From assembly GCA_963717935.1 (NCBI GenBank), contig CAVQXP010000004.1, positions 1,568,001-1,632,000 on the forward strand: a stretch of DNA of 64,000 bases, in the 5' to 3' direction. The position numbers and the translations under genes are program-made. The notes beneath the pieces are model-generated. The model did no database searches. It was not told the DNA's origin and saw nothing but the letters and a program-made list of their open reading frames with translations. The DNA comes from Candidatus Eiseniibacteriota bacterium. Lineage in GTDB: Bacteria > Eisenbacteria > RBG-16-71-46. Positions 1 to 64,000 of this stretch are shown here, one piece after another (the stretch's first letter is position 1; every line of letters begins with the position of its first letter).

Positions 1-2
1 AG

Positions 3-566
3 GTGGGTGAGGCGGTGGTGCCGGGGCAGCCGGTGCTCGAGGTCATCAACCCCGACAGCCTCTATGTCAGCGCGCCCATCGACGAGATGGACATCGGCCG
101 GCTGCGCGTCGGCCTGCCCGGGCGCGTCTCGCTCGACCCGTATCCGGGCGTGGTCTGGCGCGGGACCGTGACGCGCGTGGCCCCGTTCGTGAACGACGTG
201 CTCCAGCAGAACCGCACGCTCGAGATCGAGGTGGCGCTGCCCCCGGAGCCCGGACATCCGGTCCCGAAGCCGGGGGCCTCCGCCGACGTCGAGATCGTGC
301 TGCGCCGCCGGGACGACGTGCTGCGGGTGCCGACCGCCGCCGTGCTCGAGGGGCACCGGGTGCTCGTGGTCGAGCGCGGCAAGGCGCGCTCGCGCGAGGT
401 GAAGGTCGGGCTCCACGACTGGGAGTGGAGCGAGGTCCTTTCCGGGCTCCGCGGCGGGGAGACGGTCGTCACCAGCCTCGACCGGCAGGGGCTCAAGGAC
501 GGAGCGGCCGTGGCGGTCAGGACGGCGCCCGCCGGGGCCGCGCGCGGGGCCGCGGGCGGGTCATGA
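3..566 (+). CDS. Periplasmic adaptor (membrane fusion) subunit of a MacAB-type ABC exporter, 5' truncated by window edge
   Basis: MFP C-terminal motifs (GEAVVPGQPVLEV, VLRVPTAAV, VKVGL...EVLSGL..GETVV); stop overlaps the ATG of the ABC ATPase. Confidence 0.85.
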   Translation: MGEAVVPGQPVLEVINPDSLYVSAPIDEMDIGRLRVGLPGRVSLDPYPGVVWRGTVTRVAPFVNDVLQQNRTLEIEVALPPEPGHPVPKPGASADVEIVLRRRDDVLRVPTAAVLEGHRVLVVERGKARSREVKVGLHDWEWSEVLSGLRGGETVVTSLDRQGLKDGAAVAVRTAPAGAARGAAGGS

Positions 567-1339
567 ACGGAGCGGCGCGCGGGAACGGGGCCGCCGCGGG
601 GGCATCGGGCGCGGAGCGGTCGCGCGCCGCCGCCGTCATCCGGCTCGAGGGCGTGACGCGCACCTACCGGGTGGGGGAGTCCGAGGTCCGCGCGGTGGAC
701 GGCGTCACACTCACCGTCCGCCGCGGCGAGTTCGTGGCGCTGATGGGGCCGTCGGGCTCGGGCAAGTCCACGCTCCTGAACCTGATCGGCTGCCTCGACA
801 CGCCGACCGCGGGCACCTACGCGCTCGAGGGCGAGCCGGTGGAGGGGCTCTCCGAGGACCGCCTCGCCGAGGTGCGCCAGCGCCGGATCGGCTTCATCTT
901 CCAGGCCTATCACCTGGTGCCGCGCATGACGGCGGCGCGCAACGTCGAGCTGCCGATGATCCTCGCCGGCGTGCCCCCGGCCGAGCGGCGCGAGCGGGTG
1001 GCGCGGGCGCTCGCGGCCGTCGGCCTCGCGCCCCGCGCGCACCATCGTCCCGACCAGCTCTCCGGCGGCGAGCGCCAGCGCGTGGCCATCGCCCGCGCCA
1101 CCATCAACCAGCCCGCCATCCTGCTCGCGGACGAGCCGACCGGGAACCTCGACACGCGGGCGGGCGGCGAGATCGTCGCCCTGCTCGAGGGGCTCAACCG
1201 CGACGGGCTCACGATCGTGCTCGTCACCCACGATCCCGGCGTGGCGGCGCACGCCGGGCGCATCCTGCACATGCGCGACGGCCGCATCCTGACGGAGGAC
1301 CCGCCGGTCGGGGCCGAGGCGCCCGGGGGCCGCGCGTGA
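563..1339 (+). CDS. ABC transporter ATP-binding protein, MacB/LolD family
   Basis: Walker A GPSGSGKST, signature LSGGERQRVAIAR, Walker B ILLADEPTGNLD, H-loop VTHD; ATG at 563 in an ATGA overlap. Confidence 0.93.
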   Translation: MNGAARGNGAAAGASGAERSRAAAVIRLEGVTRTYRVGESEVRAVDGVTLTVRRGEFVALMGPSGSGKSTLLNLIGCLDTPTAGTYALEGEPVEGLSEDRLAEVRQRRIGFIFQAYHLVPRMTAARNVELPMILAGVPPAERRERVARALAAVGLAPRAHHRPDQLSGGERQRVAIARATINQPAILLADEPTGNLDTRAGGEIVALLEGLNRDGLTIVLVTHDPGVAAHAGRILHMRDGRILTEDPPVGAEAPGGRA

Positions 1340-2556
1340 GCGGCGCGTTCCGCGGCGGGGACCTGCTCGGTCTCGCGTCCGAGTCGCTGCGGCTCCACCG
1401 CATGCGCACGGGGCTCACGCTGACGGCCATCGTCATCGGGGTGATCGCCGTGCTCCTGCTCACCACGCTCGGCGAGGCCGCCCGGAGCTACGTCGTGGAC
1501 CAGTTCGCGAGCATCGGCACGAACCTGATCATGGTCCAGCCCGGCAAGACCGAGACCACCGGCATGCCGCAGCCCCTCGGCGGCACGGTGCGCCCGCTGA
1601 CCATCGAGGACGTGGTGGCCATCGCGCACGAGTCGCCGTCCGTGAGCCGGGCAGCGCCCATCGCCCTGGGCACGGCGCGCTTCGAATACGCCGGCCGGAC
1701 GCGCGACGTCCGCGTGGTCGGCACCACCGCCGAGTACCAGCAGGTCCGCAACATGCGGCTGCTCTCGGGCAGCTTCCTGCCTCCGGGGGACCCGCGCCGC
1801 GGTGGGGCGGTGGCGGTGCTCGGGCGCACGGTGGCCCGCGAGGTGTTCGGCAGCGAGAGCCCGCTCGGCCGCCCGGTGCGGATCGGGCTGTGGCGCTTCC
1901 GCGTCGTCGGCGTGCTCGAATCCAAGGGGCAGGCATTCGGCATGAACATCGACGACTCGGTGGTGGTGCCGGCGGCGACCGCGCTGCGCATGTTCGACCA
2001 GCGCAGCCTGTTCCACGTCGCCCTGCAGGCCCGCGACGCCGCGCTCATCGCCTCGGCGCGCGAGCAGGCGCGGCGGGTGCTGCTGCGCCGGCACGACGGC
2101 GATGAGGACTTCACCATCGTCACCCAGGATGCCATGCTGGCCACGTTCCAGTCCGTCATCCGGGCCCTCACGGCGGCGCTCGCCGGCATCGCCGCCATCT
2201 CGCTCGCGGTGGCGGGCATCGGCATCATGAACGTCATGCTGGTCTCGGTCTCCGAGCGCACGGCCGAGGTCGGACTGCTGAAGGCCCTGGGCGCGAGCCG
2301 GCCGCAGATCCTGTCGCTGTTCCTCACCGAGGCCCTGCTGCTCTCGGGCGCCGGGGCACTGGCGGGGGTCGCGCTCGGGGTCGCCATCGTGTTCGCCGCG
2401 GCGCTGCTCTGGCCGGACCTGCCGCTGCGCCCGAGCCCGATGTGGATCGGCGCGGTCAGCGCGCTCACGCTGGCCGCCGGGCTCGCCTTCGGCCTGATGC
2501 CGGCGCGCCGCGCCGCGCGCTTGCAGGCGGCCCAGGCGCTGCGGGGGCGCATGTGA
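1336..2556 (+). CDS. ABC transporter permease, MacB/FtsX family
   Basis: N-terminal TM, periplasmic domain, GIGIMNVMLVSVSERTAEVGLLKALGA motif, three C-terminal TMs. Confidence 0.92.
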   Translation: MSGAFRGGDLLGLASESLRLHRMRTGLTLTAIVIGVIAVLLLTTLGEAARSYVVDQFASIGTNLIMVQPGKTETTGMPQPLGGTVRPLTIEDVVAIAHESPSVSRAAPIALGTARFEYAGRTRDVRVVGTTAEYQQVRNMRLLSGSFLPPGDPRRGGAVAVLGRTVAREVFGSESPLGRPVRIGLWRFRVVGVLESKGQAFGMNIDDSVVVPAATALRMFDQRSLFHVALQARDAALIASAREQARRVLLRRHDGDEDFTIVTQDAMLATFQSVIRALTAALAGIAAISLAVAGIGIMNVMLVSVSERTAEVGLLKALGASRPQILSLFLTEALLLSGAGALAGVALGVAIVFAAALLWPDLPLRPSPMWIGAVSALTLAAGLAFGLMPARRAARLQAAQALRGRM

Positions 2557-3755
2557 GCCTCGCCGACCTGTTCGGGCTCGCGCTCGAGGCGCTGCGCGGC
2601 CACCGGCTGCGCTACGCGCTGACGGCGCTGGCCGTGGCCGTCGGCATCAGCGCCGTGGTGCTGCTGTCCTCCATCGGCGAGGGCACCCGCCGCTTCATCG
2701 TCGGGCAGATGAGCCAGTTCGGCACGACCATCATCGGCGTCTACCCGGGCCGCACGCAGACCGGCGGCATGCCCGGCATGGTCTCCGGCAGCGTGCGCAA
2801 GCTCTCCCTCGACGACGCACGGGCGCTCACGCGCCTGCCGGGCGTGACGGGCGTGGTGCCCACCGTCTACGGCACCGCCGTCTACGAATACGCCGGACGC
2901 TCGCGGCGCACGTTCGTGTTCGGGGTCACGTCGCAAGCGACGCGGGTCTGGTCCATGCACGTCGTCAGCGGGCAATTCCTGCCGGCGATGGACTTCGACC
3001 GCGGCTCGCCGGTGGTCGTGCTGGGCCCCCGGGTCAAGCGCGAGCTGTTCGGCCTGGACAACGCGCTGGGCGCGACCATCCGCATCGGCGAATCGCGCTT
3101 CCGGGTGGTGGGCGTCATGGAGTCCAAGGGCCAGATGCTCGGCTTCGACCTCGACGATGCCGCCTACATCCCGGTGGCGAACGCCATGCGGCTGCTCAAC
3201 CGGCCCGAGATCGACGAGCTCGACGTGCTGGCCGCCTCGCCCGACGACATCGAGCCGGTGGCCGAGCGCATCCGCCGGACCCTCATCGAGCGCCACGACC
3301 GGCGCGAGGACTTCACCATCATGACCCAGAAGGAGGGGCTGGAGATGGTGAACAACATCCTCAACATCGTCTCCGCGGTGGTCACGGGCATCGCCGCCAT
3401 CAGCCTGCTGGTGGGGGCCATCGGCATCCTGACCATCATGTGGATCGTGGTGCAGGAGCGCGTGGCCGAGATCGGGCTGGTCAAGGCCCTGGGCGCCACC
3501 CGCGGGCAGATCCTGAGCTGGTACATGGTGGAGGCGGGGCTGACGGCGCTGGCGGGCGGCGTGGCGGGACTGCTGTTGGGAGTGGGGGGCGCCGCATTGC
3601 TGCAGAACGCGGTGCCGGGTCTCGAGAGCTACACCTCGCCCCTCACGGTATTGATGGCGCTGGCGGTCTCGTTCGCCGTCGGACTGGCGGCCGGCGTGGC
3701 GCCGGCGTTGCGCGCGGCGCGGCTCGACCCCATCGAGGCGCTGCACGGGGAGTAG
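2553..3755 (+). CDS. Second ABC transporter permease, MacB/FtsX family
   Basis: GTG start at 2553 overlaps the previous stop; GAIGILTIMWIVVQERVAEIGLVKALGA and AARLDPIEAL motifs. Confidence 0.92.
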   Translation: MSLADLFGLALEALRGHRLRYALTALAVAVGISAVVLLSSIGEGTRRFIVGQMSQFGTTIIGVYPGRTQTGGMPGMVSGSVRKLSLDDARALTRLPGVTGVVPTVYGTAVYEYAGRSRRTFVFGVTSQATRVWSMHVVSGQFLPAMDFDRGSPVVVLGPRVKRELFGLDNALGATIRIGESRFRVVGVMESKGQMLGFDLDDAAYIPVANAMRLLNRPEIDELDVLAASPDDIEPVAERIRRTLIERHDRREDFTIMTQKEGLEMVNNILNIVSAVVTGIAAISLLVGAIGILTIMWIVVQERVAEIGLVKALGATRGQILSWYMVEAGLTALAGGVAGLLLGVGGAALLQNAVPGLESYTSPLTVLMALAVSFAVGLAAGVAPALRAARLDPIEALHGE

Positions 3756-3773
3756 GCGCGGGCGGACGGGCGC

Positions 3774-4361
3774 CTAGCCGGTCGTGCCGCCCCGCCCGGG
3801 TTCCAGGTCCTCCGGCCCGTTCCAGTTCACGAACTGGCCGACGTCCTGCGGCGGGCACGGGCACTCGTCCAGCAGACCGGCCTCCACGCCGTGGCGGACG
3901 AGTCCCGTCATCGCCGGGCGTCCTTCGGCCAGCAGGGCCGCGGCGGCCGGCTGCAGCGCCTTCGGATAGTAGGCCGCCAGGGGCTCGAGGCCCTGCGCGG
4001 TGCGCGGCACCACCCCGCGGCCCGCGCGGCAGCGCCCGGCCAGCCCGCGCAGGAAGTCCGCCGTCAGGTCCGGCAGGTCCACGGCCAGCACCAGCAGCAG
4101 CGGGCTGTGCGACTTGCCGAGCGCGCGCTCGACGCCGGCCAGCGGGCCGAGGTCCGCGAAGCGGTCCAGGAGCACCGGCAGGCCGAACGCGCCGTAGTCC
4201 GCCCCGGGCCGGCCGGAGATGAAGATCTCCGCGGGCGCGAGTTCGCGGGCGAGCCCGACCTGCCGCGCCAGCAGGGTCGTGCCCCGGCAGGGGAGGAACG
4301 CCTTGTCCTGCTGCATGCGGCTGGATCGCCCGCCCGCCAGGATCACCGCGCTGAACCGCAT
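3774..4361 (-). CDS. mobA: Molybdenum cofactor guanylyltransferase
   Basis: AVILAGGRSSRM..DKA, GPLAG, LAVDLP, LEPLAAYY, FVNWNGPEDL; GGAGG RBS before ATG at 4361. Confidence 0.9.
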   Translation of the reverse strand: MRFSAVILAGGRSSRMQQDKAFLPCRGTTLLARQVGLARELAPAEIFISGRPGADYGAFGLPVLLDRFADLGPLAGVERALGKSHSPLLLVLAVDLPDLTADFLRGLAGRCRAGRGVVPRTAQGLEPLAAYYPKALQPAAAALLAEGRPAMTGLVRHGVEAGLLDECPCPPQDVGQFVNWNGPEDLEPGRGGTTG

Positions 4362-4497
4362 CCGCTCACCGCCTCCCTGTCTGAGACTGGTCCTGCTGGA
4401 CGCTCCGACGGCCCGCACAAGGTAGAGGCTGGCTGGTTCCCTCGCCACTCCCGGATCCTCCGCGTGCGGAGCGCCGGGGAGCGTTGGCCGGATCGTC

Positions 4498-4524
4498 AGA
4501 ATCCTGAGAATCCTGCGAATCCTC
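4498..4524. repeat. Three tandem 9-bp imperfect direct repeats in the mobA/psrA divergent intergenic region
   Basis: agaatcctg-agaatcctg-cgaatcctc. Confidence 0.75.
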
Positions 4525-4667
4525 CTGCCGTGCCCCGTGCTCCAACGGTCTGGGCTCCACTCGGCCCGAACGCGCCAAGACCCTCGTGCACAAATGCTTG
4601 CGATTCTGCCGGCCGGCTGCTAATCATCAGGCCGTCCCCGAGCAGTCCCGCCATCACGGAGAACACC

Positions 4668-6871
4668 ATGCAGGCCCTGTCCCGCAGGCGGTTCCTCCAG
4701 GTCTCGGCCGGTGCTGCGAGTCTCGCCGTCGCCGGTGGCGCCGCGACGCAGGCCCGCTCGGCCCGCGAGCCGGGCGCCCGCGGCGCGGACCGGGTGCGCA
4801 AGGTCCCCACCTTCTGCGACGTCTGCTTCTGGAAGTGCGGCGCGATCGCCTACGTGAAGAACGATCGCCTGTGGAAGATCGAGGGCAACCCCGAGGATCC
4901 CCTGTCGCGCGGCCGCCTGTGTCCGCGCGGCACCGGCGGCGTGGGCGCCCACTTCGACACCCAGCGCCTGACCGCGCCGCTGATGCGCAAGCAGGTGCGC
5001 GGCGCCGAGGAGTGGGTCGCGGTGACCTGGGACGAGGCGCTCACGCACGTCGCCGGGAAGATGAAGGAGATCGCGGCGAAGCACGGCCCGGAGGCCATGG
5101 CGTTCTTCAGCCACGGCATCGGCGGCAACTTCCTCAAGCACACGCTCAAGGCCTACGGCACGCCGAACATCGCCGCCCCCTCGTACGCCCAGTGCCGCGG
5201 GCCGCGCGACGTGGGCTTCCAGCTCACCTTCGGCGAGGAGGTGGGCTCGCCCGAGCGCACCGACATCCGCAACGCGCGCTGCCTGACGCTGCTCGGCTCG
5301 CACCTGGGCGAGAACATGCACAACACCCAGGCCCAGGAGTTCGCCGAGGCGGTGGGCAGCGGCGCCTCGATCATCGTGGTCGACCCGCGCCTGTCGGTCG
5401 CGGCCAGCAAGGCGAAGTACTACCTGCCGATCAAGCCCGGCACCGACACCGCGCTGCTGCTGGCGTGGATGAACGTGCTGCTCGCCGAGGGCCTCTACGA
5501 TCGCGAGTACGTCGCCGCGCACGGCTTCGGCTTCGACGCCTTCGCGGCCGAGATCGCGCCCTTCACGCCGGAGTGGGCCTACCCGATCACGACCATCCCG
5601 CCCGAGCTGATCCGCGCGAGCGCGCGCGAGATGGCGCGCCACCGGCCGGCCAGCCTGGTGCACCCGGGACGCCACGTCACCTGGTACGGGAACGACGCGC
5701 AGCGCAGCCGGGCGATCGCGCTGCTCAACGCGCTGCTCGGCACCTGGGGCCGCAAGGGCGGCTTCTACCAGCCGGCCAGCATGGACGTGCCGGAGTATCC
5801 GTACCCGCCCTACCCGCACCCGGAGCGGGACCGGGCCGACAACCCGCGGAAGCGCTACCCGTTCGCCGAGACCGCCATCACGCACCGGCCTGCGCGACGC
5901 CACGCTCACGGGCGTGCCCTACCCGGTCAAGGGCTGGATGGTCTACGCCACCAACCTGCTCCAGGCGCTGCCCGACCAGGCGGAGACGCATCCGCGCCAT
6001 CCAGGCAGCTCGACCTGCTGGTCGTGCGTGGACGTGATCCCGAGCGAGATCGCGGGCTGGGCCGACGTGGTGCTGCCGGAGTCCGTCTACCTGGAACGCT
6101 ACGACGACCTGAACGTCGAGACCTTCCGCGAGCCGTTCATCGCGCTGCGCCAGCCGGTGGTCGAGGCGCCCGCCGACCAGAAGCCGAACTGGTGGATCGC
6201 GCGCGAGCTCGCGCTCAGGCTCGGGCTCCAGGCCTACTACCCGTGGAAGCACGTCGAGGAGTACCTCGACACCCGGCTCCGGGGGGCGGGCTCGAGCCTC
6301 GCCGAGCTCAAGACCCGGGGGATCGTGCGCGGCAAGCAGCCGCCGGTCTTCTACGAGGAGGGCGTCGCAGCCCGATCTTCCCGACGCCGTCGGGGAAGAT
6401 CGAGTTCTACTCGCTGCAACTGAAGGCGGCGGGCTTCGACCCGGTGCCGCGCTACCAGCCGACGCCGGAGCCGCCCCCGGGCGCGTTCCGCCTGCTCTAC
6501 GGCCGCGCGCCCATGCACTCGTTCAGCCGCACGCAGACCAACCCGCTGCTGCAGCGAGATGATGCAGCGAGAACGAGGTCTGGCTCAACGCCGCGTGGCG
6601 CGGCGCCTGGGGCTCGAGAGCGGCGCCTGGGTGCGCCTGCGCAACCAGGACGGCCGGCAGAGCAACCGCGTGCGGGTCCGGCCGACCGAGCGCATCCGCG
6701 GCGACTGCGTCTACATGGTCCACGGCTTCGGCCACACCGCGCGCGGGCTCCGGGCCGCGCTTCAAGCAGGGCGCCAGCGACGCGGGGCTCATCACCCGCT
6801 ACGAGCGCGACCCGCTCATGGGCGGCACCGGGATGAACGTCAACTTCGTCACCCTCGAGCCGGAGGCCTAG
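4668..6871 (+). CDS. psrA: Molybdopterin oxidoreductase catalytic subunit, polysulfide/thiosulfate reductase (PsrA/PhsA) type; several apparent frameshifts
   Basis: Tat signal SRRRFLQ; CDVCFWKC..C 4Fe-4S motif; SYAQCRGPR with putative Mo-ligand Cys; VVDPR; continues across frames through ADVVLPES.YLER, PTPSGKIEFYS and YMVHGFGH to MNVNFVTLEPEA-stop at 6871. Confidence 0.85.
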
Positions 6872-6874
6872 GCC

Positions 6875-7416
6875 GTGGCGCGCTTCGGGATGGTCATCGA
6901 CACGGTCCGCTGCGTCGGGTGCATGGACTGCGTGGTCGCGTGCAAGACCGAGAACGAGGTGCCCGAGGGGCTGTGCCGCGACTGGATCGTGACCGAGGCC
7001 GCGGGCGCGTTCCCCGACACGCGCCTGGAGATCCGCAGCGAGCGCTGCAACCACTGCGACCATCCGCCCTGCGTGCACTGCTGCCCGACCGGGGCCAGCC
7101 ACGTCGAGGAATACGGCCACCTGGTGCAGATCACGAAGGAATCGTGCATCGGCTGCAAGGCCTGCCTGGCGTCGTGCCCCTACGATGCGCGCTACGTCCA
7201 TCCGCGAAGGCTACGCCGACAAGTGCACCTTCTGCGTGCACCGCGTGAAGGAGGGCCTGCCGCCCGCGTGCGTCGCGGTCTGCCCGACCCACTGCATGCA
7301 CTTCGGCGACCTCGACGATCCGCACAGCGAGGTGAGCCGGTTGCTGCGCCTCGCGCCGCCACCACGCGCTGCTGCCCGAGGCGGGGACCGGGCCGCGCAT
7401 CTTCTTCCTGACGTAG
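6875..7416 (+). CDS. psrB: 4Fe-4S electron-transfer subunit (PsrB/NrfC type); frameshifts near 7205 and 7355
   Basis: [39 protein letters not shown], then KCTFC..R....PACVAVCP in a shifted frame; ends PRIFFLT-stop. Confidence 0.88.
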
Positions 7417-7436
7417 CCTGGGCCATGGGAGCCGCG

Positions 7437-8375
7437 ATGATCGAGTTCACGAACACGCGCGCCAATCACCTGGTCGACCCGTTCCTGCAGGTCTGGGGCT
7501 GGGAGATCCCGGTCTACCTGTTCCTCGGCGGGCTGGTCGCCGGGATGATGGCGATCGCCGGCTGGTTCCTGCTCGCGGAGCGCCAGCGCAGGTCGGACTG
7601 CGTCTGCTCCGTGCTGCCCGGCCTGAGCCTCGTGCTGCTGAGCCTCGGCATGGGCGCGCTGTTCCTGGACCTCGAGCACAAGCCCTACGTCTGGCGGCTC
7701 TACACCACCTTCCAGCTCACCTCGCCGATGTCGTGGGGCGCCTGGATCCTGGTCGCCGTCTACCCGGCGCTGCTCGGCGCGCTGCTGCTCCGCGTGCCGG
7801 CGTTCCTGGGCCGGCGCTTCCCGGCGCTCGCCGCCCTCTCGGACGGGCTGCGCGCGCGGGCCCCGGTGGTGCGCGGGATCGCCGCCGCCAACATCGGCCT
7901 CGGCGGGCTGCTCGGGATCTACACCGGCATCCTGCTGAGCGCGCTGGGCGCGCGGCCGCTGTGGAACAGCGCGGTGCTCGGGCCGCTGTTCCTGGCCTCG
8001 GGCCTCTCGAGCGCCGCCGCGCTGGTGCACATGGTGGCCCGCGACCGCGCGGAGAGCGAGTTGCTGGCGCGGGCCGACAACCGCTTCCTGCAGGCCGAGC
8101 TCGTCCTGCTCGCGCTGTTCCTGATCGGCCTGCTCTCGGCCACCCAGGTCCACATCCGCGCGGTCGGACTGCTGCTCGGCGGTCCGTTCACCGCGGTGTT
8201 CTGGGTGGGCGTCGTGGGCATCGGCATCGTCCTGCCGTTGTTCATCCAGTCGCTCGCGGTGAGCCACCGGATCCGTCACACGCCGGTCGCGCCGCTGCTG
8301 GTGCTGGCCGGCGGTCTGTTGCTGCGCTTCGTGATCGTCTACGCCGGGCAGGTGAGCCGCTGGGGCCCGGTCTGA
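7437..8375 (+). CDS. psrC: NrfD/PsrC membrane anchor subunit
   Basis: WGWEIPVYLFLGGL, LDLEH, SPMSWGAW, YTGILL, RPLWN, GGLLLRF; about 8 TM segments. Confidence 0.9.
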   Translation: MIEFTNTRANHLVDPFLQVWGWEIPVYLFLGGLVAGMMAIAGWFLLAERQRRSDCVCSVLPGLSLVLLSLGMGALFLDLEHKPYVWRLYTTFQLTSPMSWGAWILVAVYPALLGALLLRVPAFLGRRFPALAALSDGLRARAPVVRGIAAANIGLGGLLGIYTGILLSALGARPLWNSAVLGPLFLASGLSSAAALVHMVARDRAESELLARADNRFLQAELVLLALFLIGLLSATQVHIRAVGLLLGGPFTAVFWVGVVGIGIVLPLFIQSLAVSHRIRHTPVAPLLVLAGGLLLRFVIVYAGQVSRWGPV

Positions 8376-8394
8376 TCCTTTGGAGGGAACGTCC

Positions 8395-8971
8395 ATGAGC
8401 ACTGTCCCGGATGCCGCTCCCGCCGTCGCGGGGCCGGAGTCGCGCGCGCCCGTCCGCGCCGCGGCCCCGTACATGAATCCCTACCTCGCCGGCATCGGGC
8501 TCGGGCTCGTGCTGCTGGCCGCCTACGTGGTCATGGGCCGCGGCCTCGGCGCCTCGGGCGCGGTGACCTCGTTCGTCTCCTGGGCCCTGAGCCTGGTGTC
8601 GCCCGCGCACGTGAAGGGCAACGGGTTCTTCGTGGAGTATCTGGAGGGCGGCATCGGCCACCCGCTCAAGACCTGGCTCGTGTTCGAGGTCCTGGGCGTG
8701 CTGGCCGGGCGGCTTCATCTCCGGCGCGCTCGCGGGCCGGCTGTCGCGCACGGTCGAGAAGGGACCGCGCATCTCGGTGGCCGGCCGCCTCGGCTTCGCC
8801 TTCGCCGGCGGCGCGCTCATGGGCATCGGCGCCAAGCTCGCCCGCGGCTGCACCAGCGGCCAGGCACTGAGCGGCGGCGCGGTGCTCAACGCCGGCTCGT
8901 GGGCGTTCATGATGATGGTGTTCGCGGGCGCCTACGCGCTGGCGGGGCTGATGAGGAGGCAGTGGCGATGA
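8395..8971 (+). CDS. YeeE/YedE family sulfur-compound transporter, half 1; frameshift near 8710
   Basis: YMNPYLAG, GLGASG, then GGALMGIGAKLARGCTSGQALSGG in a shifted frame. Confidence 0.82.
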
Positions 8972-9573
8972 ACGCGCCCTTCTACAAGTTCGGAGCCTTC
9001 GGTGACGAGGTCTCGCTGGTGTTCGCGTTCGTGATCGGGATCGGGTTCGGCTTCTTCCTCGAGCGCGGCGGATTCGGCAGCGCGCGCAAGCTGACCTCGC
9101 AGTTCTACCTGGACGACCTCGCGGTGTTCAAGGTCATGTTCACCGCCATCGTCACCGCGATGCTGGGCCTGTTCTACCTGTCGTGGCTGGGCCTCCTGGA
9201 CCTGTCCCTGGTGAACCTGGTCACCACCAATCTCTGGCCGCAGATCGTGGGCGGGCTCGTGCTCGGGTTCGGCTTCGTGATCGGCGGTTACTGCCCGGGC
9301 ACCTCGCTGGTGGCCGCGGTGACCGGCCGCATCGACGGCGTGATCTTCATCCTGGGCGTGATGGCCGGCGTGTTCGTGTTCGGCGAGGCGTTCCCGCTGC
9401 TCCGGGGCTTCTACGAATCCGGCGACTTCGGCGAGCTCACCCTGCCGCAGGTCTTCCACCTGCCCTACGGGCTGGTGGTGTTCCTCGTGGTGGTGATGGC
9501 GGTGGGCGGCTTCATGGGTGGCGAGTGGGTGGAGCGCCGCTTCGCCCCGCGCGTGACGGAGCGCCGGCCATGA
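8968..9573 (+). CDS. YeeE/YedE family sulfur-compound transporter, half 2
   Basis: GIGFGFFLERGGF, VFKVMFTAI, GGLVLGFGFVIGGYCPGTS; ATGA overlap with the upstream gene. Confidence 0.88.
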   Translation: MNAPFYKFGAFGDEVSLVFAFVIGIGFGFFLERGGFGSARKLTSQFYLDDLAVFKVMFTAIVTAMLGLFYLSWLGLLDLSLVNLVTTNLWPQIVGGLVLGFGFVIGGYCPGTSLVAAVTGRIDGVIFILGVMAGVFVFGEAFPLLRGFYESGDFGELTLPQVFHLPYGLVVFLVVVMAVGGFMGGEWVERRFAPRVTERRP

Positions 9574-10229
9574 CCCGCATCCACTGGACCCTGAAGCGCG
9601 CGCTGGCCACGGCCGCGTTGCTGCTGGGCGTGGTCGCGATCGCCGGCAATCCCTACCGCGGGAGCACCGTGCGCATCGACACGCAGGAACTGGCGACCCT
9701 GGTGAGCACCGAGGTCGACCACGTCACGCCCCGCGAACTGGCCGACTGGATCATCCAGGGCCGGACCGACTACCGCCTGATCGACCTGCGCTCCGCGCAG
9801 GACTTCGAGGGCTACCACATCCCGACCGCCGAGAACGTCCCGGTCGCCCTGCTGCCCCGGTACGGCCTCGGGCGGGACGAGCGGATCGTCCTGTACTCCG
9901 AGGGCGGCATCCACTCCGCGCAGGCGTGGTTCCTGCTCAAGGCGCAGCGCTACCCCGGAGCCTACATCCTGCTCGGCGGTCTCGAGGCCTGGAAGGACGA
10001 GGTGCTCTACCCGGTCGTGCCGGCCGCCGCGAGTCCGCAGGAGAACGCCGCCTTCGAGCGCGCGGCCCAGGTGGCGCGCTTCTTCGGCGGCGGCCCGCGC
10101 GCGGCTGACTCCGGCCATCTGATGGCGTTGCCGGCCACTCCGGCGCCGGGCGTCGGGATCGCCCCGCCCAGGGCGCCGGCCGCGGGCGGGCCCGCGGTGC
10201 CGCGCAAGAAGAAGAAGGAAGGCTGCTAG
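9570..10229 (+). CDS. Membrane-anchored or exported rhodanese-like protein with Ser at the catalytic position and a C-terminal Cys
   Basis: LIDLRS...GYHIPTAENV, IVLYSEGG (normally YC), LLGGLEAW; Pro/Ala tail ending KKKKEGC. Confidence 0.85.
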   Translation: MTRIHWTLKRALATAALLLGVVAIAGNPYRGSTVRIDTQELATLVSTEVDHVTPRELADWIIQGRTDYRLIDLRSAQDFEGYHIPTAENVPVALLPRYGLGRDERIVLYSEGGIHSAQAWFLLKAQRYPGAYILLGGLEAWKDEVLYPVVPAAASPQENAAFERAAQVARFFGGGPRAADSGHLMALPATPAPGVGIAPPRAPAAGGPAVPRKKKKEGC

Positions 10230-10233
10230 GGCG

Positions 10234-11712
10234 CTACGTGTCGCCCGCCAGCTCGCGCAGGCGCTCCAGCAGCCGCACCGTGCCCCAGGTGTCGAGTTCG
10301 CAGTAGCGCAGCAGCGCCTTGCGCAGCCGGGCCTTCTCCGCCGCCTCCAGCGTGCCGCCGCGCAGCAGTAGTCGTGACAGTTCGAGCGTCGCGATGCTGC
10401 CGTCCGAGACCTCGAGTTCGTCGTAGCTCAACTCGGGCACCAGCACGGGCAGCACGCTCTTCAGGCTGAAGCTGCCGCCGAAGCCGGGGTGGTAGAGGTG
10501 GTCGCGCACGGCGGGCAGCAGGTCCACGATCCGCGCCTCGATGGCCTGCATCGCGCGGGCCGACTTCGGGCCCAGCGCCGCGCCCAGCCCGCGCAGGCAG
10601 GTCTTCTCGAAGCTCGCGTTGTACGCGACGATGGCCCCGGCGCCGGCGCAGGCCGCGGCCAGCGCCTCCGCGATCGGGGGCCGCGGATCGCCCGGGCCCT
10701 CGGCGAGCCACTCGAAATGCTCGTAGCCGCCGCCGCGCTTCTGCCGGTGGCAACTGAACTGGACCGGGACGTTGTCGTAGGGGTGGCCGCCGTCCCACAC
10801 CGGGATGGCGGGGTTGATGGTCTCGAAGTCGAGGAAGGCCAGCGGCGGCTCGAACTCCTGCAGCGCGTCGCGCAGCGAGGGCTCCACGATCATCTCGTTC
10901 GATACCACCGAGCGGCGCTGGCGCTCGGCCGTCGGGTTGAGGCTCATGCCCGCGGACAGGGCCTGGATGGTGCGGCAGCCGCCGGCCTCGAGGTCCCAGG
11001 CCCTCTTCCCGATGCGGTAGAGCGTGCTGACGTGATGCTCCGGCAGGTCCGCCCAGCAGCGGGAGAGGAAGGGGCAGTCGCGGGGCGAGCTGCAATGCGG
11101 GCCGATGGCGACCCCGGGCAGCGGCCCCTCCAGCATCCGCAGTTGCTCCTGCGCCTGCGCGGGCACGTCGGGCAGCAGGGCCGCGACCTCGCCGGTCACG
11201 TCGTCGCGCACGAACAGGTCGCTCAGGTCCGGGAAGACGCACGCGCGGTTCAGGTGCATGATCTCGACGCTGCGCACCTCGAGCCCCGCCTGTCCCAGGA
11301 CGTGCGCCTGGATGGCGGCGTCCGGCAGGTGCTCGGGCTTGGCGCTGGTGGACGACTTGACCTCGATCAGGCCGAAGCCGCCGCGCAGCCGCTCGAGGAT
11401 GTCCACCGCCACGAACACGCGGCCGGCGAAGAAGGAGGCCTCGTAGATGACCCGGGCCCCGGCCGCCAGCGCCGCGGCCGTGGCCTCGACCTTCGCCTGG
11501 ATCTGCTCGTGGGGGAAGTCGATCAGCATTCCGCCGGGCACGTAGCTGCGCGCCAGTTCCCCGACGTTCGTGCCCTGGTCGAAGATCGCCTGAGTCTGCG
11601 CGTCGGGGACGAGTTCGGGCGCGTCCGGCTCGTGCACGCGCCACCAGAGTTGCCTGTGGCACTGGAGCCCCGCGGTGAAACGGGACTTGGAGAGGCGAAG
11701 GGCGGGGCTCAT
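10234..11712 (-). CDS. DUF2779-type protein: Cas4/RecB-like nuclease domain plus DEDD/RNase H-like domain
   Basis: LSKSRF...QC, VDIL..LIEVKSST, AIQ, CSSPRDCPFLSRC; FLDFET, YNASFE, SLKSVLP, YCELDT. Confidence 0.82.
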   Translation of the reverse strand: MSPALRLSKSRFTAGLQCHRQLWWRVHEPDAPELVPDAQTQAIFDQGTNVGELARSYVPGGMLIDFPHEQIQAKVEATAAALAAGARVIYEASFFAGRVFVAVDILERLRGGFGLIEVKSSTSAKPEHLPDAAIQAHVLGQAGLEVRSVEIMHLNRACVFPDLSDLFVRDDVTGEVAALLPDVPAQAQEQLRMLEGPLPGVAIGPHCSSPRDCPFLSRCWADLPEHHVSTLYRIGKRAWDLEAGGCRTIQALSAGMSLNPTAERQRRSVVSNEMIVEPSLRDALQEFEPPLAFLDFETINPAIPVWDGGHPYDNVPVQFSCHRQKRGGGYEHFEWLAEGPGDPRPPIAEALAAACAGAGAIVAYNASFEKTCLRGLGAALGPKSARAMQAIEARIVDLLPAVRDHLYHPGFGGSFSLKSVLPVLVPELSYDELEVSDGSIATLELSRLLLRGGTLEAAEKARLRKALLRYCELDTWGTVRLLERLRELAGDT

Positions 11713-11927
11713 GTGGAGTGCGGCCTCCGAGGGGGACAGGTCCGGCGGATGGCGAGTGTAGCGGAACGCGTGCTCCGCCGGGAACGCGAGGAGCCCATCC
11801 TTCCGGGACCGCGACCGGGGCCCCGGCGTCGACGTGACCGGCCTTCTCCGAACCTCGGGCCCGAACGCCGAGCGGCCACCCCGCCGTGGAGGTGGCCGCC
11901 CCGACAGAAGCGTCCCAATCGTCCCCC

Positions 11928-13067
11928 TCACTGCACCAGCGTCACCCGCCGCACCAGGTTCGTGCCCGGGCCGCTGAGCCGCACGAAGTAGAGCCCGGGG
12001 CTGACCGGCGCGCCCGAGCCGCCGGGCCGCCAGGTGACGCTGCCCTCGCCCGAGACCCCGTCCGCCAGCCGCGCCACGCGCGCGCCGCGCACGTCGAACA
12101 CGTCCACGCTCAGCGGGCCGCCGCCGGCGAAGCGCACGGTCAGCACGTCGCGGAACGGCGAGGGGCCCGCGGCCAGGCGGACGCCGGTGTTGGCGACCAC
12201 GGGCGGCACGTCGGCGCTGGAGCCGGGCACGGCCGGGTGTCCGGCGTTCAGCCAGGCGGTGTAGACGTACGAGGCGGTCATCACGCTCGCCGTGTCGAGC
12301 CGCGCCTGGGTCAGGGTGTGCGTGCTGCTCCACAGCGATGCGTAATAGATCGAGTTGTACGATCCGCCCGACGCCGCCTTGGCGACGTTGTCGGCCACGA
12401 GGATGGGGCTTACCTTGGCCCAGGAGGCGGCGATGACGTCGAAGGCCGCGTCCAGCGCGCCCGGGTAATAGAGCGCGGTCATCGCCGGGGTGTGCAGCAG
12501 GGAGAGGTAGGTGGAGAGCATGGTGCTCTCGTAGCGCGAGTGGATCCCGTCGTTGCCGGTGAACTGGCCGTCGTAGTTCTGCGTGCAATGGAGCGGCTGG
12601 TTGGCGTCGCCCACGTAGTGGCAGAGATCGGCGATGGTCAGCGTGGCGGCGCTCCAGTCCTGCGTCTGGAACTGCTGCGTGAGCGTGGTCACGACCTCGT
12701 CGATCGCCCACGGCAGCACGCCGTAGTAGAGCACCGTGGATGCGCCGTAGAGGGCCTCGAGCGTGGCCCGGTCGCGCGGCAGGGTGCCGGCCAGGAACTC
12801 GGGGTACGCGTCGATGTCGATGTAGTGCCGGTAACTCTCCCCGGGCGTGTACGACTTGCGCGTGTCGGCGTCGGTGACGTGCAGGTCCACCACGCTGTCG
12901 TAGGTGCGCAGGCCGTCGATGTAGGCGGGCAGGTGCTGCGAGTAGTTCTGCGCGATGTAGTGGTGGCCTACCGAGCCCCAGGTCCAGCCGGTCGAGGGAA
13001 GGACCGCGCAGAGGAAGGCGGCGAGGACTGCGATGGAGGCGTGCCGCACGCGGTTCGAATCGAGCAT
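11928..13067 (-). CDS. Secreted S1/P1-family zinc nuclease with C-terminal T9SS/FlgD-like sorting domain
   Basis: Signal peptide then WGSVGHH, HYIDID, HYVGDANQPLH, IHSRYE; C-terminus PSPF...VFDVRGARV...GLYFVRL...RVTLVQ. Confidence 0.82.
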   Translation of the reverse strand: MLDSNRVRHASIAVLAAFLCAVLPSTGWTWGSVGHHYIAQNYSQHLPAYIDGLRTYDSVVDLHVTDADTRKSYTPGESYRHYIDIDAYPEFLAGTLPRDRATLEALYGASTVLYYGVLPWAIDEVVTTLTQQFQTQDWSAATLTIADLCHYVGDANQPLHCTQNYDGQFTGNDGIHSRYESTMLSTYLSLLHTPAMTALYYPGALDAAFDVIAASWAKVSPILVADNVAKAASGGSYNSIYYASLWSSTHTLTQARLDTASVMTASYVYTAWLNAGHPAVPGSSADVPPVVANTGVRLAAGPSPFRDVLTVRFAGGGPLSVDVFDVRGARVARLADGVSGEGSVTWRPGGSGAPVSPGLYFVRLSGPGTNLVRRVTLVQ

Positions 13068-13131
13068 GATGTTCCCTTCGCACCGGGATGAGATTCTGGG
13101 TGCCTGTCTGGAGTGCCCTGGGACCGTCAGG

Positions 13132-13140
13132 AGGATACCA
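13132..13140 (-). promoter_or_regulatory. Putative extended -10 promoter of the S1/P1 nuclease gene
   Basis: TGgTATCCT on the minus strand, 65 bp upstream of the start. Confidence 0.45.
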
Positions 13141-13316
13141 CCTTCCGCGCGGGAACTGCCCGGGATCGGGCCGGCGAGGTCCGGCGAAGAGGACCCGGGC
13201 TGCGGGCCGGGGCTCGCGGTCCCGTCCGCTTGCTCGCGAATCCACCGACGCCCTGCGTGTCTCTCACGGTCGAGCCTCGACCGTCCTGCCCCCGACCGAT
13301 CGAAAGGAACCTCCCC

Positions 13317-13715
13317 ATGGAGATGACGATCCGCTTCCCCGGCGGCGCCCGCGTGGACGCCGAGTTCGGGCCCTTCACCGTGAAGACGGACCAGCCGCCC
13401 GGCGGCGGGGGCGAGAGCTCGGCGCCCACGCCGTTCGCGACCTTCCTGGCCTCGCTCGGCACCTGCGCGGGCATCTACGTGCTGGGCTTCTGCCGCCAGC
13501 GCGACCTGCCCACGGAGGGCATCCGGCTCACCCAGCGCCTGAGCGTGGACCGGGCCACGGGCATGGTCGACAAGGTGGAGCTGGACATCCACGTGCCGCC
13601 CGAGTTCCCCGCGAAGTACCACGCGGCCCTGGTCCGCTCGGCCGAGCAGTGCGCGGTGAAGAAGCTGATGGAGTCGCCGCCGCGCTTCGAGATCCGGACG
13701 GTCACGGGGGCTTAG
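13317..13715 (+). CDS. OsmC-family protein
   Basis: TDQP..GGG..SAPTPF..FLASLGTCAG and EQCAVKK (two conserved Cys); AAAGGA RBS. Confidence 0.88.
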   Translation: MEMTIRFPGGARVDAEFGPFTVKTDQPPGGGGESSAPTPFATFLASLGTCAGIYVLGFCRQRDLPTEGIRLTQRLSVDRATGMVDKVELDIHVPPEFPAKYHAALVRSAEQCAVKKLMESPPRFEIRTVTGA

Positions 13716-13883
13716 GGGCGCATCCCGCGGAGACGAGGCGGCCGCGCGAGGCGGGGCGACCCGCATGGCTGAGCCCGTTGGAGGCCGCAGCGCCTGCCGG
13801 CGGCCTCCGTGTTCCATTTTCCCGGCACTCCTCTTAGAATGCTCGGTCACCCACCCAGCGCCTGATTCCGAGAGGAACCCAGC

Positions 13884-14810
13884 ATGATCGAGCAGTTCCA
13901 CCGGCCGGCCACGGTCCGCGAAGCCCTCGCCCTGAAGAAGCGATTCCAGAGCCGGGCGCTCTTCCTCGGGGGCGGGACGTATCTCAACTCGAACGCCTGC
14001 GCCCTGTGCCCCGAGCGGCGCGTCAGCCTCGCGGGCCTCGGACTCGATCGAAGCGAACGGAAGCAGGGCGCCGTGATCACCCGGCCCCTCTGCTCGAGCG
14101 TCTGCGCCCTGCGCCCCGCACATCTCATCAGCCTCGCGGGCCTGGGGCTCGCTCGCGTCGGGGTGAAGCAGGGCGTCGTGACCATCGGGCCCCTCTGCAC
14201 GTTCCAGCGGCTGATCGAGGACCGGAAGGTCCCGGCGGCCCTGAAGGCGGCGGTCTCCCAGGTCGTGCCCCGGAACGTCCGCGAGGCCGCGACTCTCGGC
14301 GGGCATGTGGCCTGCGCTCTGCCGTACAGCGACGTGATCCCCATGCTGGTGGCGCTGGACGCGAAGGTCGGGCTGTCGCGCGCCGGTGCCGCGAAGACGA
14401 TCTCCGTCGCGGACTACGTCGCGAAGCCGCCCTCGGGCCTCATCACGAAGATCGTCCTGCCCCGGCCCCGGGCCGGGCGGGTGGCCGCGTGCCGCAATGC
14501 CCGGGCCTCCGCCAACGCGCGTTCGATCGTCAGCGCGGCGGTCGCCGTGACGGTCGTCCGGGACGCCGTGAGGCACCCGGTCATCGTGCTGGGCGGCCTG
14601 GCGGGCCACGTCGCGAGGCTGACCGCGGTCGAGGAGGCGCTGGACGGCAGGCCCCTGCCCGCGATGGATGAGCTGCAGGCGCTGGCGAGCCGGGCGGTGC
14701 GGCCCGGCGCCGATCTCTCGGGCAGTGCCGCGTTCCGCAGGTACCAGGCCGGGGTGGTCGTGGCGCTGGCGCTGCGGGACGCCCTCGGGCAGAAGCGGGG
14801 CCGGCCATGA
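13884..14810 (+). CDS. ygfM: Molybdenum hydroxylase FAD-binding subunit, YgfM-like, with an internal 35-aa tandem duplication
   Basis: MIEQFHRP start, FLGGGT, RNVREAATLGG, DLSGSAAFRRY; TAGAAT -10 at 13835-13840. Confidence 0.8.
   Translation: MIEQFHRPATVREALALKKRFQSRALFLGGGTYLNSNACALCPERRVSLAGLGLDRSERKQGAVITRPLCSSVCALRPAHLISLAGLGLARVGVKQGVVTIGPLCTFQRLIEDRKVPAALKAAVSQVVPRNVREAATLGGHVACALPYSDVIPMLVALDAKVGLSRAGAAKTISVADYVAKPPSGLITKIVLPRPRAGRVAACRNARASANARSIVSAAVAVTVVRDAVRHPVIVLGGLAGHVARLTAVEEALDGRPLPAMDELQALASRAVRPGADLSGSAAFRRYQAGVVVALALRDALGQKRGRP
13989..14198 (+). repeat. Diverged in-frame 105-bp tandem duplication within ygfM
   Basis: 13989-14093 (SNACALCPERRVSLAGLGLDRSERKQGAVITRPLC) vs 14094-14198 (SSVCALRPAHLISLAGLGLARVGVKQGVVTIGPLC). 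Confidence 0.9.
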
Positions 14811-17690
14811 GGATCTCGGTCAAGGTCAACGGGACGCGCAGGGAGTTCGAGGTCCACCCGGGCGAGCGGGTGCGCGACCTGCTGCGGCGCGAGCACCTCC
14901 TCTCGGTGCGCAACGGCTGCGACGGCCAGGGCAGCTGCGGCGCCTGCTCGATCATCCTCGACGGGCGGACGGTCAACTCCTGCCTGCTGCTGGCGCCGCA
15001 GGTGGACGGCCGGGAGATCCGCACCGTCGAGCACCTGGCGAAGGACCGGGAGCTGTCGGCGATCCAGACGGCGTTCATCGACGCGGGCGTGGTCCAGTGC
15101 GGTTACTGCACGCCGGCGATGCTGCTCGCCACGGAGGCGCTGCTCTCGCGCCACGAGCACCCGACGCGCGAGCAGGTCCGCGACGCCCTCTCGGGGGTCT
15201 TCTGCCGCTGCACCGGCTACGAGCAGTACTTCGCGGCGGTCGAGCTGGCGGCGAAGCGCCGCAAGGACCCGGCGCACGCGGCGGCGAAGGGGCAGGAGTT
15301 CCGCGAGGACCTGCGCATCGTCGGCAAGCCGGCGAAGAAGGTCGACGGCCCGCGGCTGGTGCGCGGCGAGAAGGCCTACGTCGAGGACATGGCCCCGTGC
15401 GACACCTGCCATCTCAAGGTGCTGGGCTCGCCGCACGCGCACGCCTACATCAGGAGCATCGACACGAGCCGGGCCGAGGCGATGCCGGGGGTCGTGCTGG
15501 TGCTGACCCACGAGAACTGCCCGGACGTCTACTACAACACGGCCGGGCAGGGATTCCCCGAGCCCTCGCCCTACGATCGGAAGATGTTCGGCGAGAAGCT
15601 GCTCCACGTCGGCGACCGCGTGGCCGCGGTCGTGGCGGAGACCGTCGAGATCGCCCAGGCGGCCCTGCGCAGGATCAAGGTCGAGTACGAGGTGCTCGAG
15701 CCCGTGCTGTCGATCGAAGCGGCCGCGGCGCCGGGGGCGCCCGTGCTGCACGGCGGCGTGATCGAGTACGTCGCCGGCGCGCCGGCGGATCTCGACAACC
15801 GCGGGGCCGATCCGCGCGACGGCCGGATCATCTACCAGTTCCCCATCCATGGCGATCCGCGCCGCAACCTCGCGGCCAGCGTCACGGGCGGCATCGGCGA
15901 CGTCGCCCGGGGGTTCGCCGAGGCCGAGGTCGTGATCGAGCGCGAGTACGAGACCTCGCAGGTCCAGTGCGCGCCGGTCGAGCCTCACGTCGTCTGCACG
16001 AGGATCGAGGGCGAGCGCCTGGTCATCCACGCCTCCACGCAGGTGCCCTGGCACGTGCGCCGCATCGTGTCGCGGGTCCTGGGCATCAGCGAGAACCAGG
16101 TGCGCGTGATCAAGGAGCGCGTCGGCGGTGGCTTCGGCGCGAAGCAGGACATGGTGCTCGAAGAGGTCGCCGCGTACGCGACCTGGGTGACGGGCCGGTC
16201 GGTGCTCTACCGCTTCACCCGCGAGGAGGAGTTCATCGCCTCCCGCACGCGCCACCCCATGAAGATCAAGGTGGCCCTGGGGGCGAAGCGGGACGGCGGG
16301 CTGACGGCGGTGAAGATGGACGGTCCGCGCCAACACCGGCCCGTACGGGGCGCACTGCCTGACGGTCCCGATGAACGCCTGCTCGAAGAGCCTGCCGCTG
16401 CTGCTCTGCGAGAACGTGCACTTCGACGTGCAGAGCTTCTACACGAACGTGCCGCCGTGCGGGGCCTACCAGGGCTACGGGGCGCCGCAGGGCTCCTACG
16501 CCCTGCAGCTGGCCTGCGCCGAGCTGGCGGATGCGCTCGGCATGGACCCGCTCGCCTTCCTCGAGAAGAACCGGGTCCGCGAGGGCACGATGCTCGAGAT
16601 CCTCAAGTGCCTGGGAGAAGGGCGCGAGGGCACGCCGCAGGAGGTCTCGAGCTGCGGCCTCGGGCCGGCGCTCGAGCAGGGCCGCGCGATGATCGAGTGG
16701 GGCGCGGTGGTGGCGAGCGACGATCCCGACGTGCGGATCGGCAAGGGCGTGGCGATCATCCAGCAGGGCTCCGGGCTGCCGGGCATCGACTCCGCGAACG
16801 CCAGCGTCGCCCTGCTCGGCGACGGCACCTTCATGCTGCTGAGCGGCGGGACCGACATGGGCACGGGCCTCGACACGCTCGTCGTCAAGCTCGTGGCCGA
16901 GTGCCTCTGCACCGGGATCGGCGACGTCTCGCTGATCGTGGCGGACACCGACGTGACGCCCTACGACGACGGCGCGTACGCCTCGAGCGGGACCTTCTTC
17001 TCGGGCAACGCGGCGCTGAACGCGGCGCAGGGGATGAAGCAGAAGCTGCTCGAGACGGCCGCACGGATCCTGGACGAGCCCGCGGAGGGCCTGGGACTCG
17101 TCTTCCCGTCCACGGTGACGGGCGGTTCGCGCCCGGTCTCCTATGCCGAGATCTCGCGCTTCACGGTCTCGGGCACGGGCACGGGGCAGCTCATGACCTC
17201 CGCCTGCTACACGACCGACAAGGCGGCGTTCCCCTACGGCGCGCACTACTGCCAGGTGGCGGTGAACACGCGCACCGGCGCGGTGAAGGTGCAGAAGTAC
17301 TACGCGCTGCAGGACTGCGGCACGCCGATCAACCCCGAGCTCGCGCTCGGGCAGATGTACGGCGGCGTGCTCAAGACCATCGGCCACTCGCTGTTCGAGG
17401 AGATGCTGCTGGACGAGCGGGGGCGGTGCCGCAACGCGAACCTGGTTGAGTACAAGGTCCCGATGATCCACGACCTGCCCGACGACTTCCGCGCGGTGCT
17501 GGTCGAGACCACCGATCCCTTCGGGCCGTACGGCAGCAAGTCGGTGTCGGAGATCGCCTGCAACGGGGCGGCGCCCGCGATCGCGGCGGCGATCCACGAC
17601 GCGACCGGCGTGTGGATGCGCAGCTGGCCGTTCAGCGCCGAGAAGATCCTGCGCGCGCTGGGCCGGCTGGGCGGGGACGCGAAGCGATGA
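14807..17690 (+). CDS. xdhD: Xanthine-dehydrogenase-family fused 2Fe-2S/Mo subunit, XdhD (YgfN)-like; frameshift near 16322
   Basis: GCDGQGSCGAC..NSC, QCGYC, CRCTGY, STQVPW, GGGFGAKQ; second frame YQGYGAPQ, GTDMGTG, AYASSGT, KSVSEIACNG. Confidence 0.88.
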
Positions 17691-19165
17691 GCGCGCCGCG
17701 ATTCACCCTCTGCCGCGCGGAGTTCCTGCTGCCGCTGGCCGCGCCGGACCGGGGCGAGCGCATCCAGGACGGCTACCTGCTGAGCGAGGGCGAGACCCTC
17801 CGCGAGGTGGGCCGCTACACGCCCGAGATCGGGCGGCGCATCCTCGAGACCTACGGCACGGCGCTGCACGTCATGGGCGATCCGGCGGCCGCCGGGGACG
17901 TCCCGCGGCTGAGGGCCGTGCTGATGCCGGCGTTCGTCAAGGCGCACGGGCACGACCACGAGCAGCCGCTCATCGGCATCGCCAAGGACGAGCCGCTCAC
18001 CGACTGGCTCGACCACGCGGTGAACCCGTTCACCAGCTTCATGAACACGCAGCACGAGCGGCTCTACCGCGAACTGGGGGTGTCGCCGCACCTCGTGACC
18101 TACCGGCTGGCCCGGCTCTGCGACATCCACTACGGCATCACGACGAGCCTGGTCCACCACTGCAACTTCAACAAGTACCACGTCGGCGAGCTGGCGCAGG
18201 CGAACGAAGCCGCGGGCACGACCATGATCGTGGCCATCGGCGGCCAGGACCGGAACTACGTGAAGGAGGCGCTGGACCGGCCGGAGCAGGCGTTGCAGCG
18301 CCTCGACGACGCCCTCACCCTGCCGGGCCTCGCCCGGACCAGCTTCTGCCCGGGGCCCGACCAGTTCTTCTCGAACAGCCGCGAGATGCTGGTGCCGCTC
18401 AAGCGCTGGGCGCGCGAGCACGGCACGTTCTTCCACATCCACAGCGCCGAGGAGCCGCGCACCACGCGCTGGTTCAGCGCCGAGGTCGAGCCGGGCCTGA
18501 GCGAGGTCGAGTTCGCCGAGTCCATCGGCATCCTCGACGGCGACACGATGCTGGCGCACCAGGTCAACTGCGGCCCGCGCGACGTCGAGATCCTGGCGAG
18601 GACCGGCACGAAGATCGTGCACAACCCGCTCGCCAACACCATCCTCGGCTCGGGCATGCCGCCGGTGATCGAGATGCTCGCCGCGGGCGTGCCGGTGGCG
18701 ATCTCGACCGACGGGTCCGGTTCCGCCGACAACCAGAACATCCTGGCGGCCGCGCGTCTGGCCGCGCAGTACCAGAAGGCGAGGCACCAGGACGCCACGC
18801 TGCTGGGCTCGCAGCAGCTGCTCGAGATGATCACCAGCGTGCCCGCGCGGATGCTGCGGCAGGACCAGGGCGAACTGTCGCCGGGGCGCCGGGCGGACTG
18901 GATCCTGCTCGATCTCGACCGGCCCAACCTGACGCCGACGCGCGTGGACAACGTGATGGAGAACCTCATCTGGGCCGCGGATGGCAGCGAGGTGGACACC
19001 GTGGTCGCGCGCGGGCGGCTGCTCAAGCAGGGCGGCCGGGTCCTGCCCTTCGCCGGCGGGGTGACGCCGGCCGGCATCCGGGCTGCCGCGCAGCGGCTCT
19101 CGGAGCTCTTCGCCGAGTACCGGCTCACCGCCCCGGAGCTGAGAGGCACTGGGGCTCACCGGTAG
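17687..19165 (+). CDS. Metal-dependent amidohydrolase (SsnA/Atz-Trz/MtaD-like), probably purine-related
   Basis: MPAFVKAHGHDHE, FHIHSAEE, LAHQV, HNPLAN, ISTDGSGS; ATGA overlap with xdhD. Confidence 0.82.
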   Translation: MSAPRFTLCRAEFLLPLAAPDRGERIQDGYLLSEGETLREVGRYTPEIGRRILETYGTALHVMGDPAAAGDVPRLRAVLMPAFVKAHGHDHEQPLIGIAKDEPLTDWLDHAVNPFTSFMNTQHERLYRELGVSPHLVTYRLARLCDIHYGITTSLVHHCNFNKYHVGELAQANEAAGTTMIVAIGGQDRNYVKEALDRPEQALQRLDDALTLPGLARTSFCPGPDQFFSNSREMLVPLKRWAREHGTFFHIHSAEEPRTTRWFSAEVEPGLSEVEFAESIGILDGDTMLAHQVNCGPRDVEILARTGTKIVHNPLANTILGSGMPPVIEMLAAGVPVAISTDGSGSADNQNILAAARLAAQYQKARHQDATLLGSQQLLEMITSVPARMLRQDQGELSPGRRADWILLDLDRPNLTPTRVDNVMENLIWAADGSEVDTVVARGRLLKQGGRVLPFAGGVTPAGIRAAAQRLSELFAEYRLTAPELRGTGAHR

Positions 19166-19169
19166 CCCG

Positions 19170-19742
19170 ATGCACGTCGTCGCCATCCTGCTGGCCGCGG
19201 GCTCGTCCAGGCGATTCGGCGGGCAGAAACTGCTCGCGCCCTGGCGCGGAAGGCCGCTCTTCGAGCACGCGCTGGATGCGCTCACGTCGTCACCCGGCAT
19301 CGGCACGACCATCGTCGTGGTGCAGCCGCGCTTCCCGGTGTCGCCGGAGCGGCCGCGGTGCCGCTTCATCGTCAATCCGGATCACGAAGAGGGCATCGGC
19401 TCCTCGCTGCGCGCGGGCGTGCGGGCCGCGCCCGAGGACGCCGACGCCTACCTCGTCGCCCTCGCGGACATGCCCTGGATCACGCCGGAATTGATCGCGT
19501 CCCTGATCGCCTGCCACGCGGCGGCCGGGAAGCCGATCGTGGTCCCGGTCTACCACGGGCGACGGGGCCACCCGGTGATGATGAGCCGCGAGCTGCGCGA
19601 GCCGCTCCTTGCGGTCGCCGGGGACGTCGGAGCGCGGGAGATCATCCGCGCGCACCCGGAATGGGTCGAGGAGTTCGAGACCGGGGACGAGGCCGTCGTC
19701 TTCGACGTGGACGTGCCCGGCGACCTGGGGAGCGCGCGGTGA
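19170..19742 (+). CDS. mocA: Molybdenum cofactor cytidylyltransferase (MocA/YgfJ-like)
   Basis: ILLAAGSSRRFGGQKLL, GIGSSL, LADMP, RGHPV, GDVGAREII, DVDVPGD. Confidence 0.85.
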   Translation: MHVVAILLAAGSSRRFGGQKLLAPWRGRPLFEHALDALTSSPGIGTTIVVVQPRFPVSPERPRCRFIVNPDHEEGIGSSLRAGVRAAPEDADAYLVALADMPWITPELIASLIACHAAAGKPIVVPVYHGRRGHPVMMSRELREPLLAVAGDVGAREIIRAHPEWVEEFETGDEAVVFDVDVPGDLGSAR

Positions 19743-20569
19743 GTCGCGAGAACGGCAGGCGCGAGAAGGTGCTCATCAAGGGCGCCGGCGAACAGGCCTC
19801 GGCCACGGCGCACCGCCTGTTCCGCTGCGGCTACCGCGTGGCGATGACCGATCTCGAGCGGCCGACCGCCATCCGCCGGACGGTGTCCTTCTGCTCCGCG
19901 ATCTACGAGCGCGAGATCGAGATCGAGGGCGTGCGGGGGGCGCTGCACCGGCTCGATGATGTCCGGGCGCTCCCGGAAGGCGCGTGGGACCACGTCCCCG
20001 TCTGCGTGGATCCCGGGTCGCGGCTCGTCGCCCTCTGGCGGCCCGACGTGATCGTGGACGCACGCATCCTCAAGACGAACCTCGACAACCGCTGCGACGA
20101 CGCGCCGCTGGTCATCGGCCTGGGCCCGGGGCTCGAGGCCGGCCGGGACGTGCACTACGTGGTCGAGACCATGCGCGGGCACGACCTGGGCCGGATCATC
20201 GCGAGCGGGCCCTCGTCACGCGACACGGGGGAGCCGGGAGAGATCGGCGGCTACACGCACGAGCGTGTCGTCCGGGCCCCGGCGGACGGCGTCTTCACGA
20301 GCCCCCGGAGGATCGGCGAGCCGGTCGCGGCCGGCGAGGTCCTCGGGAGCGTGGCGGGGGTGGAGATCAAGGCCCGGATCGCGGGCGTGCTGCGCGGCCT
20401 GCTGTGGCCCGGCCTGCCGGTGACCGCAGGCTTCAAGGTGGCGGACGTGGACCCCCGCGGTGACGCTTCCATGTGCCACACGCTGTCCGACAAGGCGCGC
20501 CTCATCAGCGGCAGCGTGCTCGAGATCGTGGTGGCTCACGCCGGCCGGCGGATGCAGCGTGATCCTTGA
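19739..20569 (+). CDS. yqeB: Selenium-dependent molybdenum hydroxylase system protein YqeB
   Basis: IKGAGEQAS..AHRL, PTAIRRTVSF, IGLGPG, VETMRGHDLGRII, RAPADG, GVLRGL, KVADVDPR, SDKAR. Confidence 0.9.
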   Translation: MSRENGRREKVLIKGAGEQASATAHRLFRCGYRVAMTDLERPTAIRRTVSFCSAIYEREIEIEGVRGALHRLDDVRALPEGAWDHVPVCVDPGSRLVALWRPDVIVDARILKTNLDNRCDDAPLVIGLGPGLEAGRDVHYVVETMRGHDLGRIIASGPSSRDTGEPGEIGGYTHERVVRAPADGVFTSPRRIGEPVAAGEVLGSVAGVEIKARIAGVLRGLLWPGLPVTAGFKVADVDPRGDASMCHTLSDKARLISGSVLEIVVAHAGRRMQRDP

Positions 20570-21323
20570 CGCCTTCGGGCTGCGGGAGCGGCGCTACGTC
20601 CACCTGATCGGCGGCGGCGGCAAGACCACGCTGATGTTCGCCCTGGCTCACGCGCTGGCCGCCGAGGGGCGCTCCGTGCTTACCACGACGACCACGCGCA
20701 TCCTGTTCCCGGGGCCCGGAGAGTCGGACTGCGTCGTGCCGGGGACGGACGCTGCCTCCCTGGTCGGGCGCCTGCGCGGCGAGTTCACGACGCGCCGGCA
20801 CGTCACCGCGGTGGCTCCGGACCCGGCCGGCGGGCGGAAGGTCGGCGGACTCGCGACCGCCGTGCTCGACGCGCTCGTGGATGCGCGCGTGGCCGACCAC
20901 GTGCTGGTCGAGGCCGACGGCTCGGCCGGGCGCCCGCTCAAGGCGCACGCGGACCACGAGCCCGTGGTCTCACCGCGCGCCGACCTGGTCGTCGCGGTGA
21001 TCGGGGTGGGCTGCCTCGGCGCCCCGATGGACGACGCGCACGTGCACCGGGCCGCGCTGCTGCGCGAGCGTCTGGGCCGGCCCGCCGGAGCGTTCGTGAC
21101 GGCGGAGGACGTGGCCGCCATCGTGCTGGGCCGCGATGGCTACCTGGCGCGGGTCGCGCGCGAGGCCGAGGTCATCGTGTTCGTGAACCAGGCCGCGACG
21201 CCGCAGACGCTGGCCGAGGCGCGCCGGCTCGCGGACGCGCTGCGACGGGCGGACCCGGAGCGCCGCCTCGCGCGCCTGGTCATCGGCGACGTGCGAGCCG
21301 GGGTGTTCGAGAAGGCCGGGTAG
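20559..21323 (+). CDS. yqeC: Selenium cofactor-associated protein YqeC
   Basis: IGGGGKTTLMFALA, VLTTTTT, LVEADGSAGRPLKA...HEPV, VHR. Confidence 0.9.
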   Translation: MILDAFGLRERRYVHLIGGGGKTTLMFALAHALAAEGRSVLTTTTTRILFPGPGESDCVVPGTDAASLVGRLRGEFTTRRHVTAVAPDPAGGRKVGGLATAVLDALVDARVADHVLVEADGSAGRPLKAHADHEPVVSPRADLVVAVIGVGCLGAPMDDAHVHRAALLRERLGRPAGAFVTAEDVAAIVLGRDGYLARVAREAEVIVFVNQAATPQTLAEARRLADALRRADPERRLARLVIGDVRAGVFEKAG

Positions 21324-21418
21324 GGAAGCGTCGGGCGGTTTCGTCGAGCCGGCTGAAGATGCGACCCGGAGCGCCGCCGCGCCCGGAGCCGGTCAGCTTG
21401 CTGAGGCTGTCGGCGGGA

Positions 21419-21427
21419 TGCTACCTT
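21419..21427 (+). promoter_or_regulatory. Putative extended -10 promoter of tRNA-Cys
   Basis: TGcTACCTT 13 bp upstream of the mature tRNA. Confidence 0.5.
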
Positions 21428-21440
21428 CACTGCCCCCTGA

Positions 21441-21515
21441 GGCGGCATAGCCAAGTGGTAAGGCGAGCGCCTGCAAAGCGCTTATTCCCCGGTTCGAATC
21501 CGGGTGCCGCCTCCA
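21441..21515 (+). tRNA. tRNA-Cys (GCA)
   Basis: Acceptor stem GGCGGCA/TGCCGCC, D arm GCC-AAGTGGTAA-GGC, anticodon stem AGCGC/GCGCT with loop CTGCAAA, T arm CCGG-TTCGAAT-CCGG, discriminator T, encoded CCA. Confidence 0.97.
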
Positions 21516-21686
21516 ACATCCCCTGTCGATCACCGCATCCGGACGCGAGCGGGACCAGCCAGTCCCTCGGTGCTCTGCCCCTTGGTTGACGCCTGGGTCC
21601 CCGGTGCGGTGAACTCCCGGAACTGGTCATGCGCCGGACCTCGGTCTGTTCCGATCCGGGCCCGACAAGACGAGGAGGAGGGGACG

Positions 21687-23027
21687 ATGCGAGGTGCAGC
21701 TTGCACGGCGGTGATTCTCCTCACGACGGGGCTCGCGGCTGGCGCCTTCCGCCCAGTCATTGGCGCGGTCGCCAGCGATACCCGGGATCCCTGTCGTGAG
21801 GTGCGCACCCCTAGTCCCGATGTGGGCCATGCGGGCCTGTGGACCCGCTTCGACCTCACAGGGCATTCCAGCGTGTACATCCCGGACTGCGTCGTGGCCC
21901 CTCGAGTACTCAATCCACCCCCGGCCGGCTGTTCGAACCTGGTCGACGGCGTGGTGCGACGGATGCCGGACATGATTGCCGCCCTTGTCGACCGTCGCGT
22001 GTTCCCGGTGGTAGAGCGACGTGCACCGCGGGGCGGGGAGCGCGGGCTCGTCATGCAGATCGAGATCCAGCAGTACGTGCCGTCGTCCCAGTTGGGGTTC
22101 GTCGTGCGACTGCGGTCGACCGAGGGCGACGAGAGGATTCCTCCGCTCTCGCCAGATGTGAACTGGGTTGTGGGCGGTGACTGCGAGTCCGATCCCGGTT
22201 CTGGCGAGTTCAATGTCGCGAAGGGCAGTTACTCCGTGTCATGTGGCTATTGCTCATTCTCTTCGAAGCCGTTGGACTTCAGTCAGAGGTTCTCCGATGA
22301 GACGTACCGGGTCGAGAGTGGTGCTTGGACGCATCTCTGGATAGAGGCTCGTTTCTTCGAGCGTCCGGTGAGAATGGAGCCAGTGTCTGCTGGACAGATT
22401 CTCACGCTGGGTGATTCAGGGCCACTCATCGTGTGGGTCACCGATTCGGCGCGCACGCGGTTGGATCAGTATGGCGGCTGCGTTGCCGTGCTCCGGTCCG
22501 ATTCGTCGGTGCCGTCGGTCGCGATGAGGTGCGCCGTGTGGGGTCGTAACGGTGCTGCTGCTGAGTGCGATGCCGCTGCACAGGTTGCCGCCTGGCTGTC
22601 TCTCTGTAAGGGCGTTGAGGCTTCAGTGATCAGCGCTCACATGGCCGAGGCCAGGCACGCGGCGGAGCCGGCTGGGCCGCACGGGACAGTCCAATTCGTC
22701 AGGAGGAAGTCGATCCGCAGCGGCTCCAGCGCCAGGAACGCGGCGGTCGTGGAGATCGATGGCGTCTGCCTCGGCGTGCTGGAAAGGGGCGGAGTCCTTA
22801 CCGCACACGTGGCTCCTGGAGCCCACAAGGCGTGTCTCTTCAGGGATGGCCGCGAGGTGGTTCGCCCCGTGCAGGTGGAGGCGGGTAAGACGTACGTCCT
22901 GGACGTGGAGTTCACCCTGATTGCCACGAGCCTCTCAAAGCCCAATGAGAGCTCAGAGGACAAGAGAGGGAGCTTCTGCGATCTGGGTGCGGTGGACTTG
23001 GCTGGGGTCGGCGTGCAAGGACCATGA
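21687..23027 (+). CDS. Hypothetical secreted Cys-rich protein with a possible C-terminal DUF2846-like beta domain
   Basis: GAGGAGG RBS before ATG; hydrophobic N-terminus; C-terminal VEIDGVCLG.L..GG...HVAPGAH...VEAGKTY; atypical codon usage. Confidence 0.55.
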   Translation: MRGAACTAVILLTTGLAAGAFRPVIGAVASDTRDPCREVRTPSPDVGHAGLWTRFDLTGHSSVYIPDCVVAPRVLNPPPAGCSNLVDGVVRRMPDMIAALVDRRVFPVVERRAPRGGERGLVMQIEIQQYVPSSQLGFVVRLRSTEGDERIPPLSPDVNWVVGGDCESDPGSGEFNVAKGSYSVSCGYCSFSSKPLDFSQRFSDETYRVESGAWTHLWIEARFFERPVRMEPVSAGQILTLGDSGPLIVWVTDSARTRLDQYGGCVAVLRSDSSVPSVAMRCAVWGRNGAAAECDAAAQVAAWLSLCKGVEASVISAHMAEARHAAEPAGPHGTVQFVRRKSIRSGSSARNAAVVEIDGVCLGVLERGGVLTAHVAPGAHKACLFRDGREVVRPVQVEAGKTYVLDVEFTLIATSLSKPNESSEDKRGSFCDLGAVDLAGVGVQGP

Positions 23028-23248
23028 GTCGTCCGCAAGTCGCGCCCAGGGGCGCCTGATTGGCGCTGCTGAACCGCGCCGGGTTCTCCGGGGGGCTCGT
23101 CACCTGCGTGCAACCCGTTCGGTCGGGGACTGCCGTCGGTCCGTTCAATCTTGAGATCGTCCCTCACGCGCCGGGCGAATCGGGGCTTACCCAGCCGATC
23201 CGCGGGATTTGGTGGTAGACCCGCGCGAGCTTCCAATTGACCCCTGCA

Positions 23249-23277
23249 CCCCGGTTCGAATCCGGGTGCCGCCTCCA
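23249..23277 (+). repeat. Duplicate of the tRNA-Cys 3' end (attR-like)
   Basis: 29/29 identity to 21487-21515, covering the T arm, acceptor 3' strand and CCA. Confidence 0.95.
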
Positions 23278-23418
23278 GAATCGCGTCGCACAGCCCGTTG
23301 CGCTGCCCCCCCTGCAACTCGCTCGACCTGGCTGCCATGTCCCGGCACATCGTCCACGCCTGATCCGACTTGCGCGACGGCCCAGCGCCCGCGCACCGCG
23401 CGCGGGTGTTCGCCTGCT

Positions 23419-24418
23419 TCAGCGGCCGCGCTTCCGTCCCCGGGGACCGGCGTCCGGCGGTCCGGTCACGCCGGCCAGCCAATGCACGGTGTTCAGCACG
23501 AGCCGCGAATTGTGCGCTGCCTCGGGCGCGTTCATGCCCGCGGGCATTCGCTCGGCGCCCGGCCAGTTGCGCCGTGAGCATCGCGGCCTCGCCGAACACC
23601 ACCACGCGGCCGCGGCCATGCCTGAGCGCCGCGCCGACCAGCATGCCGTCGGCGCGGATCTGCGGCATGAGGGGCGAGAACTGCCACGCCACCTCGGGAA
23701 GCAGCAGGATCGAGCCGCTCTCCATCACTAGCAGCGTGTCTACCGGGAGGGTGGTCCGGAAGGCCTCTCCCGTATACACCGCGATCGAGTCCACGCGCTC
23801 GCCGGGGCCACGCCCATCGGTCACCGGGTGGGCATGGAGCAGCCCGTCGCTGCGGCGCAGCATGAAGTTCATCTGCCCGCTCGCGTCCCGGGCGAAGCCG
23901 TTCGACAGGAGCACGCCGAACGCCGCCGCGAGGCCCTCGGCGGCGCCGCCAAACGGCAGATGGTCGGCAACCAGCAGCAGCGAGCCGCCATCGCGCACCC
24001 AGCCTTCCACCACGCGCACCTCGCTGGTGTCGAAGGCCGTCAACACGGGCAGGTTCCAGTCCTCCAGGTTCCGCTCCGCAAGCGCGTTCGAGACCACGAG
24101 CACGCGGGCGGAGTCGAGGCTGGCGCGTGTGAAGGGGCCGGCGTGGGGGCGGGGCACGAACCCATCGCGCGCCACGAGCCGCGCGAACGGCGCGTAGCGT
24201 CCGCCGAGCGTGTGGAAGTTATGATGACCTTCGTCGATCAGCACCACCGGGCCCGTGCCGGGCGCGAAGGCCGGTGATGCAATCGGAGGAGCGAACGTGG
24301 TGTCGGGGACCTGCTGGGCGAGCGCGGGAGGCACGACCAGGAGGGTCAGCAGCGCGGTGGCGAAGAGGGGGCTCAGTGCAAGGCGACGCGGCGAGAGCAC
24401 AGGCACGAGATCCTCCAA
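23419..24418 (-). CDS. Secreted GATase-like fold protein (DUF4350-like); frameshift near 23559
   Basis: Signal peptide ALA-QQVPDT; VLIDEGHHNFHT, GGSLLLVADHLPF, GRGRVVVFGEAAM; continuation GMNAPEA.HN...LNTVHWL in a shifted frame. Confidence 0.65.
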
Positions 24419-24832
24419 GGACGAGAGAGCAGGATGGCCGGGTGCGAACGGTAGAGACTATGCTCGGCCGGGCGCCCCGGTCCAGCGCGGCGGGCCGGAC
24501 CCGTGCGCGCCCGCCTGTCTTGATGACGGTCGTTCTCACGCTGGGCGGAACCAGGGCAACCCGGCGGGTGCCGGACCGCGTTGCACGTCGGGGGTCTGCA
24601 TGACGCGATTCCCGACCCGCCGGGTTCGGTGGTCCTCGATCAGGATGATGGTCGGCTCCCGGCGCCGTGCAGCCTGTTCACCCGGCGTGAATTGACGGTC
24701 GGAGTCGCAACCGCCAGGATGTTGCTCGATTCACGGCTCCCGGCGTGAGCTGGCCGGCTACCGCGCATCGGCCCCGACGCGGAGCCTGACTGCCCCGCTG
24801 TCGAGGCCCCCGCTCTGCGACGAGGAGAGACC

Positions 24833-25720
24833 ATGGAACGGATCCGTGTGGCATCCCTGCAGTACTTCATCCGCCCCGTCGCCAGCTTCGAGGCGTTCCG
24901 GGCGCAGGTGGAGGGCATGGTCGACACGGCGGCCGACTACAAGTGCCGGCTGATCGTGTTCCCGGAGTACTTCACGCTCCAGCTCCTGACGCTCGGGGAC
25001 ATCCGCCGGCCGCTCCCGGAGCAGGTCGCCGGGCTCGCCGGCGAGGTGGACCGCTTCGTCGAGATGATGGGCGGGTTTGCGCGCCGGCACGGCATCTACA
25101 TCTGCGCGGGCACGATCCCGGTCCGGGGGAACGGGGCCTCCATCGTGCGCAACGAGTCGTTCTTCTTCGGCCCGAAGGGGGAGTACCGGTCCCAGAGCAA
25201 GATCCACATGACGCGGTTCGAGTCCGAGGAGTGGTTCGTGAGCCCCGGCGACCACCTGCGGCTCTTCGAGACGTCATTCGGGAAGCTCGCCATCACGATC
25301 TGCTACGACGTCGAGTTCCCCGAGCTCGCCCGGGTGGCCGCCCGCGCCGGCGCCGACATTCTGCTCGTGCCCAGTTGCACCGACGACCGCCAGGGGTTCC
25401 TGCGGGTGCGTTACTGCGCGCACGCGCGAACCATCGAGAACCAGATCTACGTCGTCCACGCCTCGACGGTCGGATCGCTGCCGATGGTGCCTGCCGTCTC
25501 GCTGAACTACGGACAGGCGGCGATCCTCACGCCGAGCGACTTCCCCTTCGCGCGGGACGGCATCCTGGCCGAGGGGGTTCACAACCAGGAGACCATGGTC
25601 ATCGGGGAGCTGAACTTCGCGACGCTCCGCGAGGCCCGTCGCACGGGGACCGTGCTGCCGTTGCGCGACAGCCAGCACACCGCCGACGTCGCGAGCGCGC
25701 TGGAGGTGACCGCCCTGTGA
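24833..25720 (+). CDS. Carbon-nitrogen hydrolase (nitrilase superfamily)
   Basis: Catalytic triad motifs VFPEY, SKIHMT, ICYDVEFPE; LRVRYCAHARTIENQ. Confidence 0.92.
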   Translation: MERIRVASLQYFIRPVASFEAFRAQVEGMVDTAADYKCRLIVFPEYFTLQLLTLGDIRRPLPEQVAGLAGEVDRFVEMMGGFARRHGIYICAGTIPVRGNGASIVRNESFFFGPKGEYRSQSKIHMTRFESEEWFVSPGDHLRLFETSFGKLAITICYDVEFPELARVAARAGADILLVPSCTDDRQGFLRVRYCAHARTIENQIYVVHASTVGSLPMVPAVSLNYGQAAILTPSDFPFARDGILAEGVHNQETMVIGELNFATLREARRTGTVLPLRDSQHTADVASALEVTAL

Positions 25721-26404
25721 CGCTTCCCCGGCCCCGTGTCCGCGTTCGGAACTCCGAGACGCGGGACTTCGACGGGATCATCGCGCTCGACGAGTCGCGT
25801 CTACCCGGAGAGCGCTCCTTGGAGCGCTGAGCAGCTCGCATCACACCTGCGCGTCTTTCCGGAGGGGCAGTTCGTGGCGGAGCGGGACGGGCATCCGGGG
25901 ATCGCGGGGATGGCGGCCAGCCTGATCGTCCGCTGGGACGACTACGAGCCGACCGGCTCGTGGCGTGATTTCACGAGCTCGGGGAGCTTCGCGAACCACG
26001 ACCCCGTGAGGGGCAGGACGCTCTACGGGGCCGAGGTCATGGTGGACCCGTCGATCCAGCGCTCGGGCGTGGGGGCCGCGCTCTATCGCGCCCGCCGCGA
26101 CCTGGCGATCCGGCTCGGCCTGTTGCGGATCCGGGCTGCGGGGCGCCTGCGGGGCTACCATCGTTACGCGCACCGCATGAGCGCTGAGGAGTACGTCCAG
26201 CGCGTGGTGCGCGGGGAGCTCCGGGGCCCGACGCTGTCGTTCCAGCTTCGCGAAGGTTTCCAGGTGATCCAGGTGGTGTCCGGCTACCTCAAGTCGGACC
26301 CCGAGAGCCTCGGCTACGCGGTGCTCATCGAGTGGCTCAATCCTGTACTCGCGCGCGAGACCGATCACGCGGGACGGAATCCGCGCTTCCATCCGTCGGG
26401 CTGA
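25717..26404 (+). CDS. GNAT family N-acetyltransferase; frameshift near 25790
   Basis: GTGA overlap start; VYP...W..EQLASHLRVFPEGQFVAE, TLYGAEVMVDP..QRSGVG..LY..R, D.ESLGYA.LIEWLNP. Confidence 0.82.
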
Positions 26405-26504
26405 TCTCCCCGCGTCGCGGACGGTTTGCCGTGCGGTGGGCGGTGACGCGGTTGACCGGCTTCGGAGAGGCTGCCAGCATGCCCCGGCATGCCGCGGGCG
26501 CTGC

Positions 26505-26641
26505 CGCGCCGCGCGTGGCGCGAATCGCGCGAGGAGGAGGAGGTTCGCATGAGCTTCAGGGCGGTCTGGGACTTCGTCATCGCCAGGGTGGGTGCGGAGC
26601 CGTTCACCGTCGGTACGGTGGTCACGGCGGTCGCCCTGATC
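26505..26641 (+). repeat. Copy A of a diverged ~137-bp direct repeat (nhaP 3'-end-like sequence plus mscS 5' end)
   Basis: Aligns to 33306-33441; shares the identical core gtcatcgccagggtgggtgcggagccgttcaccgtcggtacg. Confidence 0.9.
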
Positions 26642-27424
26642 GTGGCCGGGTACGTGATCTCGCGCCTGCTGAGCCGCGCCCTCGTGCGCCTGCTCTCGCG
26701 GCGGGCCCGGATGGACGAGGGGGCGAGCACCGCCATCCAGACGCTCGGCTTCTACGTCCTGTTCGTGGTCTTCGTGTTCACGTCGCTCACACTGTCCAAC
26801 TTCCCGATGACCATCTTCACGATCGCGGGCGGCGCCGTCGCGATCGGCGTCGGGTTCGGCAGCCAGCAGGTCCTGCGGAACTGGATCAGCGGGATCATCC
26901 TGCACCTCGAGCGCCCGATCCGGGCCGGAGACCTGGTCGAGGTCGAGGGCACGCACGGGACCGTGGAGAACATCGGGACGCGAAGCACGCGCATCCGGGC
27001 CGTCAACAACACGCACATCATCCTTCCCAACAGCTTCTTCCTCGACAACACGGTGGTGAACTTCACGCTCTCGGACGACATCATCCGCACGAGCGTGCGG
27101 GTCGGCGTGGTCTACGGTTCGCGGACGCGTGAGGTCGAGCGCATCCTGAGACGGGTGGTCGAAGAGAACCCGTTGATCCTCAAGGACCACGAGCCCCGCA
27201 TCGTGTTCGCCGATTTCGGCCCCAGTTCGCTCGAATTCGAGGTCTACTTCTGGATCCGGGCGAAGGCGATCATCGACCGGCGCATGGTCGAGAGCGCGGT
27301 GCGCTACCGGATCGACGAGTTGTTCCGCGAGGCCGGCATCGTCATCGCCTTCCCGCAGCGCGACGTCCACCTGGATCTAGCGGCGCCGATCGACGTGCGA
27401 CTGCTCGATCGCGGAGCCTCGTGA
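26549..27424 (+). CDS. mscS: Small-conductance mechanosensitive channel, MscS family
   Basis: GGAVAIGVGFGSQ..L.NWISGIIL..ERPIRAGD.VEV, IGTRST, ILPNS, VGVVYGS, IAFPQRDVHL; GGAGG RBS. Confidence 0.92.
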   Translation: MSFRAVWDFVIARVGAEPFTVGTVVTAVALIVAGYVISRLLSRALVRLLSRRARMDEGASTAIQTLGFYVLFVVFVFTSLTLSNFPMTIFTIAGGAVAIGVGFGSQQVLRNWISGIILHLERPIRAGDLVEVEGTHGTVENIGTRSTRIRAVNNTHIILPNSFFLDNTVVNFTLSDDIIRTSVRVGVVYGSRTREVERILRRVVEENPLILKDHEPRIVFADFGPSSLEFEVYFWIRAKAIIDRRMVESAVRYRIDELFREAGIVIAFPQRDVHLDLAAPIDVRLLDRGAS

Positions 27425-27762
27425 CGGCCCGCGGAATGGCGTGCATCCTGTCGCTCGCCTTCGGGGTCCGGGCATCCGGACCGAGCATGGATTCGACGTC
27501 GGTCCCGTTCTCGGACGAGTCCGAGCTGAAGTGCGGCCGCTCCTGAAGCGCGTTCCCGCCCCTGCTCGACGAACTCGCCGGGGGTGCGGCTCCCGTGCGA
27601 GCCGTGGCGTCGGCGGTGGCTGTGGTCGAGCCGCCAGGTTCCGGTCTTGCGGCGGTATCCCCCTGAGGGGCCTCGTGATGGCGTCGGAACGGTAGGGGGG
27701 CCGGATCGAGGCCGGTCTGTGCTAGGCTCGCGCCTCCGTAGGGCCACCCCCGGAGGGAACCG

Positions 27763-30528
27763 ATGACCTACTCCGTCCCGCCCGTCACGCCCGTCACGCC
27801 GCGCCTGCGGCCCTCGTGGAGACTCGCGTTCGTCGTGGCCGGCGTCCTCCTGCTGGTCGCGCTCCTGCGTGGACTGCCGGCGTTCGCGATCGACTACCTG
27901 TGGTTCCGCGAGGTGGACTACCTGGGGGTCTTCCTCACCCGGCTGTGGACGCAGGTGGGGATGCAGTTCCTGTTCGGCGGCGCGTTCTTCCTGTTCTTCC
28001 TCGCCAACGTGCTGTTGGCGCTCCGCCGGCTGCCGCCGAACCTCATGGTGCTCCACGAGATGCGCGAACTGGTGCCGGCGGTCGAGCAGTTCCGGCCGGC
28101 GCTGCGGGCGCTGGCCGCGGGCGCCGGGCTGCTGGTCGCCATGCTGGTGGCGAGCTGGGGCCAGGGCCAGTGGCTCTCGTGGCTCCAGTTCCGGAACGCC
28201 GAGAGCTTCGGGTTCGCCGATCCGGTCTTCCATCGCGACATCGGCTTCTACGTCTTCCGGCTGCCGTTCCTCGTGACCGTGGTCGGCTTCGTCCGTTTCA
28301 CCCTCATCTTCACCGCGCTCGCCACGGCCGCCGCGTACTTCCTGCAGGGGCAGTTCTGGCTGCGGCCGGGACTGTTCGCGATCACCGCCGCGGCGCGGCG
28401 CCACGTGATGCTGCTCATCGCCGGCGTGATGCTGGTCGTCGCGGCGGGCGACGTCCTCGCGCGCTACGGACTGCTCTACAGCACGCGCGGGTTGGTGTCG
28501 GGCGCGGGCTACACGGACCTCCATGCCGTTCTCCCCGGCCTCATGATCTCGGCCGTGGTCGCCGCGCTCGCCGGCATCGTCGTCGTCGTGGAGAGCTTCC
28601 GTCGTTCGTTCCTGAAGGTGACGGGCCTGGCGGTCGCGGCGATGGTGGTCGTGCACGTCGTGCTCATCCAGCTCTGGCCGTTCGCGCTCCAGCGGCTGGT
28701 CGTGACGCCGAACGAGCTCGAGCGCGAACGCCCCTACATCGAGCGGGAGATCGCGGCGACGGTCCGCGCGTTCGGGCTCGATGACGTGCAGGAGGGACGC
28801 TTCCCGGCGACGCCGACGCTCTCGGCCGCGCAGGTGGCGGCGAACCACGCGACCATCGACAACGTGCGCTTGTGGGAGACGGAGCCCCTCAAGCGCACCA
28901 ACCGGCAGCTCCAGGAGATTCGCACCTACTACGACTTCGTGGACGTGGACAACGACCGCTACGTGCTGGACGGAGAGCTGCGCCAGGTGGCGCTCTCCAC
29001 GCGCGAGCTCAATTCGGGCTCCCTGCCGGCGCGGATCTGGATCAACGAGCATCTGACCTACACGCACGGCTACGGCGTGTGCATCGCGCCGGTGAACCAC
29101 ATCTCGCCGGAGGGGCTGCCCGAGTACTTCGTGAAGGACATCCCCCCGGTGGCCTCCGTGCCCGAGCTCGAGATCACGCGTCCGGAGATCTACTACGGCG
29201 AGCTGGCCGCGCGGTACTCCTTCGTGTCCACCCGCGCGCGGGAGTTCGACTACCCGGCGGGGGAGGAGAACGCCTACACGTCCTATACCGGGAAGGGCGG
29301 CATCCGAGTGGGCGGCTTCGGCGGCCGGCTGCTGTTCGCGCTCCACTTCGCCGAGCCCAAGATCGTGCTCTCGACCGACCTGGTCCCCGACAGCCGCGTA
29401 CTGCTGCACCGCACCGTGCGCGAGCGCGTCATGAAGATCGCGCCGTTCGTGATGTGGGACCGCGATCCCTACATCATCGTGCGCCGCGACGGGACGCTCA
29501 CCTGGATGCTCGACGGCTACACGACGACCGACCGCATCCCCTACTCGGCGCCCGTTCCCGAAGGCGGCAACTACGTGCGCAACCCGGTCAAGGCGACGGT
29601 GGATGCCTACGAGGGCACGGTCACCCTCTGGACGGTCTCGTCGGACGACCCGCTGCTGCGCACCTACGCCCGCATCTTCCCGGGCACGTTCGCGCCCTTC
29701 GATTCCATGCCGGAGGACCTGCGCGCGCACATGCGCTATCCGGAGGCCCTGGTCGCGGTGCAGGCCCAGGTCTACGCCACCTACCACATGAACGACCCGC
29801 AGGTGTTCTACAACAAGGAGGACCTGTGGCGGGTGGCGCGGCGCGAGGACGGCTCGAGCATGGCGCCGTACTACACCGTGATGAAGCTGGCCGGCGTGGG
29901 CGAGAAGGAGGAGTTCATCCTCATGCTCCCGTTCACGCCCGCGCGCAAGGAGAACATGATCGCGTGGATGAGCGCGCGCTGCGATCCGCCGAACTACGGC
30001 AAGCTCCTGGTCTACAGCTTCCCCAAGCAGCGCCTGGTCTACGGCCCCGAGCAGATCGAGTCGCGCATCAACCAGGACACCGACATCTCGAAGGAGCTGA
30101 CGCTCTGGAACCAGCAGGGCTCGAAGGTGATCCGCGGCAACCTGCTGGTGGTGCCGGTGGACTCCTCGCTCATCTACTTCCAGCCGCTCTACCTGCAGGC
30201 GCAGAGCCAGGCCGGGCTGCCCGAACTGAAGCGGATCCTGGTGGCCTGCGGTGACCGCATCGCCATGGCGACCACCATGTCCGGGGCCCTGACGCGCGTC
30301 TTCGGCGCGGGGGCGGACGAGGGGATCACGACCACGATGGCGGCCGCGCCGGCCGATCGTGGGGCGGCTGCGGGGACCACGGACGAGGCGGCCGAGCGGC
30401 TGCGGCAGGCCGGGGAGATCTACGAGCGCGCCCAGGCGGCGCTGCGCCGCGGGGACTTCCAGGGCTACGCGCGCGAGATCGAGGAACTGGGGCGGCTGCT
30501 GAAGCGCGCGAGCGGGGGTTCGCCATAG
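27763..30528 (+). CDS. UPF0182 family membrane protein
   Basis: DYLWF, DPVF..DIGFYVFRLP, GAGYTD, VTPNEL..E.PYI, NVRLW, QLQEIRTYYDF.DVDNDRY, WINEHL.YTHGYG, RYPE; TGcTAGGCT extended -10 at 27720-27728. Confidence 0.92.
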   Translation: MTYSVPPVTPVTPRLRPSWRLAFVVAGVLLLVALLRGLPAFAIDYLWFREVDYLGVFLTRLWTQVGMQFLFGGAFFLFFLANVLLALRRLPPNLMVLHEMRELVPAVEQFRPALRALAAGAGLLVAMLVASWGQGQWLSWLQFRNAESFGFADPVFHRDIGFYVFRLPFLVTVVGFVRFTLIFTALATAAAYFLQGQFWLRPGLFAITAAARRHVMLLIAGVMLVVAAGDVLARYGLLYSTRGLVSGAGYTDLHAVLPGLMISAVVAALAGIVVVVESFRRSFLKVTGLAVAAMVVVHVVLIQLWPFALQRLVVTPNELERERPYIEREIAATVRAFGLDDVQEGRFPATPTLSAAQVAANHATIDNVRLWETEPLKRTNRQLQEIRTYYDFVDVDNDRYVLDGELRQVALSTRELNSGSLPARIWINEHLTYTHGYGVCIAPVNHISPEGLPEYFVKDIPPVASVPELEITRPEIYYGELAARYSFVSTRAREFDYPAGEENAYTSYTGKGGIRVGGFGGRLLFALHFAEPKIVLSTDLVPDSRVLLHRTVRERVMKIAPFVMWDRDPYIIVRRDGTLTWMLDGYTTTDRIPYSAPVPEGGNYVRNPVKATVDAYEGTVTLWTVSSDDPLLRTYARIFPGTFAPFDSMPEDLRAHMRYPEALVAVQAQVYATYHMNDPQVFYNKEDLWRVARREDGSSMAPYYTVMKLAGVGEKEEFILMLPFTPARKENMIAWMSARCDPPNYGKLLVYSFPKQRLVYGPEQIESRINQDTDISKELTLWNQQGSKVIRGNLLVVPVDSSLIYFQPLYLQAQSQAGLPELKRILVACGDRIAMATTMSGALTRVFGAGADEGITTTMAAAPADRGAAAGTTDEAAERLRQAGEIYERAQAALRRGDFQGYAREIEELGRLLKRASGGSP

Positions 30529-30694
30529 GACCGGGCCGCGAGGTCCGGTACTTCCTCGACGACTGGCATCGCTTCGTCGTCGGGGGCCACGACCGGGCGA
30601 CTCCCTGCCCGGATTCCTTCCCGGGGATCGCGGGGTGCCGGGGCGTCCCGCGGCTCGCGGGGGCCGCGCGCCGCCCATCGAGGGAGTGCGCCGC

Positions 30695-31990
30695 ATGACG
30701 CGATCCGGCAGGAAGCCGCTGGCGGCGGCCATCCCGGTGCTCCTCGTCATCGGGGTCTCGCTCTACCTGGTCCTGTCCCACGGTCCTGGTCCGACATCGC
30801 CCGATGTCGAGCCGGCGGACCTGCGTGCCGGCCCGCTGCGCGAGGTCGTGCTCGACACGCTGGGCCGTGGCATGTCGCTCGCCGAGATGATGGCGGCCAA
30901 CGGTCTCGCCGCGCCGCAGATCCACGAGATCACGCAGGTCGTCAGGGACTTCAAGAGACCGCGCACCCTGCGCCCGGGGGTCGTGGCGCGTTTCTCGAGC
31001 GAGGCGGGCGAGAGCCCGGACCGCGTCCACCTCCAGTTGAACCCGGACACGATCCTGCATCTGGTCTCCTCGGACTCCGGCTGGGCGGCCCGCCTGGAGG
31101 TCGTTCCTCTCGTGATCGACACGGTGCGGCTCTCCGGCGTGATCGAGTCGAGCCTGTGGCTCGCGCGGCTCGGCGGGGACGTGGACCGGCTCGAAGAAGG
31201 CGGCTTCAAGGAGTTCGTGTACGACCTGGCGGACGTCTTCGCGTGGAAGATCGACTTCACGCGAGACATCCAGAAGGGAGACGGCTTCCGCGTCGCATTC
31301 GAGCGCGAAGTGCGGCCGGACGGCTCGGTGCGGAGCCGGCGCTTCCTCGCCATCGAGCTCCGCAATCGCGACCGCTCGTTCATCGCCATCCCCTACACGC
31401 GGCCCGGGGGGCGCGTCGCCTACTTCGATGCCGCTGGCGCGGCGTTGCGCGGCGCGTTCCTCCGCTATCCGGTGCCCTACCGGATCACCAGCGGGTTCAC
31501 GAGGCGGCGCTATCACCCCGTCCTGAAGCGCTATCGGCCGCATCAGGGGATCGACTATGGAGCGCCGCGCGGGACGCGTGTGCAGGCCACCGGCTCCGGG
31601 ACGGTGACGCGGGCGGGGACGTGGGGAGACTACGGCCGGGTCGTGGAGCTCCGTCACGCCGGCGGCATCCGCACGCGCTACGCGCACCTGAGCGCCATCG
31701 CGCCCGGCGTGAGCCCGGGCAGACACGTCGAACAGGGCCAGTTCATCGGCAGGGTCGGCGCCACCGGGCTCGCCTCCGGCACGCATCTGCACTACGAGTT
31801 CCTCCAGCACGGCAGGCACCGGAACCCGCTGACGGTCAGTCTCCCCACGGTCGCCCCCCTGGAGGGGAAGTTCCTGGAGGAGTTCCGTCGCGTGCGCGAC
31901 GGGGGGTTGGCGCTCCTCGACGGCCTTGCCATCCCATCGGCTCCGGCGCTCGCCGCGGCCGCGGCTCCGGGGGGCTCGGCCACGCGCTGA
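30695..31990 (+). CDS. M23 family peptidoglycan DD-endopeptidase (MepM/OapA-like)
   Basis: N-terminal TM; HQGIDYGAP, YAHLS, GATGLASGTHLHYE. Confidence 0.92.
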   Translation: MTRSGRKPLAAAIPVLLVIGVSLYLVLSHGPGPTSPDVEPADLRAGPLREVVLDTLGRGMSLAEMMAANGLAAPQIHEITQVVRDFKRPRTLRPGVVARFSSEAGESPDRVHLQLNPDTILHLVSSDSGWAARLEVVPLVIDTVRLSGVIESSLWLARLGGDVDRLEEGGFKEFVYDLADVFAWKIDFTRDIQKGDGFRVAFEREVRPDGSVRSRRFLAIELRNRDRSFIAIPYTRPGGRVAYFDAAGAALRGAFLRYPVPYRITSGFTRRRYHPVLKRYRPHQGIDYGAPRGTRVQATGSGTVTRAGTWGDYGRVVELRHAGGIRTRYAHLSAIAPGVSPGRHVEQGQFIGRVGATGLASGTHLHYEFLQHGRHRNPLTVSLPTVAPLEGKFLEEFRRVRDGGLALLDGLAIPSAPALAAAAAPGGSATR

Positions 31991-32067
31991 GGTCGAAGCC
32001 GGCCAGCGACGAGGCCGGCGCGCCGCGCGGTTGACGGGCGCGGGAGGGGCTCCCAATATGTCCCGCC

Positions 32068-33333
32068 ATGACGCCGTTCGAGGTCTTCGCCACGATCACG
32101 ACGCTCGCGGGCCTCTTCAGCTGGATCAACCTCCGCTGGGTGCACCTGCCGACGACCATCGGGCTCCTCGTGATCGCGATGCTGAGTTCGCTGGGGCTGG
32201 TCGCCCTGCACGCGACGGGCCTGTTCCGGAACGATCCGCTCGTTCCGGTGATCCGGGACCTCGACTTCCATGACGCGCTCCTGAACGGGATGCTCGGGGC
32301 GCTGCTCTTCGCGGGCGCGATCCGCCTGCAACTGGATGACCTGCTCTCGCAGAAGTGGGCGATCGCGCTGCTCGCCACGGGCAGCGTCGTGCTCTCGACC
32401 CTGATCGTCGGGGGCGCCTCGTGGCTGGTGTTCCGCTGGCTCGGGCTGGGCGTTCCCTTCATCTACTGCCTGCTGTTCGGCGCCCTGATCTCGCCGACGG
32501 ACCCGATCGCGGTGGGCGCGATCCTCCGGCAGGCCGGGGTTCCGAAATCGCTGAGCATCAAGATCACCGGCGAATCGCTCTTCAACGACGGCTTCGGGGT
32601 CGTGGTGTTCCTCGTGATCCTCGGCATCGCCACGGCGGGCGAAGAGGCCTCCCTCGGGCACGTCGCGGAGCTGTTCGCCCGGGAGGTGTTCGGTGGCGTG
32701 GTCTATGGAGCGGTCGTGGGCTACGTCACGTATCGCATGCTGAAGAGCGTCGACCACTACCAGGTGGAGATCCTCCTCACGCTCGCGCTGGTGACGGGCG
32801 GCTATGCGCTGGCGCAGCGGCTGCAGGTCTCCGGGCCCCTCGCGATGGTGGTCGCGGGCCTCCTGGTGGGCAACCAGGGCCGCGACTTCGCGATGTCCCA
32901 GCGCACGCAGGAGCGGCTGGATTCGTTCTGGGAGCTCGTGGACGATTTCCTCAACGCGATGCTGTTCGTGCTGATCGGCGTCGAGGTGGTCGTCCTCGAC
33001 CTTGCATCGTCGTTCATCGTCGCCGGACTGCTGCTCATCCCCCTGATCCTGCTCGCGCGCTGGATCAGCGTCGGCCTGCCGATCTCGCTCCTGAGGGTCG
33101 TCCGCCGGGCGGTGAGCCCGCACGCGATCAAGTTGCTCACGTGGAGCGGCCTTCGCGGGGGCATCTCGGTCGCCCTCGCGCTGTCGCTACCGAAGGGCGG
33201 CCACCACGACCTCATCGTCACCGTGACCTACATCGTCGTGGCGTTCTCGATCATCGTTCAAGGACTCACCGTGGGACCGCTCGCCCGGCGCCTCGCGGCC
33301 CGAGACGCGCCACGCGAGGCGCGGACCGCGTGA
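32068..33333 (+). CDS. Na+/H+ antiporter, CPA1/NhaP family
   Basis: LFGALISPTDPIAV, GESLFNDG, SGPLAMV, GLRGGISVALALSLP, VQGLT. Confidence 0.92.
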   Translation: MTPFEVFATITTLAGLFSWINLRWVHLPTTIGLLVIAMLSSLGLVALHATGLFRNDPLVPVIRDLDFHDALLNGMLGALLFAGAIRLQLDDLLSQKWAIALLATGSVVLSTLIVGGASWLVFRWLGLGVPFIYCLLFGALISPTDPIAVGAILRQAGVPKSLSIKITGESLFNDGFGVVVFLVILGIATAGEEASLGHVAELFAREVFGGVVYGAVVGYVTYRMLKSVDHYQVEILLTLALVTGGYALAQRLQVSGPLAMVVAGLLVGNQGRDFAMSQRTQERLDSFWELVDDFLNAMLFVLIGVEVVVLDLASSFIVAGLLLIPLILLARWISVGLPISLLRVVRRAVSPHAIKLLTWSGLRGGISVALALSLPKGGHHDLIVTVTYIVVAFSIIVQGLTVGPLARRLAARDAPREARTA

Positions 33334-33441
33334 GCGGGGGGAGGCTCGCATGAGCTTCGGGGCGAGCTGGAACCGGGTCATCGCCAGGGTGGGTGCGGAG
33401 CCGTTCACCGTCGGTACGCTGGTCACGGCATCGCCCTGATC
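33306..33441 (+). pseudogene. Copy B of the direct repeat: end of nhaP followed by a truncated mscS 5' fragment
   Basis: ATG at 33350 encodes MSFGASWNRVIARVGAEPFTVGTLVTA (mscS starts MSFRAVWDFVIARVGAEPFTVGTVVTA), then a 1-bp deletion and stop. Confidence 0.85.
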
Positions 33442-33453
33442 CCGGCGGCAGGC

Positions 33454-36400
33454 TCACCTCCGCGCGGCCGGCGGCCGCCGGGCGGAACCGGCGGCGATTG
33501 GGGTGCCCAGCACGACGCGCAGGCGGTGCTCCGCGCCATCATCGACCAGCGGGATCGCGCCGGCATCGACCACGACGCCATCCAGCAGTGCCTCCGCGAC
33601 GCCGCGGTTCCGGTGGCCGGGGTTCTCCACGGTGATCTCGTAGGGGCTGCGCCCGTACCGCCAGCGCACGACGAAGCCGTCCCATGACGCGGGCACGCAG
33701 GGCGCGATCGCGAGGCGCTCACCCCGGCGCCGGAGCCCGAGAATCGACTCGAGCCCGAGCCGGTACATCCACGCCGCCGCGCCGGTGTACCAGGTCCAGC
33801 CGCCGCGGCCGATGTGCGACGGGTGCGTGTAGACGTCGGCCGCCACCACGAAGGGCTCCGCCTTGTAGCGCTCGACTTCGGCCCGCGAGCGGGTGTGGTT
33901 GATCGGGTTCAGCATGTGGAACAGTTCGAACGCCTCGTCGCCGTTGCCGAGATGCGCGAACGCCATCACCGTCCAGAGCGCGGCGTGGGTGTATTGCCCG
34001 CCGTTCTCGCGCACCCCCGGCACGTAGCCCTTGATGTAGCCGGGGTCGAGCGGCGACTGGTCGAACGGCGGCGCGAGCAACTGGATCACACCGGCGTCGC
34101 GCCGCACCAGCTGCATGCGCACGGAATCCATGGCGCGCTCGGCCCGGCCGGGCGGAGCGGAGCCGGAGAGCACGGCCCAGCTCTGCGAGATCGAATCGAT
34201 CCGGCACTCCGGGGCCTGGGCGGAGCCCAGGGGGCTGCCGTCGTCGAAGTAGGCGCGGCGATACCAGTCCCCGTCCCACGCCTGCTCGAGCATGGTGCCC
34301 AGCCGCCTGCGTTCGCCGCGCCAGCGGGTGGCGCGCTCGGGATCACCGTGTGCTTCGACGATCGTCGCGAAGTCGCCCAGGATCTTCGAGACGAACCAGC
34401 CCAGCCACACGCTCTCGCCCCGGCCCTGGTGCCCGACGCGGTTCATGCCGTCGTTCCAGTCGCCCGTGCCGATCAGCGGCAGACCGTGCGACCCGACGGT
34501 CAGGCTGCGCTCGATGGCCAGCACACAGTGCTCGTAGAGCGTGCCAGTCAGTCGCGACACCTCGGGCAGGCCGTAGGTCTCCAGTTCCGTCGGCTGGAGG
34601 ACGGGTGCCTCCAGGAAAGCCACGCGCGCGTCGAGCACCGCCCGATCGCCGGTGCATCTCACGTAGTGGGCGACGGCATAGGGGAGCCACAACAGGTCGT
34701 CGGAGCAACGGCTCCGCACGCCGCGGCCCGAGGGCTCGTGCCACCAGTGCTGCACGTCGCCCTCGGCGAACTGGTGCGCAGCGGCACGCAGCAGGTGCTG
34801 CCGGAAGAGGTCCGGCCGCGCGAACGCGAGCGCCATCACGTCCTGCAGTTGGTCGCGGAAACCGTAGGCGCCGCCGGGCTGGAAGAAGCCGGTGCGGCCC
34901 CACAACCGCGAACTGACCGCCTGGTAGAGCAGCCAGCGGTTCATGATCAGGTCGAACGAGTCGTCCGGCGTCTCGACCTGCACCGCGCCGAGCAGTTCGT
35001 CCCAGCGCTGCTCGACCTCTTCCAGGGCGGAGCGCGCGGCCTCGACGCTGCCGAAGCGACGCGCCAGCTCCAGCGCGTGCTCGCGGTTGTCCCCCTGGCC
35101 GAGCAGCAGGACCACTTCGCGCGTCTCGCCAGGCTCGAGATCCACGCCGAGTTGCAGCGCCGCGCACGGGTCGAGGCCCGCGCCGAAGCGATGCGACAGC
35201 GCCTCGCGGGCCAGCGCCGCAGGGCGCCGCAGCGAGCCGTTCCGGCCGAGGAACTCGAGCCGGTCGGCGGTCGCCGACAGGGGCCGAAGGCTCGCGTGCG
35301 CGAAGGCGACGCGTCCGGCGAAGTCGGGGTTGTACGGGTTGCGCGCCAGCACGGCGCCGGTCTTCGGGTCCTGCTCGGTGATCACGAAGCGCTGCTCGCC
35401 GGCGCGCGGCGGGCACAGCGCCCACTCGTTGTAGGCGAAGACGCTGAGGCGCCGCGGCCAGTCCGTGTGATTGGTGAGCCTGAGCAGCGAGAGCCTGAGC
35501 GGCTCCTGTACATGCACGAAGACCGTGAGTTCGCAGGCGACGCCGTGGTCGCCGTGGCTGAAGCGCGTCACGCCGGCCCCGTGGCGGGTCACCCAGCGGC
35601 CGCCGTCGTGCGACCGCGGCAGCGGGCCCGGGGTGGCGCCCCAGGTCTCGCCGTCCTCCTCGTCGCGCAGGTAGAGGGCCTCGCCGCTGAACTCGCTCAC
35701 CGGGTCGTTGCCGAACGGGGTCAGGCGGTTCTCGCGGCTGTTCCCGCCCCAGGTCCAGGCGGCGCCCGTGGCCCCGATGACGGTGCCGAAGCGCTCGTTC
35801 GCGATCACGTTCACCCAGGGCAGCGGCGTGTCTTCCTGGCCGTTCAGCACGATCGCATATTCGTTCCCGCCCGCGGTGAAGCCTCCGCGGTCGTTGGCGT
35901 GGTCGAGCGGCGGCACTTCGACCTCGGGGCCACGGTCCCGCGCGATCGCCGTCTCGGGCGCTGGGCGCGCGGCCAGTGCGCGCGGCCAGCGTGGCTCGGG
36001 GAAGGGCAGCTCGAGCTGGTCGGCGAGCCCGCCGCGCTCGCCGCTCAGCAGCACGCGGGCGGCCGCCATCAGCAGCCTGCGCTCGGCTTCGGGCATGCCC
36101 TCGCCACGCAGCAGGAACACCCCGCCGGGGCGGTGCTTCCACGCAGCCCAGGGGCCGCTCTCGAGCAGGCCCTGGAGCTGCTCGTGCATCTCGTCGAGGT
36201 AGCTCGCCGGATGCTCGTTCAGGATCACGACCTCGGCGTCGAGGCCCTTCAGCCGCCAGTATTCCTGCGCTCGCAGTACCTGGTGCACCAGCGACAGGTC
36301 GTTCTCCTCGACCACCCGCACGATCAGGATGGGCCGGTCGCCGGAGATGCCGTGCGGCCAGAGACCTGGCTGGCCGAGCGTGTTGCCCGCCAGGAACTCG

Positions 36401-39400
36401 GGCGCCGCGCGCAGGGAGGCGTCGGTCCACAGCACGTACGAGGCGAGTTGTTCGTAGAGTTGCGCCTCGTCGGTCGAGATGCCGAGATGGCGCATCCGCA
36501 TGTGGGTCTGGGTCGTGGCGAGGGCGAACGTGCGGGCGGCCGAGGCGGGATCATCGTACTTCTCGGCGAGCGCGATCGCAGCGGCCCGGCTCGTGGCCAC
36601 GCCGGTCGAGAAGGCGAGACGCACCTGTCCGCCGGGCGCGATGCGCACGCGCCGCCGCAGGCTCAGGACCGGGTCGAGCACTGCTCCGGTGGTGCCCGAG
36701 AGCGCCCGGCCGTCGAGTGCGACCGGGTCTTCCGGCGTGCGCCCGCGGCCAAGGAAACGCGCGCGGTCGGTCTCCCACTCGATCGCGCCGTGCACGCCTC
36801 CCTCGGCGCTCAGCACGTGCACGGCCCAGAGCGCAGGCTCGTCGGGCGAGCGCGGGCGGCGCCCGCACAGCAGTGCCGAGCACTCGGGGCGGTACTCGGT
36901 CTCGAGGAAGAGCTTCAGGAACGCCGGGTGGGCGAGATCGTCGGCGGGTGGCGCGAGCACGATCTCGACCAGGCTCGTCACCTCGATCTCGCGCAGGTGG
37001 TCGCTGCGGTTGAGCAGTGAGACACGGCGCACCTCGACGTCGTCTTCCGGCGATACCGTGATCTCGAGCCGGGTCTCGATGCCGTCATCCGTGCGGTCGA
37101 ACACGGCCTCGTCGGCGCGGAAGCTCACCTGGTAGCATTCGGGTTCACGGCATACCGGCTGGTAGGCGGCCGACCAGAGTTGTCCGCTGCGCACGTCGCG
37201 CAGGTAGATGAACTGGCTGCCCGGGTCGCAGGTCGGATCATCGCGCTGGCGCGTGACGGCGTGCCCGCGCCAACTGCTCGCGCCGCCCCCGGCGTTGGTG
37301 ACCACGGCCGTGTACTGGCCGTTCGACAGGAAGTGGGCGCTCGGGTAGAGGGTGTGCGGCGAGCGGAAACGCCGTGGCGAGAGGTCCGGCGCCAGCGCCT
37401 CGACCCGCGTCGACTCGGCGGGGCGCGGCTGGGTGACAGGCACGAAGCGCGGCACGCGCTCCTGCAGCAGCGGCTCCGTGGCCTGTACGCGCGGATCGGA
37501 GTGGAAACGTCGCACCATCGGTGCGTCGAGCACGGCGTTCGCGAGCGCGACCAGGCTCATGCCCTGATGATGGGCGAAGAACGCGCGCACGGCGTGGACC
37601 CGCGCGGGGTCGGGCGCGGCCTCGCCGTCGGTGAGGAAGGCCCTGCGCGGCGTGTAGTCGAGCGCCTCGTCGAACCCGAAGCGCCCGGACGCGCCCTCGC
37701 GGGCCAGGCGGCGGAAGTTCGCCGCGGCGGCCGTCGGGTCGACCATGGCCGCCAGCGCGGTGGCGTAAGGGGCGATCACCAGGTCCTCGGCGAGCCCGCG
37801 CTTGAGTCCCAGGCCGGGGACCCCGAAGGCCTTGTAGTGATAGTCGCCGTGTGGGTCCAGCACGTTGAATGCCGATTCCGAGATGCCCCACGGCACGCCC
37901 TGGCGCCGGCCGTAGAGGATCTGCGCGCGCACCACGGCCCGGCAGGTGTTCTCGAGCAGCGTTTCGGGATGGCTGCGCAGCACCAGCAGCGGCATCAGGT
38001 ACTCGAACATCGAGCCGCTCCACGACACCAGCGTGGCACGGCCCTCGACGCTCACCAGCGCGCGCGAGAGCCGGAACCAGTGCTCCTGCGGCACCTCGCC
38101 CCGGGCGATGGCGATGAAGCTGGCGAGCCGGGATTCCGACGCCAGCAGGTCGTAGTACGAGGTGTCGAGACGGCCCGGCCCCTCGGCATCGGCGAGCCGG
38201 AAACCGATCGAGAAGATCCCGCCCTGGCGGTCGTAGAGGAACTTCCAGTCCATGGCGTCGGCCAGCGCGTCACAGCGACGGGCGAGGCCCTCGAGGCGCG
38301 CGGGCAGGTCGGCGGGCGGAGTGGCGGCCGTCGTCCACCGGCCGAGCGCGTCGAGCAGCGCCCGGTCCCAGTCGGTGATCTCGTCGGCTTCGGGCCCGGG
38401 CGCCGCATCCGCCGCGACTTGCTGCAGCGCCGCGCTCAGGGCCGCGGTCCCCGGCAGCGCGTTCTCGAGCCGGCCGCGCGTCGGCTCCGGGCCGGCGAGC
38501 ATCGCGCGCAGCGGCTCCAACTCGCGCAGTGCTGCGCTGCAGTGCTGGCGCAGAGGCGCGGCCGCGTGCGTGCCGTGGCCCAGGGCCGCCAGCGAGTCTG
38601 CGAGGGCGCCTGCGGTGTCGAGGGCGCCGGCCCACAACCGGCGCACGTCCTCCGGCTCCTCCGCGAGCTGGCGCAGCCCGGCGGCCAGCGCCATCAGTGC
38701 GCCCGCCAGGTTGCCGCTGTCCACGGTCGAGACGTAGCGCGGGAGAAGCGGTGCCAGGTTGATCGTGTCGTACCAGTTGAGCAGGTGACCTTCGTGGCGC
38801 TCGAGCGACTCGACGATGGTGAGCGTGCCCTCGATCCGGTCCGCGAACTCATCGGTGCGCAGGTAGCCCAGATCGTGCGCGGCGAGCGTGGAGAGCAACC
38901 CCATGCCGACGTTGGTCGGCGAGGTGCGGTGGGCGACGTGCGGCTCCGGCACCTCCTGGACATTGTCGGGTGGCAGCCAGTGATCCTGCTCGGTGACGAA
39001 GTGCTCGAAGTAGCGCCAGGTCCGGCGTGCGACGCGGCGCAGCTGCCCGGTGTCCTCGGCGCTGAGCGCGAGGCGCCGGGGCACGACGGGCCGGCTCAGC
39101 CACCACGCGACGACCGGGGAGGCCAGCCACGCGGCGAGGAAGGGCAGCGCCACCGGCAGTGCGGTGATGCGGAGCGGCAGTACGCCCAGCAGCACGACCA
39201 GCGTGGCAGCCGGGCCCGCCCACATCTCGGCGAGGAAGACCCGCAACCCCCGACGTGAGAGCAGCCCGGAGGCCCGCACCGCACCGGCCGCGGCGGTCTC
39301 CCACTCGAGCAGCCGCCGCTGCGTGCTCACCATCCGCACCAACGTGAGCACGATGGCGTGCAGCATCTCGTAGGCGTGGTAGGCGAGGAGCGTGATCTCG

Positions 39401-42081
39401 AGCAGTACCTGAACGAGGGCGGTCTCGAGCTCGGCCCAGATGTCGCGCAGGAACACGCCCAGCGGCTGCTGCGGGCGCGGGCCACGCGCGAGGTGGACCG
39501 CCGCCGGGATCAGCGGGAGCCCGAGCGCGGCCAGCGCGGCCAACGTCCAGCCGAGCGGCGAGCCCGGCAGCCAGGTCCACGCGGACACGAGCAGTATCAC
39601 CAGTGCCGGCGCCACCAGGCTGCGGCGCAGGTTGTCGAGGATCTTCCAGCGGCTGATGAGCGGCAGCCGGCTGCTCTCGAGGCCGTGGCGGGTCGGCACC
39701 AGGGGCAGCAGCCACAGCAGGATCTGCCAGTCGCCCCGCACCCAGCGGTGCTGGCGGCGCGCGTGGGCGAGCACGCTCGAGGGGAAGTCGTCCACCACCT
39801 CGACGTCCGAGACCAGCGCACAGCGCGCGTGCAGGCCCTCGAAGAGGTCGTGCGAGAGCATCGCGTTCTCCGGCACGCGGCCCTCGAGGGCCGCGGCGAA
39901 CGCGTCCACGTCATAGAGCCCCTTGCCGGTGAAGCTGCCCTCGCCGAACAGGTCCTGGTAGGTGTCGGACACGGCCGTGGTGTACGGGTCGACCCCGGTG
40001 TGCCCGGCGTAGACGCGCGCGAACAGCGAGCCCGCGGCGCTGGCCAGCGTCACGCTGACCCGCGGCTGGAGGATCCCGTAGCCCTCGACGACCCGCATGA
40101 GCTTCGGGTCGAGGCGCGGGCGGTTGAGCGGATGCTCGATCACGCCGATCAGCTGCCGGGCCACGTCCCGCGGCAGGCGGGTGTCGCTGTCGAGCGTGAT
40201 GCAGTAGCGGACGTGCGGCAGGATCCCGGGGTCGCCGATCTGCACGACGAAGCTGCTGTCGGTGGCGCCCCGCAGCAGCCGGTTGAACTCCTCGATCTTG
40301 CCGCGCTTGCGCTCCCAGCCCATCCACACGCCCTCGCTCGCGTTCCAGCGTCGCTCCCGGTGGAAGAGGTAGAAGCGGTCCGCGGTCGCCGGGGCGTAGC
40401 GCGCGTTGAGGGAGCGGACCCCGGCGACCGCCGTCTCGAGCGCCTCGTCCTCGCCCGGCAGGTGCTCGGCGGCCGCGTCCGGGAAGTCGGTGAGCAGCGC
40501 GAAGTGGATGTGCGGGTCCATGTTTCCGAGCGCATGCACCTCGAGACGTTCGACCAGCGCCCGCGCGCCCTCGACCGACGTGAGGATGGTTGGCACGATC
40601 ACCATGGTGCGCGCCGCCTCGGGCACGCCACCTAGCAGGTCGAGCCGCGGCAGTGGCTGCGGCCTGGCGATCCGGTGGACGATGCGCTGCACGAGCGCCA
40701 CCGCGAGGTCGCTGGCGGGGATGAGCGCGACCACTCCCACCCAGCCCCACGTCCAGGGCGATGCCTGCGCCACCCGCGCGATGACCACCGCGAGCGCCAC
40801 CGGGAGCGCCGAGAGCAGGGCGATCGAGCCGAGGTAGAAGAGCGTGGCGTGGGCGAAGAGCCCGCGCTTCAGGCGTTGCTTGAGACGCGGGTGGTGAGCC
40901 ACGTCGATCTCGAGGTCGCGGCGGCCGCGCCCGATCAGGTGGTGGCCGACGTGGGCCGCGCTGGATCCGAGGCCCTGGGTCTCCGCCGCTTGGCGCGCGC
41001 TCTCGATGGCGCGCAGGGCGACCCGCACCTGAGCCTCGCCGGTCGGCTCGGCCAGTTCCTCGACCGCGTGGCGGTAGCGGTCGCGGCCCGTGAAATCCAT
41101 GCGGACGTAGACCCCGGGCGGGTCGCGCTGCAGGACCTGCTCGATCAGGCTGACGCGCTCGACGTACCGGTTCCAGTCGAGCGTGGCGCACAGCCGCAGG
41201 CTGGTGATGGAGTTCTCCATCGAGACGTGGTTCATCGCCTGGCGCTGGTGCTCGGCGCGCACGGCCTCCTCGACCGTCGTGCCGGCGGCAGCCAGGCGTT
41301 CCTCGAGCTGCTTCCGCAGCTCGGCGGCCCCGGCGCCGTGCTCGCGCATGCGCTGGAGCAGTTGGTTCACGAACGCGACGTGGAGGACCGCGGGCAGGGA
41401 CGGCAGGTGGCCGCTCGCTCGTGCGCTCTCGAAGCCGCCGAAGTGGCGATCGGCCTCGAGGCGCCCCGCACGGCTCTCGAGCAGCTCCTCGGAGAGCCGG
41501 CGCACGTGCTCGATCAGCGCGAGCTTGAGCATGCTGGGCCACGCCCACAGCTCGCCGATGCTGAGCGGCGCCACGGTCTGGTAGGCGTTCATGAACCGGG
41601 CCAGGCGCCCGAGATCGAGCCGCGCGTCGCTGTAGCGCAGCAGTTCCACGGCCATCGCGTAGACGCGCGCCGTGCCGGAGAGCTCGCGGGTGGCGAGCTT
41701 CGGGAGCTCGAGGTAGTAGCGCGTCGGCAGGTGGTGGCGGACCTCGCGGATCTCGCCCTCCACCAGATGGAAGTTGTCGAGTAGCCATTCGGCGGCGGGC
41801 CCCATGGCCTCGCCACGTCGCACGTCGCCGGCGAGCAGGCGGTACGTCTGACGGAGCACGCGGGCGTCGTCCGTGAGGTGACGCAGCAGGCGGTGGGGAC
41901 CGCGCCGGGGGTGTCGCGAGAGGGTGAAGCCCGCGGCGAGGGCCCGGGCGCGCTCTTCCAGACGCTCGACGCCGAGGAGTTCGCCGTGCAGCGGACTGGA
42001 GTCGAGACCGATCGGTCGGAGATGGATTCCGCCCGGTGGAGTGGGGGCGGGCCGGAACGGCTTGACGCGTACGACTGCCAA
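33454..42081 (-). CDS. Cyclic beta-1,2-glucan synthase (Cgs/NdvB/ChvB type; GT84 plus glucoamylase-like plus GH94 domains), about 2875 aa
   Basis: [110 protein letters not shown] start 42081 chosen from an AGGA RBS. Confidence 0.93.
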
Positions 42082-42144
42082 CGCCGGCCGTCCTTCCTGA
42101 ATGGACCGCAGGGAGCCCACGGCCCGAATCGCAGCGACGCGGCC

Positions 42145-42153
42145 ATAGTAGCA
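42145..42153 (-). promoter_or_regulatory. Putative extended -10 promoter of the glucan synthase
   Basis: TGcTACTAT on the minus strand, about 64 bp upstream of the proposed start. Confidence 0.5.
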
Positions 42154-42693
42154 GAGAGGGGCTCGGCGAACCTCTGACCGGCGGGGGGCTCTCGTCCTGG
42201 GTTCCCGGGCGCGTTTCGCGAAGGCTGGCGGCAGCCGGCCAGGACGCTCGCGCGCCGGGCACAGACTCATGTCGGCCGGCTGTCAGTCCTTAGCTCGCGA
42301 TGAGGGGGCCAGCCCCGGACGGTAGGTGGGCTTTCGTCCGCTGCCCGAGCGCCCTCGGACGCGGTTGGGGTGAGCCTGCAGCGCGGTTCAAATCGAACCG
42401 TGGATGGGACTGTGCCAGTACAGCCTCACGATTCTTGTTGTGTTTGCGGGTGCACAGGTAGAGGCTATCCCTCGTTCCCCGCTCGATGTACGGGGCGGCC
42501 CTGAGGCCCGGTCCCCACACCGCATGCGAGCCACGAATCTTCGGACCGACCAACTCAGGTCGGCCTGCGGTCGATTCTCCGGACCGCGCACTGCCGAGGA
42601 TTCCCGAAGATCCACCACCGACGCCGACATCCACTCGCGGATCGCGGGAAGACCGCGATGCCCGCTGGCAAAGCTCTCCTGCAGGAGTCATAC

Positions 42694-43299
42694 GTGCGCT
42701 ATCCACTTTGGATTTCGCTGTTCGTGGTCGCGGCGACGGTCGTTCTGTCCGGATGTCGCAACGATCAGCAGGCCGGTGATGACCTCGGTGCCTCCCGCGT
42801 GGCCCACAGGACGGTCCCTTCCGGCACATCGCTCGAGGTGACGCTCGGCACCGGCCTTTCGTCGGAGAATGCCAGCGTCGGCGATGGGTGGAACGGATCG
42901 GTCCTGAACGGCCAGGACGGGATCCCCGCCGGCAGCGCGGTCACGGGCACGGTCAGCGGGGTCAGGGCAGCGCAGAAGGGCAACCGGGCCATGCTCGACC
43001 TCGGGCTGACTTCGATCACCATCGCGGGGCACCGGTACACGGTGCACGGCAGCACGGAAGCCGTCATCGCCGGTTCGCCGCGCGCTCGGAACCTCGGCGC
43101 GATCGGCGCGGCGACGGCGGCCGGCGCGCTCGTCGGCAACGCGGTCGGCGGCTCGGGCAAGGGAACGCTCATCGGGGCGATCGTGGGTGGTGGTGCGGCG
43201 ACCGGAGTCGTGTCACAGACGAAGGGCTGGCAGGTGGTGCTCAAGAGCGGGACCCCGCTCACCTTCACGACCAGCCAGGCCGTCGCGGTCAGGCTGTAG
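42694..43299 (+). CDS. Lipoprotein with a C-terminal glycine-zipper segment
   Basis: AGGAG RBS before GTG; lipobox LSGC; GAIGAATAAGALVGNAVGGSGKGTLIGAIVGGGAATG. Confidence 0.78.
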   Translation: MRYPLWISLFVVAATVVLSGCRNDQQAGDDLGASRVAHRTVPSGTSLEVTLGTGLSSENASVGDGWNGSVLNGQDGIPAGSAVTGTVSGVRAAQKGNRAMLDLGLTSITIAGHRYTVHGSTEAVIAGSPRARNLGAIGAATAAGALVGNAVGGSGKGTLIGAIVGGGAATGVVSQTKGWQVVLKSGTPLTFTTSQAVAVRL

Positions 43300-43314
43300 G
43301 CGAGGGCGATCGAG

Positions 43315-43665
43315 ATGGTGCGCATCGCCAGGAAGTCGGACGGCCGGCGGATCTTCACCGCCGAGTTCAAGCGCGAGCACATCGGCCGCGTGCTGCGCGG
43401 TGAACTGACGCTCGCGGAGCTGAGTCGAAAGCTGGGGATCGCGCGGGGGCTGTTGCAGCGCTGGAAGCGGCTCCTGACGCAGAGGGCAGGAATCGAGGGC
43501 GCGGCGGGAGGTCACACGACACGGGCGAGCGGGCCGCGAGCGGCGCAGTACGTCCGTGAGCTCCAACTGCTGGTCGGGAAGCAGGCGATGGAGCTGGAAC
43601 TCCTGCGCGCGGAGTTCGATGCGCTCAGGAAGGGACGGCGCTTCCCGGGGGCACGCAGGCGGTGA
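43315..43665 (+). CDS. Orphan IS3-family (IS2 group) OrfA-like HTH protein; no OrfB
   Basis: RRIFTAEFKRE...TLAELSRKLGI....LQRWKR HTH and zipper YVRELQLLVGKQAMELELLR. Confidence 0.75.
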   Translation: MVRIARKSDGRRIFTAEFKREHIGRVLRGELTLAELSRKLGIARGLLQRWKRLLTQRAGIEGAAGGHTTRASGPRAAQYVRELQLLVGKQAMELELLRAEFDALRKGRRFPGARRR

Positions 43666-44057
43666 CCGGTCCGGGTGGTGGCGACGGCCAGAGGAGGACT
43701 TGCGGACGCTCTCGTGGCGCATCGTGCGGCGCGGGCCGCCGGAACGCCATCCCCGACGTGGAACTGCAGCGTCTGCGCGATCAGCAGCAGCGCAAGCTCG
43801 AAAGCGATCTCAAGGCCGGGCAGGCCCGCCTTGCGCGCGCCCAGCAGAACGAACTGCGCTCGCGCCCGGCGGGGCCCGGAGCCGACGAGATCCGCAAGCA
43901 GCACGCCGCCGAGCAGCAGGCGTTCGAAGCGCACGCGGTGCAGCAGCGGCATGTGCTGACGCAGCGCATGCAGAAGCAGATCGTGAACCCGGGCAAGGTC
44001 AAGCCCGCCGCCAAGTCGAACGGCAAGGACAAGGGGCAGGACAAACGGCGCGAGTGA
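43662..44057 (+). CDS. Hypothetical Gln/Lys-rich helical protein or gene fragment
   Basis: From about 43750 codon usage is coding-like (ELQRLRDQQQRKLE...GKDKGQDK); the N-terminal part is doubtful. Confidence 0.4.
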   Translation: MTGPGGGDGQRRTCGRSRGASCGAGRRNAIPDVELQRLRDQQQRKLESDLKAGQARLARAQQNELRSRPAGPGADEIRKQHAAEQQAFEAHAVQQRHVLTQRMQKQIVNPGKVKPAAKSNGKDKGQDKRRE

Positions 44058-44186
44058 CAGCTTCGCCGCCCGGGCAGTGTCCGGCCGTACGGCTGAAGAC
44101 GATCCCCCGGGTGCGCGGCGCCGGCCGCGCCACTCCGGCCTGTCGGTCCTGAACACGGACCGGCGGATCAGCACGGGAGGCAGGAA

Positions 44187-44336
44187 ATGCTGTGGACGAT
44201 CGCAGTGGTGCTCATCGTTCTCTGGCTGCTCGGTCTGGTGACGTCGTATACGTTGGGAGGCTTCATCCACGTTCTGTTCGTCATCGCCGTCATCGCCGTG
44301 CTGCTCAGGGTCATCCAGGGCCGGAGGGTGCTGTAG
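44187..44336 (+). CDS. lmo0937 family (DUF5670) small membrane protein, 49 aa; absent from the ORF track
   Basis: MLWTIAVVLIVLWLLGLVTSYTLGGFIHVLFVIAVIAVLLRVIQGRRVL; GGAGG RBS. Confidence 0.88.
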   Translation: MLWTIAVVLIVLWLLGLVTSYTLGGFIHVLFVIAVIAVLLRVIQGRRVL

Positions 44337-44366
44337 TCGATCCTTCGGCCGCAGGGGAGACATGAA

Positions 44367-44582
44367 ATGAAGATCGTCGGTGTCGCGCTCGTGATTCTCG
44401 GGATCGCCGCCTTGTTCTATGGCGGGATTGGCTACGACCGCAAGACGACGATCCTGGACGTGGGCGGGATCAAGGCTACAGCCACGGAGCACAGGACCCT
44501 CCCGATCGCGCCTGTCGTCGGGGTGATCGCGTTAGTCGGTGGCGTCGCGCTGCTGGTCTTGCCCCGATCGCGCCGTGCCTGA
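44367..44582 (+). CDS. Small two-TM protein, DUF3185-like
   Basis: MKIVGVALVILGI..L.YGGI.Y......LDVGGIKA.......LPIAP..G. Confidence 0.72.
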   Translation: MKIVGVALVILGIAALFYGGIGYDRKTTILDVGGIKATATEHRTLPIAPVVGVIALVGGVALLVLPRSRRA

Positions 44583-44662
44583 CGTTTTCAGTGCACCACC
44601 CATCTTCTTCGCGCTGGCGATCGACGCCGGCGCCGTCGGTTGCTCAGATCGCGAGGTATGAC

Positions 44663-45067
44663 ATGAAGACCTTCCCACGGAAACTCCGCTTCTCGACGAC
44701 TCTGATCGTCGTCCTGTGCATGAGCGCGCTCAACGTCAGCCCTGCTCTGGCGGGACTCGCGCCCTCGCAGACCTCGGGTGCGACCACCATCGCCTCGGCG
44801 CGCGACGCCGACCTGCTCGTGGCGCAGCGGGCGCTCGAGAACAAGATCGTGGCGCAGAAGCTGCGCGACTACGGCGTGGCGGCCACGGATGCCCAACTCA
44901 AGCTGGCGAGCCTGTCAGACCGGGATCTGCACACCCTGGCCAGTGCGTCCCGGGGGCTGCCGAGCGGTGGAGATGGGGCGACCGGAGCCATCATCGGGGT
45001 CCTGGTCGTCGTCATTCTGGTGATCGTCATCCTCAGGCTCACGAACCACCAAGTGGTCGTGAGGTGA
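44663..45067 (+). CDS. PA2779-like secreted protein with a GG motif followed by a C-terminal TM helix
   Basis: GAGG RBS; signal peptide ..SPALA; KLRDYGV...A...LASLSDRDLHTLA....LPSGG then DGATGAIIGVLVVVILVIVILRL. Confidence 0.72.
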   Translation: MKTFPRKLRFSTTLIVVLCMSALNVSPALAGLAPSQTSGATTIASARDADLLVAQRALENKIVAQKLRDYGVAATDAQLKLASLSDRDLHTLASASRGLPSGGDGATGAIIGVLVVVILVIVILRLTNHQVVVR

Positions 45068-45594
45068 CGCTGCAGATGCTGGCGGCGTTGCTGCTGGTGG
45101 CTTCGGCGTCCGTCACACCGTCCGGGTTGCCCGCTGCGGCCCGGACGGACCTCGACGTGCCGGTCGTCGTACAGGCGCCCGAGCGCTGTGGCCAGGCTGC
45201 GCTCGAGATGGTGCTGCGCTACTACGGCGCCGATTCCGCGGGCCTTCAGGAGCCCGGCCGAGCCTACGATCCCGCACTGCGAGGCTCGCTCATCACCGAC
45301 CTGGCGGCGGCCTCGCGCCGGGCCGGGTACGAAGCGACCATCGCGACCCTCCTCCCTGATTCGCTGATCGCCCTGCTCGCAGTCGGCGTGCCGCCCATCG
45401 TGCTCTACCAGAAGGGGCGGGCCCCGCTCACCGTCGCCCACTTCGGGGTGGTGACCGGCTGGGATCCGGCGCGCGAGGTCTTCACCCTGAACGACGGTGG
45501 AGCCCGTCCTCGCGTCCTGGGCCGCGACGACCTGACGAAGCGGTGGCGGACGGCGGGCTCGCAGGCGCTGATCATCCGGCGGAGATCGCCATGA
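45064..45594 (+). CDS. Standalone exported C39-like (papain-fold) cysteine peptidase, PA2778-like
   Basis: LDVPVVVQAPERCGQAALEMVLRYYG (Q, C), AHFGVVTGWD (H), TLNDG (D); GTGA overlap. Confidence 0.8.
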   Translation: MTLQMLAALLLVASASVTPSGLPAAARTDLDVPVVVQAPERCGQAALEMVLRYYGADSAGLQEPGRAYDPALRGSLITDLAAASRRAGYEATIATLLPDSLIALLAVGVPPIVLYQKGRAPLTVAHFGVVTGWDPAREVFTLNDGGARPRVLGRDDLTKRWRTAGSQALIIRRRSP

Positions 45595-46067
45595 ATGTGC
45601 TGCGGCTCGTTCGCTCCGTCCTGGCCGCCCTCACACTGGTGGTGGTCGCGGCACTTGCGGGCTGTGCCCACCTGGTCGTGCTTCACGACCCGCTGACGGC
45701 GAGCGAGCACAACGACCTCGGCGTGGCATACGAATCGAGCGGCCAGCTCGATCTGGCGGCGAGGGAGTATCGCAAGGCCCTGAGACTCGATCCCCACCAG
45801 GCCCGGGCGCGCGTGAACCTCGGCAATGTCGAGGCCGCTACCGGCCGTTGGGGCAGCGCGGAGAAGTGCTACCGGCGCGCGCTCAGCGATTCCGTGACGG
45901 ATTACGACGCCATGAACAATCTCGCGGTGGCATTGCTCAGGCAGGGGCGGCGGCTGGATGAGGCCCGCGCACTCGCCGAGAGCGCAGTGGCCGCGGGTGG
46001 TGAGCGTGACTCGGTCTACCGGGCCACACTCGCCGAGGTGAGGGCGTTCAGCAGGCCATTGCCGTAG
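45591..46067 (+). CDS. TPR-repeat lipoprotein
   Basis: Lipobox LAGC; TPRs HNDLGVAYE..AREYRKALRLDP, VNLGNV..YRRAL, MNNLAVALL; ATGA overlap. Confidence 0.85.
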   Translation: MNVLRLVRSVLAALTLVVVAALAGCAHLVVLHDPLTASEHNDLGVAYESSGQLDLAAREYRKALRLDPHQARARVNLGNVEAATGRWGSAEKCYRRALSDSVTDYDAMNNLAVALLRQGRRLDEARALAESAVAAGGERDSVYRATLAEVRAFSRPLP

Positions 46068-46128
46068 GCCGCGCGAAGCCCGGGTTCACGCCTCGCACGG
46101 AGCGGGGCGGGAAGATGGAGTCTGGCTG

Positions 46129-47559
46129 ATGTCACGATCACTCAAGCGCACGCTCTTCGCCCTCGGCGGCGCCGTCGGGCTGCTGGTACTCGTCGCGTTG
46201 GCCGTGCCGCTGGTCGTGGACGTCGATGCCTACAGGCCCCGAGCGGAGGGGGCTGCCTCCGACGCCCTGGGGATGGACGTCCGGATCGGCGGTCGGCTGG
46301 GCATGGGCTTCTTCCCGGGCTTCCACGTCACGGTGGCGGAGGTCCGCATCCTGGACGAGCAAGGGGTGGCGGTCGCCTCCGCCAGGAGGGCCCGCCTCTG
46401 GGTCGCGCTGTTTCCCCTGCTCCGCAAGGAACTCCGGCTGAGCAGGATCGAACTGACGAGGCCGAGGCTCTCCCTCGAGCGGGACCCTGAGGGCAGGTTC
46501 AATGTCGAGAGGCTGAGGAAGGCGGCAGCGCTGCTGGGTGCGCTGCGCGGAGGCAGCGTCTCGGTCTCGGACGGGACGCTCCTCTACGCAGACCGGAGAT
46601 CCGGGGAGGGGTTCGAGGCCATGGGCCTCAAGCTGAAGGTGAGCCGCATGCGGTTCACGGAAAAGCAGGGCCCGGGGCTCTTGAAGGGCCTTTCCCTCAG
46701 GGCGGAGCTCGCTTGCGGAGAGATCCGGACGAAAGACTTCTCGGTGTCCGCCTTGAAGGTCTCGGTCCGTGGGAAGGACGGGGTCTTCGATCTCAAACCG
46801 GTCACGATGGGCATCTTCGGCGGGGCGGTAGCGGGAAGCATCCAGGCGGATTTCTCAGGTCCCGTTCCCCTGGGTCGGATCCGCTGCTCCCTGCCGCACT
46901 TCCGCATCGAGGAGTTCCTCAAGACCCTGTCCCCGGAGAAGGCTGTGGAAGGGGAGATGGACTTCACGGCGAGCCTGTCGATGCAGGGAAGGACCATGAG
47001 CGAGCTGGTGCAGACCGCGGCGGGAGAGGTGTCCCTTCGGGGCGAGAACCTCACGCTCGTGGACAACGACCTCGACCGCAGGCTCTCGCGGTTTGAATCC
47101 AGTCAGAACTTCAACCTCGTGGACGTGGGCGCCGTCTTCTTCGCGGGGCCCCTGGGTCTGGCGGTCACGAAGGGCTACAACTTCGCGAGCCTCTTCCAGG
47201 GCTCGGGAGGCACCAGCAGGATCCACACGCTCGTTTCCGACTGGAGGGTCGAGTGTGGCGTGGCGCGGGCCAAGGACGTGGCTCTCGCGACGACCGAGAA
47301 CCGGATCGCCCTCCAGGGCGGGCTCGATTTCGTCGATGGACGGTTCGTGGACGTGACCGTGGCCGTGATCGATGCGAAGGGGTGTGCCAGCGCACGGCAA
47401 GTGATACGCGGCACCTTCGCGAAACCGGTGGTCGAGAAGCCGCGCGTCATCACGTCCCTTGCGGGGCCGGTGCTCAAGCTCTACCAGCAGACGAGGGGCC
47501 TCTTCCCGGCCGAGCCGTGCGAGGTCTTCTACTCGGGCTCGGTGGCCGCGCCGAGGTGA
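46129..47559 (+). CDS. AsmA family protein
   Basis: N-terminal anchor, VD.DAYRP..E...S.ALGM.V.I.G.L, LSRIEL..P.LSLERD..GRFN; beta-rich body. Confidence 0.8.
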   Translation: MSRSLKRTLFALGGAVGLLVLVALAVPLVVDVDAYRPRAEGAASDALGMDVRIGGRLGMGFFPGFHVTVAEVRILDEQGVAVASARRARLWVALFPLLRKELRLSRIELTRPRLSLERDPEGRFNVERLRKAAALLGALRGGSVSVSDGTLLYADRRSGEGFEAMGLKLKVSRMRFTEKQGPGLLKGLSLRAELACGEIRTKDFSVSALKVSVRGKDGVFDLKPVTMGIFGGAVAGSIQADFSGPVPLGRIRCSLPHFRIEEFLKTLSPEKAVEGEMDFTASLSMQGRTMSELVQTAAGEVSLRGENLTLVDNDLDRRLSRFESSQNFNLVDVGAVFFAGPLGLAVTKGYNFASLFQGSGGTSRIHTLVSDWRVECGVARAKDVALATTENRIALQGGLDFVDGRFVDVTVAVIDAKGCASARQVIRGTFAKPVVEKPRVITSLAGPVLKLYQQTRGLFPAEPCEVFYSGSVAAPR

Positions 47560-47757
47560 ATGATGGGGCTCAGTGAACGGTGAGGGCCACCGGGGGAGAC
47601 ATCCGGTCGCGGTGCCGCGGGGCTCCGGTTCCACCGCACCCGGGGGGGGCGCAGCGGCCAGCCAATGAACGGTTACAGCGACAACCAGGGCGGTGGGTCT
47701 GAACGGCTCCGCACGCTCCCCGCTCCCGGGGCGACGGGTTCACGAAAGGAGATCGCA

Positions 47758-48252
47758 ATGAGACGCAGCTGTGTTCTGCCGTACGCGACCGCCATCGCAG
47801 GCGCGTTCGCCGCGGCGATCCTCGCCGGCATCCTGTTCACCGGCGTTCCCGCGCGCGCGGACATCGAGGTGCGCATCGACATCGGCAACGCTCCGCCAGC
47901 GCCACACTTCGTCTTTAGCGCGCGGCCGCGGGAGCGGTACGTTCCCGCACAGCGTGTGTACGTGGTGGACGATCCCGGCGTCGGGGACTACGACTGCTTC
48001 CGCCGCGGCGGCTACTACTGGGTGTTTCGCGAGGGCTACTGGTATCGGGCGAGGAACTGGCGCGGTCGGTTCACGGTGGTCCACCCGCGTCACGTGCCGC
48101 AGGTGTTCTACCAGGTGCCGCCCACGCGCTGGAAGCATCACCCCGCCGGCCCTCCGGGGCTCGTGAAGAAGAAGAGCGCTGGCGGCCCTCAGGGGGCCAC
48201 GGAAAAGGGCGGCAAGGGCCAGGACAAGCATGGCAACCGCGGCAGGAAATAG
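47758..48252 (+). CDS. Hypothetical secreted protein with a Trp/Tyr-rich beta domain and PPG/Lys-rich tail
   Basis: AAAGGAG RBS; signal peptide ..PARA; YYWVFREGYWYRARNWRGRF; HHPAGPPGLVKK. Confidence 0.68.
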   Translation: MRRSCVLPYATAIAGAFAAAILAGILFTGVPARADIEVRIDIGNAPPAPHFVFSARPRERYVPAQRVYVVDDPGVGDYDCFRRGGYYWVFREGYWYRARNWRGRFTVVHPRHVPQVFYQVPPTRWKHHPAGPPGLVKKKSAGGPQGATEKGGKGQDKHGNRGRK

Positions 48253-48631
48253 GCTGCCAGAGCTTGCCCCTGGACTCAGGCGCTGATCCACGGCCGCCCG
48301 GTTCGAGAGAGCCGGGCGGCTTCGGCGTTCCGGCACGAGACCGGCTTCCGCCGTCCCTGCCGAGGGGCACCGTGGGAGGCGCGCGGTCATGGCGCCGGAG
48401 TGCCCTGATCGCGGCCCTGTTTGCGTTCCGGGCCCGAAGGGTGCACAGTGGCCGTGTCTTCGGTTGATTGGGATGTGGCCAGACGTTTCGATTCCGCCAG
48501 GGACAGAACCCTGGCGTTCTCATTTACCCGCACCTGGTCGCCGGAGCACCGGTCATAGTGACCGGCCGTCGCCGCCACGTGAATGGGCGGCAAAGCACAG
48601 GGTCTTCGGACCCGGCATCAAGGAGTTCCAA

Positions 48632-48832
48632 GTGGCTCGTGGCACCGTGAAGTGGTTCAACGAAGCGAAGGGTTTCGGTTTCATCTCCCAGGAGGGTGGC
48701 GAGGACGTGTTCGTCCACTTCTCAGCGATCTCGGGCGAGGGCTTCAAGACGCTCGCCGAGGGTGAGGCGCTCGAGTTCGACGTCACGCAGGGCCCGAAGG
48801 GCCTGCAGGCCTCGAACGTCCGGAAGGCGTAG
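48632..48832 (+). CDS. Cold-shock protein (CspA family)
   Basis: [51 protein letters not shown] before GTG. Confidence 0.96.
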
Positions 48833-48859
48833 CCGCTCCGGGAACCACTTCACGCCCGG

Positions 48860-48887
48860 GAGGCGGCGCCCGCATGGGCGCCGCCTC
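48860..48887 (+). terminator. GC-rich hairpin after csp
   Basis: gaggcggcgccc-gcat-gggcgccgcctc perfect 12-bp stem; no U-tract. Confidence 0.55.
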
Positions 48888-48951
48888 AGGCGTTCAGGGG
48901 CAGGTGCGGCTCATCGACGGATGAGCGGGAACCCCACGAGAGGAGTCCCTG

Positions 48952-49137
48952 GTGGCAGTCGTCAAGAGACCGGCCTACGTCATGCGGCAGAAGGAGCAGC
49001 AGCGCCTCGCCCGCGCGACCGAGCGGCGCGCGGCGCGCCGGGACCGCAAGCACTCGACGGGCACGGAATTCGAGGACCCCGAGGCGGAGGGCCCGCCGGC
49101 GGAAGAGATGGAGACCGACGCGGAGGCCGGGGACTGA
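48952..49137 (+). CDS. Small hypothetical protein with a basic N-half and acidic C-half
   Basis: GAGGAG RBS before GTG; RQKEQQRLARATERRAARRDRK then EFEDPEAE..EEMETDAE. Confidence 0.6.
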   Translation: MAVVKRPAYVMRQKEQQRLARATERRAARRDRKHSTGTEFEDPEAEGPPAEEMETDAEAGD

Positions 49138-49351
49138 TCGGACAGAGTCGGTCCCGTTCGCGATCAGCGCGGACTCGAGCCCAGGACTGCCCGCCGCCCC
49201 CCAGAATCACCCGAGCGCGCCCCGGCCACCCCTTTCCCATGCGGCAGGGGATGGGCCGTTTCTTGGCGGCGCCGGCCCACGGGTGGTACGTTTCACGTGC
49301 TCTACCCGTTCACGCCTCGTGGAAGCGCACTGAGCTCAAAGGTGGATCTCG

Positions 49352-50806
49352 TTGCTCGACACACAACATACGGCCACGGGTCCCGATGCTCCGGTGGTGC
49401 CAGGGCTGCCTGTGATCATCCAGGGTGGCATGGGGGTCGGAGTCTCCAACTGGCGGCTGGCACGCGCCGTGTCGCGCCTCGGTCAGCTGGGGGTGGTTTC
49501 GGGCACGGCGCTCGACACCGTGCTCGCGCGGCGGCTTCAGAGCGGCGATATCGGCGGTCACATGCGCCGCGCGATGGAGAAGTTTCCCATCCCGCAGGCT
49601 GCAGCCGAGGCGCTGAAACGCTACTTCCACCCCGGGGGTCTCCCGCCGGGCGCGCCGTACGCCACGCTGCCCATGCCCCAGCAGATGATGAGCAGGGCGC
49701 GCGAACAGTTCACCATGCTCGCAGCGTTCGTCGAGGTCCAGCTCGCCAGGGAAGGCCACGACGGTCTCGTCGGCATCAACCTGCTGACGAAGGTGCAGCA
49801 CTCGAATCTGCCGCTGCTGTACGGCGCGATGCTCGCGGGGGTCGGTTTCGTGCTGATGGGCGCGGGCATCCCGCGCGAGATCCCGGCGGCGCTCGACGCG
49901 CTCGCCCTGCATCAGCCTGCCGCACTCCGCCTGGAGATCGAGGACGGTGCTGCGGATGCCGCCCAGTACCTGCGGCTGGATCCGGGCAGTTTCTGGGAGG
50001 GCGCGCCACCGCAGCTCCTCCGTCCGAGATTCCTGCCCATCATCTCCAGTAATTCGCTCGCGACCATGATGGTGCGCAAGGCCTCCGGCCGGGTGGATGG
50101 GTTCGTCATCGAGGGCCCCACCGCCGGCGGTCACAACGCGCCGCCGCGTGGCGGCAGCGTGCCGGACGAGCAGGGCGACATCACGTACGGTCCGCGCGAC
50201 GAGGTGGACCTCGCGAAGATCCGCGAGCTGGGCCTGCCGTTCTGGGTCGGGGGGGGCGAGGGCTCGCCGCAGCGGTTGCGCGAAGCGCTCGCGGCCGGCG
50301 CGGCCGGCATCCAGGTGGGCACCCTGTTCGCCTACTGTGATGAGTCCGGGATCGAACCCAGGCTGCGCAGCACCGTGCTGATGCACGTCGCTCGTGGCGA
50401 GATCAAGGTGCGCACCGATTCGCGCGCCTCGCCGACCGGGTACCCGTTCAAGGTGGTCACATGGGGTGACGCCGCCACCGTTCGCGAGCGCGTCTGCGAT
50501 CTGGGCTACCTGCGCACCGCCTACGCGATGCCGGACGGCCGCGTCGGCTATCGCTGCCCGAGCGAACCCGCCGGCACGTTCGTCGCCAAGGGTGGGAGCG
50601 TCGCGGACACGGCGGGACGTCTGTGCCTGTGCAACGCGCTGCTCGCCACGATCGGGCTCGCGCAGGCGCGCGGGGGTGGGCAGGCCGAGCCGCTGCTGCT
50701 GACGAGCGGCGACGACCTCATCCGGCTCGGCGGCTTCCTGGCCGGCCGCACGCACTATTCGGCGGGGGACGTGATCTCCTACCTGCTCGAGGCCGGCACG
50801 GCCTAG
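49352..50806 (+). CDS. Nitronate monooxygenase-like FMN protein (FabX/UfaA-like) with a C-terminal Cys cluster
   Basis: IIQGGMGVGVS, MGAGIP, IEGPTAGGHN, GIQVGT.F, SPTGYPF, CDLGYLR..YRCPSEP..CLCNAL; TGgTACGTT promoter-like motif at 49284-49292. Confidence 0.82.
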   Translation: MLDTQHTATGPDAPVVPGLPVIIQGGMGVGVSNWRLARAVSRLGQLGVVSGTALDTVLARRLQSGDIGGHMRRAMEKFPIPQAAAEALKRYFHPGGLPPGAPYATLPMPQQMMSRAREQFTMLAAFVEVQLAREGHDGLVGINLLTKVQHSNLPLLYGAMLAGVGFVLMGAGIPREIPAALDALALHQPAALRLEIEDGAADAAQYLRLDPGSFWEGAPPQLLRPRFLPIISSNSLATMMVRKASGRVDGFVIEGPTAGGHNAPPRGGSVPDEQGDITYGPRDEVDLAKIRELGLPFWVGGGEGSPQRLREALAAGAAGIQVGTLFAYCDESGIEPRLRSTVLMHVARGEIKVRTDSRASPTGYPFKVVTWGDAATVRERVCDLGYLRTAYAMPDGRVGYRCPSEPAGTFVAKGGSVADTAGRLCLCNALLATIGLAQARGGGQAEPLLLTSGDDLIRLGGFLAGRTHYSAGDVISYLLEAGTA

Positions 50807-50892
50807 AGTCGTCCGTCCGGCTCAGCCCGCTCCGGGGACCCGCACCTCTCCGCCCTGTCGCGCCTGCGGCCCGTTCCTGCAGCCCCGCTTCT

Positions 50893-51693
50893 TCAGCCCC
50901 GTGCGCCTCGCCGGCGCCGCGGGCGCTCGCTGGCCACGCCGGTCACCATGTAGGTGCCGCTACGCTCGTCCTTGCGCAGCGTGACGACCTTGGATTCCTG
51001 CGCGTCCTCGAGCAACTCGCTGAAGCTGCCGTAGCCCAGAGCGGCCTCGCTGAAGGCGGGGCGCTTGCGCTTCATGGTGTCCTTCACGAGCGAGGCCTGG
51101 ATCACCTCGAAGTTCTCCCGCTGCAGCGCCCGCACGGTGTCCGCCAGCAGCCGGAACGCCTCGTCCTTGTCGTGCGCGGGCTTCGCGCCGGCCTTCACCG
51201 GCTCGGGACCGTGCTCGAGATCCTCGTAGTAGATGAACTCGTCGCAGGCGTTGGCCAGCAACGACGAGGTGGACGCCTTCATGCCGAGGCCGATGACGTG
51301 CTTGCCGTTCTCCTTGAGCTTGGCGACCAGGGGGGAGAAGTCGCTGTCGCCGGAGACGACCACGAAGGTGTCGATGTGCTCCTTGCTCCAGCTCAGGTCC
51401 ATGGCGTCCACGACCAGGCGGATGTCCGCCGAGTTCTTGCCGGTGCTCTCGCGGCGCGGGATCTCGATCAACTCGATGCCGTTCTCGTGCAGGCTCTGCG
51501 TGTGGCTGCGGAAGCGGTGCCAGTCGGCATAGGCCACCTTGACGATGACCTTGCCCTTCTCGAGCAACCGGTCGAGGACGCGCCGCACCTCGAAGGGGGC
51601 GCTGGCGTCGCGCAGGCCCAGCGCGATGTTCTCGAAGTCGATGAACACGGCGATCTGCAGTTGAGGGCCGGTGGTCGTGGGCGACGCGGGCAT
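50893..51693 (-). CDS. NYN domain (LabA/DUF88) ribonuclease-like protein with C-terminal OST-HTH/LOTUS domain
   Basis: IAVFIDFEN, AYADW, GKNSADIRL, VSGDSDFSPL, CDEFIYYEDL; PAFSE...GYGSFSELLE. Confidence 0.9.
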   Translation of the reverse strand: MPASPTTTGPQLQIAVFIDFENIALGLRDASAPFEVRRVLDRLLEKGKVIVKVAYADWHRFRSHTQSLHENGIELIEIPRRESTGKNSADIRLVVDAMDLSWSKEHIDTFVVVSGDSDFSPLVAKLKENGKHVIGLGMKASTSSLLANACDEFIYYEDLEHGPEPVKAGAKPAHDKDEAFRLLADTVRALQRENFEVIQASLVKDTMKRKRPAFSEAALGYGSFSELLEDAQESKVVTLRKDERSGTYMVTGVASERPRRRRGARG

Positions 51694-52016
51694 GGGCGCA
51701 CCTCCGGGGCTGGGTGGACGCGGGGCGACCCACGCATCCTAGGAGCCGCGCGGTCCGGGGCACAAGCGGGGAGGAGCCGGGCCCCGCGCCGGCGTCTTTC
51801 TCCCTAAGTCCTGGTCCCCTGGCTGCCGATACCTGACCCGAACAGCCCCCGGCCCCGCGGCGGGCGCGCGCAAGGCGTGGGTTTGTCGCGGGGTGGGGGC
51901 CCGACTTCGTCGCAGGACACCCGATGGACCGGGGCCCGCGCAGGAGCCGGGCGTTCATTGCACGCGGCGGGAGGGCACGGCCCTCCCGACTCCACCTCGT
52001 TCCCCTCCGAGGCGTC

Positions 52017-54920
52017 ATGGCCGAGCGAAGCGCAGGCATGAACAACGACATGACGGGCTTGCATCTCATTGCCCCGGGATTGCGCGAGCTGCTCGACGCG
52101 AGTCCGGACCTGCTCTTCGCCTGCGACGCCGACGGCGCGGTGCTGTGGTTGAGCCGGGCCTTCGAGACGCTTACCGGGCGCGTGGCCGCCGACCAGATCG
52201 GGCGGCGCTGGTCCACGCTGGTCGCCCCGCACGAGGCGCGCCGCGTGATGCGCCTGGTCCTGCGCCAGCGCCGCCGGCGCACGCCGGTGGTCGAGGTGAC
52301 GCTGCCGCTGCTCGCGAGCCAGGGGCGCGAGGCCTGGGTCACGGCGCGCGTGAGCCTGCTCGAGCGCGCGGATGGCGGCATGATCTTCGTGGGCACGGCG
52401 CGTGGGCTCGAGCCCGGCACGGATGCCGGCGGGACCGAGCCGCAGTCCGCAGCCGGAACGACGTGCGCGGAGACGAGCATGTGCGCGTTGCCGGCCGCAC
52501 CGGAGTGCCCCGCACCAGCGGTGGCCGCCGAGGCCGCGACCGGCCCCGCGGTGGTGCAGACCGAGTCGCGTCCACGCGGCGGTCTGGCGTCCGCGTTCTC
52601 GTTCCTGTCGCGTGGTGGCAAGAACGATGCGCCGGCCGCGACGGGTCCGGCCTCACCGCGCGACGACCACGCCGCGCTCCTGAGCCGCATGGAGCAGTTG
52701 ACGGTCATGCTGGACGGGGCCCGCGCCACGGCGCAGGCCAAGGGCGAGTTGCTGGCGACCATGACGCACGAGCTGCGCACGCCCATGAACGGCATGATGG
52801 GCATGGCCCACCTGCTGCTCGAGACGGAGCTGGACCGCGAGCAGCGGGGCATGGTCGAGGTGCTGCTCCACGCGGGCGAGTCGCTGCTCGAGCTGGTGAA
52901 CGACACGCTGGAGTTCTCGCGGGGCGAGGCGGGCAAGCTCGAACTGGAACGCCTGCCGTTCGATCTGCGGACGACGACGTACGAGACTGGGGCGCTGCTG
53001 GCGCCGCTGGCGAACGAGAAGCGCCTGCACTTCGAGTGTGAGGTGCAGGACGAGGTGCCCGCGCGGGTCTGGGGCGACCCGGGCCGCCTGCGCCAGGTGC
53101 TGCTCAACCTGGGCGGCAACGCCGTCAAGTTCACCGAACAGGGAATGGTCCGGCTGGCGGTCGAGCGGGTGCGTGAGGACGAGCGTGAGGTGACGCTGCG
53201 CTTCGCGGTCCAGGACACGGGCATCGGCATGACCGAGGAGCAGAGGGGCCGCATCTTCCAGGCCTTCCAGCAGGCCGATGCCTCGATCGCCCGCCGTTAC
53301 GGCGGCACGGGCCTGGGGCTGGCGATCTCGAGCCGGCTGGTATCGCTGATGGGTGGCGCGGTGGGGGTCGAGAGCGCGTCGGGCCAGGGCAGCCGGTTCT
53401 GGTTCGACGTCACGCTCGAGAAGCAACGCGACGCGGCGCTCGGGCTCGACGGCGCGCCCCTGCGGACGGAACTCGCGGGCCTGAAGGTGATGGTGGTGGA
53501 GCCGTCGCCGGCGATGCGGCGCTCGTATCTCTGCAGGCTCGATGCCTGGGGCTGCCGCGTCGAGGCGGCCGAGGACGCCGAGGTCGGGCTGGCGATGCTC
53601 GAGAAGGCTGCCGAGGCGGGTGACCCGTTCCGCTTCGCCCTGATCGAGCGGCAGCTGCCGGGCATGGACGGCGAGGAGATGGGGAAGGCGATCCGCGCGG
53701 ACGGCAGGCGCGATCGCACGCTGACGGTGCTCGTGACGTCGGCGGGACGCCGCGGCGATGCCGTCCGGGCGAAGGCGCTGGGATTCTCGGCCTATCTCTC
53801 CAAGCCGCTCGACTGGGAGCAGCTGGCCGGAGCGCTGGTTGAGGTGCTGCGGCGGGTGGAGACCACCCCGATGGGCGAGACGCCGGAGCTGGTCACGCTG
53901 CACTCGATGGCCAGGACGCGGCGCGGCGGCCTGCGCATCCTGCTGGTCGAAGACAGCGCGGTGAACCAGCTGGTCACGCAGTGGACGCTCAAACGGCTGG
54001 GCTACGGGCTGCAGACCGCGCCCACGGTGCGCGCGGCGCTCGAGGCCTGGAAGCGGGAACAGTTCGACGTGGTGCTGATGGACATCCAGCTGCCGGACGG
54101 TGACGGCTATGCGCTGGCGCGCGAGCTGCGCTCGAGCGAGACGTCGGGCCGCCGGACGCCGATCGTGGCGATGACGGGGAGCACCGAACCGGGCGACCGC
54201 GAAAAGTGCTTCGCGGCCGGGATGGACGAGTACCTCCCGAAGCCGGTGGACCTGGGGCTGCTGTGCCGCGTGGTCGAGAACTTGGCGGGTGGTGGGGCGA
54301 GGGCGGGCGCCGAGGCGAGCGCCGAGGCAAGCACCGTGATGTCGTCACGAGGCGCCACCGACCCGGGGAAGATCGCCGTCGCGGTGGATGACGCATCGCT
54401 CCTGCACGAGATCGAAGCAGCCGAGGCGGAGATGAGCGGGATGCAGCGGCCGTTCGCGGTCGTGGCGGCGGACCTGGTCGCCGGGCTGGCCCCGACGGTG
54501 GTCTCGCTCTCGAGCGCGGACGTCATGCCGCTGGCCGAGGTTCTGCTCCGGGACGAGCTCGCGAGCGAGGCCCCCCTGCCGGCGCTCGACCTCGCGCGGC
54601 TCGAGGAGCTCAGTATGGGCAACCCGGCCCTGCGCGACTCCCTGCTCAGCACGTTCCTCAGCGACGTCCGTCCGCGGCTGGAGCAACTGGGGCTGGCGGT
54701 GAACGGGCGTGACGCCCACCGGGTCGAATTCGAGGCGCACGGCCTGAAGGGCATGTGTGCCTCGCTCGGAGCGACGGCCAGCGCCGAGCTGTTCGCGGAA
54801 CTCGAGCGCGTGGGGCGCGAGAAGACGCTCGACCTCGCGCCATCGTTGCTCAAGCGGGCGTACCTCGAGGTGACGCGCACGGAACGCTACATCTTGATGA
54901 TAGAGCGCCTGGCGGCCTGA
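52017..54920 (+). CDS. Cytoplasmic hybrid sensor kinase PAS-HisKA-HATPase-REC-REC-HPt
   Basis: [33 protein letters not shown], two receiver domains, HPt AHGLKG; start could be 52017 or 52038. Confidence 0.9.
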
Positions 54921-54990
54921 CCGGCTGCTGCGCTCGTCTCGGCGCCCCGCCTGAGTCCCGGCGGGGCGCTGTGTTATCGTCAGCGGTCCC

Positions 54991-56187
54991 ATGCGCTCCG
55001 TACTCACCCCGCGTCTCGCGCTGCTCACCACGGCGCACTTCACCGTCGATGTGTACTCCTCGTTCTTCTCGCCGCTGCTGCCGCTGCTGGCCCTGCGCCT
55101 GCACCTGAACCTGGCGATGGTGGGCACGCTGGTGGCGCTGGCCTCGCTCTCGTCCGCGTTCTCGCAGCCGCTCTTCGGGCTGGTGGCGGACCGCATACGC
55201 CGCCCGTGGCTGATCGGCTTCGGACCGCTGGTGGCAGCCGTGTTCATGAGCGCGGTGGGGCTGGCGCCCTCGTACGCGGCGCTGGTCGTGATCCTGATGG
55301 TGGGGGGTCTGGGGATCTCCTGGTTCCACCCGCAGTCGGCGGTGCTGGCCACGCAGTCATCGGAGCGCCGCTCGCTCGCCATGTCGGTGTTCATCACGGG
55401 TGGCACGCTGGGTGGCTCGCTGGGTCCGCTCATCTCGGTGACGGTGGTGGGCTGGGTCGGGCTCGAGCGCTCGTGGGTGGTGATGTTCCCGGGGCTGGCG
55501 CTGGCCGCAGTGCTGATGGTGGCGCTGAGGCGCCTGCACGGCGCCGGGCGCGAGCCGGGCGGGGCGGGTACCGCCTCCGGTGCCGGCGCGCCGCCGCTGC
55601 GGGCGCTGAAGCCGGTGCTCCGGCCGCTGACGTTGCTCTACATCGCGGTGGTGGCGCGCTCGGCCGTCTCGTACGGGTTCATGACCTTCCTGCCGATCCA
55701 CCTGCACCGGCTGGGCCATTCGGTCGCATTCGGGGGCACGGCGCTCACGGCCTACCTCTCGATGGGGGCGCTGGGGGGGTTCCTGGGCGGCTGGCTGGCG
55801 GAGAAGGTCGGTGGCCGGGCGGTGGTGGTGCGGTCGTTCGTGGGCGCGATCCCGTTCTTCCTCGCGTTTCTGGTGCTGCCCACGGGGCCCGGGCTGGTCT
55901 GCCTGGTGATCGGTTCGTTCATCGTGCAGGGCTCGCTGCCGGTGAACATCGTGCTCGGGCAGGAGCTGGCGCCACGGCACTCCTCGACCATCTCGAGCCT
56001 GCTGATGGGCGCGGCCTGGGGCGTGGGGGCGCTGCTGGTCGCGCCGATCGGCGTGCTGGCCGACGCGTTCGGGATCGTCGTGGCGCTGACGGCGCTCACC
56101 GGGTTCCTGCTGGTCGGGCTGGTCTGCGGCCTGGCGCTGCCCTCGCCGCGCGAGCAGGCACGGCTCGCGGAACTGACGCACGCCTGA
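54991..56187 (+). CDS. MFS transporter, Fsr (fosmidomycin resistance)-like
   Basis: AHFTVD, QPLFGLVADR, FHPQ, SVFITGGTLG..LGP, GGWLAEKVG; about 12 TMs; TGtTATCGT at 54972-54980. Confidence 0.88.
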   Translation: MRSVLTPRLALLTTAHFTVDVYSSFFSPLLPLLALRLHLNLAMVGTLVALASLSSAFSQPLFGLVADRIRRPWLIGFGPLVAAVFMSAVGLAPSYAALVVILMVGGLGISWFHPQSAVLATQSSERRSLAMSVFITGGTLGGSLGPLISVTVVGWVGLERSWVVMFPGLALAAVLMVALRRLHGAGREPGGAGTASGAGAPPLRALKPVLRPLTLLYIAVVARSAVSYGFMTFLPIHLHRLGHSVAFGGTALTAYLSMGALGGFLGGWLAEKVGGRAVVVRSFVGAIPFFLAFLVLPTGPGLVCLVIGSFIVQGSLPVNIVLGQELAPRHSSTISSLLMGAAWGVGALLVAPIGVLADAFGIVVALTALTGFLLVGLVCGLALPSPREQARLAELTHA

Positions 56188-56234
56188 CGGGGGTGGCGGG
56201 GCTGCGGTTCGAGCCCACCGGCCCCCGCAACGCC

Positions 56235-56263
56235 GCGCGGCCCGCCATGACGACGGGCCGCGC
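56235..56263. terminator. Hairpin between convergent genes
   Basis: gcgcggcccg ... cgggccgcgc 10-bp stem. Confidence 0.5.
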
Positions 56264-56280
56264 TCGCGTCCTGCGGGGGA

Positions 56281-56634
56281 CTACGTCTGCTTGCGCCGGC
56301 GCCGGCGCTGCTGGCCGAAGATCGAGTCCAGGTAGGCGCTCACCTCGGTGCGCACGATGCCGGGGATGATCTGTCGCATCTTGTTCTGCACCTCGCTGCG
56401 GACCTGCGCGCTGAGATCGCCCGCGGCCGGGCGGGCCACGACGACCGCCGCGCCTCCGGCCCCGCGCCTGCGCGCGACGCCGGACTTCTTCCGCCACGAG
56501 TAGTACGTCACCGGGGTGACGCCGAACTTCTTCTGAACCTGCGCTGCCGTGAGCTTCTCGGCCTTCGCTGCGGCGAGCACCTTCGCACGCTGCTCGGGTG
56601 TGTACTCCGTACGCTTCTTACGTGTCTTGGCCAT
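56281..56634 (-). CDS. Small, highly basic HTH protein (transposase-OrfA-like fold, no transposase context)
   Basis: YTPEQRAKVL...LTAAQVQKKFGVTPVTYYSWRKK; AGGAGG RBS; Arg/Lys-rich termini. Confidence 0.8.
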   Translation of the reverse strand: MAKTRKKRTEYTPEQRAKVLAAAKAEKLTAAQVQKKFGVTPVTYYSWRKKSGVARRRGAGGAAVVVARPAAGDLSAQVRSEVQNKMRQIIPGIVRTEVSAYLDSIFGQQRRRRRKQT

Positions 56635-57012
56635 GTGGCCTCCTATTCCGAGGGGGGGAGATATGCAACTTGGGAGAATAGGCCATATCGGTGTTCTGGA
56701 GTCAATGGAGATGGCAAGCGAATTGACGCGTGCCTTACATTCTGGATATCAGATGCGGTGCTCCGGACGCTGAATACGAAGTCGTCTCTCTCGATCGTCC
56801 CGGATCGCGTCGGTGGCCCGTGCCAGTGCCGACGCGCTTGTGCAACGTCGAAAGCGAACACGACGGGCGCAGGCAGGAGGCACGCGGGGTCGCCCGAGGT
56901 GGCGCTGGCGCACGGGCGGCAAAGCCCATAGACTCCGCCCGCATCCTGTTCCACGGAGTGCCGTAGATACGGAGCGCAAGACGGGCCGCATGAGCGGCCG
57001 CGGGAGTTCCTC

Positions 57013-57468
57013 ATGAGTGACGCGCCCCTGAAGCCGCCCACGCACAGCACCAGCCACGCCACGCTCAATCTCGAGACCGTCGAGGGCACGCGCATGCGCT
57101 TCGGCGTGCGCGTCGGCGAGCACGCCTTCCAGTTCGACGCCGGCCCCGAGGCCGAGGGCCCCAGCCCGATGCAGGTCGTGCCGGCCGCGCTCGGCGGCTG
57201 CACGGCGATGGACGTCATCAGCATCCTGCGCAAGAAGCGCCAGGCCGTCACGGGCTACGAGGTCGAGGTCGTGGCCGAGCGCCGCATGGACCAGCATCCG
57301 AAGACCTTCACGCGGATGGAGATCGTCCATCGAGTGCGCGGCCGGGGCATCAGTCCGGCGGCGGTGGCCGAGGCGGTCGAGTTGAGCGACACGAAGTACT
57401 GTGGCGTTCACGCCATGCTGGAGCCCAAGGTCGCGATCACGAGCCGCTACGAGATCATCGAGGAGTGA
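57013..57468 (+). CDS. OsmC family protein (YhfA-like)
   Basis: GPSPMQ....LGGCTAMDVISILRKKR, LSDTKYCGVHAML. Confidence 0.9.
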   Translation: MSDAPLKPPTHSTSHATLNLETVEGTRMRFGVRVGEHAFQFDAGPEAEGPSPMQVVPAALGGCTAMDVISILRKKRQAVTGYEVEVVAERRMDQHPKTFTRMEIVHRVRGRGISPAAVAEAVELSDTKYCGVHAMLEPKVAITSRYEIIEE

Positions 57469-57537
57469 GGCGCGGGCCCGGCCCGGAGCCGGGTGCGCCC
57501 TGGAGAGGACGTCGGCGTCGGCCGCGCGAGGTGGACG

Positions 57538-58938
57538 ATGAGCGGATCCCGCATCGAGAAGGACAGCATGGGCGAGATGAAGGTGCCCGCGGCGGCCCTC
57601 TACGGCCCGCAGACGCAGCGCGCCGTGGAGAATTTCCCGGTCTCGGGCGAGCCCATGCCGGTGGAGTTCATCCACGCGCTGGGGCTGCTCAAGCAGGTCG
57701 GCGCGCGGGTGAACGCCGGTCTCGGGCTGCTCGATCCCGCCCTTGCCGCGGGCATCGAGCAGGCCGCCGCCGAGGTGGGGGGGGGCCGGTGGGACGCCGA
57801 GTTCCCGGTCGACGTCTTCCAGACCGGCAGCGGCACCAGCACCAACATGAACGCCAACGAGGTGATCGCCCGGCGCGCGGGCGAGATCCTCGGCCGCAGG
57901 GTCCACCCCAACGACCACGTCAACCTGGGCCAGAGCAGCAACGACGTGATCCCCACCGTGCTCCACGTCTCGGCGGTGCTGGGGATCGAGCGGCAACTCG
58001 TCCCCGCGCTCGAGCACCTGCGCGCGGCCCTGGCGGAGAAGGCGCGGGCCTGGGACGGCATCATCAAGACCGGACGAACGCACCTGATGGATGCGACGCC
58101 GATCCGGCTGGGGCAGGAGTTCGGGGGCTACGCCTCGCAGGTCGAGCACGGCATCGCGCGGCTGAAGGCCGTGCTGCCCGACCTGCGCGAGCTGGCGCTG
58201 GGTGGCACCGCCGTCGGCACCGGGCTCAACACGCACCCGGAGTTCGCCAGACGCGTGGCCGCGGAGCTTTCGCGCGTCGCCGGCACGGAGTTCCGAGAGG
58301 CGGCGGACCACTTCGAGGCGCAGGCTTCGCAGGACGCCGCGACCTGGGCGAGCGGCGCCCTGAACACGGTGGCCGCGAGTCTGATGAAGATCGCCAACGA
58401 CCTGCGACTCCTGAACTCCGGTCCGCGCTGCGGCCTGGCCGAGGTCGCCCTGCCGGCGGTCCAGCCCGGTTCGAGCATCATGCCGGGCAAGGTGAACCCG
58501 GTCATCTGCGAGTCCGTGATCCAGGTGGGGGCGCAGGTGATGGGCAACCACGTCGCGGTCACGGTCGGCACCCAGTGGGGGCAGCTCGACCTGAACACCA
58601 TGCTGCCGCTCATCGCCCGCAACCTGCTCGAGAGCATCCGGCTGCTGGCGAACGTGGCGCGGGTGTTCGCCGACAAGGCCATCGCCGGTCTGGTCGCGAA
58701 CGAGGAGACCTGCCGCGGCTACGTCGAGATCTCGCCCGGCATGGCCACGGCGCTGAACCCGCTCATCGGCTACGACCGGGCGGCCGAGATCGCCAAGCGC
58801 GCGTTCCAGGAGCGGCGCCCGGTGCGCGAGCTGGCGAAGGAGATGACGGACCTCACACCGGAGCAGATCGAGCAGGCTCTGGACCCGAGGCGGCAGACCG
58901 AGCCCGGCCTGGGACCGGACGGGGGCGGGGGCGGATGA
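57538..58938 (+). CDS. fumC: Class II fumarate hydratase
   Basis: RIEKDSMGE, QTGSGTSTNMNANEV, HPNDHVN..QSSND, GRTHLMDA, GSSIMPGKVNP; aspartase cannot be fully excluded. Confidence 0.88.
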   Translation: MSGSRIEKDSMGEMKVPAAALYGPQTQRAVENFPVSGEPMPVEFIHALGLLKQVGARVNAGLGLLDPALAAGIEQAAAEVGGGRWDAEFPVDVFQTGSGTSTNMNANEVIARRAGEILGRRVHPNDHVNLGQSSNDVIPTVLHVSAVLGIERQLVPALEHLRAALAEKARAWDGIIKTGRTHLMDATPIRLGQEFGGYASQVEHGIARLKAVLPDLRELALGGTAVGTGLNTHPEFARRVAAELSRVAGTEFREAADHFEAQASQDAATWASGALNTVAASLMKIANDLRLLNSGPRCGLAEVALPAVQPGSSIMPGKVNPVICESVIQVGAQVMGNHVAVTVGTQWGQLDLNTMLPLIARNLLESIRLLANVARVFADKAIAGLVANEETCRGYVEISPGMATALNPLIGYDRAAEIAKRAFQERRPVRELAKEMTDLTPEQIEQALDPRRQTEPGLGPDGGGGG

Positions 58939-59951
58939 GCTCGCCCGGCCCCGTCCCGCCACCGCCCGGCCCCGACGGGCTCCCCACGCGTCTCGAGATG
59001 GCGGCGCGCCTCGACGACGCCGTCGGCCGCGTGAGCGCGGTCGCCCATCGCACGCCGGTCGCCACCTCGCGCACGCTCGACCGGCTCACCGGCGCGAGCG
59101 TGTTCCTCAAGTGCGAGAACCTGCAGCGCATGGGGGCGTTCAAGTTCCGCGGGGCCTACAACACCATCTCGCGGCTCGCGCCCGAAGCGCTGAAGCGCGG
59201 CGTGATCGCCTACTCGTCGGGCAACCACGCGCAGGCCGTCGCGCTGGTCGCGCGCATGCTCGAGGCCCCGGCGGTGATCGTGATGCCGAGCCACGCGCCG
59301 CGGCCGAAGCTCGAGGCCACTCGCGGCTATGGCGCCGAGGTCGTCTTCTACGACGTGCTGGGCAAGGAGCGCGAGGCCCTGGCTGCGCGGCTCGCCACCG
59401 AGCGCGGGCTGACCCTCATCCCGCCCTTCGACCACCCGGACATCATCGCCGGGGCGGGCACGGCCGCGGTCGAGCTGTTCGAGGACGCCGGGCCGATGGA
59501 CCTGCTGCTGGTGCCGGTCGGAGGTGGCGGGCTCATCTCGGGCTCGGCGCTGGCCGCGGATCTGAGGTGCGGCGAACGCTGCCGCGTGATCGGCGTGGAG
59601 CCCGAGGCGGGCGACGACGCCTGTCGCTCGTTCCGCGAGGGCCGGATCGTGCGCATCGAGCCGCCCGTGACCATCGCCGACGGCGCGCGCACGCCGTGCG
59701 TGGGGCCGCTCACCTTCGAGATGATGCGCCGCCACGTGGACGAGATGACGAGCGTCCCCGACGCGGCGCTGATCGAGACCCTGCGCTTCGTCTGGGAGCG
59801 CATGAAGCTCGTGGTCGAGCCGACCGGGGTGCTGGGCCTGGCCGCGCTGCTCACCGGCCAGGTGCGCGCCGAGGGCAAGCGCGTGGGCGTCATCCTCTCG
59901 GGCGGGAACGTCGAGCTGGCGCGGGCCGCGGACTGGTTCGCGGCAGGCTGA
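58935..59951 (+). CDS. PLP-dependent Thr/Ser dehydratase family (threo-3-hydroxyaspartate ammonia-lyase/serine racemase-like)
   Basis: LKCENLQRMGAFKFRGAYN, YSSGNHAQAVA, PPFDH, VGGGGL, TIADG, VVEPTG, ILSGGN; no ACT domain. Confidence 0.88.
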   Translation: MSSPGPVPPPPGPDGLPTRLEMAARLDDAVGRVSAVAHRTPVATSRTLDRLTGASVFLKCENLQRMGAFKFRGAYNTISRLAPEALKRGVIAYSSGNHAQAVALVARMLEAPAVIVMPSHAPRPKLEATRGYGAEVVFYDVLGKEREALAARLATERGLTLIPPFDHPDIIAGAGTAAVELFEDAGPMDLLLVPVGGGGLISGSALAADLRCGERCRVIGVEPEAGDDACRSFREGRIVRIEPPVTIADGARTPCVGPLTFEMMRRHVDEMTSVPDAALIETLRFVWERMKLVVEPTGVLGLAALLTGQVRAEGKRVGVILSGGNVELARAADWFAAG

Positions 59952-59999
59952 GCGCGGCGCCGGCCTGCGGGCCAGGACTTCGAGGACGAAGGTCCGCCG

Positions 60000-61193
60000 C
60001 TACTTGATCCCCGCCTTGGCCAGCGCCTCGCGCAGGACCTCCTCCTCGCGCACGCCCTGGAAGTACGAGCTGATCTTGCCATCCTTGCCGATCACGACCA
60101 ACGTCGGGATGGCATCGGCCTGGTAGAGCCGCGCGGCCTCGCCCTTCGGGTCGAGCAGGATGGGCATGGTGTAGGGGTTCCTGGCGAGGAAGGCCTTCAC
60201 GGTGGCGGGATCCTCGGCGTAGTTGACGCCGAAGACCACCAGGCCCTTGGCCTTGAACTCCTTGTGGAGCGTCTCGACGCGCGGCATCTCGACGCGGCAC
60301 GGCCGGCACCAGGTGGCCCAGAAGTCGAGCAGCACGACCTTGCCCTTGTAGGAGGCGAGCGAGACGGTGCTGCCCTTGACGCCCTTGAGCGTGAACGGCG
60401 GCGCGGGCTGGCCGATCAGCGGGGACGGGGTCTCGGGGGGAGCCTGCGGGCCGAACGTCTGAACGAGCTTCGCGTCCGGCGGAGGGGTGAAGACGAAGAG
60501 CGAGTCGGGCAGTGCCTCGTTCACGCGGCCGAGCGCGAAGCTCGTGACCTGGTCCATCACCAGGCCCGCGCCGGTCGCCGGGTTGCGCATGCTGATGCTC
60601 GTGCTGTCGCGCAGCACCAGCGCGCGGGCCTTCTCCACCCAGAAGGTGGCGATGGCGCGCGCGGAGCTGTCGGCGGCGAGCGCCTGGGGCGGCGTCATGT
60701 CGCAGCGCACCACCCAGCAGTCGGCGGGCGTGCCGCCGACCGTGAGCCGCTGCTCGCCCGTGAGTTCGGCGGTCTTGAGGCCGTGGAGCAGATCGAAGTA
60801 GCGCGTGAGCGGCGAGTTCTGCGGCGGCTTCGGCATGCGGGTGCTGTCCGGCGCGGCTTCCACCGGATTCTGCGTGTACTGGTTGAGCGAGTAGACGTAG
60901 GTCGAGAGCTGCCTGCCGTCCGAGACGGCCAGCCCGCCCATCTGGGGATGGCGGATGTCCACCCGCAGGCGTCCCGCGCGGTCGGCCGCCACGTCCAGCG
61001 GCACGTCCGCGGTCTGGTCCACGCCAGCGCCGCTCATGCGGATGCTCATCACGCCCTCGAAGTGGTAGGTCGCGAGGGCGCGATAGGCATCGCTCACCTT
61101 CTGGAGCAGGGCGCGCGCGTCGGGCGCCGGCTCGGCCCGCACCGGGCCGGCGAGAGTGAGGGCGAGCACCGCGGCCAGGATGGGCTTGAACAT
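60000..61193 (-). CDS. Exported protein with an N-terminal LolA-like/DUF2092 domain and C-terminal TlpA-type thioredoxin
   Basis: Signal peptide; VSDG...TY....NQY and FVFTPPPDAK; APPFTL, GKVVLLDFWATWCRPC..EMP, IPT.VVI..DG. Confidence 0.82.
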   Translation of the reverse strand: MFKPILAAVLALTLAGPVRAEPAPDARALLQKVSDAYRALATYHFEGVMSIRMSGAGVDQTADVPLDVAADRAGRLRVDIRHPQMGGLAVSDGRQLSTYVYSLNQYTQNPVEAAPDSTRMPKPPQNSPLTRYFDLLHGLKTAELTGEQRLTVGGTPADCWVVRCDMTPPQALAADSSARAIATFWVEKARALVLRDSTSISMRNPATGAGLVMDQVTSFALGRVNEALPDSLFVFTPPPDAKLVQTFGPQAPPETPSPLIGQPAPPFTLKGVKGSTVSLASYKGKVVLLDFWATWCRPCRVEMPRVETLHKEFKAKGLVVFGVNYAEDPATVKAFLARNPYTMPILLDPKGEAARLYQADAIPTLVVIGKDGKISSYFQGVREEEVLREALAKAGIK

Positions 61194-61331
61194 GGAGGCA
61201 TTCCTTTGGGCTGAGGTCGGTCGGGCGGCAGATGTGGCGGAGAAGAGTACCCCGCGGGAGCGGGGCGCGTCCAAGGGGGTGTGGAGCGCTGCGGGTCCGC
61301 CTCCGGGGTGCTCCGCGCCCGCGCGCGCGGG

Positions 61332-62974
61332 TCAGGCCCCCGCGAGCCTGGCGAGCGCGGCCGCGACGCCGCGCTCGAGGTGCAGCCGCACGAGCCGCCG
61401 GCCGCGCTTGGCCAGCACCTCGTAGTCCCCGGCGGCCTGCGCGCGGCGCAGCATGCCGAAGCTGTACGGTTCGCCCGGGATCGGGACGTCCGGGCCCTCG
61501 TCCGCGGTGATCTGCAGGAAGAGGCCACGGTCGGGCCCGCCCTTGTGCAACTGGCCGGTCGAGTGCAGGAAGCGCGGGCCGATGCCGAGCGTGGTCGCGA
61601 GCCCGGAGCGCCCGCCCGCCGCCACGCGCAGGCGCTGGAGCGCCTGGTCCACCGCGGGCGTGACGTGCAGGTAGGCGAGCAGCGCGAGGTAGTCGCCCGG
61701 GCGCGCCAGCGACAGGAGTGCCGCGAGCGCCGCACCGGGCTCGCAGGCCCCCGCCTCGCGCAACGCACGCTCGGCCGGGCCCGCCGCGTGGAGGCTCCAG
61801 CCGTCGCCGTGTGCCAGCGGCACCTCCGCGGGGAAGCGGCCCCCGGCGAGCGCGCGGTCGAGCACGGCCTGGGTCGCCTGCTTGGCTTCGGAGACGTTGG
61901 GCTCGTCGAAGGGGTCCACGCCCAGCACCGCGGCCGCGGTCGCGGTGGCGATCTCCCAGCGCAGGAAGGCCGCGCCCAGGTCGCGCGGTGCATCGAGGTC
62001 GAGCAGCCAGGCGGGGCCGTCGCGATGCGCGATCGGCCGGCCCAGGCCGGGGTCGAGGTCGGGGGTCGCGACGAAGGCGCGGTCCGGGCGGGCGAGTACG
62101 GCGGGGCCGGGCGCCTCGCCGTCCACGGGCACGACGCCGTGGCCGTCCTTGCCCGTGCTCTCGGCGACCAGTTGCTCGACCCAGGCGCCGAACGGTGCCC
62201 AACGGGGGCCGAAGGCGAGCGTGAGCTTGTCCTGGCCGGCGAGTGCCGCCTCGCCCACCGCGGCGCCGAAGGCCACGCCCGCGCCGCCGGCCGTGTCGCG
62301 CCGGGCTTCGTCCAGCTCGCGCGCCGCGCTCTCGAGCAGTGCGGCGGGGCTCGCGCCGATGAGCGCGGTGGGCACCAGCCCGAAGAGCGAGAGCGCGGAG
62401 TAGCGTCCGCCCACGTCGGGCGGGTTCAGGAACACCCTGCGGTAGCCGCGCTCGGCGGCGCGCCGCGCCAGCGGGCTCCCGGGGTCGGTGATGGCGACGA
62501 AGGCGCGGCCGGCATCGGCCCCGCGCGCCGCGCGCGTCCACTCGAAGAAGTACTTCTCGAAGGAGGCGACCTCGATGGTGCCGCCCGATTTCGAGGAGAC
62601 CAGGAAGAGCGTGTGCCGGGGATCGTGCGCAACCGCGACGGCGCGCACCGCGGCGGGGGAGGTGTTGTCGAGCACCGTGAGGTCGAGGAACCCGGGTGCC
62701 ACGCCGAGCATGCGCCGCAGGACCTCGGGCGCGAGGCTCGAGCCGCCCATGCCGAGGAGCACGGCGTGGGTGAAGCCGTCGGCCCGGACCTCGGCCGCGA
62801 AGGCCTCGAGCCCCGCGACCTCGCCGCGCATGCCCGCGGGCAGGTCGAGCCAGCCCAGGCGGTTCGCCGCGACCTTCTGATGCGCGGCCTCCGCGCTCCA
62901 GAGCGTTCGGCGTCCTTCCGCCAGAGCCGGGCGGCGAACTCCCCGCGCCGCGCGCTGTCCCAGCCCGCGCCCAC
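61332..62974 (-). CDS. pgi: Glucose-6-phosphate isomerase (tal-associated type); frameshift near 62907
   Basis: RLW..D..LW, NRLGWL, LLGMGGSSL, SSKSGGTIE, AITDPGS, GGRYSALS, EQLVAESTGK, PFDEPNV, GPRFLHSTGQLHKGG. Confidence 0.88.
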
Positions 62975-62975
62975 G

Positions 62976-64000
62976 CTAGCCCGCCATCCGCGCGCGTTTC
63001 TCCTCGAGCGTGGCGAGCAGGGACTCGAACGACTTCACGAACGCCGTGACACCTTCCTCCTCGAGCTGGCCGATGAGGCCGTCCACCGGCACGCCCAGCT
63101 CGGGCAGGCGCCGGAACAGCGCGCGGGCCTCGTTCACGTCGCGCAGCAGCCGCGGGTCGAGCACGCCGTGGTCGTTGTAGGCCGCCAGCGTCCCGGGCGG
63201 GATCGTATTCACCGTGTCGGGGCCGATCAGCTCGTCCACGTAGAGCGTGTCGCGGTAGGCCGGGTTCTTGGTGCTGGTCGAGGCCCAGAGCGGGCGCTGC
63301 ACCCGCGCGCCGCGCGCGGCGAGCGCGTGGAAGCGCGGCGCATCGAAGACCTCGCGGAAGCGCGCGTAGGCCAGCTTCGCGTTGGCGACCGCGGCCTGGC
63401 CCCGCAGGTCCGCGAGCTCGACGTGCTCGACCGAGTCCGCGGGCAGCGTGGCCAGGCGCTGCTCGATCGCGGCGTCCACCTTGCTGTCCACGCGCGAGAC
63501 GAAGAACGAGGCCACCGAGACGACCGGCTCGAGCGGCTGGCGCCGGGCCGCGCGCGACTCGAGCCCGGAGAGATAGGCGTCCATCACCTGCTCGTAGCGC
63601 GCGAGCGAGAAGATGAGCGTGACGTTCACGCAGGTGCCCTCGTCGATCAGCGTGCGGGCCGCCGGCAGGCCCTCGGCCGTGGCGGGCACCTTGATCATCA
63701 CGTTCGCGCGGGCCACCGCGGTCCGGAGCCGGCGCGCCTCCTCGACCGTGCCGTCGGTGTCGTGCGCGAGCCGCGGGTTGACCTCGATGCTCACCCGGCC
63801 GTCGAGCCCGCCGCTCCTCTCGAACACCGGCAGGAGCGCGTCGCAGGCGGCCTGCACGTCCTCGACGGCGATCGACTCGTAGAGCGGCACGCCCGCGAGG
63901 CTGCGGGCGAGCCGCTCGCGGATGGCCGCGTCGTAGTCGGTGCCCTGGCCGATGGCCTGCTGGAAGATGGTCGGGTTCGAGGTCACGCCGACGACGCCCT
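62976..64000 (-). CDS. tal: Transaldolase, 5' truncated by window edge
   Basis: GVTSNPTIF, RVSIEVNP, VMIKVPAT.EG, VNVTLIFS, SVASFFVSRVD, RPLWASTSTKNP. Confidence 0.95.
   Translation of the reverse strand, partial: GVVGVTSNPTIFQQAIGQGTDYDAAIRERLARSLAGVPLYESIAVEDVQAACDALLPVFERSGGLDGRVSIEVNPRLAHDTDGTVEEARRLRTAVARANVMIKVPATAEGLPAARTLIDEGTCVNVTLIFSLARYEQVMDAYLSGLESRAARRQPLEPVVSVASFFVSRVDSKVDAAIEQRLATLPADSVEHVELADLRGQAAVANAKLAYARFREVFDAPRFHALAARGARVQRPLWASTSTKNPAYRDTLYVDELIGPDTVNTIPPGTLAAYNDHGVLDPRLLRDVNEARALFRRLPELGVPVDGLIGQLEEEGVTAFVKSFESLLATLEEKRARMAG

Follow-up and report, generated by a model that had tools for sequence, protein, structure and literature searches.

A rhodanese homologue with a tethered terminal cysteine, encoded beside a split YeeE channel, is probably a sulfur carrier

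Background

Sud of Wolinella succinogenes is a soluble, periplasmic polysulfide-sulfur transferase of the rhodanese type, which binds polysulfide at its loop cysteine and is thought to pass the sulfur on to PsrA. YgaP of Escherichia coli, the closest solved single-domain relative of the protein analysed here, joins a single rhodanese domain to a membrane anchor and carries a catalytic loop cysteine (C63), in what the title of PDB entry 2moi gives as the cytoplasmic domain of an inner-membrane protein. Outside the rhodanese fold, YeeE/YeeD (TsuA/TsuB) combines a channel that has essential pore cysteines with a small, Cys-bearing partner encoded next to it, YeeD/TsuB being TusA-like in fold and cytoplasmic. 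SoxY is a periplasmic protein whose carrier cysteine sits in a flexible, Gly-flanked peptide at the C-terminus, and a hand-over from this cysteine to the YeeE-like channel SoxT1A, then through the channel cysteines to cytoplasmic sulfurtransferases, has been proposed (PMC11582611). This 2024 SoxT paper explicitly leaves the mechanism of the hand-over unresolved; it reports essential pore cysteines for the PmpA- and PmpB-type channel halves and places pore cysteines ~7 A apart, which may be too far for direct Cys-to-Cys transfer. Pairs of the YedE1E2 type are described as moving or importing zero-valent sulfur (PMC10812762).

A psrABC cluster was described in Ca. Thermonerobacter, Melioribacter roseus and Ignavibacterium album (PMC6338057), where it is listed with a MerR regulator, two Sulf_transp genes and a 'rhodanese-related sulfurtransferase', i.e. 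the same cassette as the one treated below. Here, we analysed a stretch of 64,000 nucleotides from a Candidatus Eiseniibacteriota bacterium (the window), in which the last gene of this cassette, rhd, encodes a protein that we regard as probably a hitherto undescribed type of tethered sulfur carrier, because the rhodanese loop cysteine is lost, a tail cysteine is kept and a YeeE pair is always adjacent. The locus bears on two questions: the route of sulfane sulfur to polysulfide reductase, and its crossing of the membrane via YeeE-type channels.

A rhodanese domain without its loop cysteine

The rhd gene (9570..10229, forward strand) translates into 219 residues with KKKKEGC at the end, followed by a stop, and its start codon (ATG at 9570) shares bases with the TGA that ends the preceding YeeE frame (ATGA). 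Sequence and fold both assign the protein to the rhodanese homology domain: Pfam Rhodanese (PF00581) matched residues 53-143 (9726..9998; E = 5.6e-15, 56.1 bits vs a cut-off of 22.2), and the top Foldseek matches of the AF2 model (pLDDT 84.6) were all rhodanese domains, exclusively of the generic kind. Against the curated NCBIfam rhodanese families (GlpE, MoeZ, rhoda_near_glyco, rhodanese_LYCAU and others) rhd fell under the cut-off in all 7 of its matches (best score 36.6 bits vs a cut-off of 647), and its ortholog from locus L039 did so in all 10.

The active-site loop reads IVLYSEGG, with S110 (codon 9897-9899; S110-E-G-G-I-H-S-A-Q) at the position where a catalytically active rhodanese or sulfurtransferase carries its persulfide-forming Cys. 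In the PDB sequence matches and the fold search, S110 was aligned with the YgaP residue mutated in the C63D entry 5hbq, and in the best alignment of the PDB sequence search with the Asp that SseA (1urh) has there in its N-terminal, Cys-less domain. Across 146 sequences (145 representatives at 50% identity plus the query) the catalytic column held Ser 114 times, Gly 13, Ala 13, Thr 2, Asp 1 and Cys 1, with two gaps, so that one of S/G/A/T/D occupied it in 143. The original prediction had read a Ser at this position, which the alignment with YgaP C63 bears out, and Cys, whose presence in homologs would have spoken against that reading, was confined to 1 of the 146. Ser110 as a substitute nucleophile could be ruled out, since Gly or Ala takes its place in 26/146 sequences.

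The hydrophobic N-terminus that had been noted earlier is modelled by AF2 as a helix (residues 8-25; 9591..9644), either an anchor or an uncleaved signal, with the N-terminus cytoplasmic according to the flanking charges (means over 111 family members: +1.36 N-terminal and -0.29 C-terminal of the helix). Natural YeeE2::Rhd fusions keep the helix in their interior, preceded by a basic loop. By this topology logic, rhd is predicted to be membrane-anchored and to face the periplasm.

The C-terminal arm and its cysteine

The folded part is closed by an extra conserved helix (residues 156-171) and an F-G-G-x-P-R motif (172-177; together 10035..10100), in which G174 is invariant and F172, G173 and P176 are conserved in at least 90% of the alignment. 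It is followed by a disordered Ala/Pro-rich arm (10101..10202; pLDDT <50 at residues 183-209) that varies in sequence and is constrained in length: in proteins ending in E-G-C (EGC clade) it spans a median of 47 residues after FGG (IQR 44-50; 31% Ala, 20% Pro), as measured in 144 of 163 of them, the 19 without the anchor motif being excluded, as were, for the same reason, 4 of 20 proteins with R-G/A-C ends. The arm leads to a basic patch and the terminal E-G-C (RKKKKEGC, residues 212-219; 10203..10226; stop at 10227-10229). As had been claimed, the sole cysteine is the last residue, 219 (codon 10224-10226), at the end of KKKKEGC.

The conservation of this cysteine in homologs, proposed earlier as a check, was borne out, as were the other comparative checks proposed there. 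Among the 119 close homologs listed, 117 end in EGC, one in DGC and one in EGF, and with the query added 110 of 120 sequences have exactly one Cys, at the terminus. A K/R-rich run plus EGC closes the protein in 77 of 78 loci with a complete open reading frame, from at least 8 phyla, and a C-terminal Cys was present in 117 of the best 150 representatives at 50% identity. In an alignment of 124 sequences, G218 and C219 never vary and the linker is unconserved, which indicates strong selection on the terminal Cys and drift in the linker. The combination of a missing loop cysteine and a conserved terminal one is confirmed, far beyond chance.

The GC3 periodicity backs the rhd frame up to ~10000 and is flat over the tail (10051-10229); as the adjacent genes are also broken in frame, a frameshift was suspected, and the tail as its artefact was ruled out by the conservation of EGC in homologs. 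A general sorting or modification tag was also discarded for the source genome, where rhd alone among 18284 frames of at least 80 aa has a Lys-rich end with EGC, and where the five other [KR]-rich...GC endings belong to Arg/Pro-rich high-GC frames.

Gene neighbourhood and clades

The gene occupies the last place of a fixed cassette, psrA-psrB-psrC-yeeE1-yeeE2-rhd (54/54 to 76/76 loci). In the window, all six genes lie on the forward strand. The psrA gene (4668..6868) encodes a catalytic Mo-bisPGD subunit of the polysulfide/thiosulfate-reductase type (tblastn, NCBIfam PhsA, Pfam Molybdopterin and Fe4S4), psrB (6875..7410) a four-cluster ferredoxin subunit (Fer4_11 match) and psrC (7437..8375) an NrfD-type membrane quinol subunit (Pfam NrfD, E = 4.2e-43; 60% tblastn identity to L039 PsrC over 7437-8363). 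The PsrA ortholog of L039 matched Thermus PsrA (2vpw) over residues 5-730 (E = 7.6e-223, 745 bits), with the Cys aligned, and PsrA orthologs bear Tat signals; the full-length similarity, the Cys context and the PsrB and PsrC domains identify a PsrABC complex of the polysulfide-reductase type. The PmpA-like yeeE1 (approximately 8428..8971) covers the C-terminal half of the Sulf_transp model, and yeeE2 (8962..9573; Pfam Sulf_transp/DUF6691; 70% tblastn identity over 8953-9540) ends in the ATGA shared with rhd. A single Cys is conserved in each half (76/76 YeeE1 and 76/80 YeeE2 orthologs) and matches the pore cysteines reported for PmpA/PmpB (PMC11582611).

In the EGC clade, yeeE1 (75/75) and yeeE2 (76/76) were found upstream of rhd wherever scored, 21 of 51 loci have a MerR-type regulator ahead of the cassette, and EGC tails co-occur with PsrC in 66/66 and, in a second count, 10/10 cases. 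A sister clade, with R-R-R-G/A-C tails, keeps yeeE1-yeeE2-rhd (yeeE1 33/33, yeeE2 48/48) and is devoid of PsrABC (0/9, 0/20 and 0/22). Its trio is flanked by an exported two-domain rhodanese, which has a signal peptide and an active-site Cys, and by a cysteine-desulfurase-like enzyme; all 76 complete tails of this clade end in Cys, and non-EGC tails accompany the tandem rhodanese in 21/21 and, in a second count, 3/3 cases. The tail type appears to follow the periplasmic partner, a correlation between two clades that amounts to essentially one evolutionary split and not to independent events. YeeE2::Rhd fusions occur naturally in 9 representative clusters.

As the sister clade keeps the YeeE pair without PsrABC, the obligatory partner is the YeeE pair. 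Judged by this synteny, the core unit is a split YeeE channel with a (predicted) periplasmic tethered Cys, and PsrABC is a clade-specific, non-obligatory partner. The original prediction had expected the psr/YeeE neighbourhood to co-occur with the EGC tail, as it does in every locus that could be judged, and had placed rhd as a relay between the YeeE pair and PsrA: the link to YeeE stood, and that to Psr held within the EGC clade but not in the sister clade. The sister clade with its Psr-less operon is newly recognised here.

The family is widespread, with 216 loci in the scanned species-representative genomes, 372 in the scanned metagenome contigs and 214 representative clusters scoring E <= 1e-30. 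Among cultured organisms, Chondrinema litorale (L101) carries it, and Gemmatirosa kalamazoonensis (L102), with a partial match at 40% identity, may do so. The annotations covered by the analysis call it only 'rhodanese-like' or 'hypothetical' (its protein atlas clusters being 'hypothetical protein'), and searches of the full-text literature, which leaves out subscription papers (e.g., the original Thermus PsrABC and Sud ones), retrieved no description of a Cys-less rhodanese with a terminal Cys. Distant matches in related genomes (L008-L020) were set aside as ordinary MoeZ/ThiF-type rhodanese tails or as no match (L012 among the latter).

Prediction of the YeeE1+YeeE2+Rhd complex scored 0.48 (best control 0.06), in runs that agree in at least 84% of contacts and with partner pLDDT of at least 68. 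This supports the assembly weakly, and no interface or contacts were returned. Of the solved complexes, 116 out of 157 attained the mark in this test, as did 2 out of 215 mismatched pairs, but at <= 0.60 no more than 18 of those solved complexes did, against both mismatches.

Comparison with described systems

Relative to Sud, which it resembles as a protein of the rhodanese type with a (predicted) periplasmic place, rhd differs by its Ser/Gly/Ala loop, its tethered C-terminal Cys, its membrane helix and its tie to the YeeE pair, and is associated with Psr in the EGC clade only; the Sud chain was absent from the 11 PDB sequence matches of rhd at E <= 0.01. Like YeeD/TsuB it is encoded next to YeeE, to which it is also fused in some cases, but it has a rhodanese fold and an anchor, and its predicted side is the periplasm. 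The YeeE halves, PmpA-like and PmpB-like, recall PmpAB/YedE1E2, although they measure ~180-200 aa here vs the ~130 aa given for PmpAB (PMC11582611). In the cluster description of PMC6338057 the gene is listed only as a sulfurtransferase, with no mention there of a loop that lacks its Cys, of a Cys at the C-terminus, of fusions or of a sister operon devoid of Psr.

A further parallel is SoxY, with which rhd has in common a Cys on a flexible, Gly-flanked, putatively periplasmic C-terminal peptide. The comparison, drawn already in the original prediction, proved apt, and it is an analogy of function only; a SoxY-to-channel hand-over has been proposed for SoxT1A (PMC11582611). SoxY differs in fold, pairs with SoxZ, has a short arm and lacks a membrane anchor, whereas the arm of rhd has ~45 residues and a basic patch, and the protein is encoded with the channel and sometimes fused to it; Pfam finds only a Rhodanese domain in rhd, and no SoxZ-like gene was seen in the annotated cassettes of both clades.

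Proposed mechanism and competing explanations

We reason that rhd is, with rather better than even chances, a SoxY-like swinging-arm carrier of sulfane sulfur that serves the channel and PsrA. It would be a periplasm-facing, membrane-tethered protein loaded with persulfide or polysulfide, whose reactive thiol is the very last residue and not the rhodanese loop, held behind the basic patch by the flexible Ala/Pro arm of ~45 residues. It would form a unit with a heterodimeric split YeeE channel (one conserved pore Cys per half), and its terminal Cys would swing from the channel's periplasmic mouth to a partner in the periplasm that depends on the clade. For EGC proteins this partner would be PsrABC, a Tat-exported enzyme of the polysulfide-reductase type that would either reduce the sulfur on the Cys or load it; for the sister clade it would be the exported two-domain rhodanese, with the cysteine-desulfurase-like enzyme acting from the cytoplasm. 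The rhodanese domain, lacking its own Cys, may serve for docking or as an anion cradle. We infer persulfide chemistry at Cys219 by analogy, and likewise the direction of sulfur flow and the identity of the carried element; instead of polysulfide, the protein could take selenium or thiosulfate as its substrate. Two further points speak against the carrier reading: it is not obvious that a substrate funnel made for anions would attract a polybasic patch, and pore cysteines ~7 A apart may be too distant for direct Cys-to-Cys transfer (PMC11582611).

A bolder version, which we regard as doubtful, takes the trio as a transmembrane cysteine wire for sulfane sulfur, doing for sulfur what the DsbD relay does for thiols. 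Single sulfur atoms would cross the membrane along a chain made of a persulfide source or sink in the cytoplasm (the desulfurase-like enzyme in the sister clade), the pore cysteines of both YeeE halves and the tethered Cys, and the terminal tripeptide would be tuned to the periplasmic enzyme, E-G-C to the PsrA funnel and R-G/A-C to the tandem rhodanese. If so, PsrABC would use a substrate bound to a protein instead of free polysulfide.

With the same architecture, the tethered Cys might instead carry another element, either selenium in a Cys-S-Se adduct or else tellurium or arsenic; a YedE-like channel would then make up a selenite/selenide handling and uptake system with the Psr-like enzyme. 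The YeeE halves do match YedE 'selenium transporter' models, and the sister-clade tandem rhodanese is like ExtH of the selenite/tellurite operon, both weakly, but all those model scores are far under the curated cut-offs. The MerR-type regulator before the cassette (21/51 loci) and the rhodanese-domain proteins that are described for a respiratory selenite reductase operon (PMC12481199) would fit as well, as would selenium-dependent Mo-hydroxylase-type genes 3.6 kb downstream in the window, which in other loci are outside the conserved cassette. Considering that PsrA is closely related to the Thermus polysulfide reductase over its full length (745 bits) and that the sister-clade trio is paired with a cysteine-desulfurase-like enzyme, we hold selenium to be unlikely. 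Similarly unlikely is a gate or redox switch, in which the basic tail plugs the periplasmic mouth of YeeE in a ball-and-chain manner and is freed or locked by a disulfide or persulfide with a pore Cys. Such a plug would agree with the obligate pairing and fusion with YeeE halves independently of Psr, with the conserved pore cysteines, with a flexible arm of constrained length and with the weak pass of the complex test (0.48 vs 0.06 for the best control); it would, however, not require the Cys to be strictly the last residue or to be preceded by Gly, and it gives no account of why the last three residues differ between the Psr- and the rhodanese-coupled clades, which have the same channel.

The tails that target eukaryotic small GTPases to membranes classically show a polybasic stretch immediately followed by a final Cys, as seen in rhd; together with the singularity of the Lys-rich EGC ending in the genome (1/18284 frames of at least 80 aa), this could mark a site of covalent modification (lipid or cofactor) that fixes the C-terminus to the membrane or a partner. 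We judge this very unlikely: rhd is already anchored at its N-terminus, neither cassette has a conserved candidate for the modifying enzyme, and we know of no bacterial polybasic-plus-Cys modification system. It is well known that rhodanese homology domains without the Cys can have non-catalytic roles, and the best alignment of the query was with a Cys-less domain, the N-domain of SseA, so rhd might be merely a structural or regulatory subunit of a YeeE/Psr complex, with an incidental or stabilising terminal Cys. This explanation is the least credible, an incidental Cys being improbable because it is the single best-conserved tail position across clades whose linkers and preceding residues have diverged.

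Metabolic reconstructions that count rhd as an active sulfurtransferase from its rhodanese domain misstate the chemistry. If the carrier reading is true, a 'dead' rhodanese domain forms part of a live sulfur carrier. The family offers a natural, genetically hard-wired test case in which a carrier Cys would be tethered, and sometimes fused, to a channel, with two alternative sets of partners marking both ends of the sulfur path.

The cassette copy in the window

Three genes upstream of rhd are broken in frame in the window. With L039 PsrA as tblastn query, psrA was matched in frames 3, 1 and 2, and contigs of relatives are without single bases of the window at 5881-6755. The psrB matches (6875-7207, 7206-7349 and 7351-7410) lie in frames 2, 3 and 1, with one base absent from related contigs at 7206 and another at 7347. 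The YeeE region is one open frame (8380-9573), which by homology corresponds to two genes, the first in two frames (yeeE1 matches at 8467-8751 in frame 1 and 8699-8968 in frame 2); the YeeE pair of the original prediction holds by homology, then, but not as two intact frames. Should the breaks in psrA, psrB and yeeE1 be real lesions and not assembly indels, the window copy may be inactive.

For rhd itself, no difference between contigs of relatives and the window falls in 9570-10229 among the rows listed (40 of 694 for substitutions, 12 of 38 for indels). All four read runs used correspond to contigs of relatives, no run reaching more than 0.30 of the sampled words. RNA contigs were 90-95% alike over parts of the cassette, which is no evidence for expression of the window copy. 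Upstream and divergent from the cassette, a gene on the reverse strand (3774..4448) encodes a MobA-like NTP transferase (molybdenum cofactor guanylylation; Pfam NTP_transf_3, E = 2.1e-31), and MobA-like genes flank the cassette in loci L045 and L085 too.

Domain architecture and tail of the rhodanese

The rhodanese gene (rhd; window positions 9570-10229, forward strand) has an ATG start that overlaps the TGA closing the YeeE frame upstream; it encodes a protein of 219 aa that ends in ...RKKKKEGC, immediately before the stop codon. Residues 53-143 were assigned to the Pfam Rhodanese domain (E 5.6e-15), and none of the curated NCBIfam families scored at or above its cut-off. In the AF2 model (pLDDT 84.6) a helix (residues 8-25) precedes the rhodanese fold (38-146), which is followed by an extra helix (156-171) and a disordered stretch (183-209, pLDDT <50). 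As originally predicted, the translation and the alignment to PDB chains place Ser in the rhodanese loop (S110, in IVLYSEGG) and the sole Cys (Cys219) at the terminus. In the phmmer alignments S110 lies opposite an Asp of 5hbq (the YgaP C63D mutant, by its Foldseek title), and the best SseA (1urh) match is to the Cys-less N-terminal domain of that protein.

Because GC3 periodicity (window G+C of 71%) backs the rhd frame to about position 10000 and is flat across the tail, and because several neighbouring genes change frame, an artefact of the tail had to be excluded first; tail conservation in homologs ruled it out. Of 8000 candidates scored in a word-indexed search, 1431 proteins reached E <= 0.001; the top 120 comprise the query and 119 homologs (208-234 aa). 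The tails of these 119 end in EGC (117), DGC (1) or EGF (1), and exactly one Cys, at the terminus, is found in 110 of the 120 sequences. Two close homologs (P0072 and P0099) carry an additional Cys immediately preceding the loop Ser (...VLCSEGG...). A scan in which each species was represented by one genome yielded 216 confirmed loci, and the top 80 are spread over Candidatus Eisenbacteria (the closest, 76-79% identity), Gammaproteobacteria (including Steroidobacteraceae), Acidobacteriota, Ignavibacteriota/Melioribacter, Bacteroidota, Gemmatimonadota, Calditrichota and KSB1. Two of the 80 ORFs are cut by a contig end, and in 77 of the 78 complete ones (the exception being L048) a K/R-rich run plus EGC terminates the frame, so that the terminal Cys proved as conserved as the original prediction demanded. 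Across 124 aligned sequences G218 and C219 never vary and conservation of E217 is at least 90%, while the linker lacks a majority residue. The arm following the conserved FGG motif (31% Ala, 20% Pro) has a median length of 47 residues (IQR 44-50; 144 of 163 measured); such constrained length and free sequence match the expectation for a tether. Taken together, the homologs show a genuine tail that selection maintains.

When 1.84 billion representatives (50% identity) were searched with a profile, 214 proteins scored at E <= 1e-30. Among the best 150, 117 have a terminal Cys (67 EGC, 33 other GC, many of them RRRGC, and 17 other x-C), the other 33 being mostly fragments or long multi-domain proteins. 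The Cys-free loop recurs in the homologs: in the 146 sequences no longer than 450 aa (the query and 145 representatives) the counts at the catalytic position are S 114, G 13, A 13, T 2, D 1, C 1 and gap 2, with Cys at the YS position in just one. The Ser hydroxyl is thus dispensable, and the catalytic Cys of the loop is all but absent while the terminal one is retained. In P0151, a distant representative, the catalytic position is occupied by Cys and the EGC end is nonetheless retained. Three conserved His of the domain (H51, H83 and H115) give way in other subfamilies mainly to Arg, Lys, Gln or Asn, a replacement pattern that may point to an anion-binding rather than a metal-binding surface.

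Two alternative sets of genomic partners

Gene order in the EGC clade was read from clean low-GC loci, whose ORFs were called and annotated. The cassette runs from a MerR/HspR-like regulator through a Tat-signal PsrA/PhsA-type Mo enzyme, PsrB and PsrC (NrfD) to a YeeE half resembling the C-terminal half of the Sulf_transp model (YeeE1), one resembling its N-terminal half (YeeE2) and the rhodanese, often with Moco genes (MoaA, MoaC/B, MobA) downstream. By tblastn with the proteins of the Ignavibacteriota reference locus L039 over the best 80 loci (denominators being loci with enough upstream DNA), we found PsrA in 54/54, PsrB in 61/61, PsrC in 66/66, YeeE1 in 75/75, YeeE2 in 76/76 and MerR in 21/51. 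Since PsrA is 64-84% identical across phyla, the cassette may have spread horizontally. Over its full length the PsrA of L039 matches the solved structure of its Thermus thermophilus counterpart (2vpw; E 7.6e-223), and the two align at the Cys of the ...C-x-x-P-R... segment, a residue that we take to be the Mo ligand. One Cys is conserved in each of the YeeE halves (in 76/76 and 76/80 orthologs), in agreement with the published view (PMC11582611) that PmpA/PmpB-type halves have one essential pore cysteine each. Between the rhodanese and MoaA, L039 holds a 160-aa ORF (L039:8913-9395) that has no Pfam/NCBIfam match and was not found by tblastn in the other 79 loci.

A sister clade with R-G/A-C tails shares the architecture; in an alignment of 20 RRRGC-type representatives the sole invariant tail residue is C213. 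A metagenome contig scan confirmed 372 loci, and in the best 80 the complete tails are all Cys-terminal (76/76: RGC 62, RAC 13, KGC 1), with YeeE1 (33/33) and YeeE2 (48/48) upstream and with PsrA (0/9), PsrB (0/20) and PsrC (0/22) absent there. Hence, the predicted psr/YeeE neighbourhood held at every judgeable EGC locus, and in the sister clade only its YeeE pair was present. This Psr-less clade with the same trio (YeeE1, YeeE2 and Rhd) is new here.

In 9/9 annotated sister-clade loci the trio is flanked by a two-domain rhodanese upstream (nearest 3-mercaptopyruvate sulfurtransferase) and a class-V aminotransferase-fold protein downstream (nearest SufS/CsdA cysteine desulfurases), both NCBIfam matches being below cut-offs. 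In L115 the tandem rhodanese bears a signal peptide, and the loop of its C-terminal domain contains a Cys; inspection of the desulfurase-like protein revealed no signal peptide. The three loci annotated further upstream (L114, L124, L115) have genes for a histidine kinase and an OmpR-type regulator ahead of the two-domain rhodanese. The operon, in which the Cys-less rhodanese ends in R-R-R-G/A-C, spans, for example, L115:2056-8960; the desulfurase-like gene start overlaps the rhodanese stop in nine Psr-less metagenome loci, and a CopD-family gene continues the operon in one (L124). Over all loci with enough flank, the tandem rhodanese lies upstream in 21/21 and the desulfurase-like gene downstream in 36/37 loci of the R-G/A-C clade, versus 0/66 and 0/72 in the EGC clade (window included). 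Of 201 sampled genomes from the L039 phylum, 11 carry the family; with two further carriers, these 13 loci comprise ten EGC tails behind PsrC and three non-EGC tails (...RDGC, ...NYGC, ...RDQC) behind a tandem rhodanese. Tail type thus follows the periplasmic partner; this pattern, however, is in essence a single split in the phylogeny and does not count as independent evidence for co-evolution.

Topology and association with the YeeE channel

YeeE-half-2::rhodanese fusions form nine representative clusters (seven full-length, two N-terminally truncated) and occur in both tail classes. They run from the last YeeE helix through a short basic loop and the rhodanese's own hydrophobic helix to a conserved G-x-P-Y-R-G segment. 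This layout makes the helix a true membrane span, with the rhodanese domain on the side opposite the basic loop. Stand-alone proteins have mean helix-flank charges of +1.36 (N-flank) and -0.29 (C-flank; n=111), and an A-x-A site following the helix is a putative cleavage site. Flank charges, fusion layout, the Tat-signal PsrA and the signal-peptide tandem rhodanese together place the domain and tail in the periplasm.

Fusions and synteny already give a complex of the trio a high prior. Its prediction from the L039 proteins (39-row alignments for each) scored 0.48, the best control 0.06; the mark is reached by 116/157 solved complexes and 2/215 mismatched pairs, but at <=0.60 by just 18/157 solved complexes and by both mismatches. 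With contact agreement of at least 84% between runs and partner pLDDT of at least 68, the model hints at such a complex.

Proposed function and alternatives

The data show the architecture, its conservation, the alternative partner sets, the gene fusions and the logic of the topology, and with these in mind we consider Rhd to be probably a periplasmic, tethered sulfane-sulfur carrier serving the split YeeE channel and a clade-specific enzyme. Its terminal Cys would shuttle between the channel mouth and that periplasmic enzyme (here PsrABC), the basic patch of the tail may attract or stabilise an anionic sulfur chain or else dock the tail, and the Cys-less rhodanese domain could act as a docking or cradle module. 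We infer, by extension, a persulfide on Cys219, a direction of flow and the element carried. It is on this last point that the nearest alternative departs, in which the same tethered-Cys device would have selenium as its cargo; we regard it as unlikely, and no better placed is a tail that works as a ball-and-chain gate for the channel. That the terminal Cys region is a site of covalent modification seems improbable, and that Rhd is a purely structural subunit very improbable indeed.

Psr operons with rhodaneses are familiar, Sud being one example. Others are an exported three-domain rhodanese in Desulfurivibrio (PMC12142623) and, from selenite reductase, SrrE and SrrF (38 and 45 kDa; PMC12481199). 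The same cassette has already been listed in Ca. Thermonerobacter, M. roseus and I. album, where the gene appears as 'rhodanese-related sulfurtransferase' (PMC6338057); a hand-over from the SoxY Cys to YeeE-like channel cysteines has been discussed (PMC11582611), and YedE1E2 pairs are reported to import zero-valent sulfur (PMC10812762). The openly accessible full-text literature yielded nothing on a reactive Cys moved from loop to terminal tether, on a Cys-less rhodanese obligately paired or fused with a split YeeE, or on a modular swap of PsrABC for tandem rhodanese and desulfurase. The Chondrinema litorale copy, named 'rhodanese-like domain-containing protein' in RefSeq, ends in ...GGCS (Cys penultimate) and has Gly at the loop position; on the same plasmid it is followed by a second, smaller anchored rhodanese-like protein (L101:7549-7965, 139 aa) without any Cys.

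The window copy and its surroundings

By tblastn, psrA, psrB and yeeE1 of the window (4668-8971) each need two or three frames, and the rhd gene itself aligns in one. An XDH-like gene downstream is split as well. Related-strain contigs lack single bases right at the frame switches (5881, 5989, 6004, 6028, 6368, 6375, 6552, 6565, 6755, 7206 and 7347). The breaks in psrA, psrB and yeeE1 probably reflect 1-nt insertions introduced in assembly (a 5-contig genome), though recent decay into very young pseudogenes is conceivable.

The 3' boundary of the cassette is a synteny break, as a related strain's contig departs from the window exactly at 10228; directly after the rhd stop lies a long ORF with a DUF2779 domain (10234-13245, reverse strand). 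Further downstream, and outside the conserved cassette of other loci, is a Se-dependent molybdenum hydroxylase-like cluster (13884-21323) with an FAD subunit (13884-14810), a Mo/Fe-S subunit spread across two frames (14807-17449 and 16371-17690), an amidohydrolase (17612-19165) and a YqeC-family protein (20460-21323). An ABC ATPase and two MacB/FtsX-type permease genes (425-3755) lie upstream of the MobA-like gene; in other loci they have no tie to the cassette.
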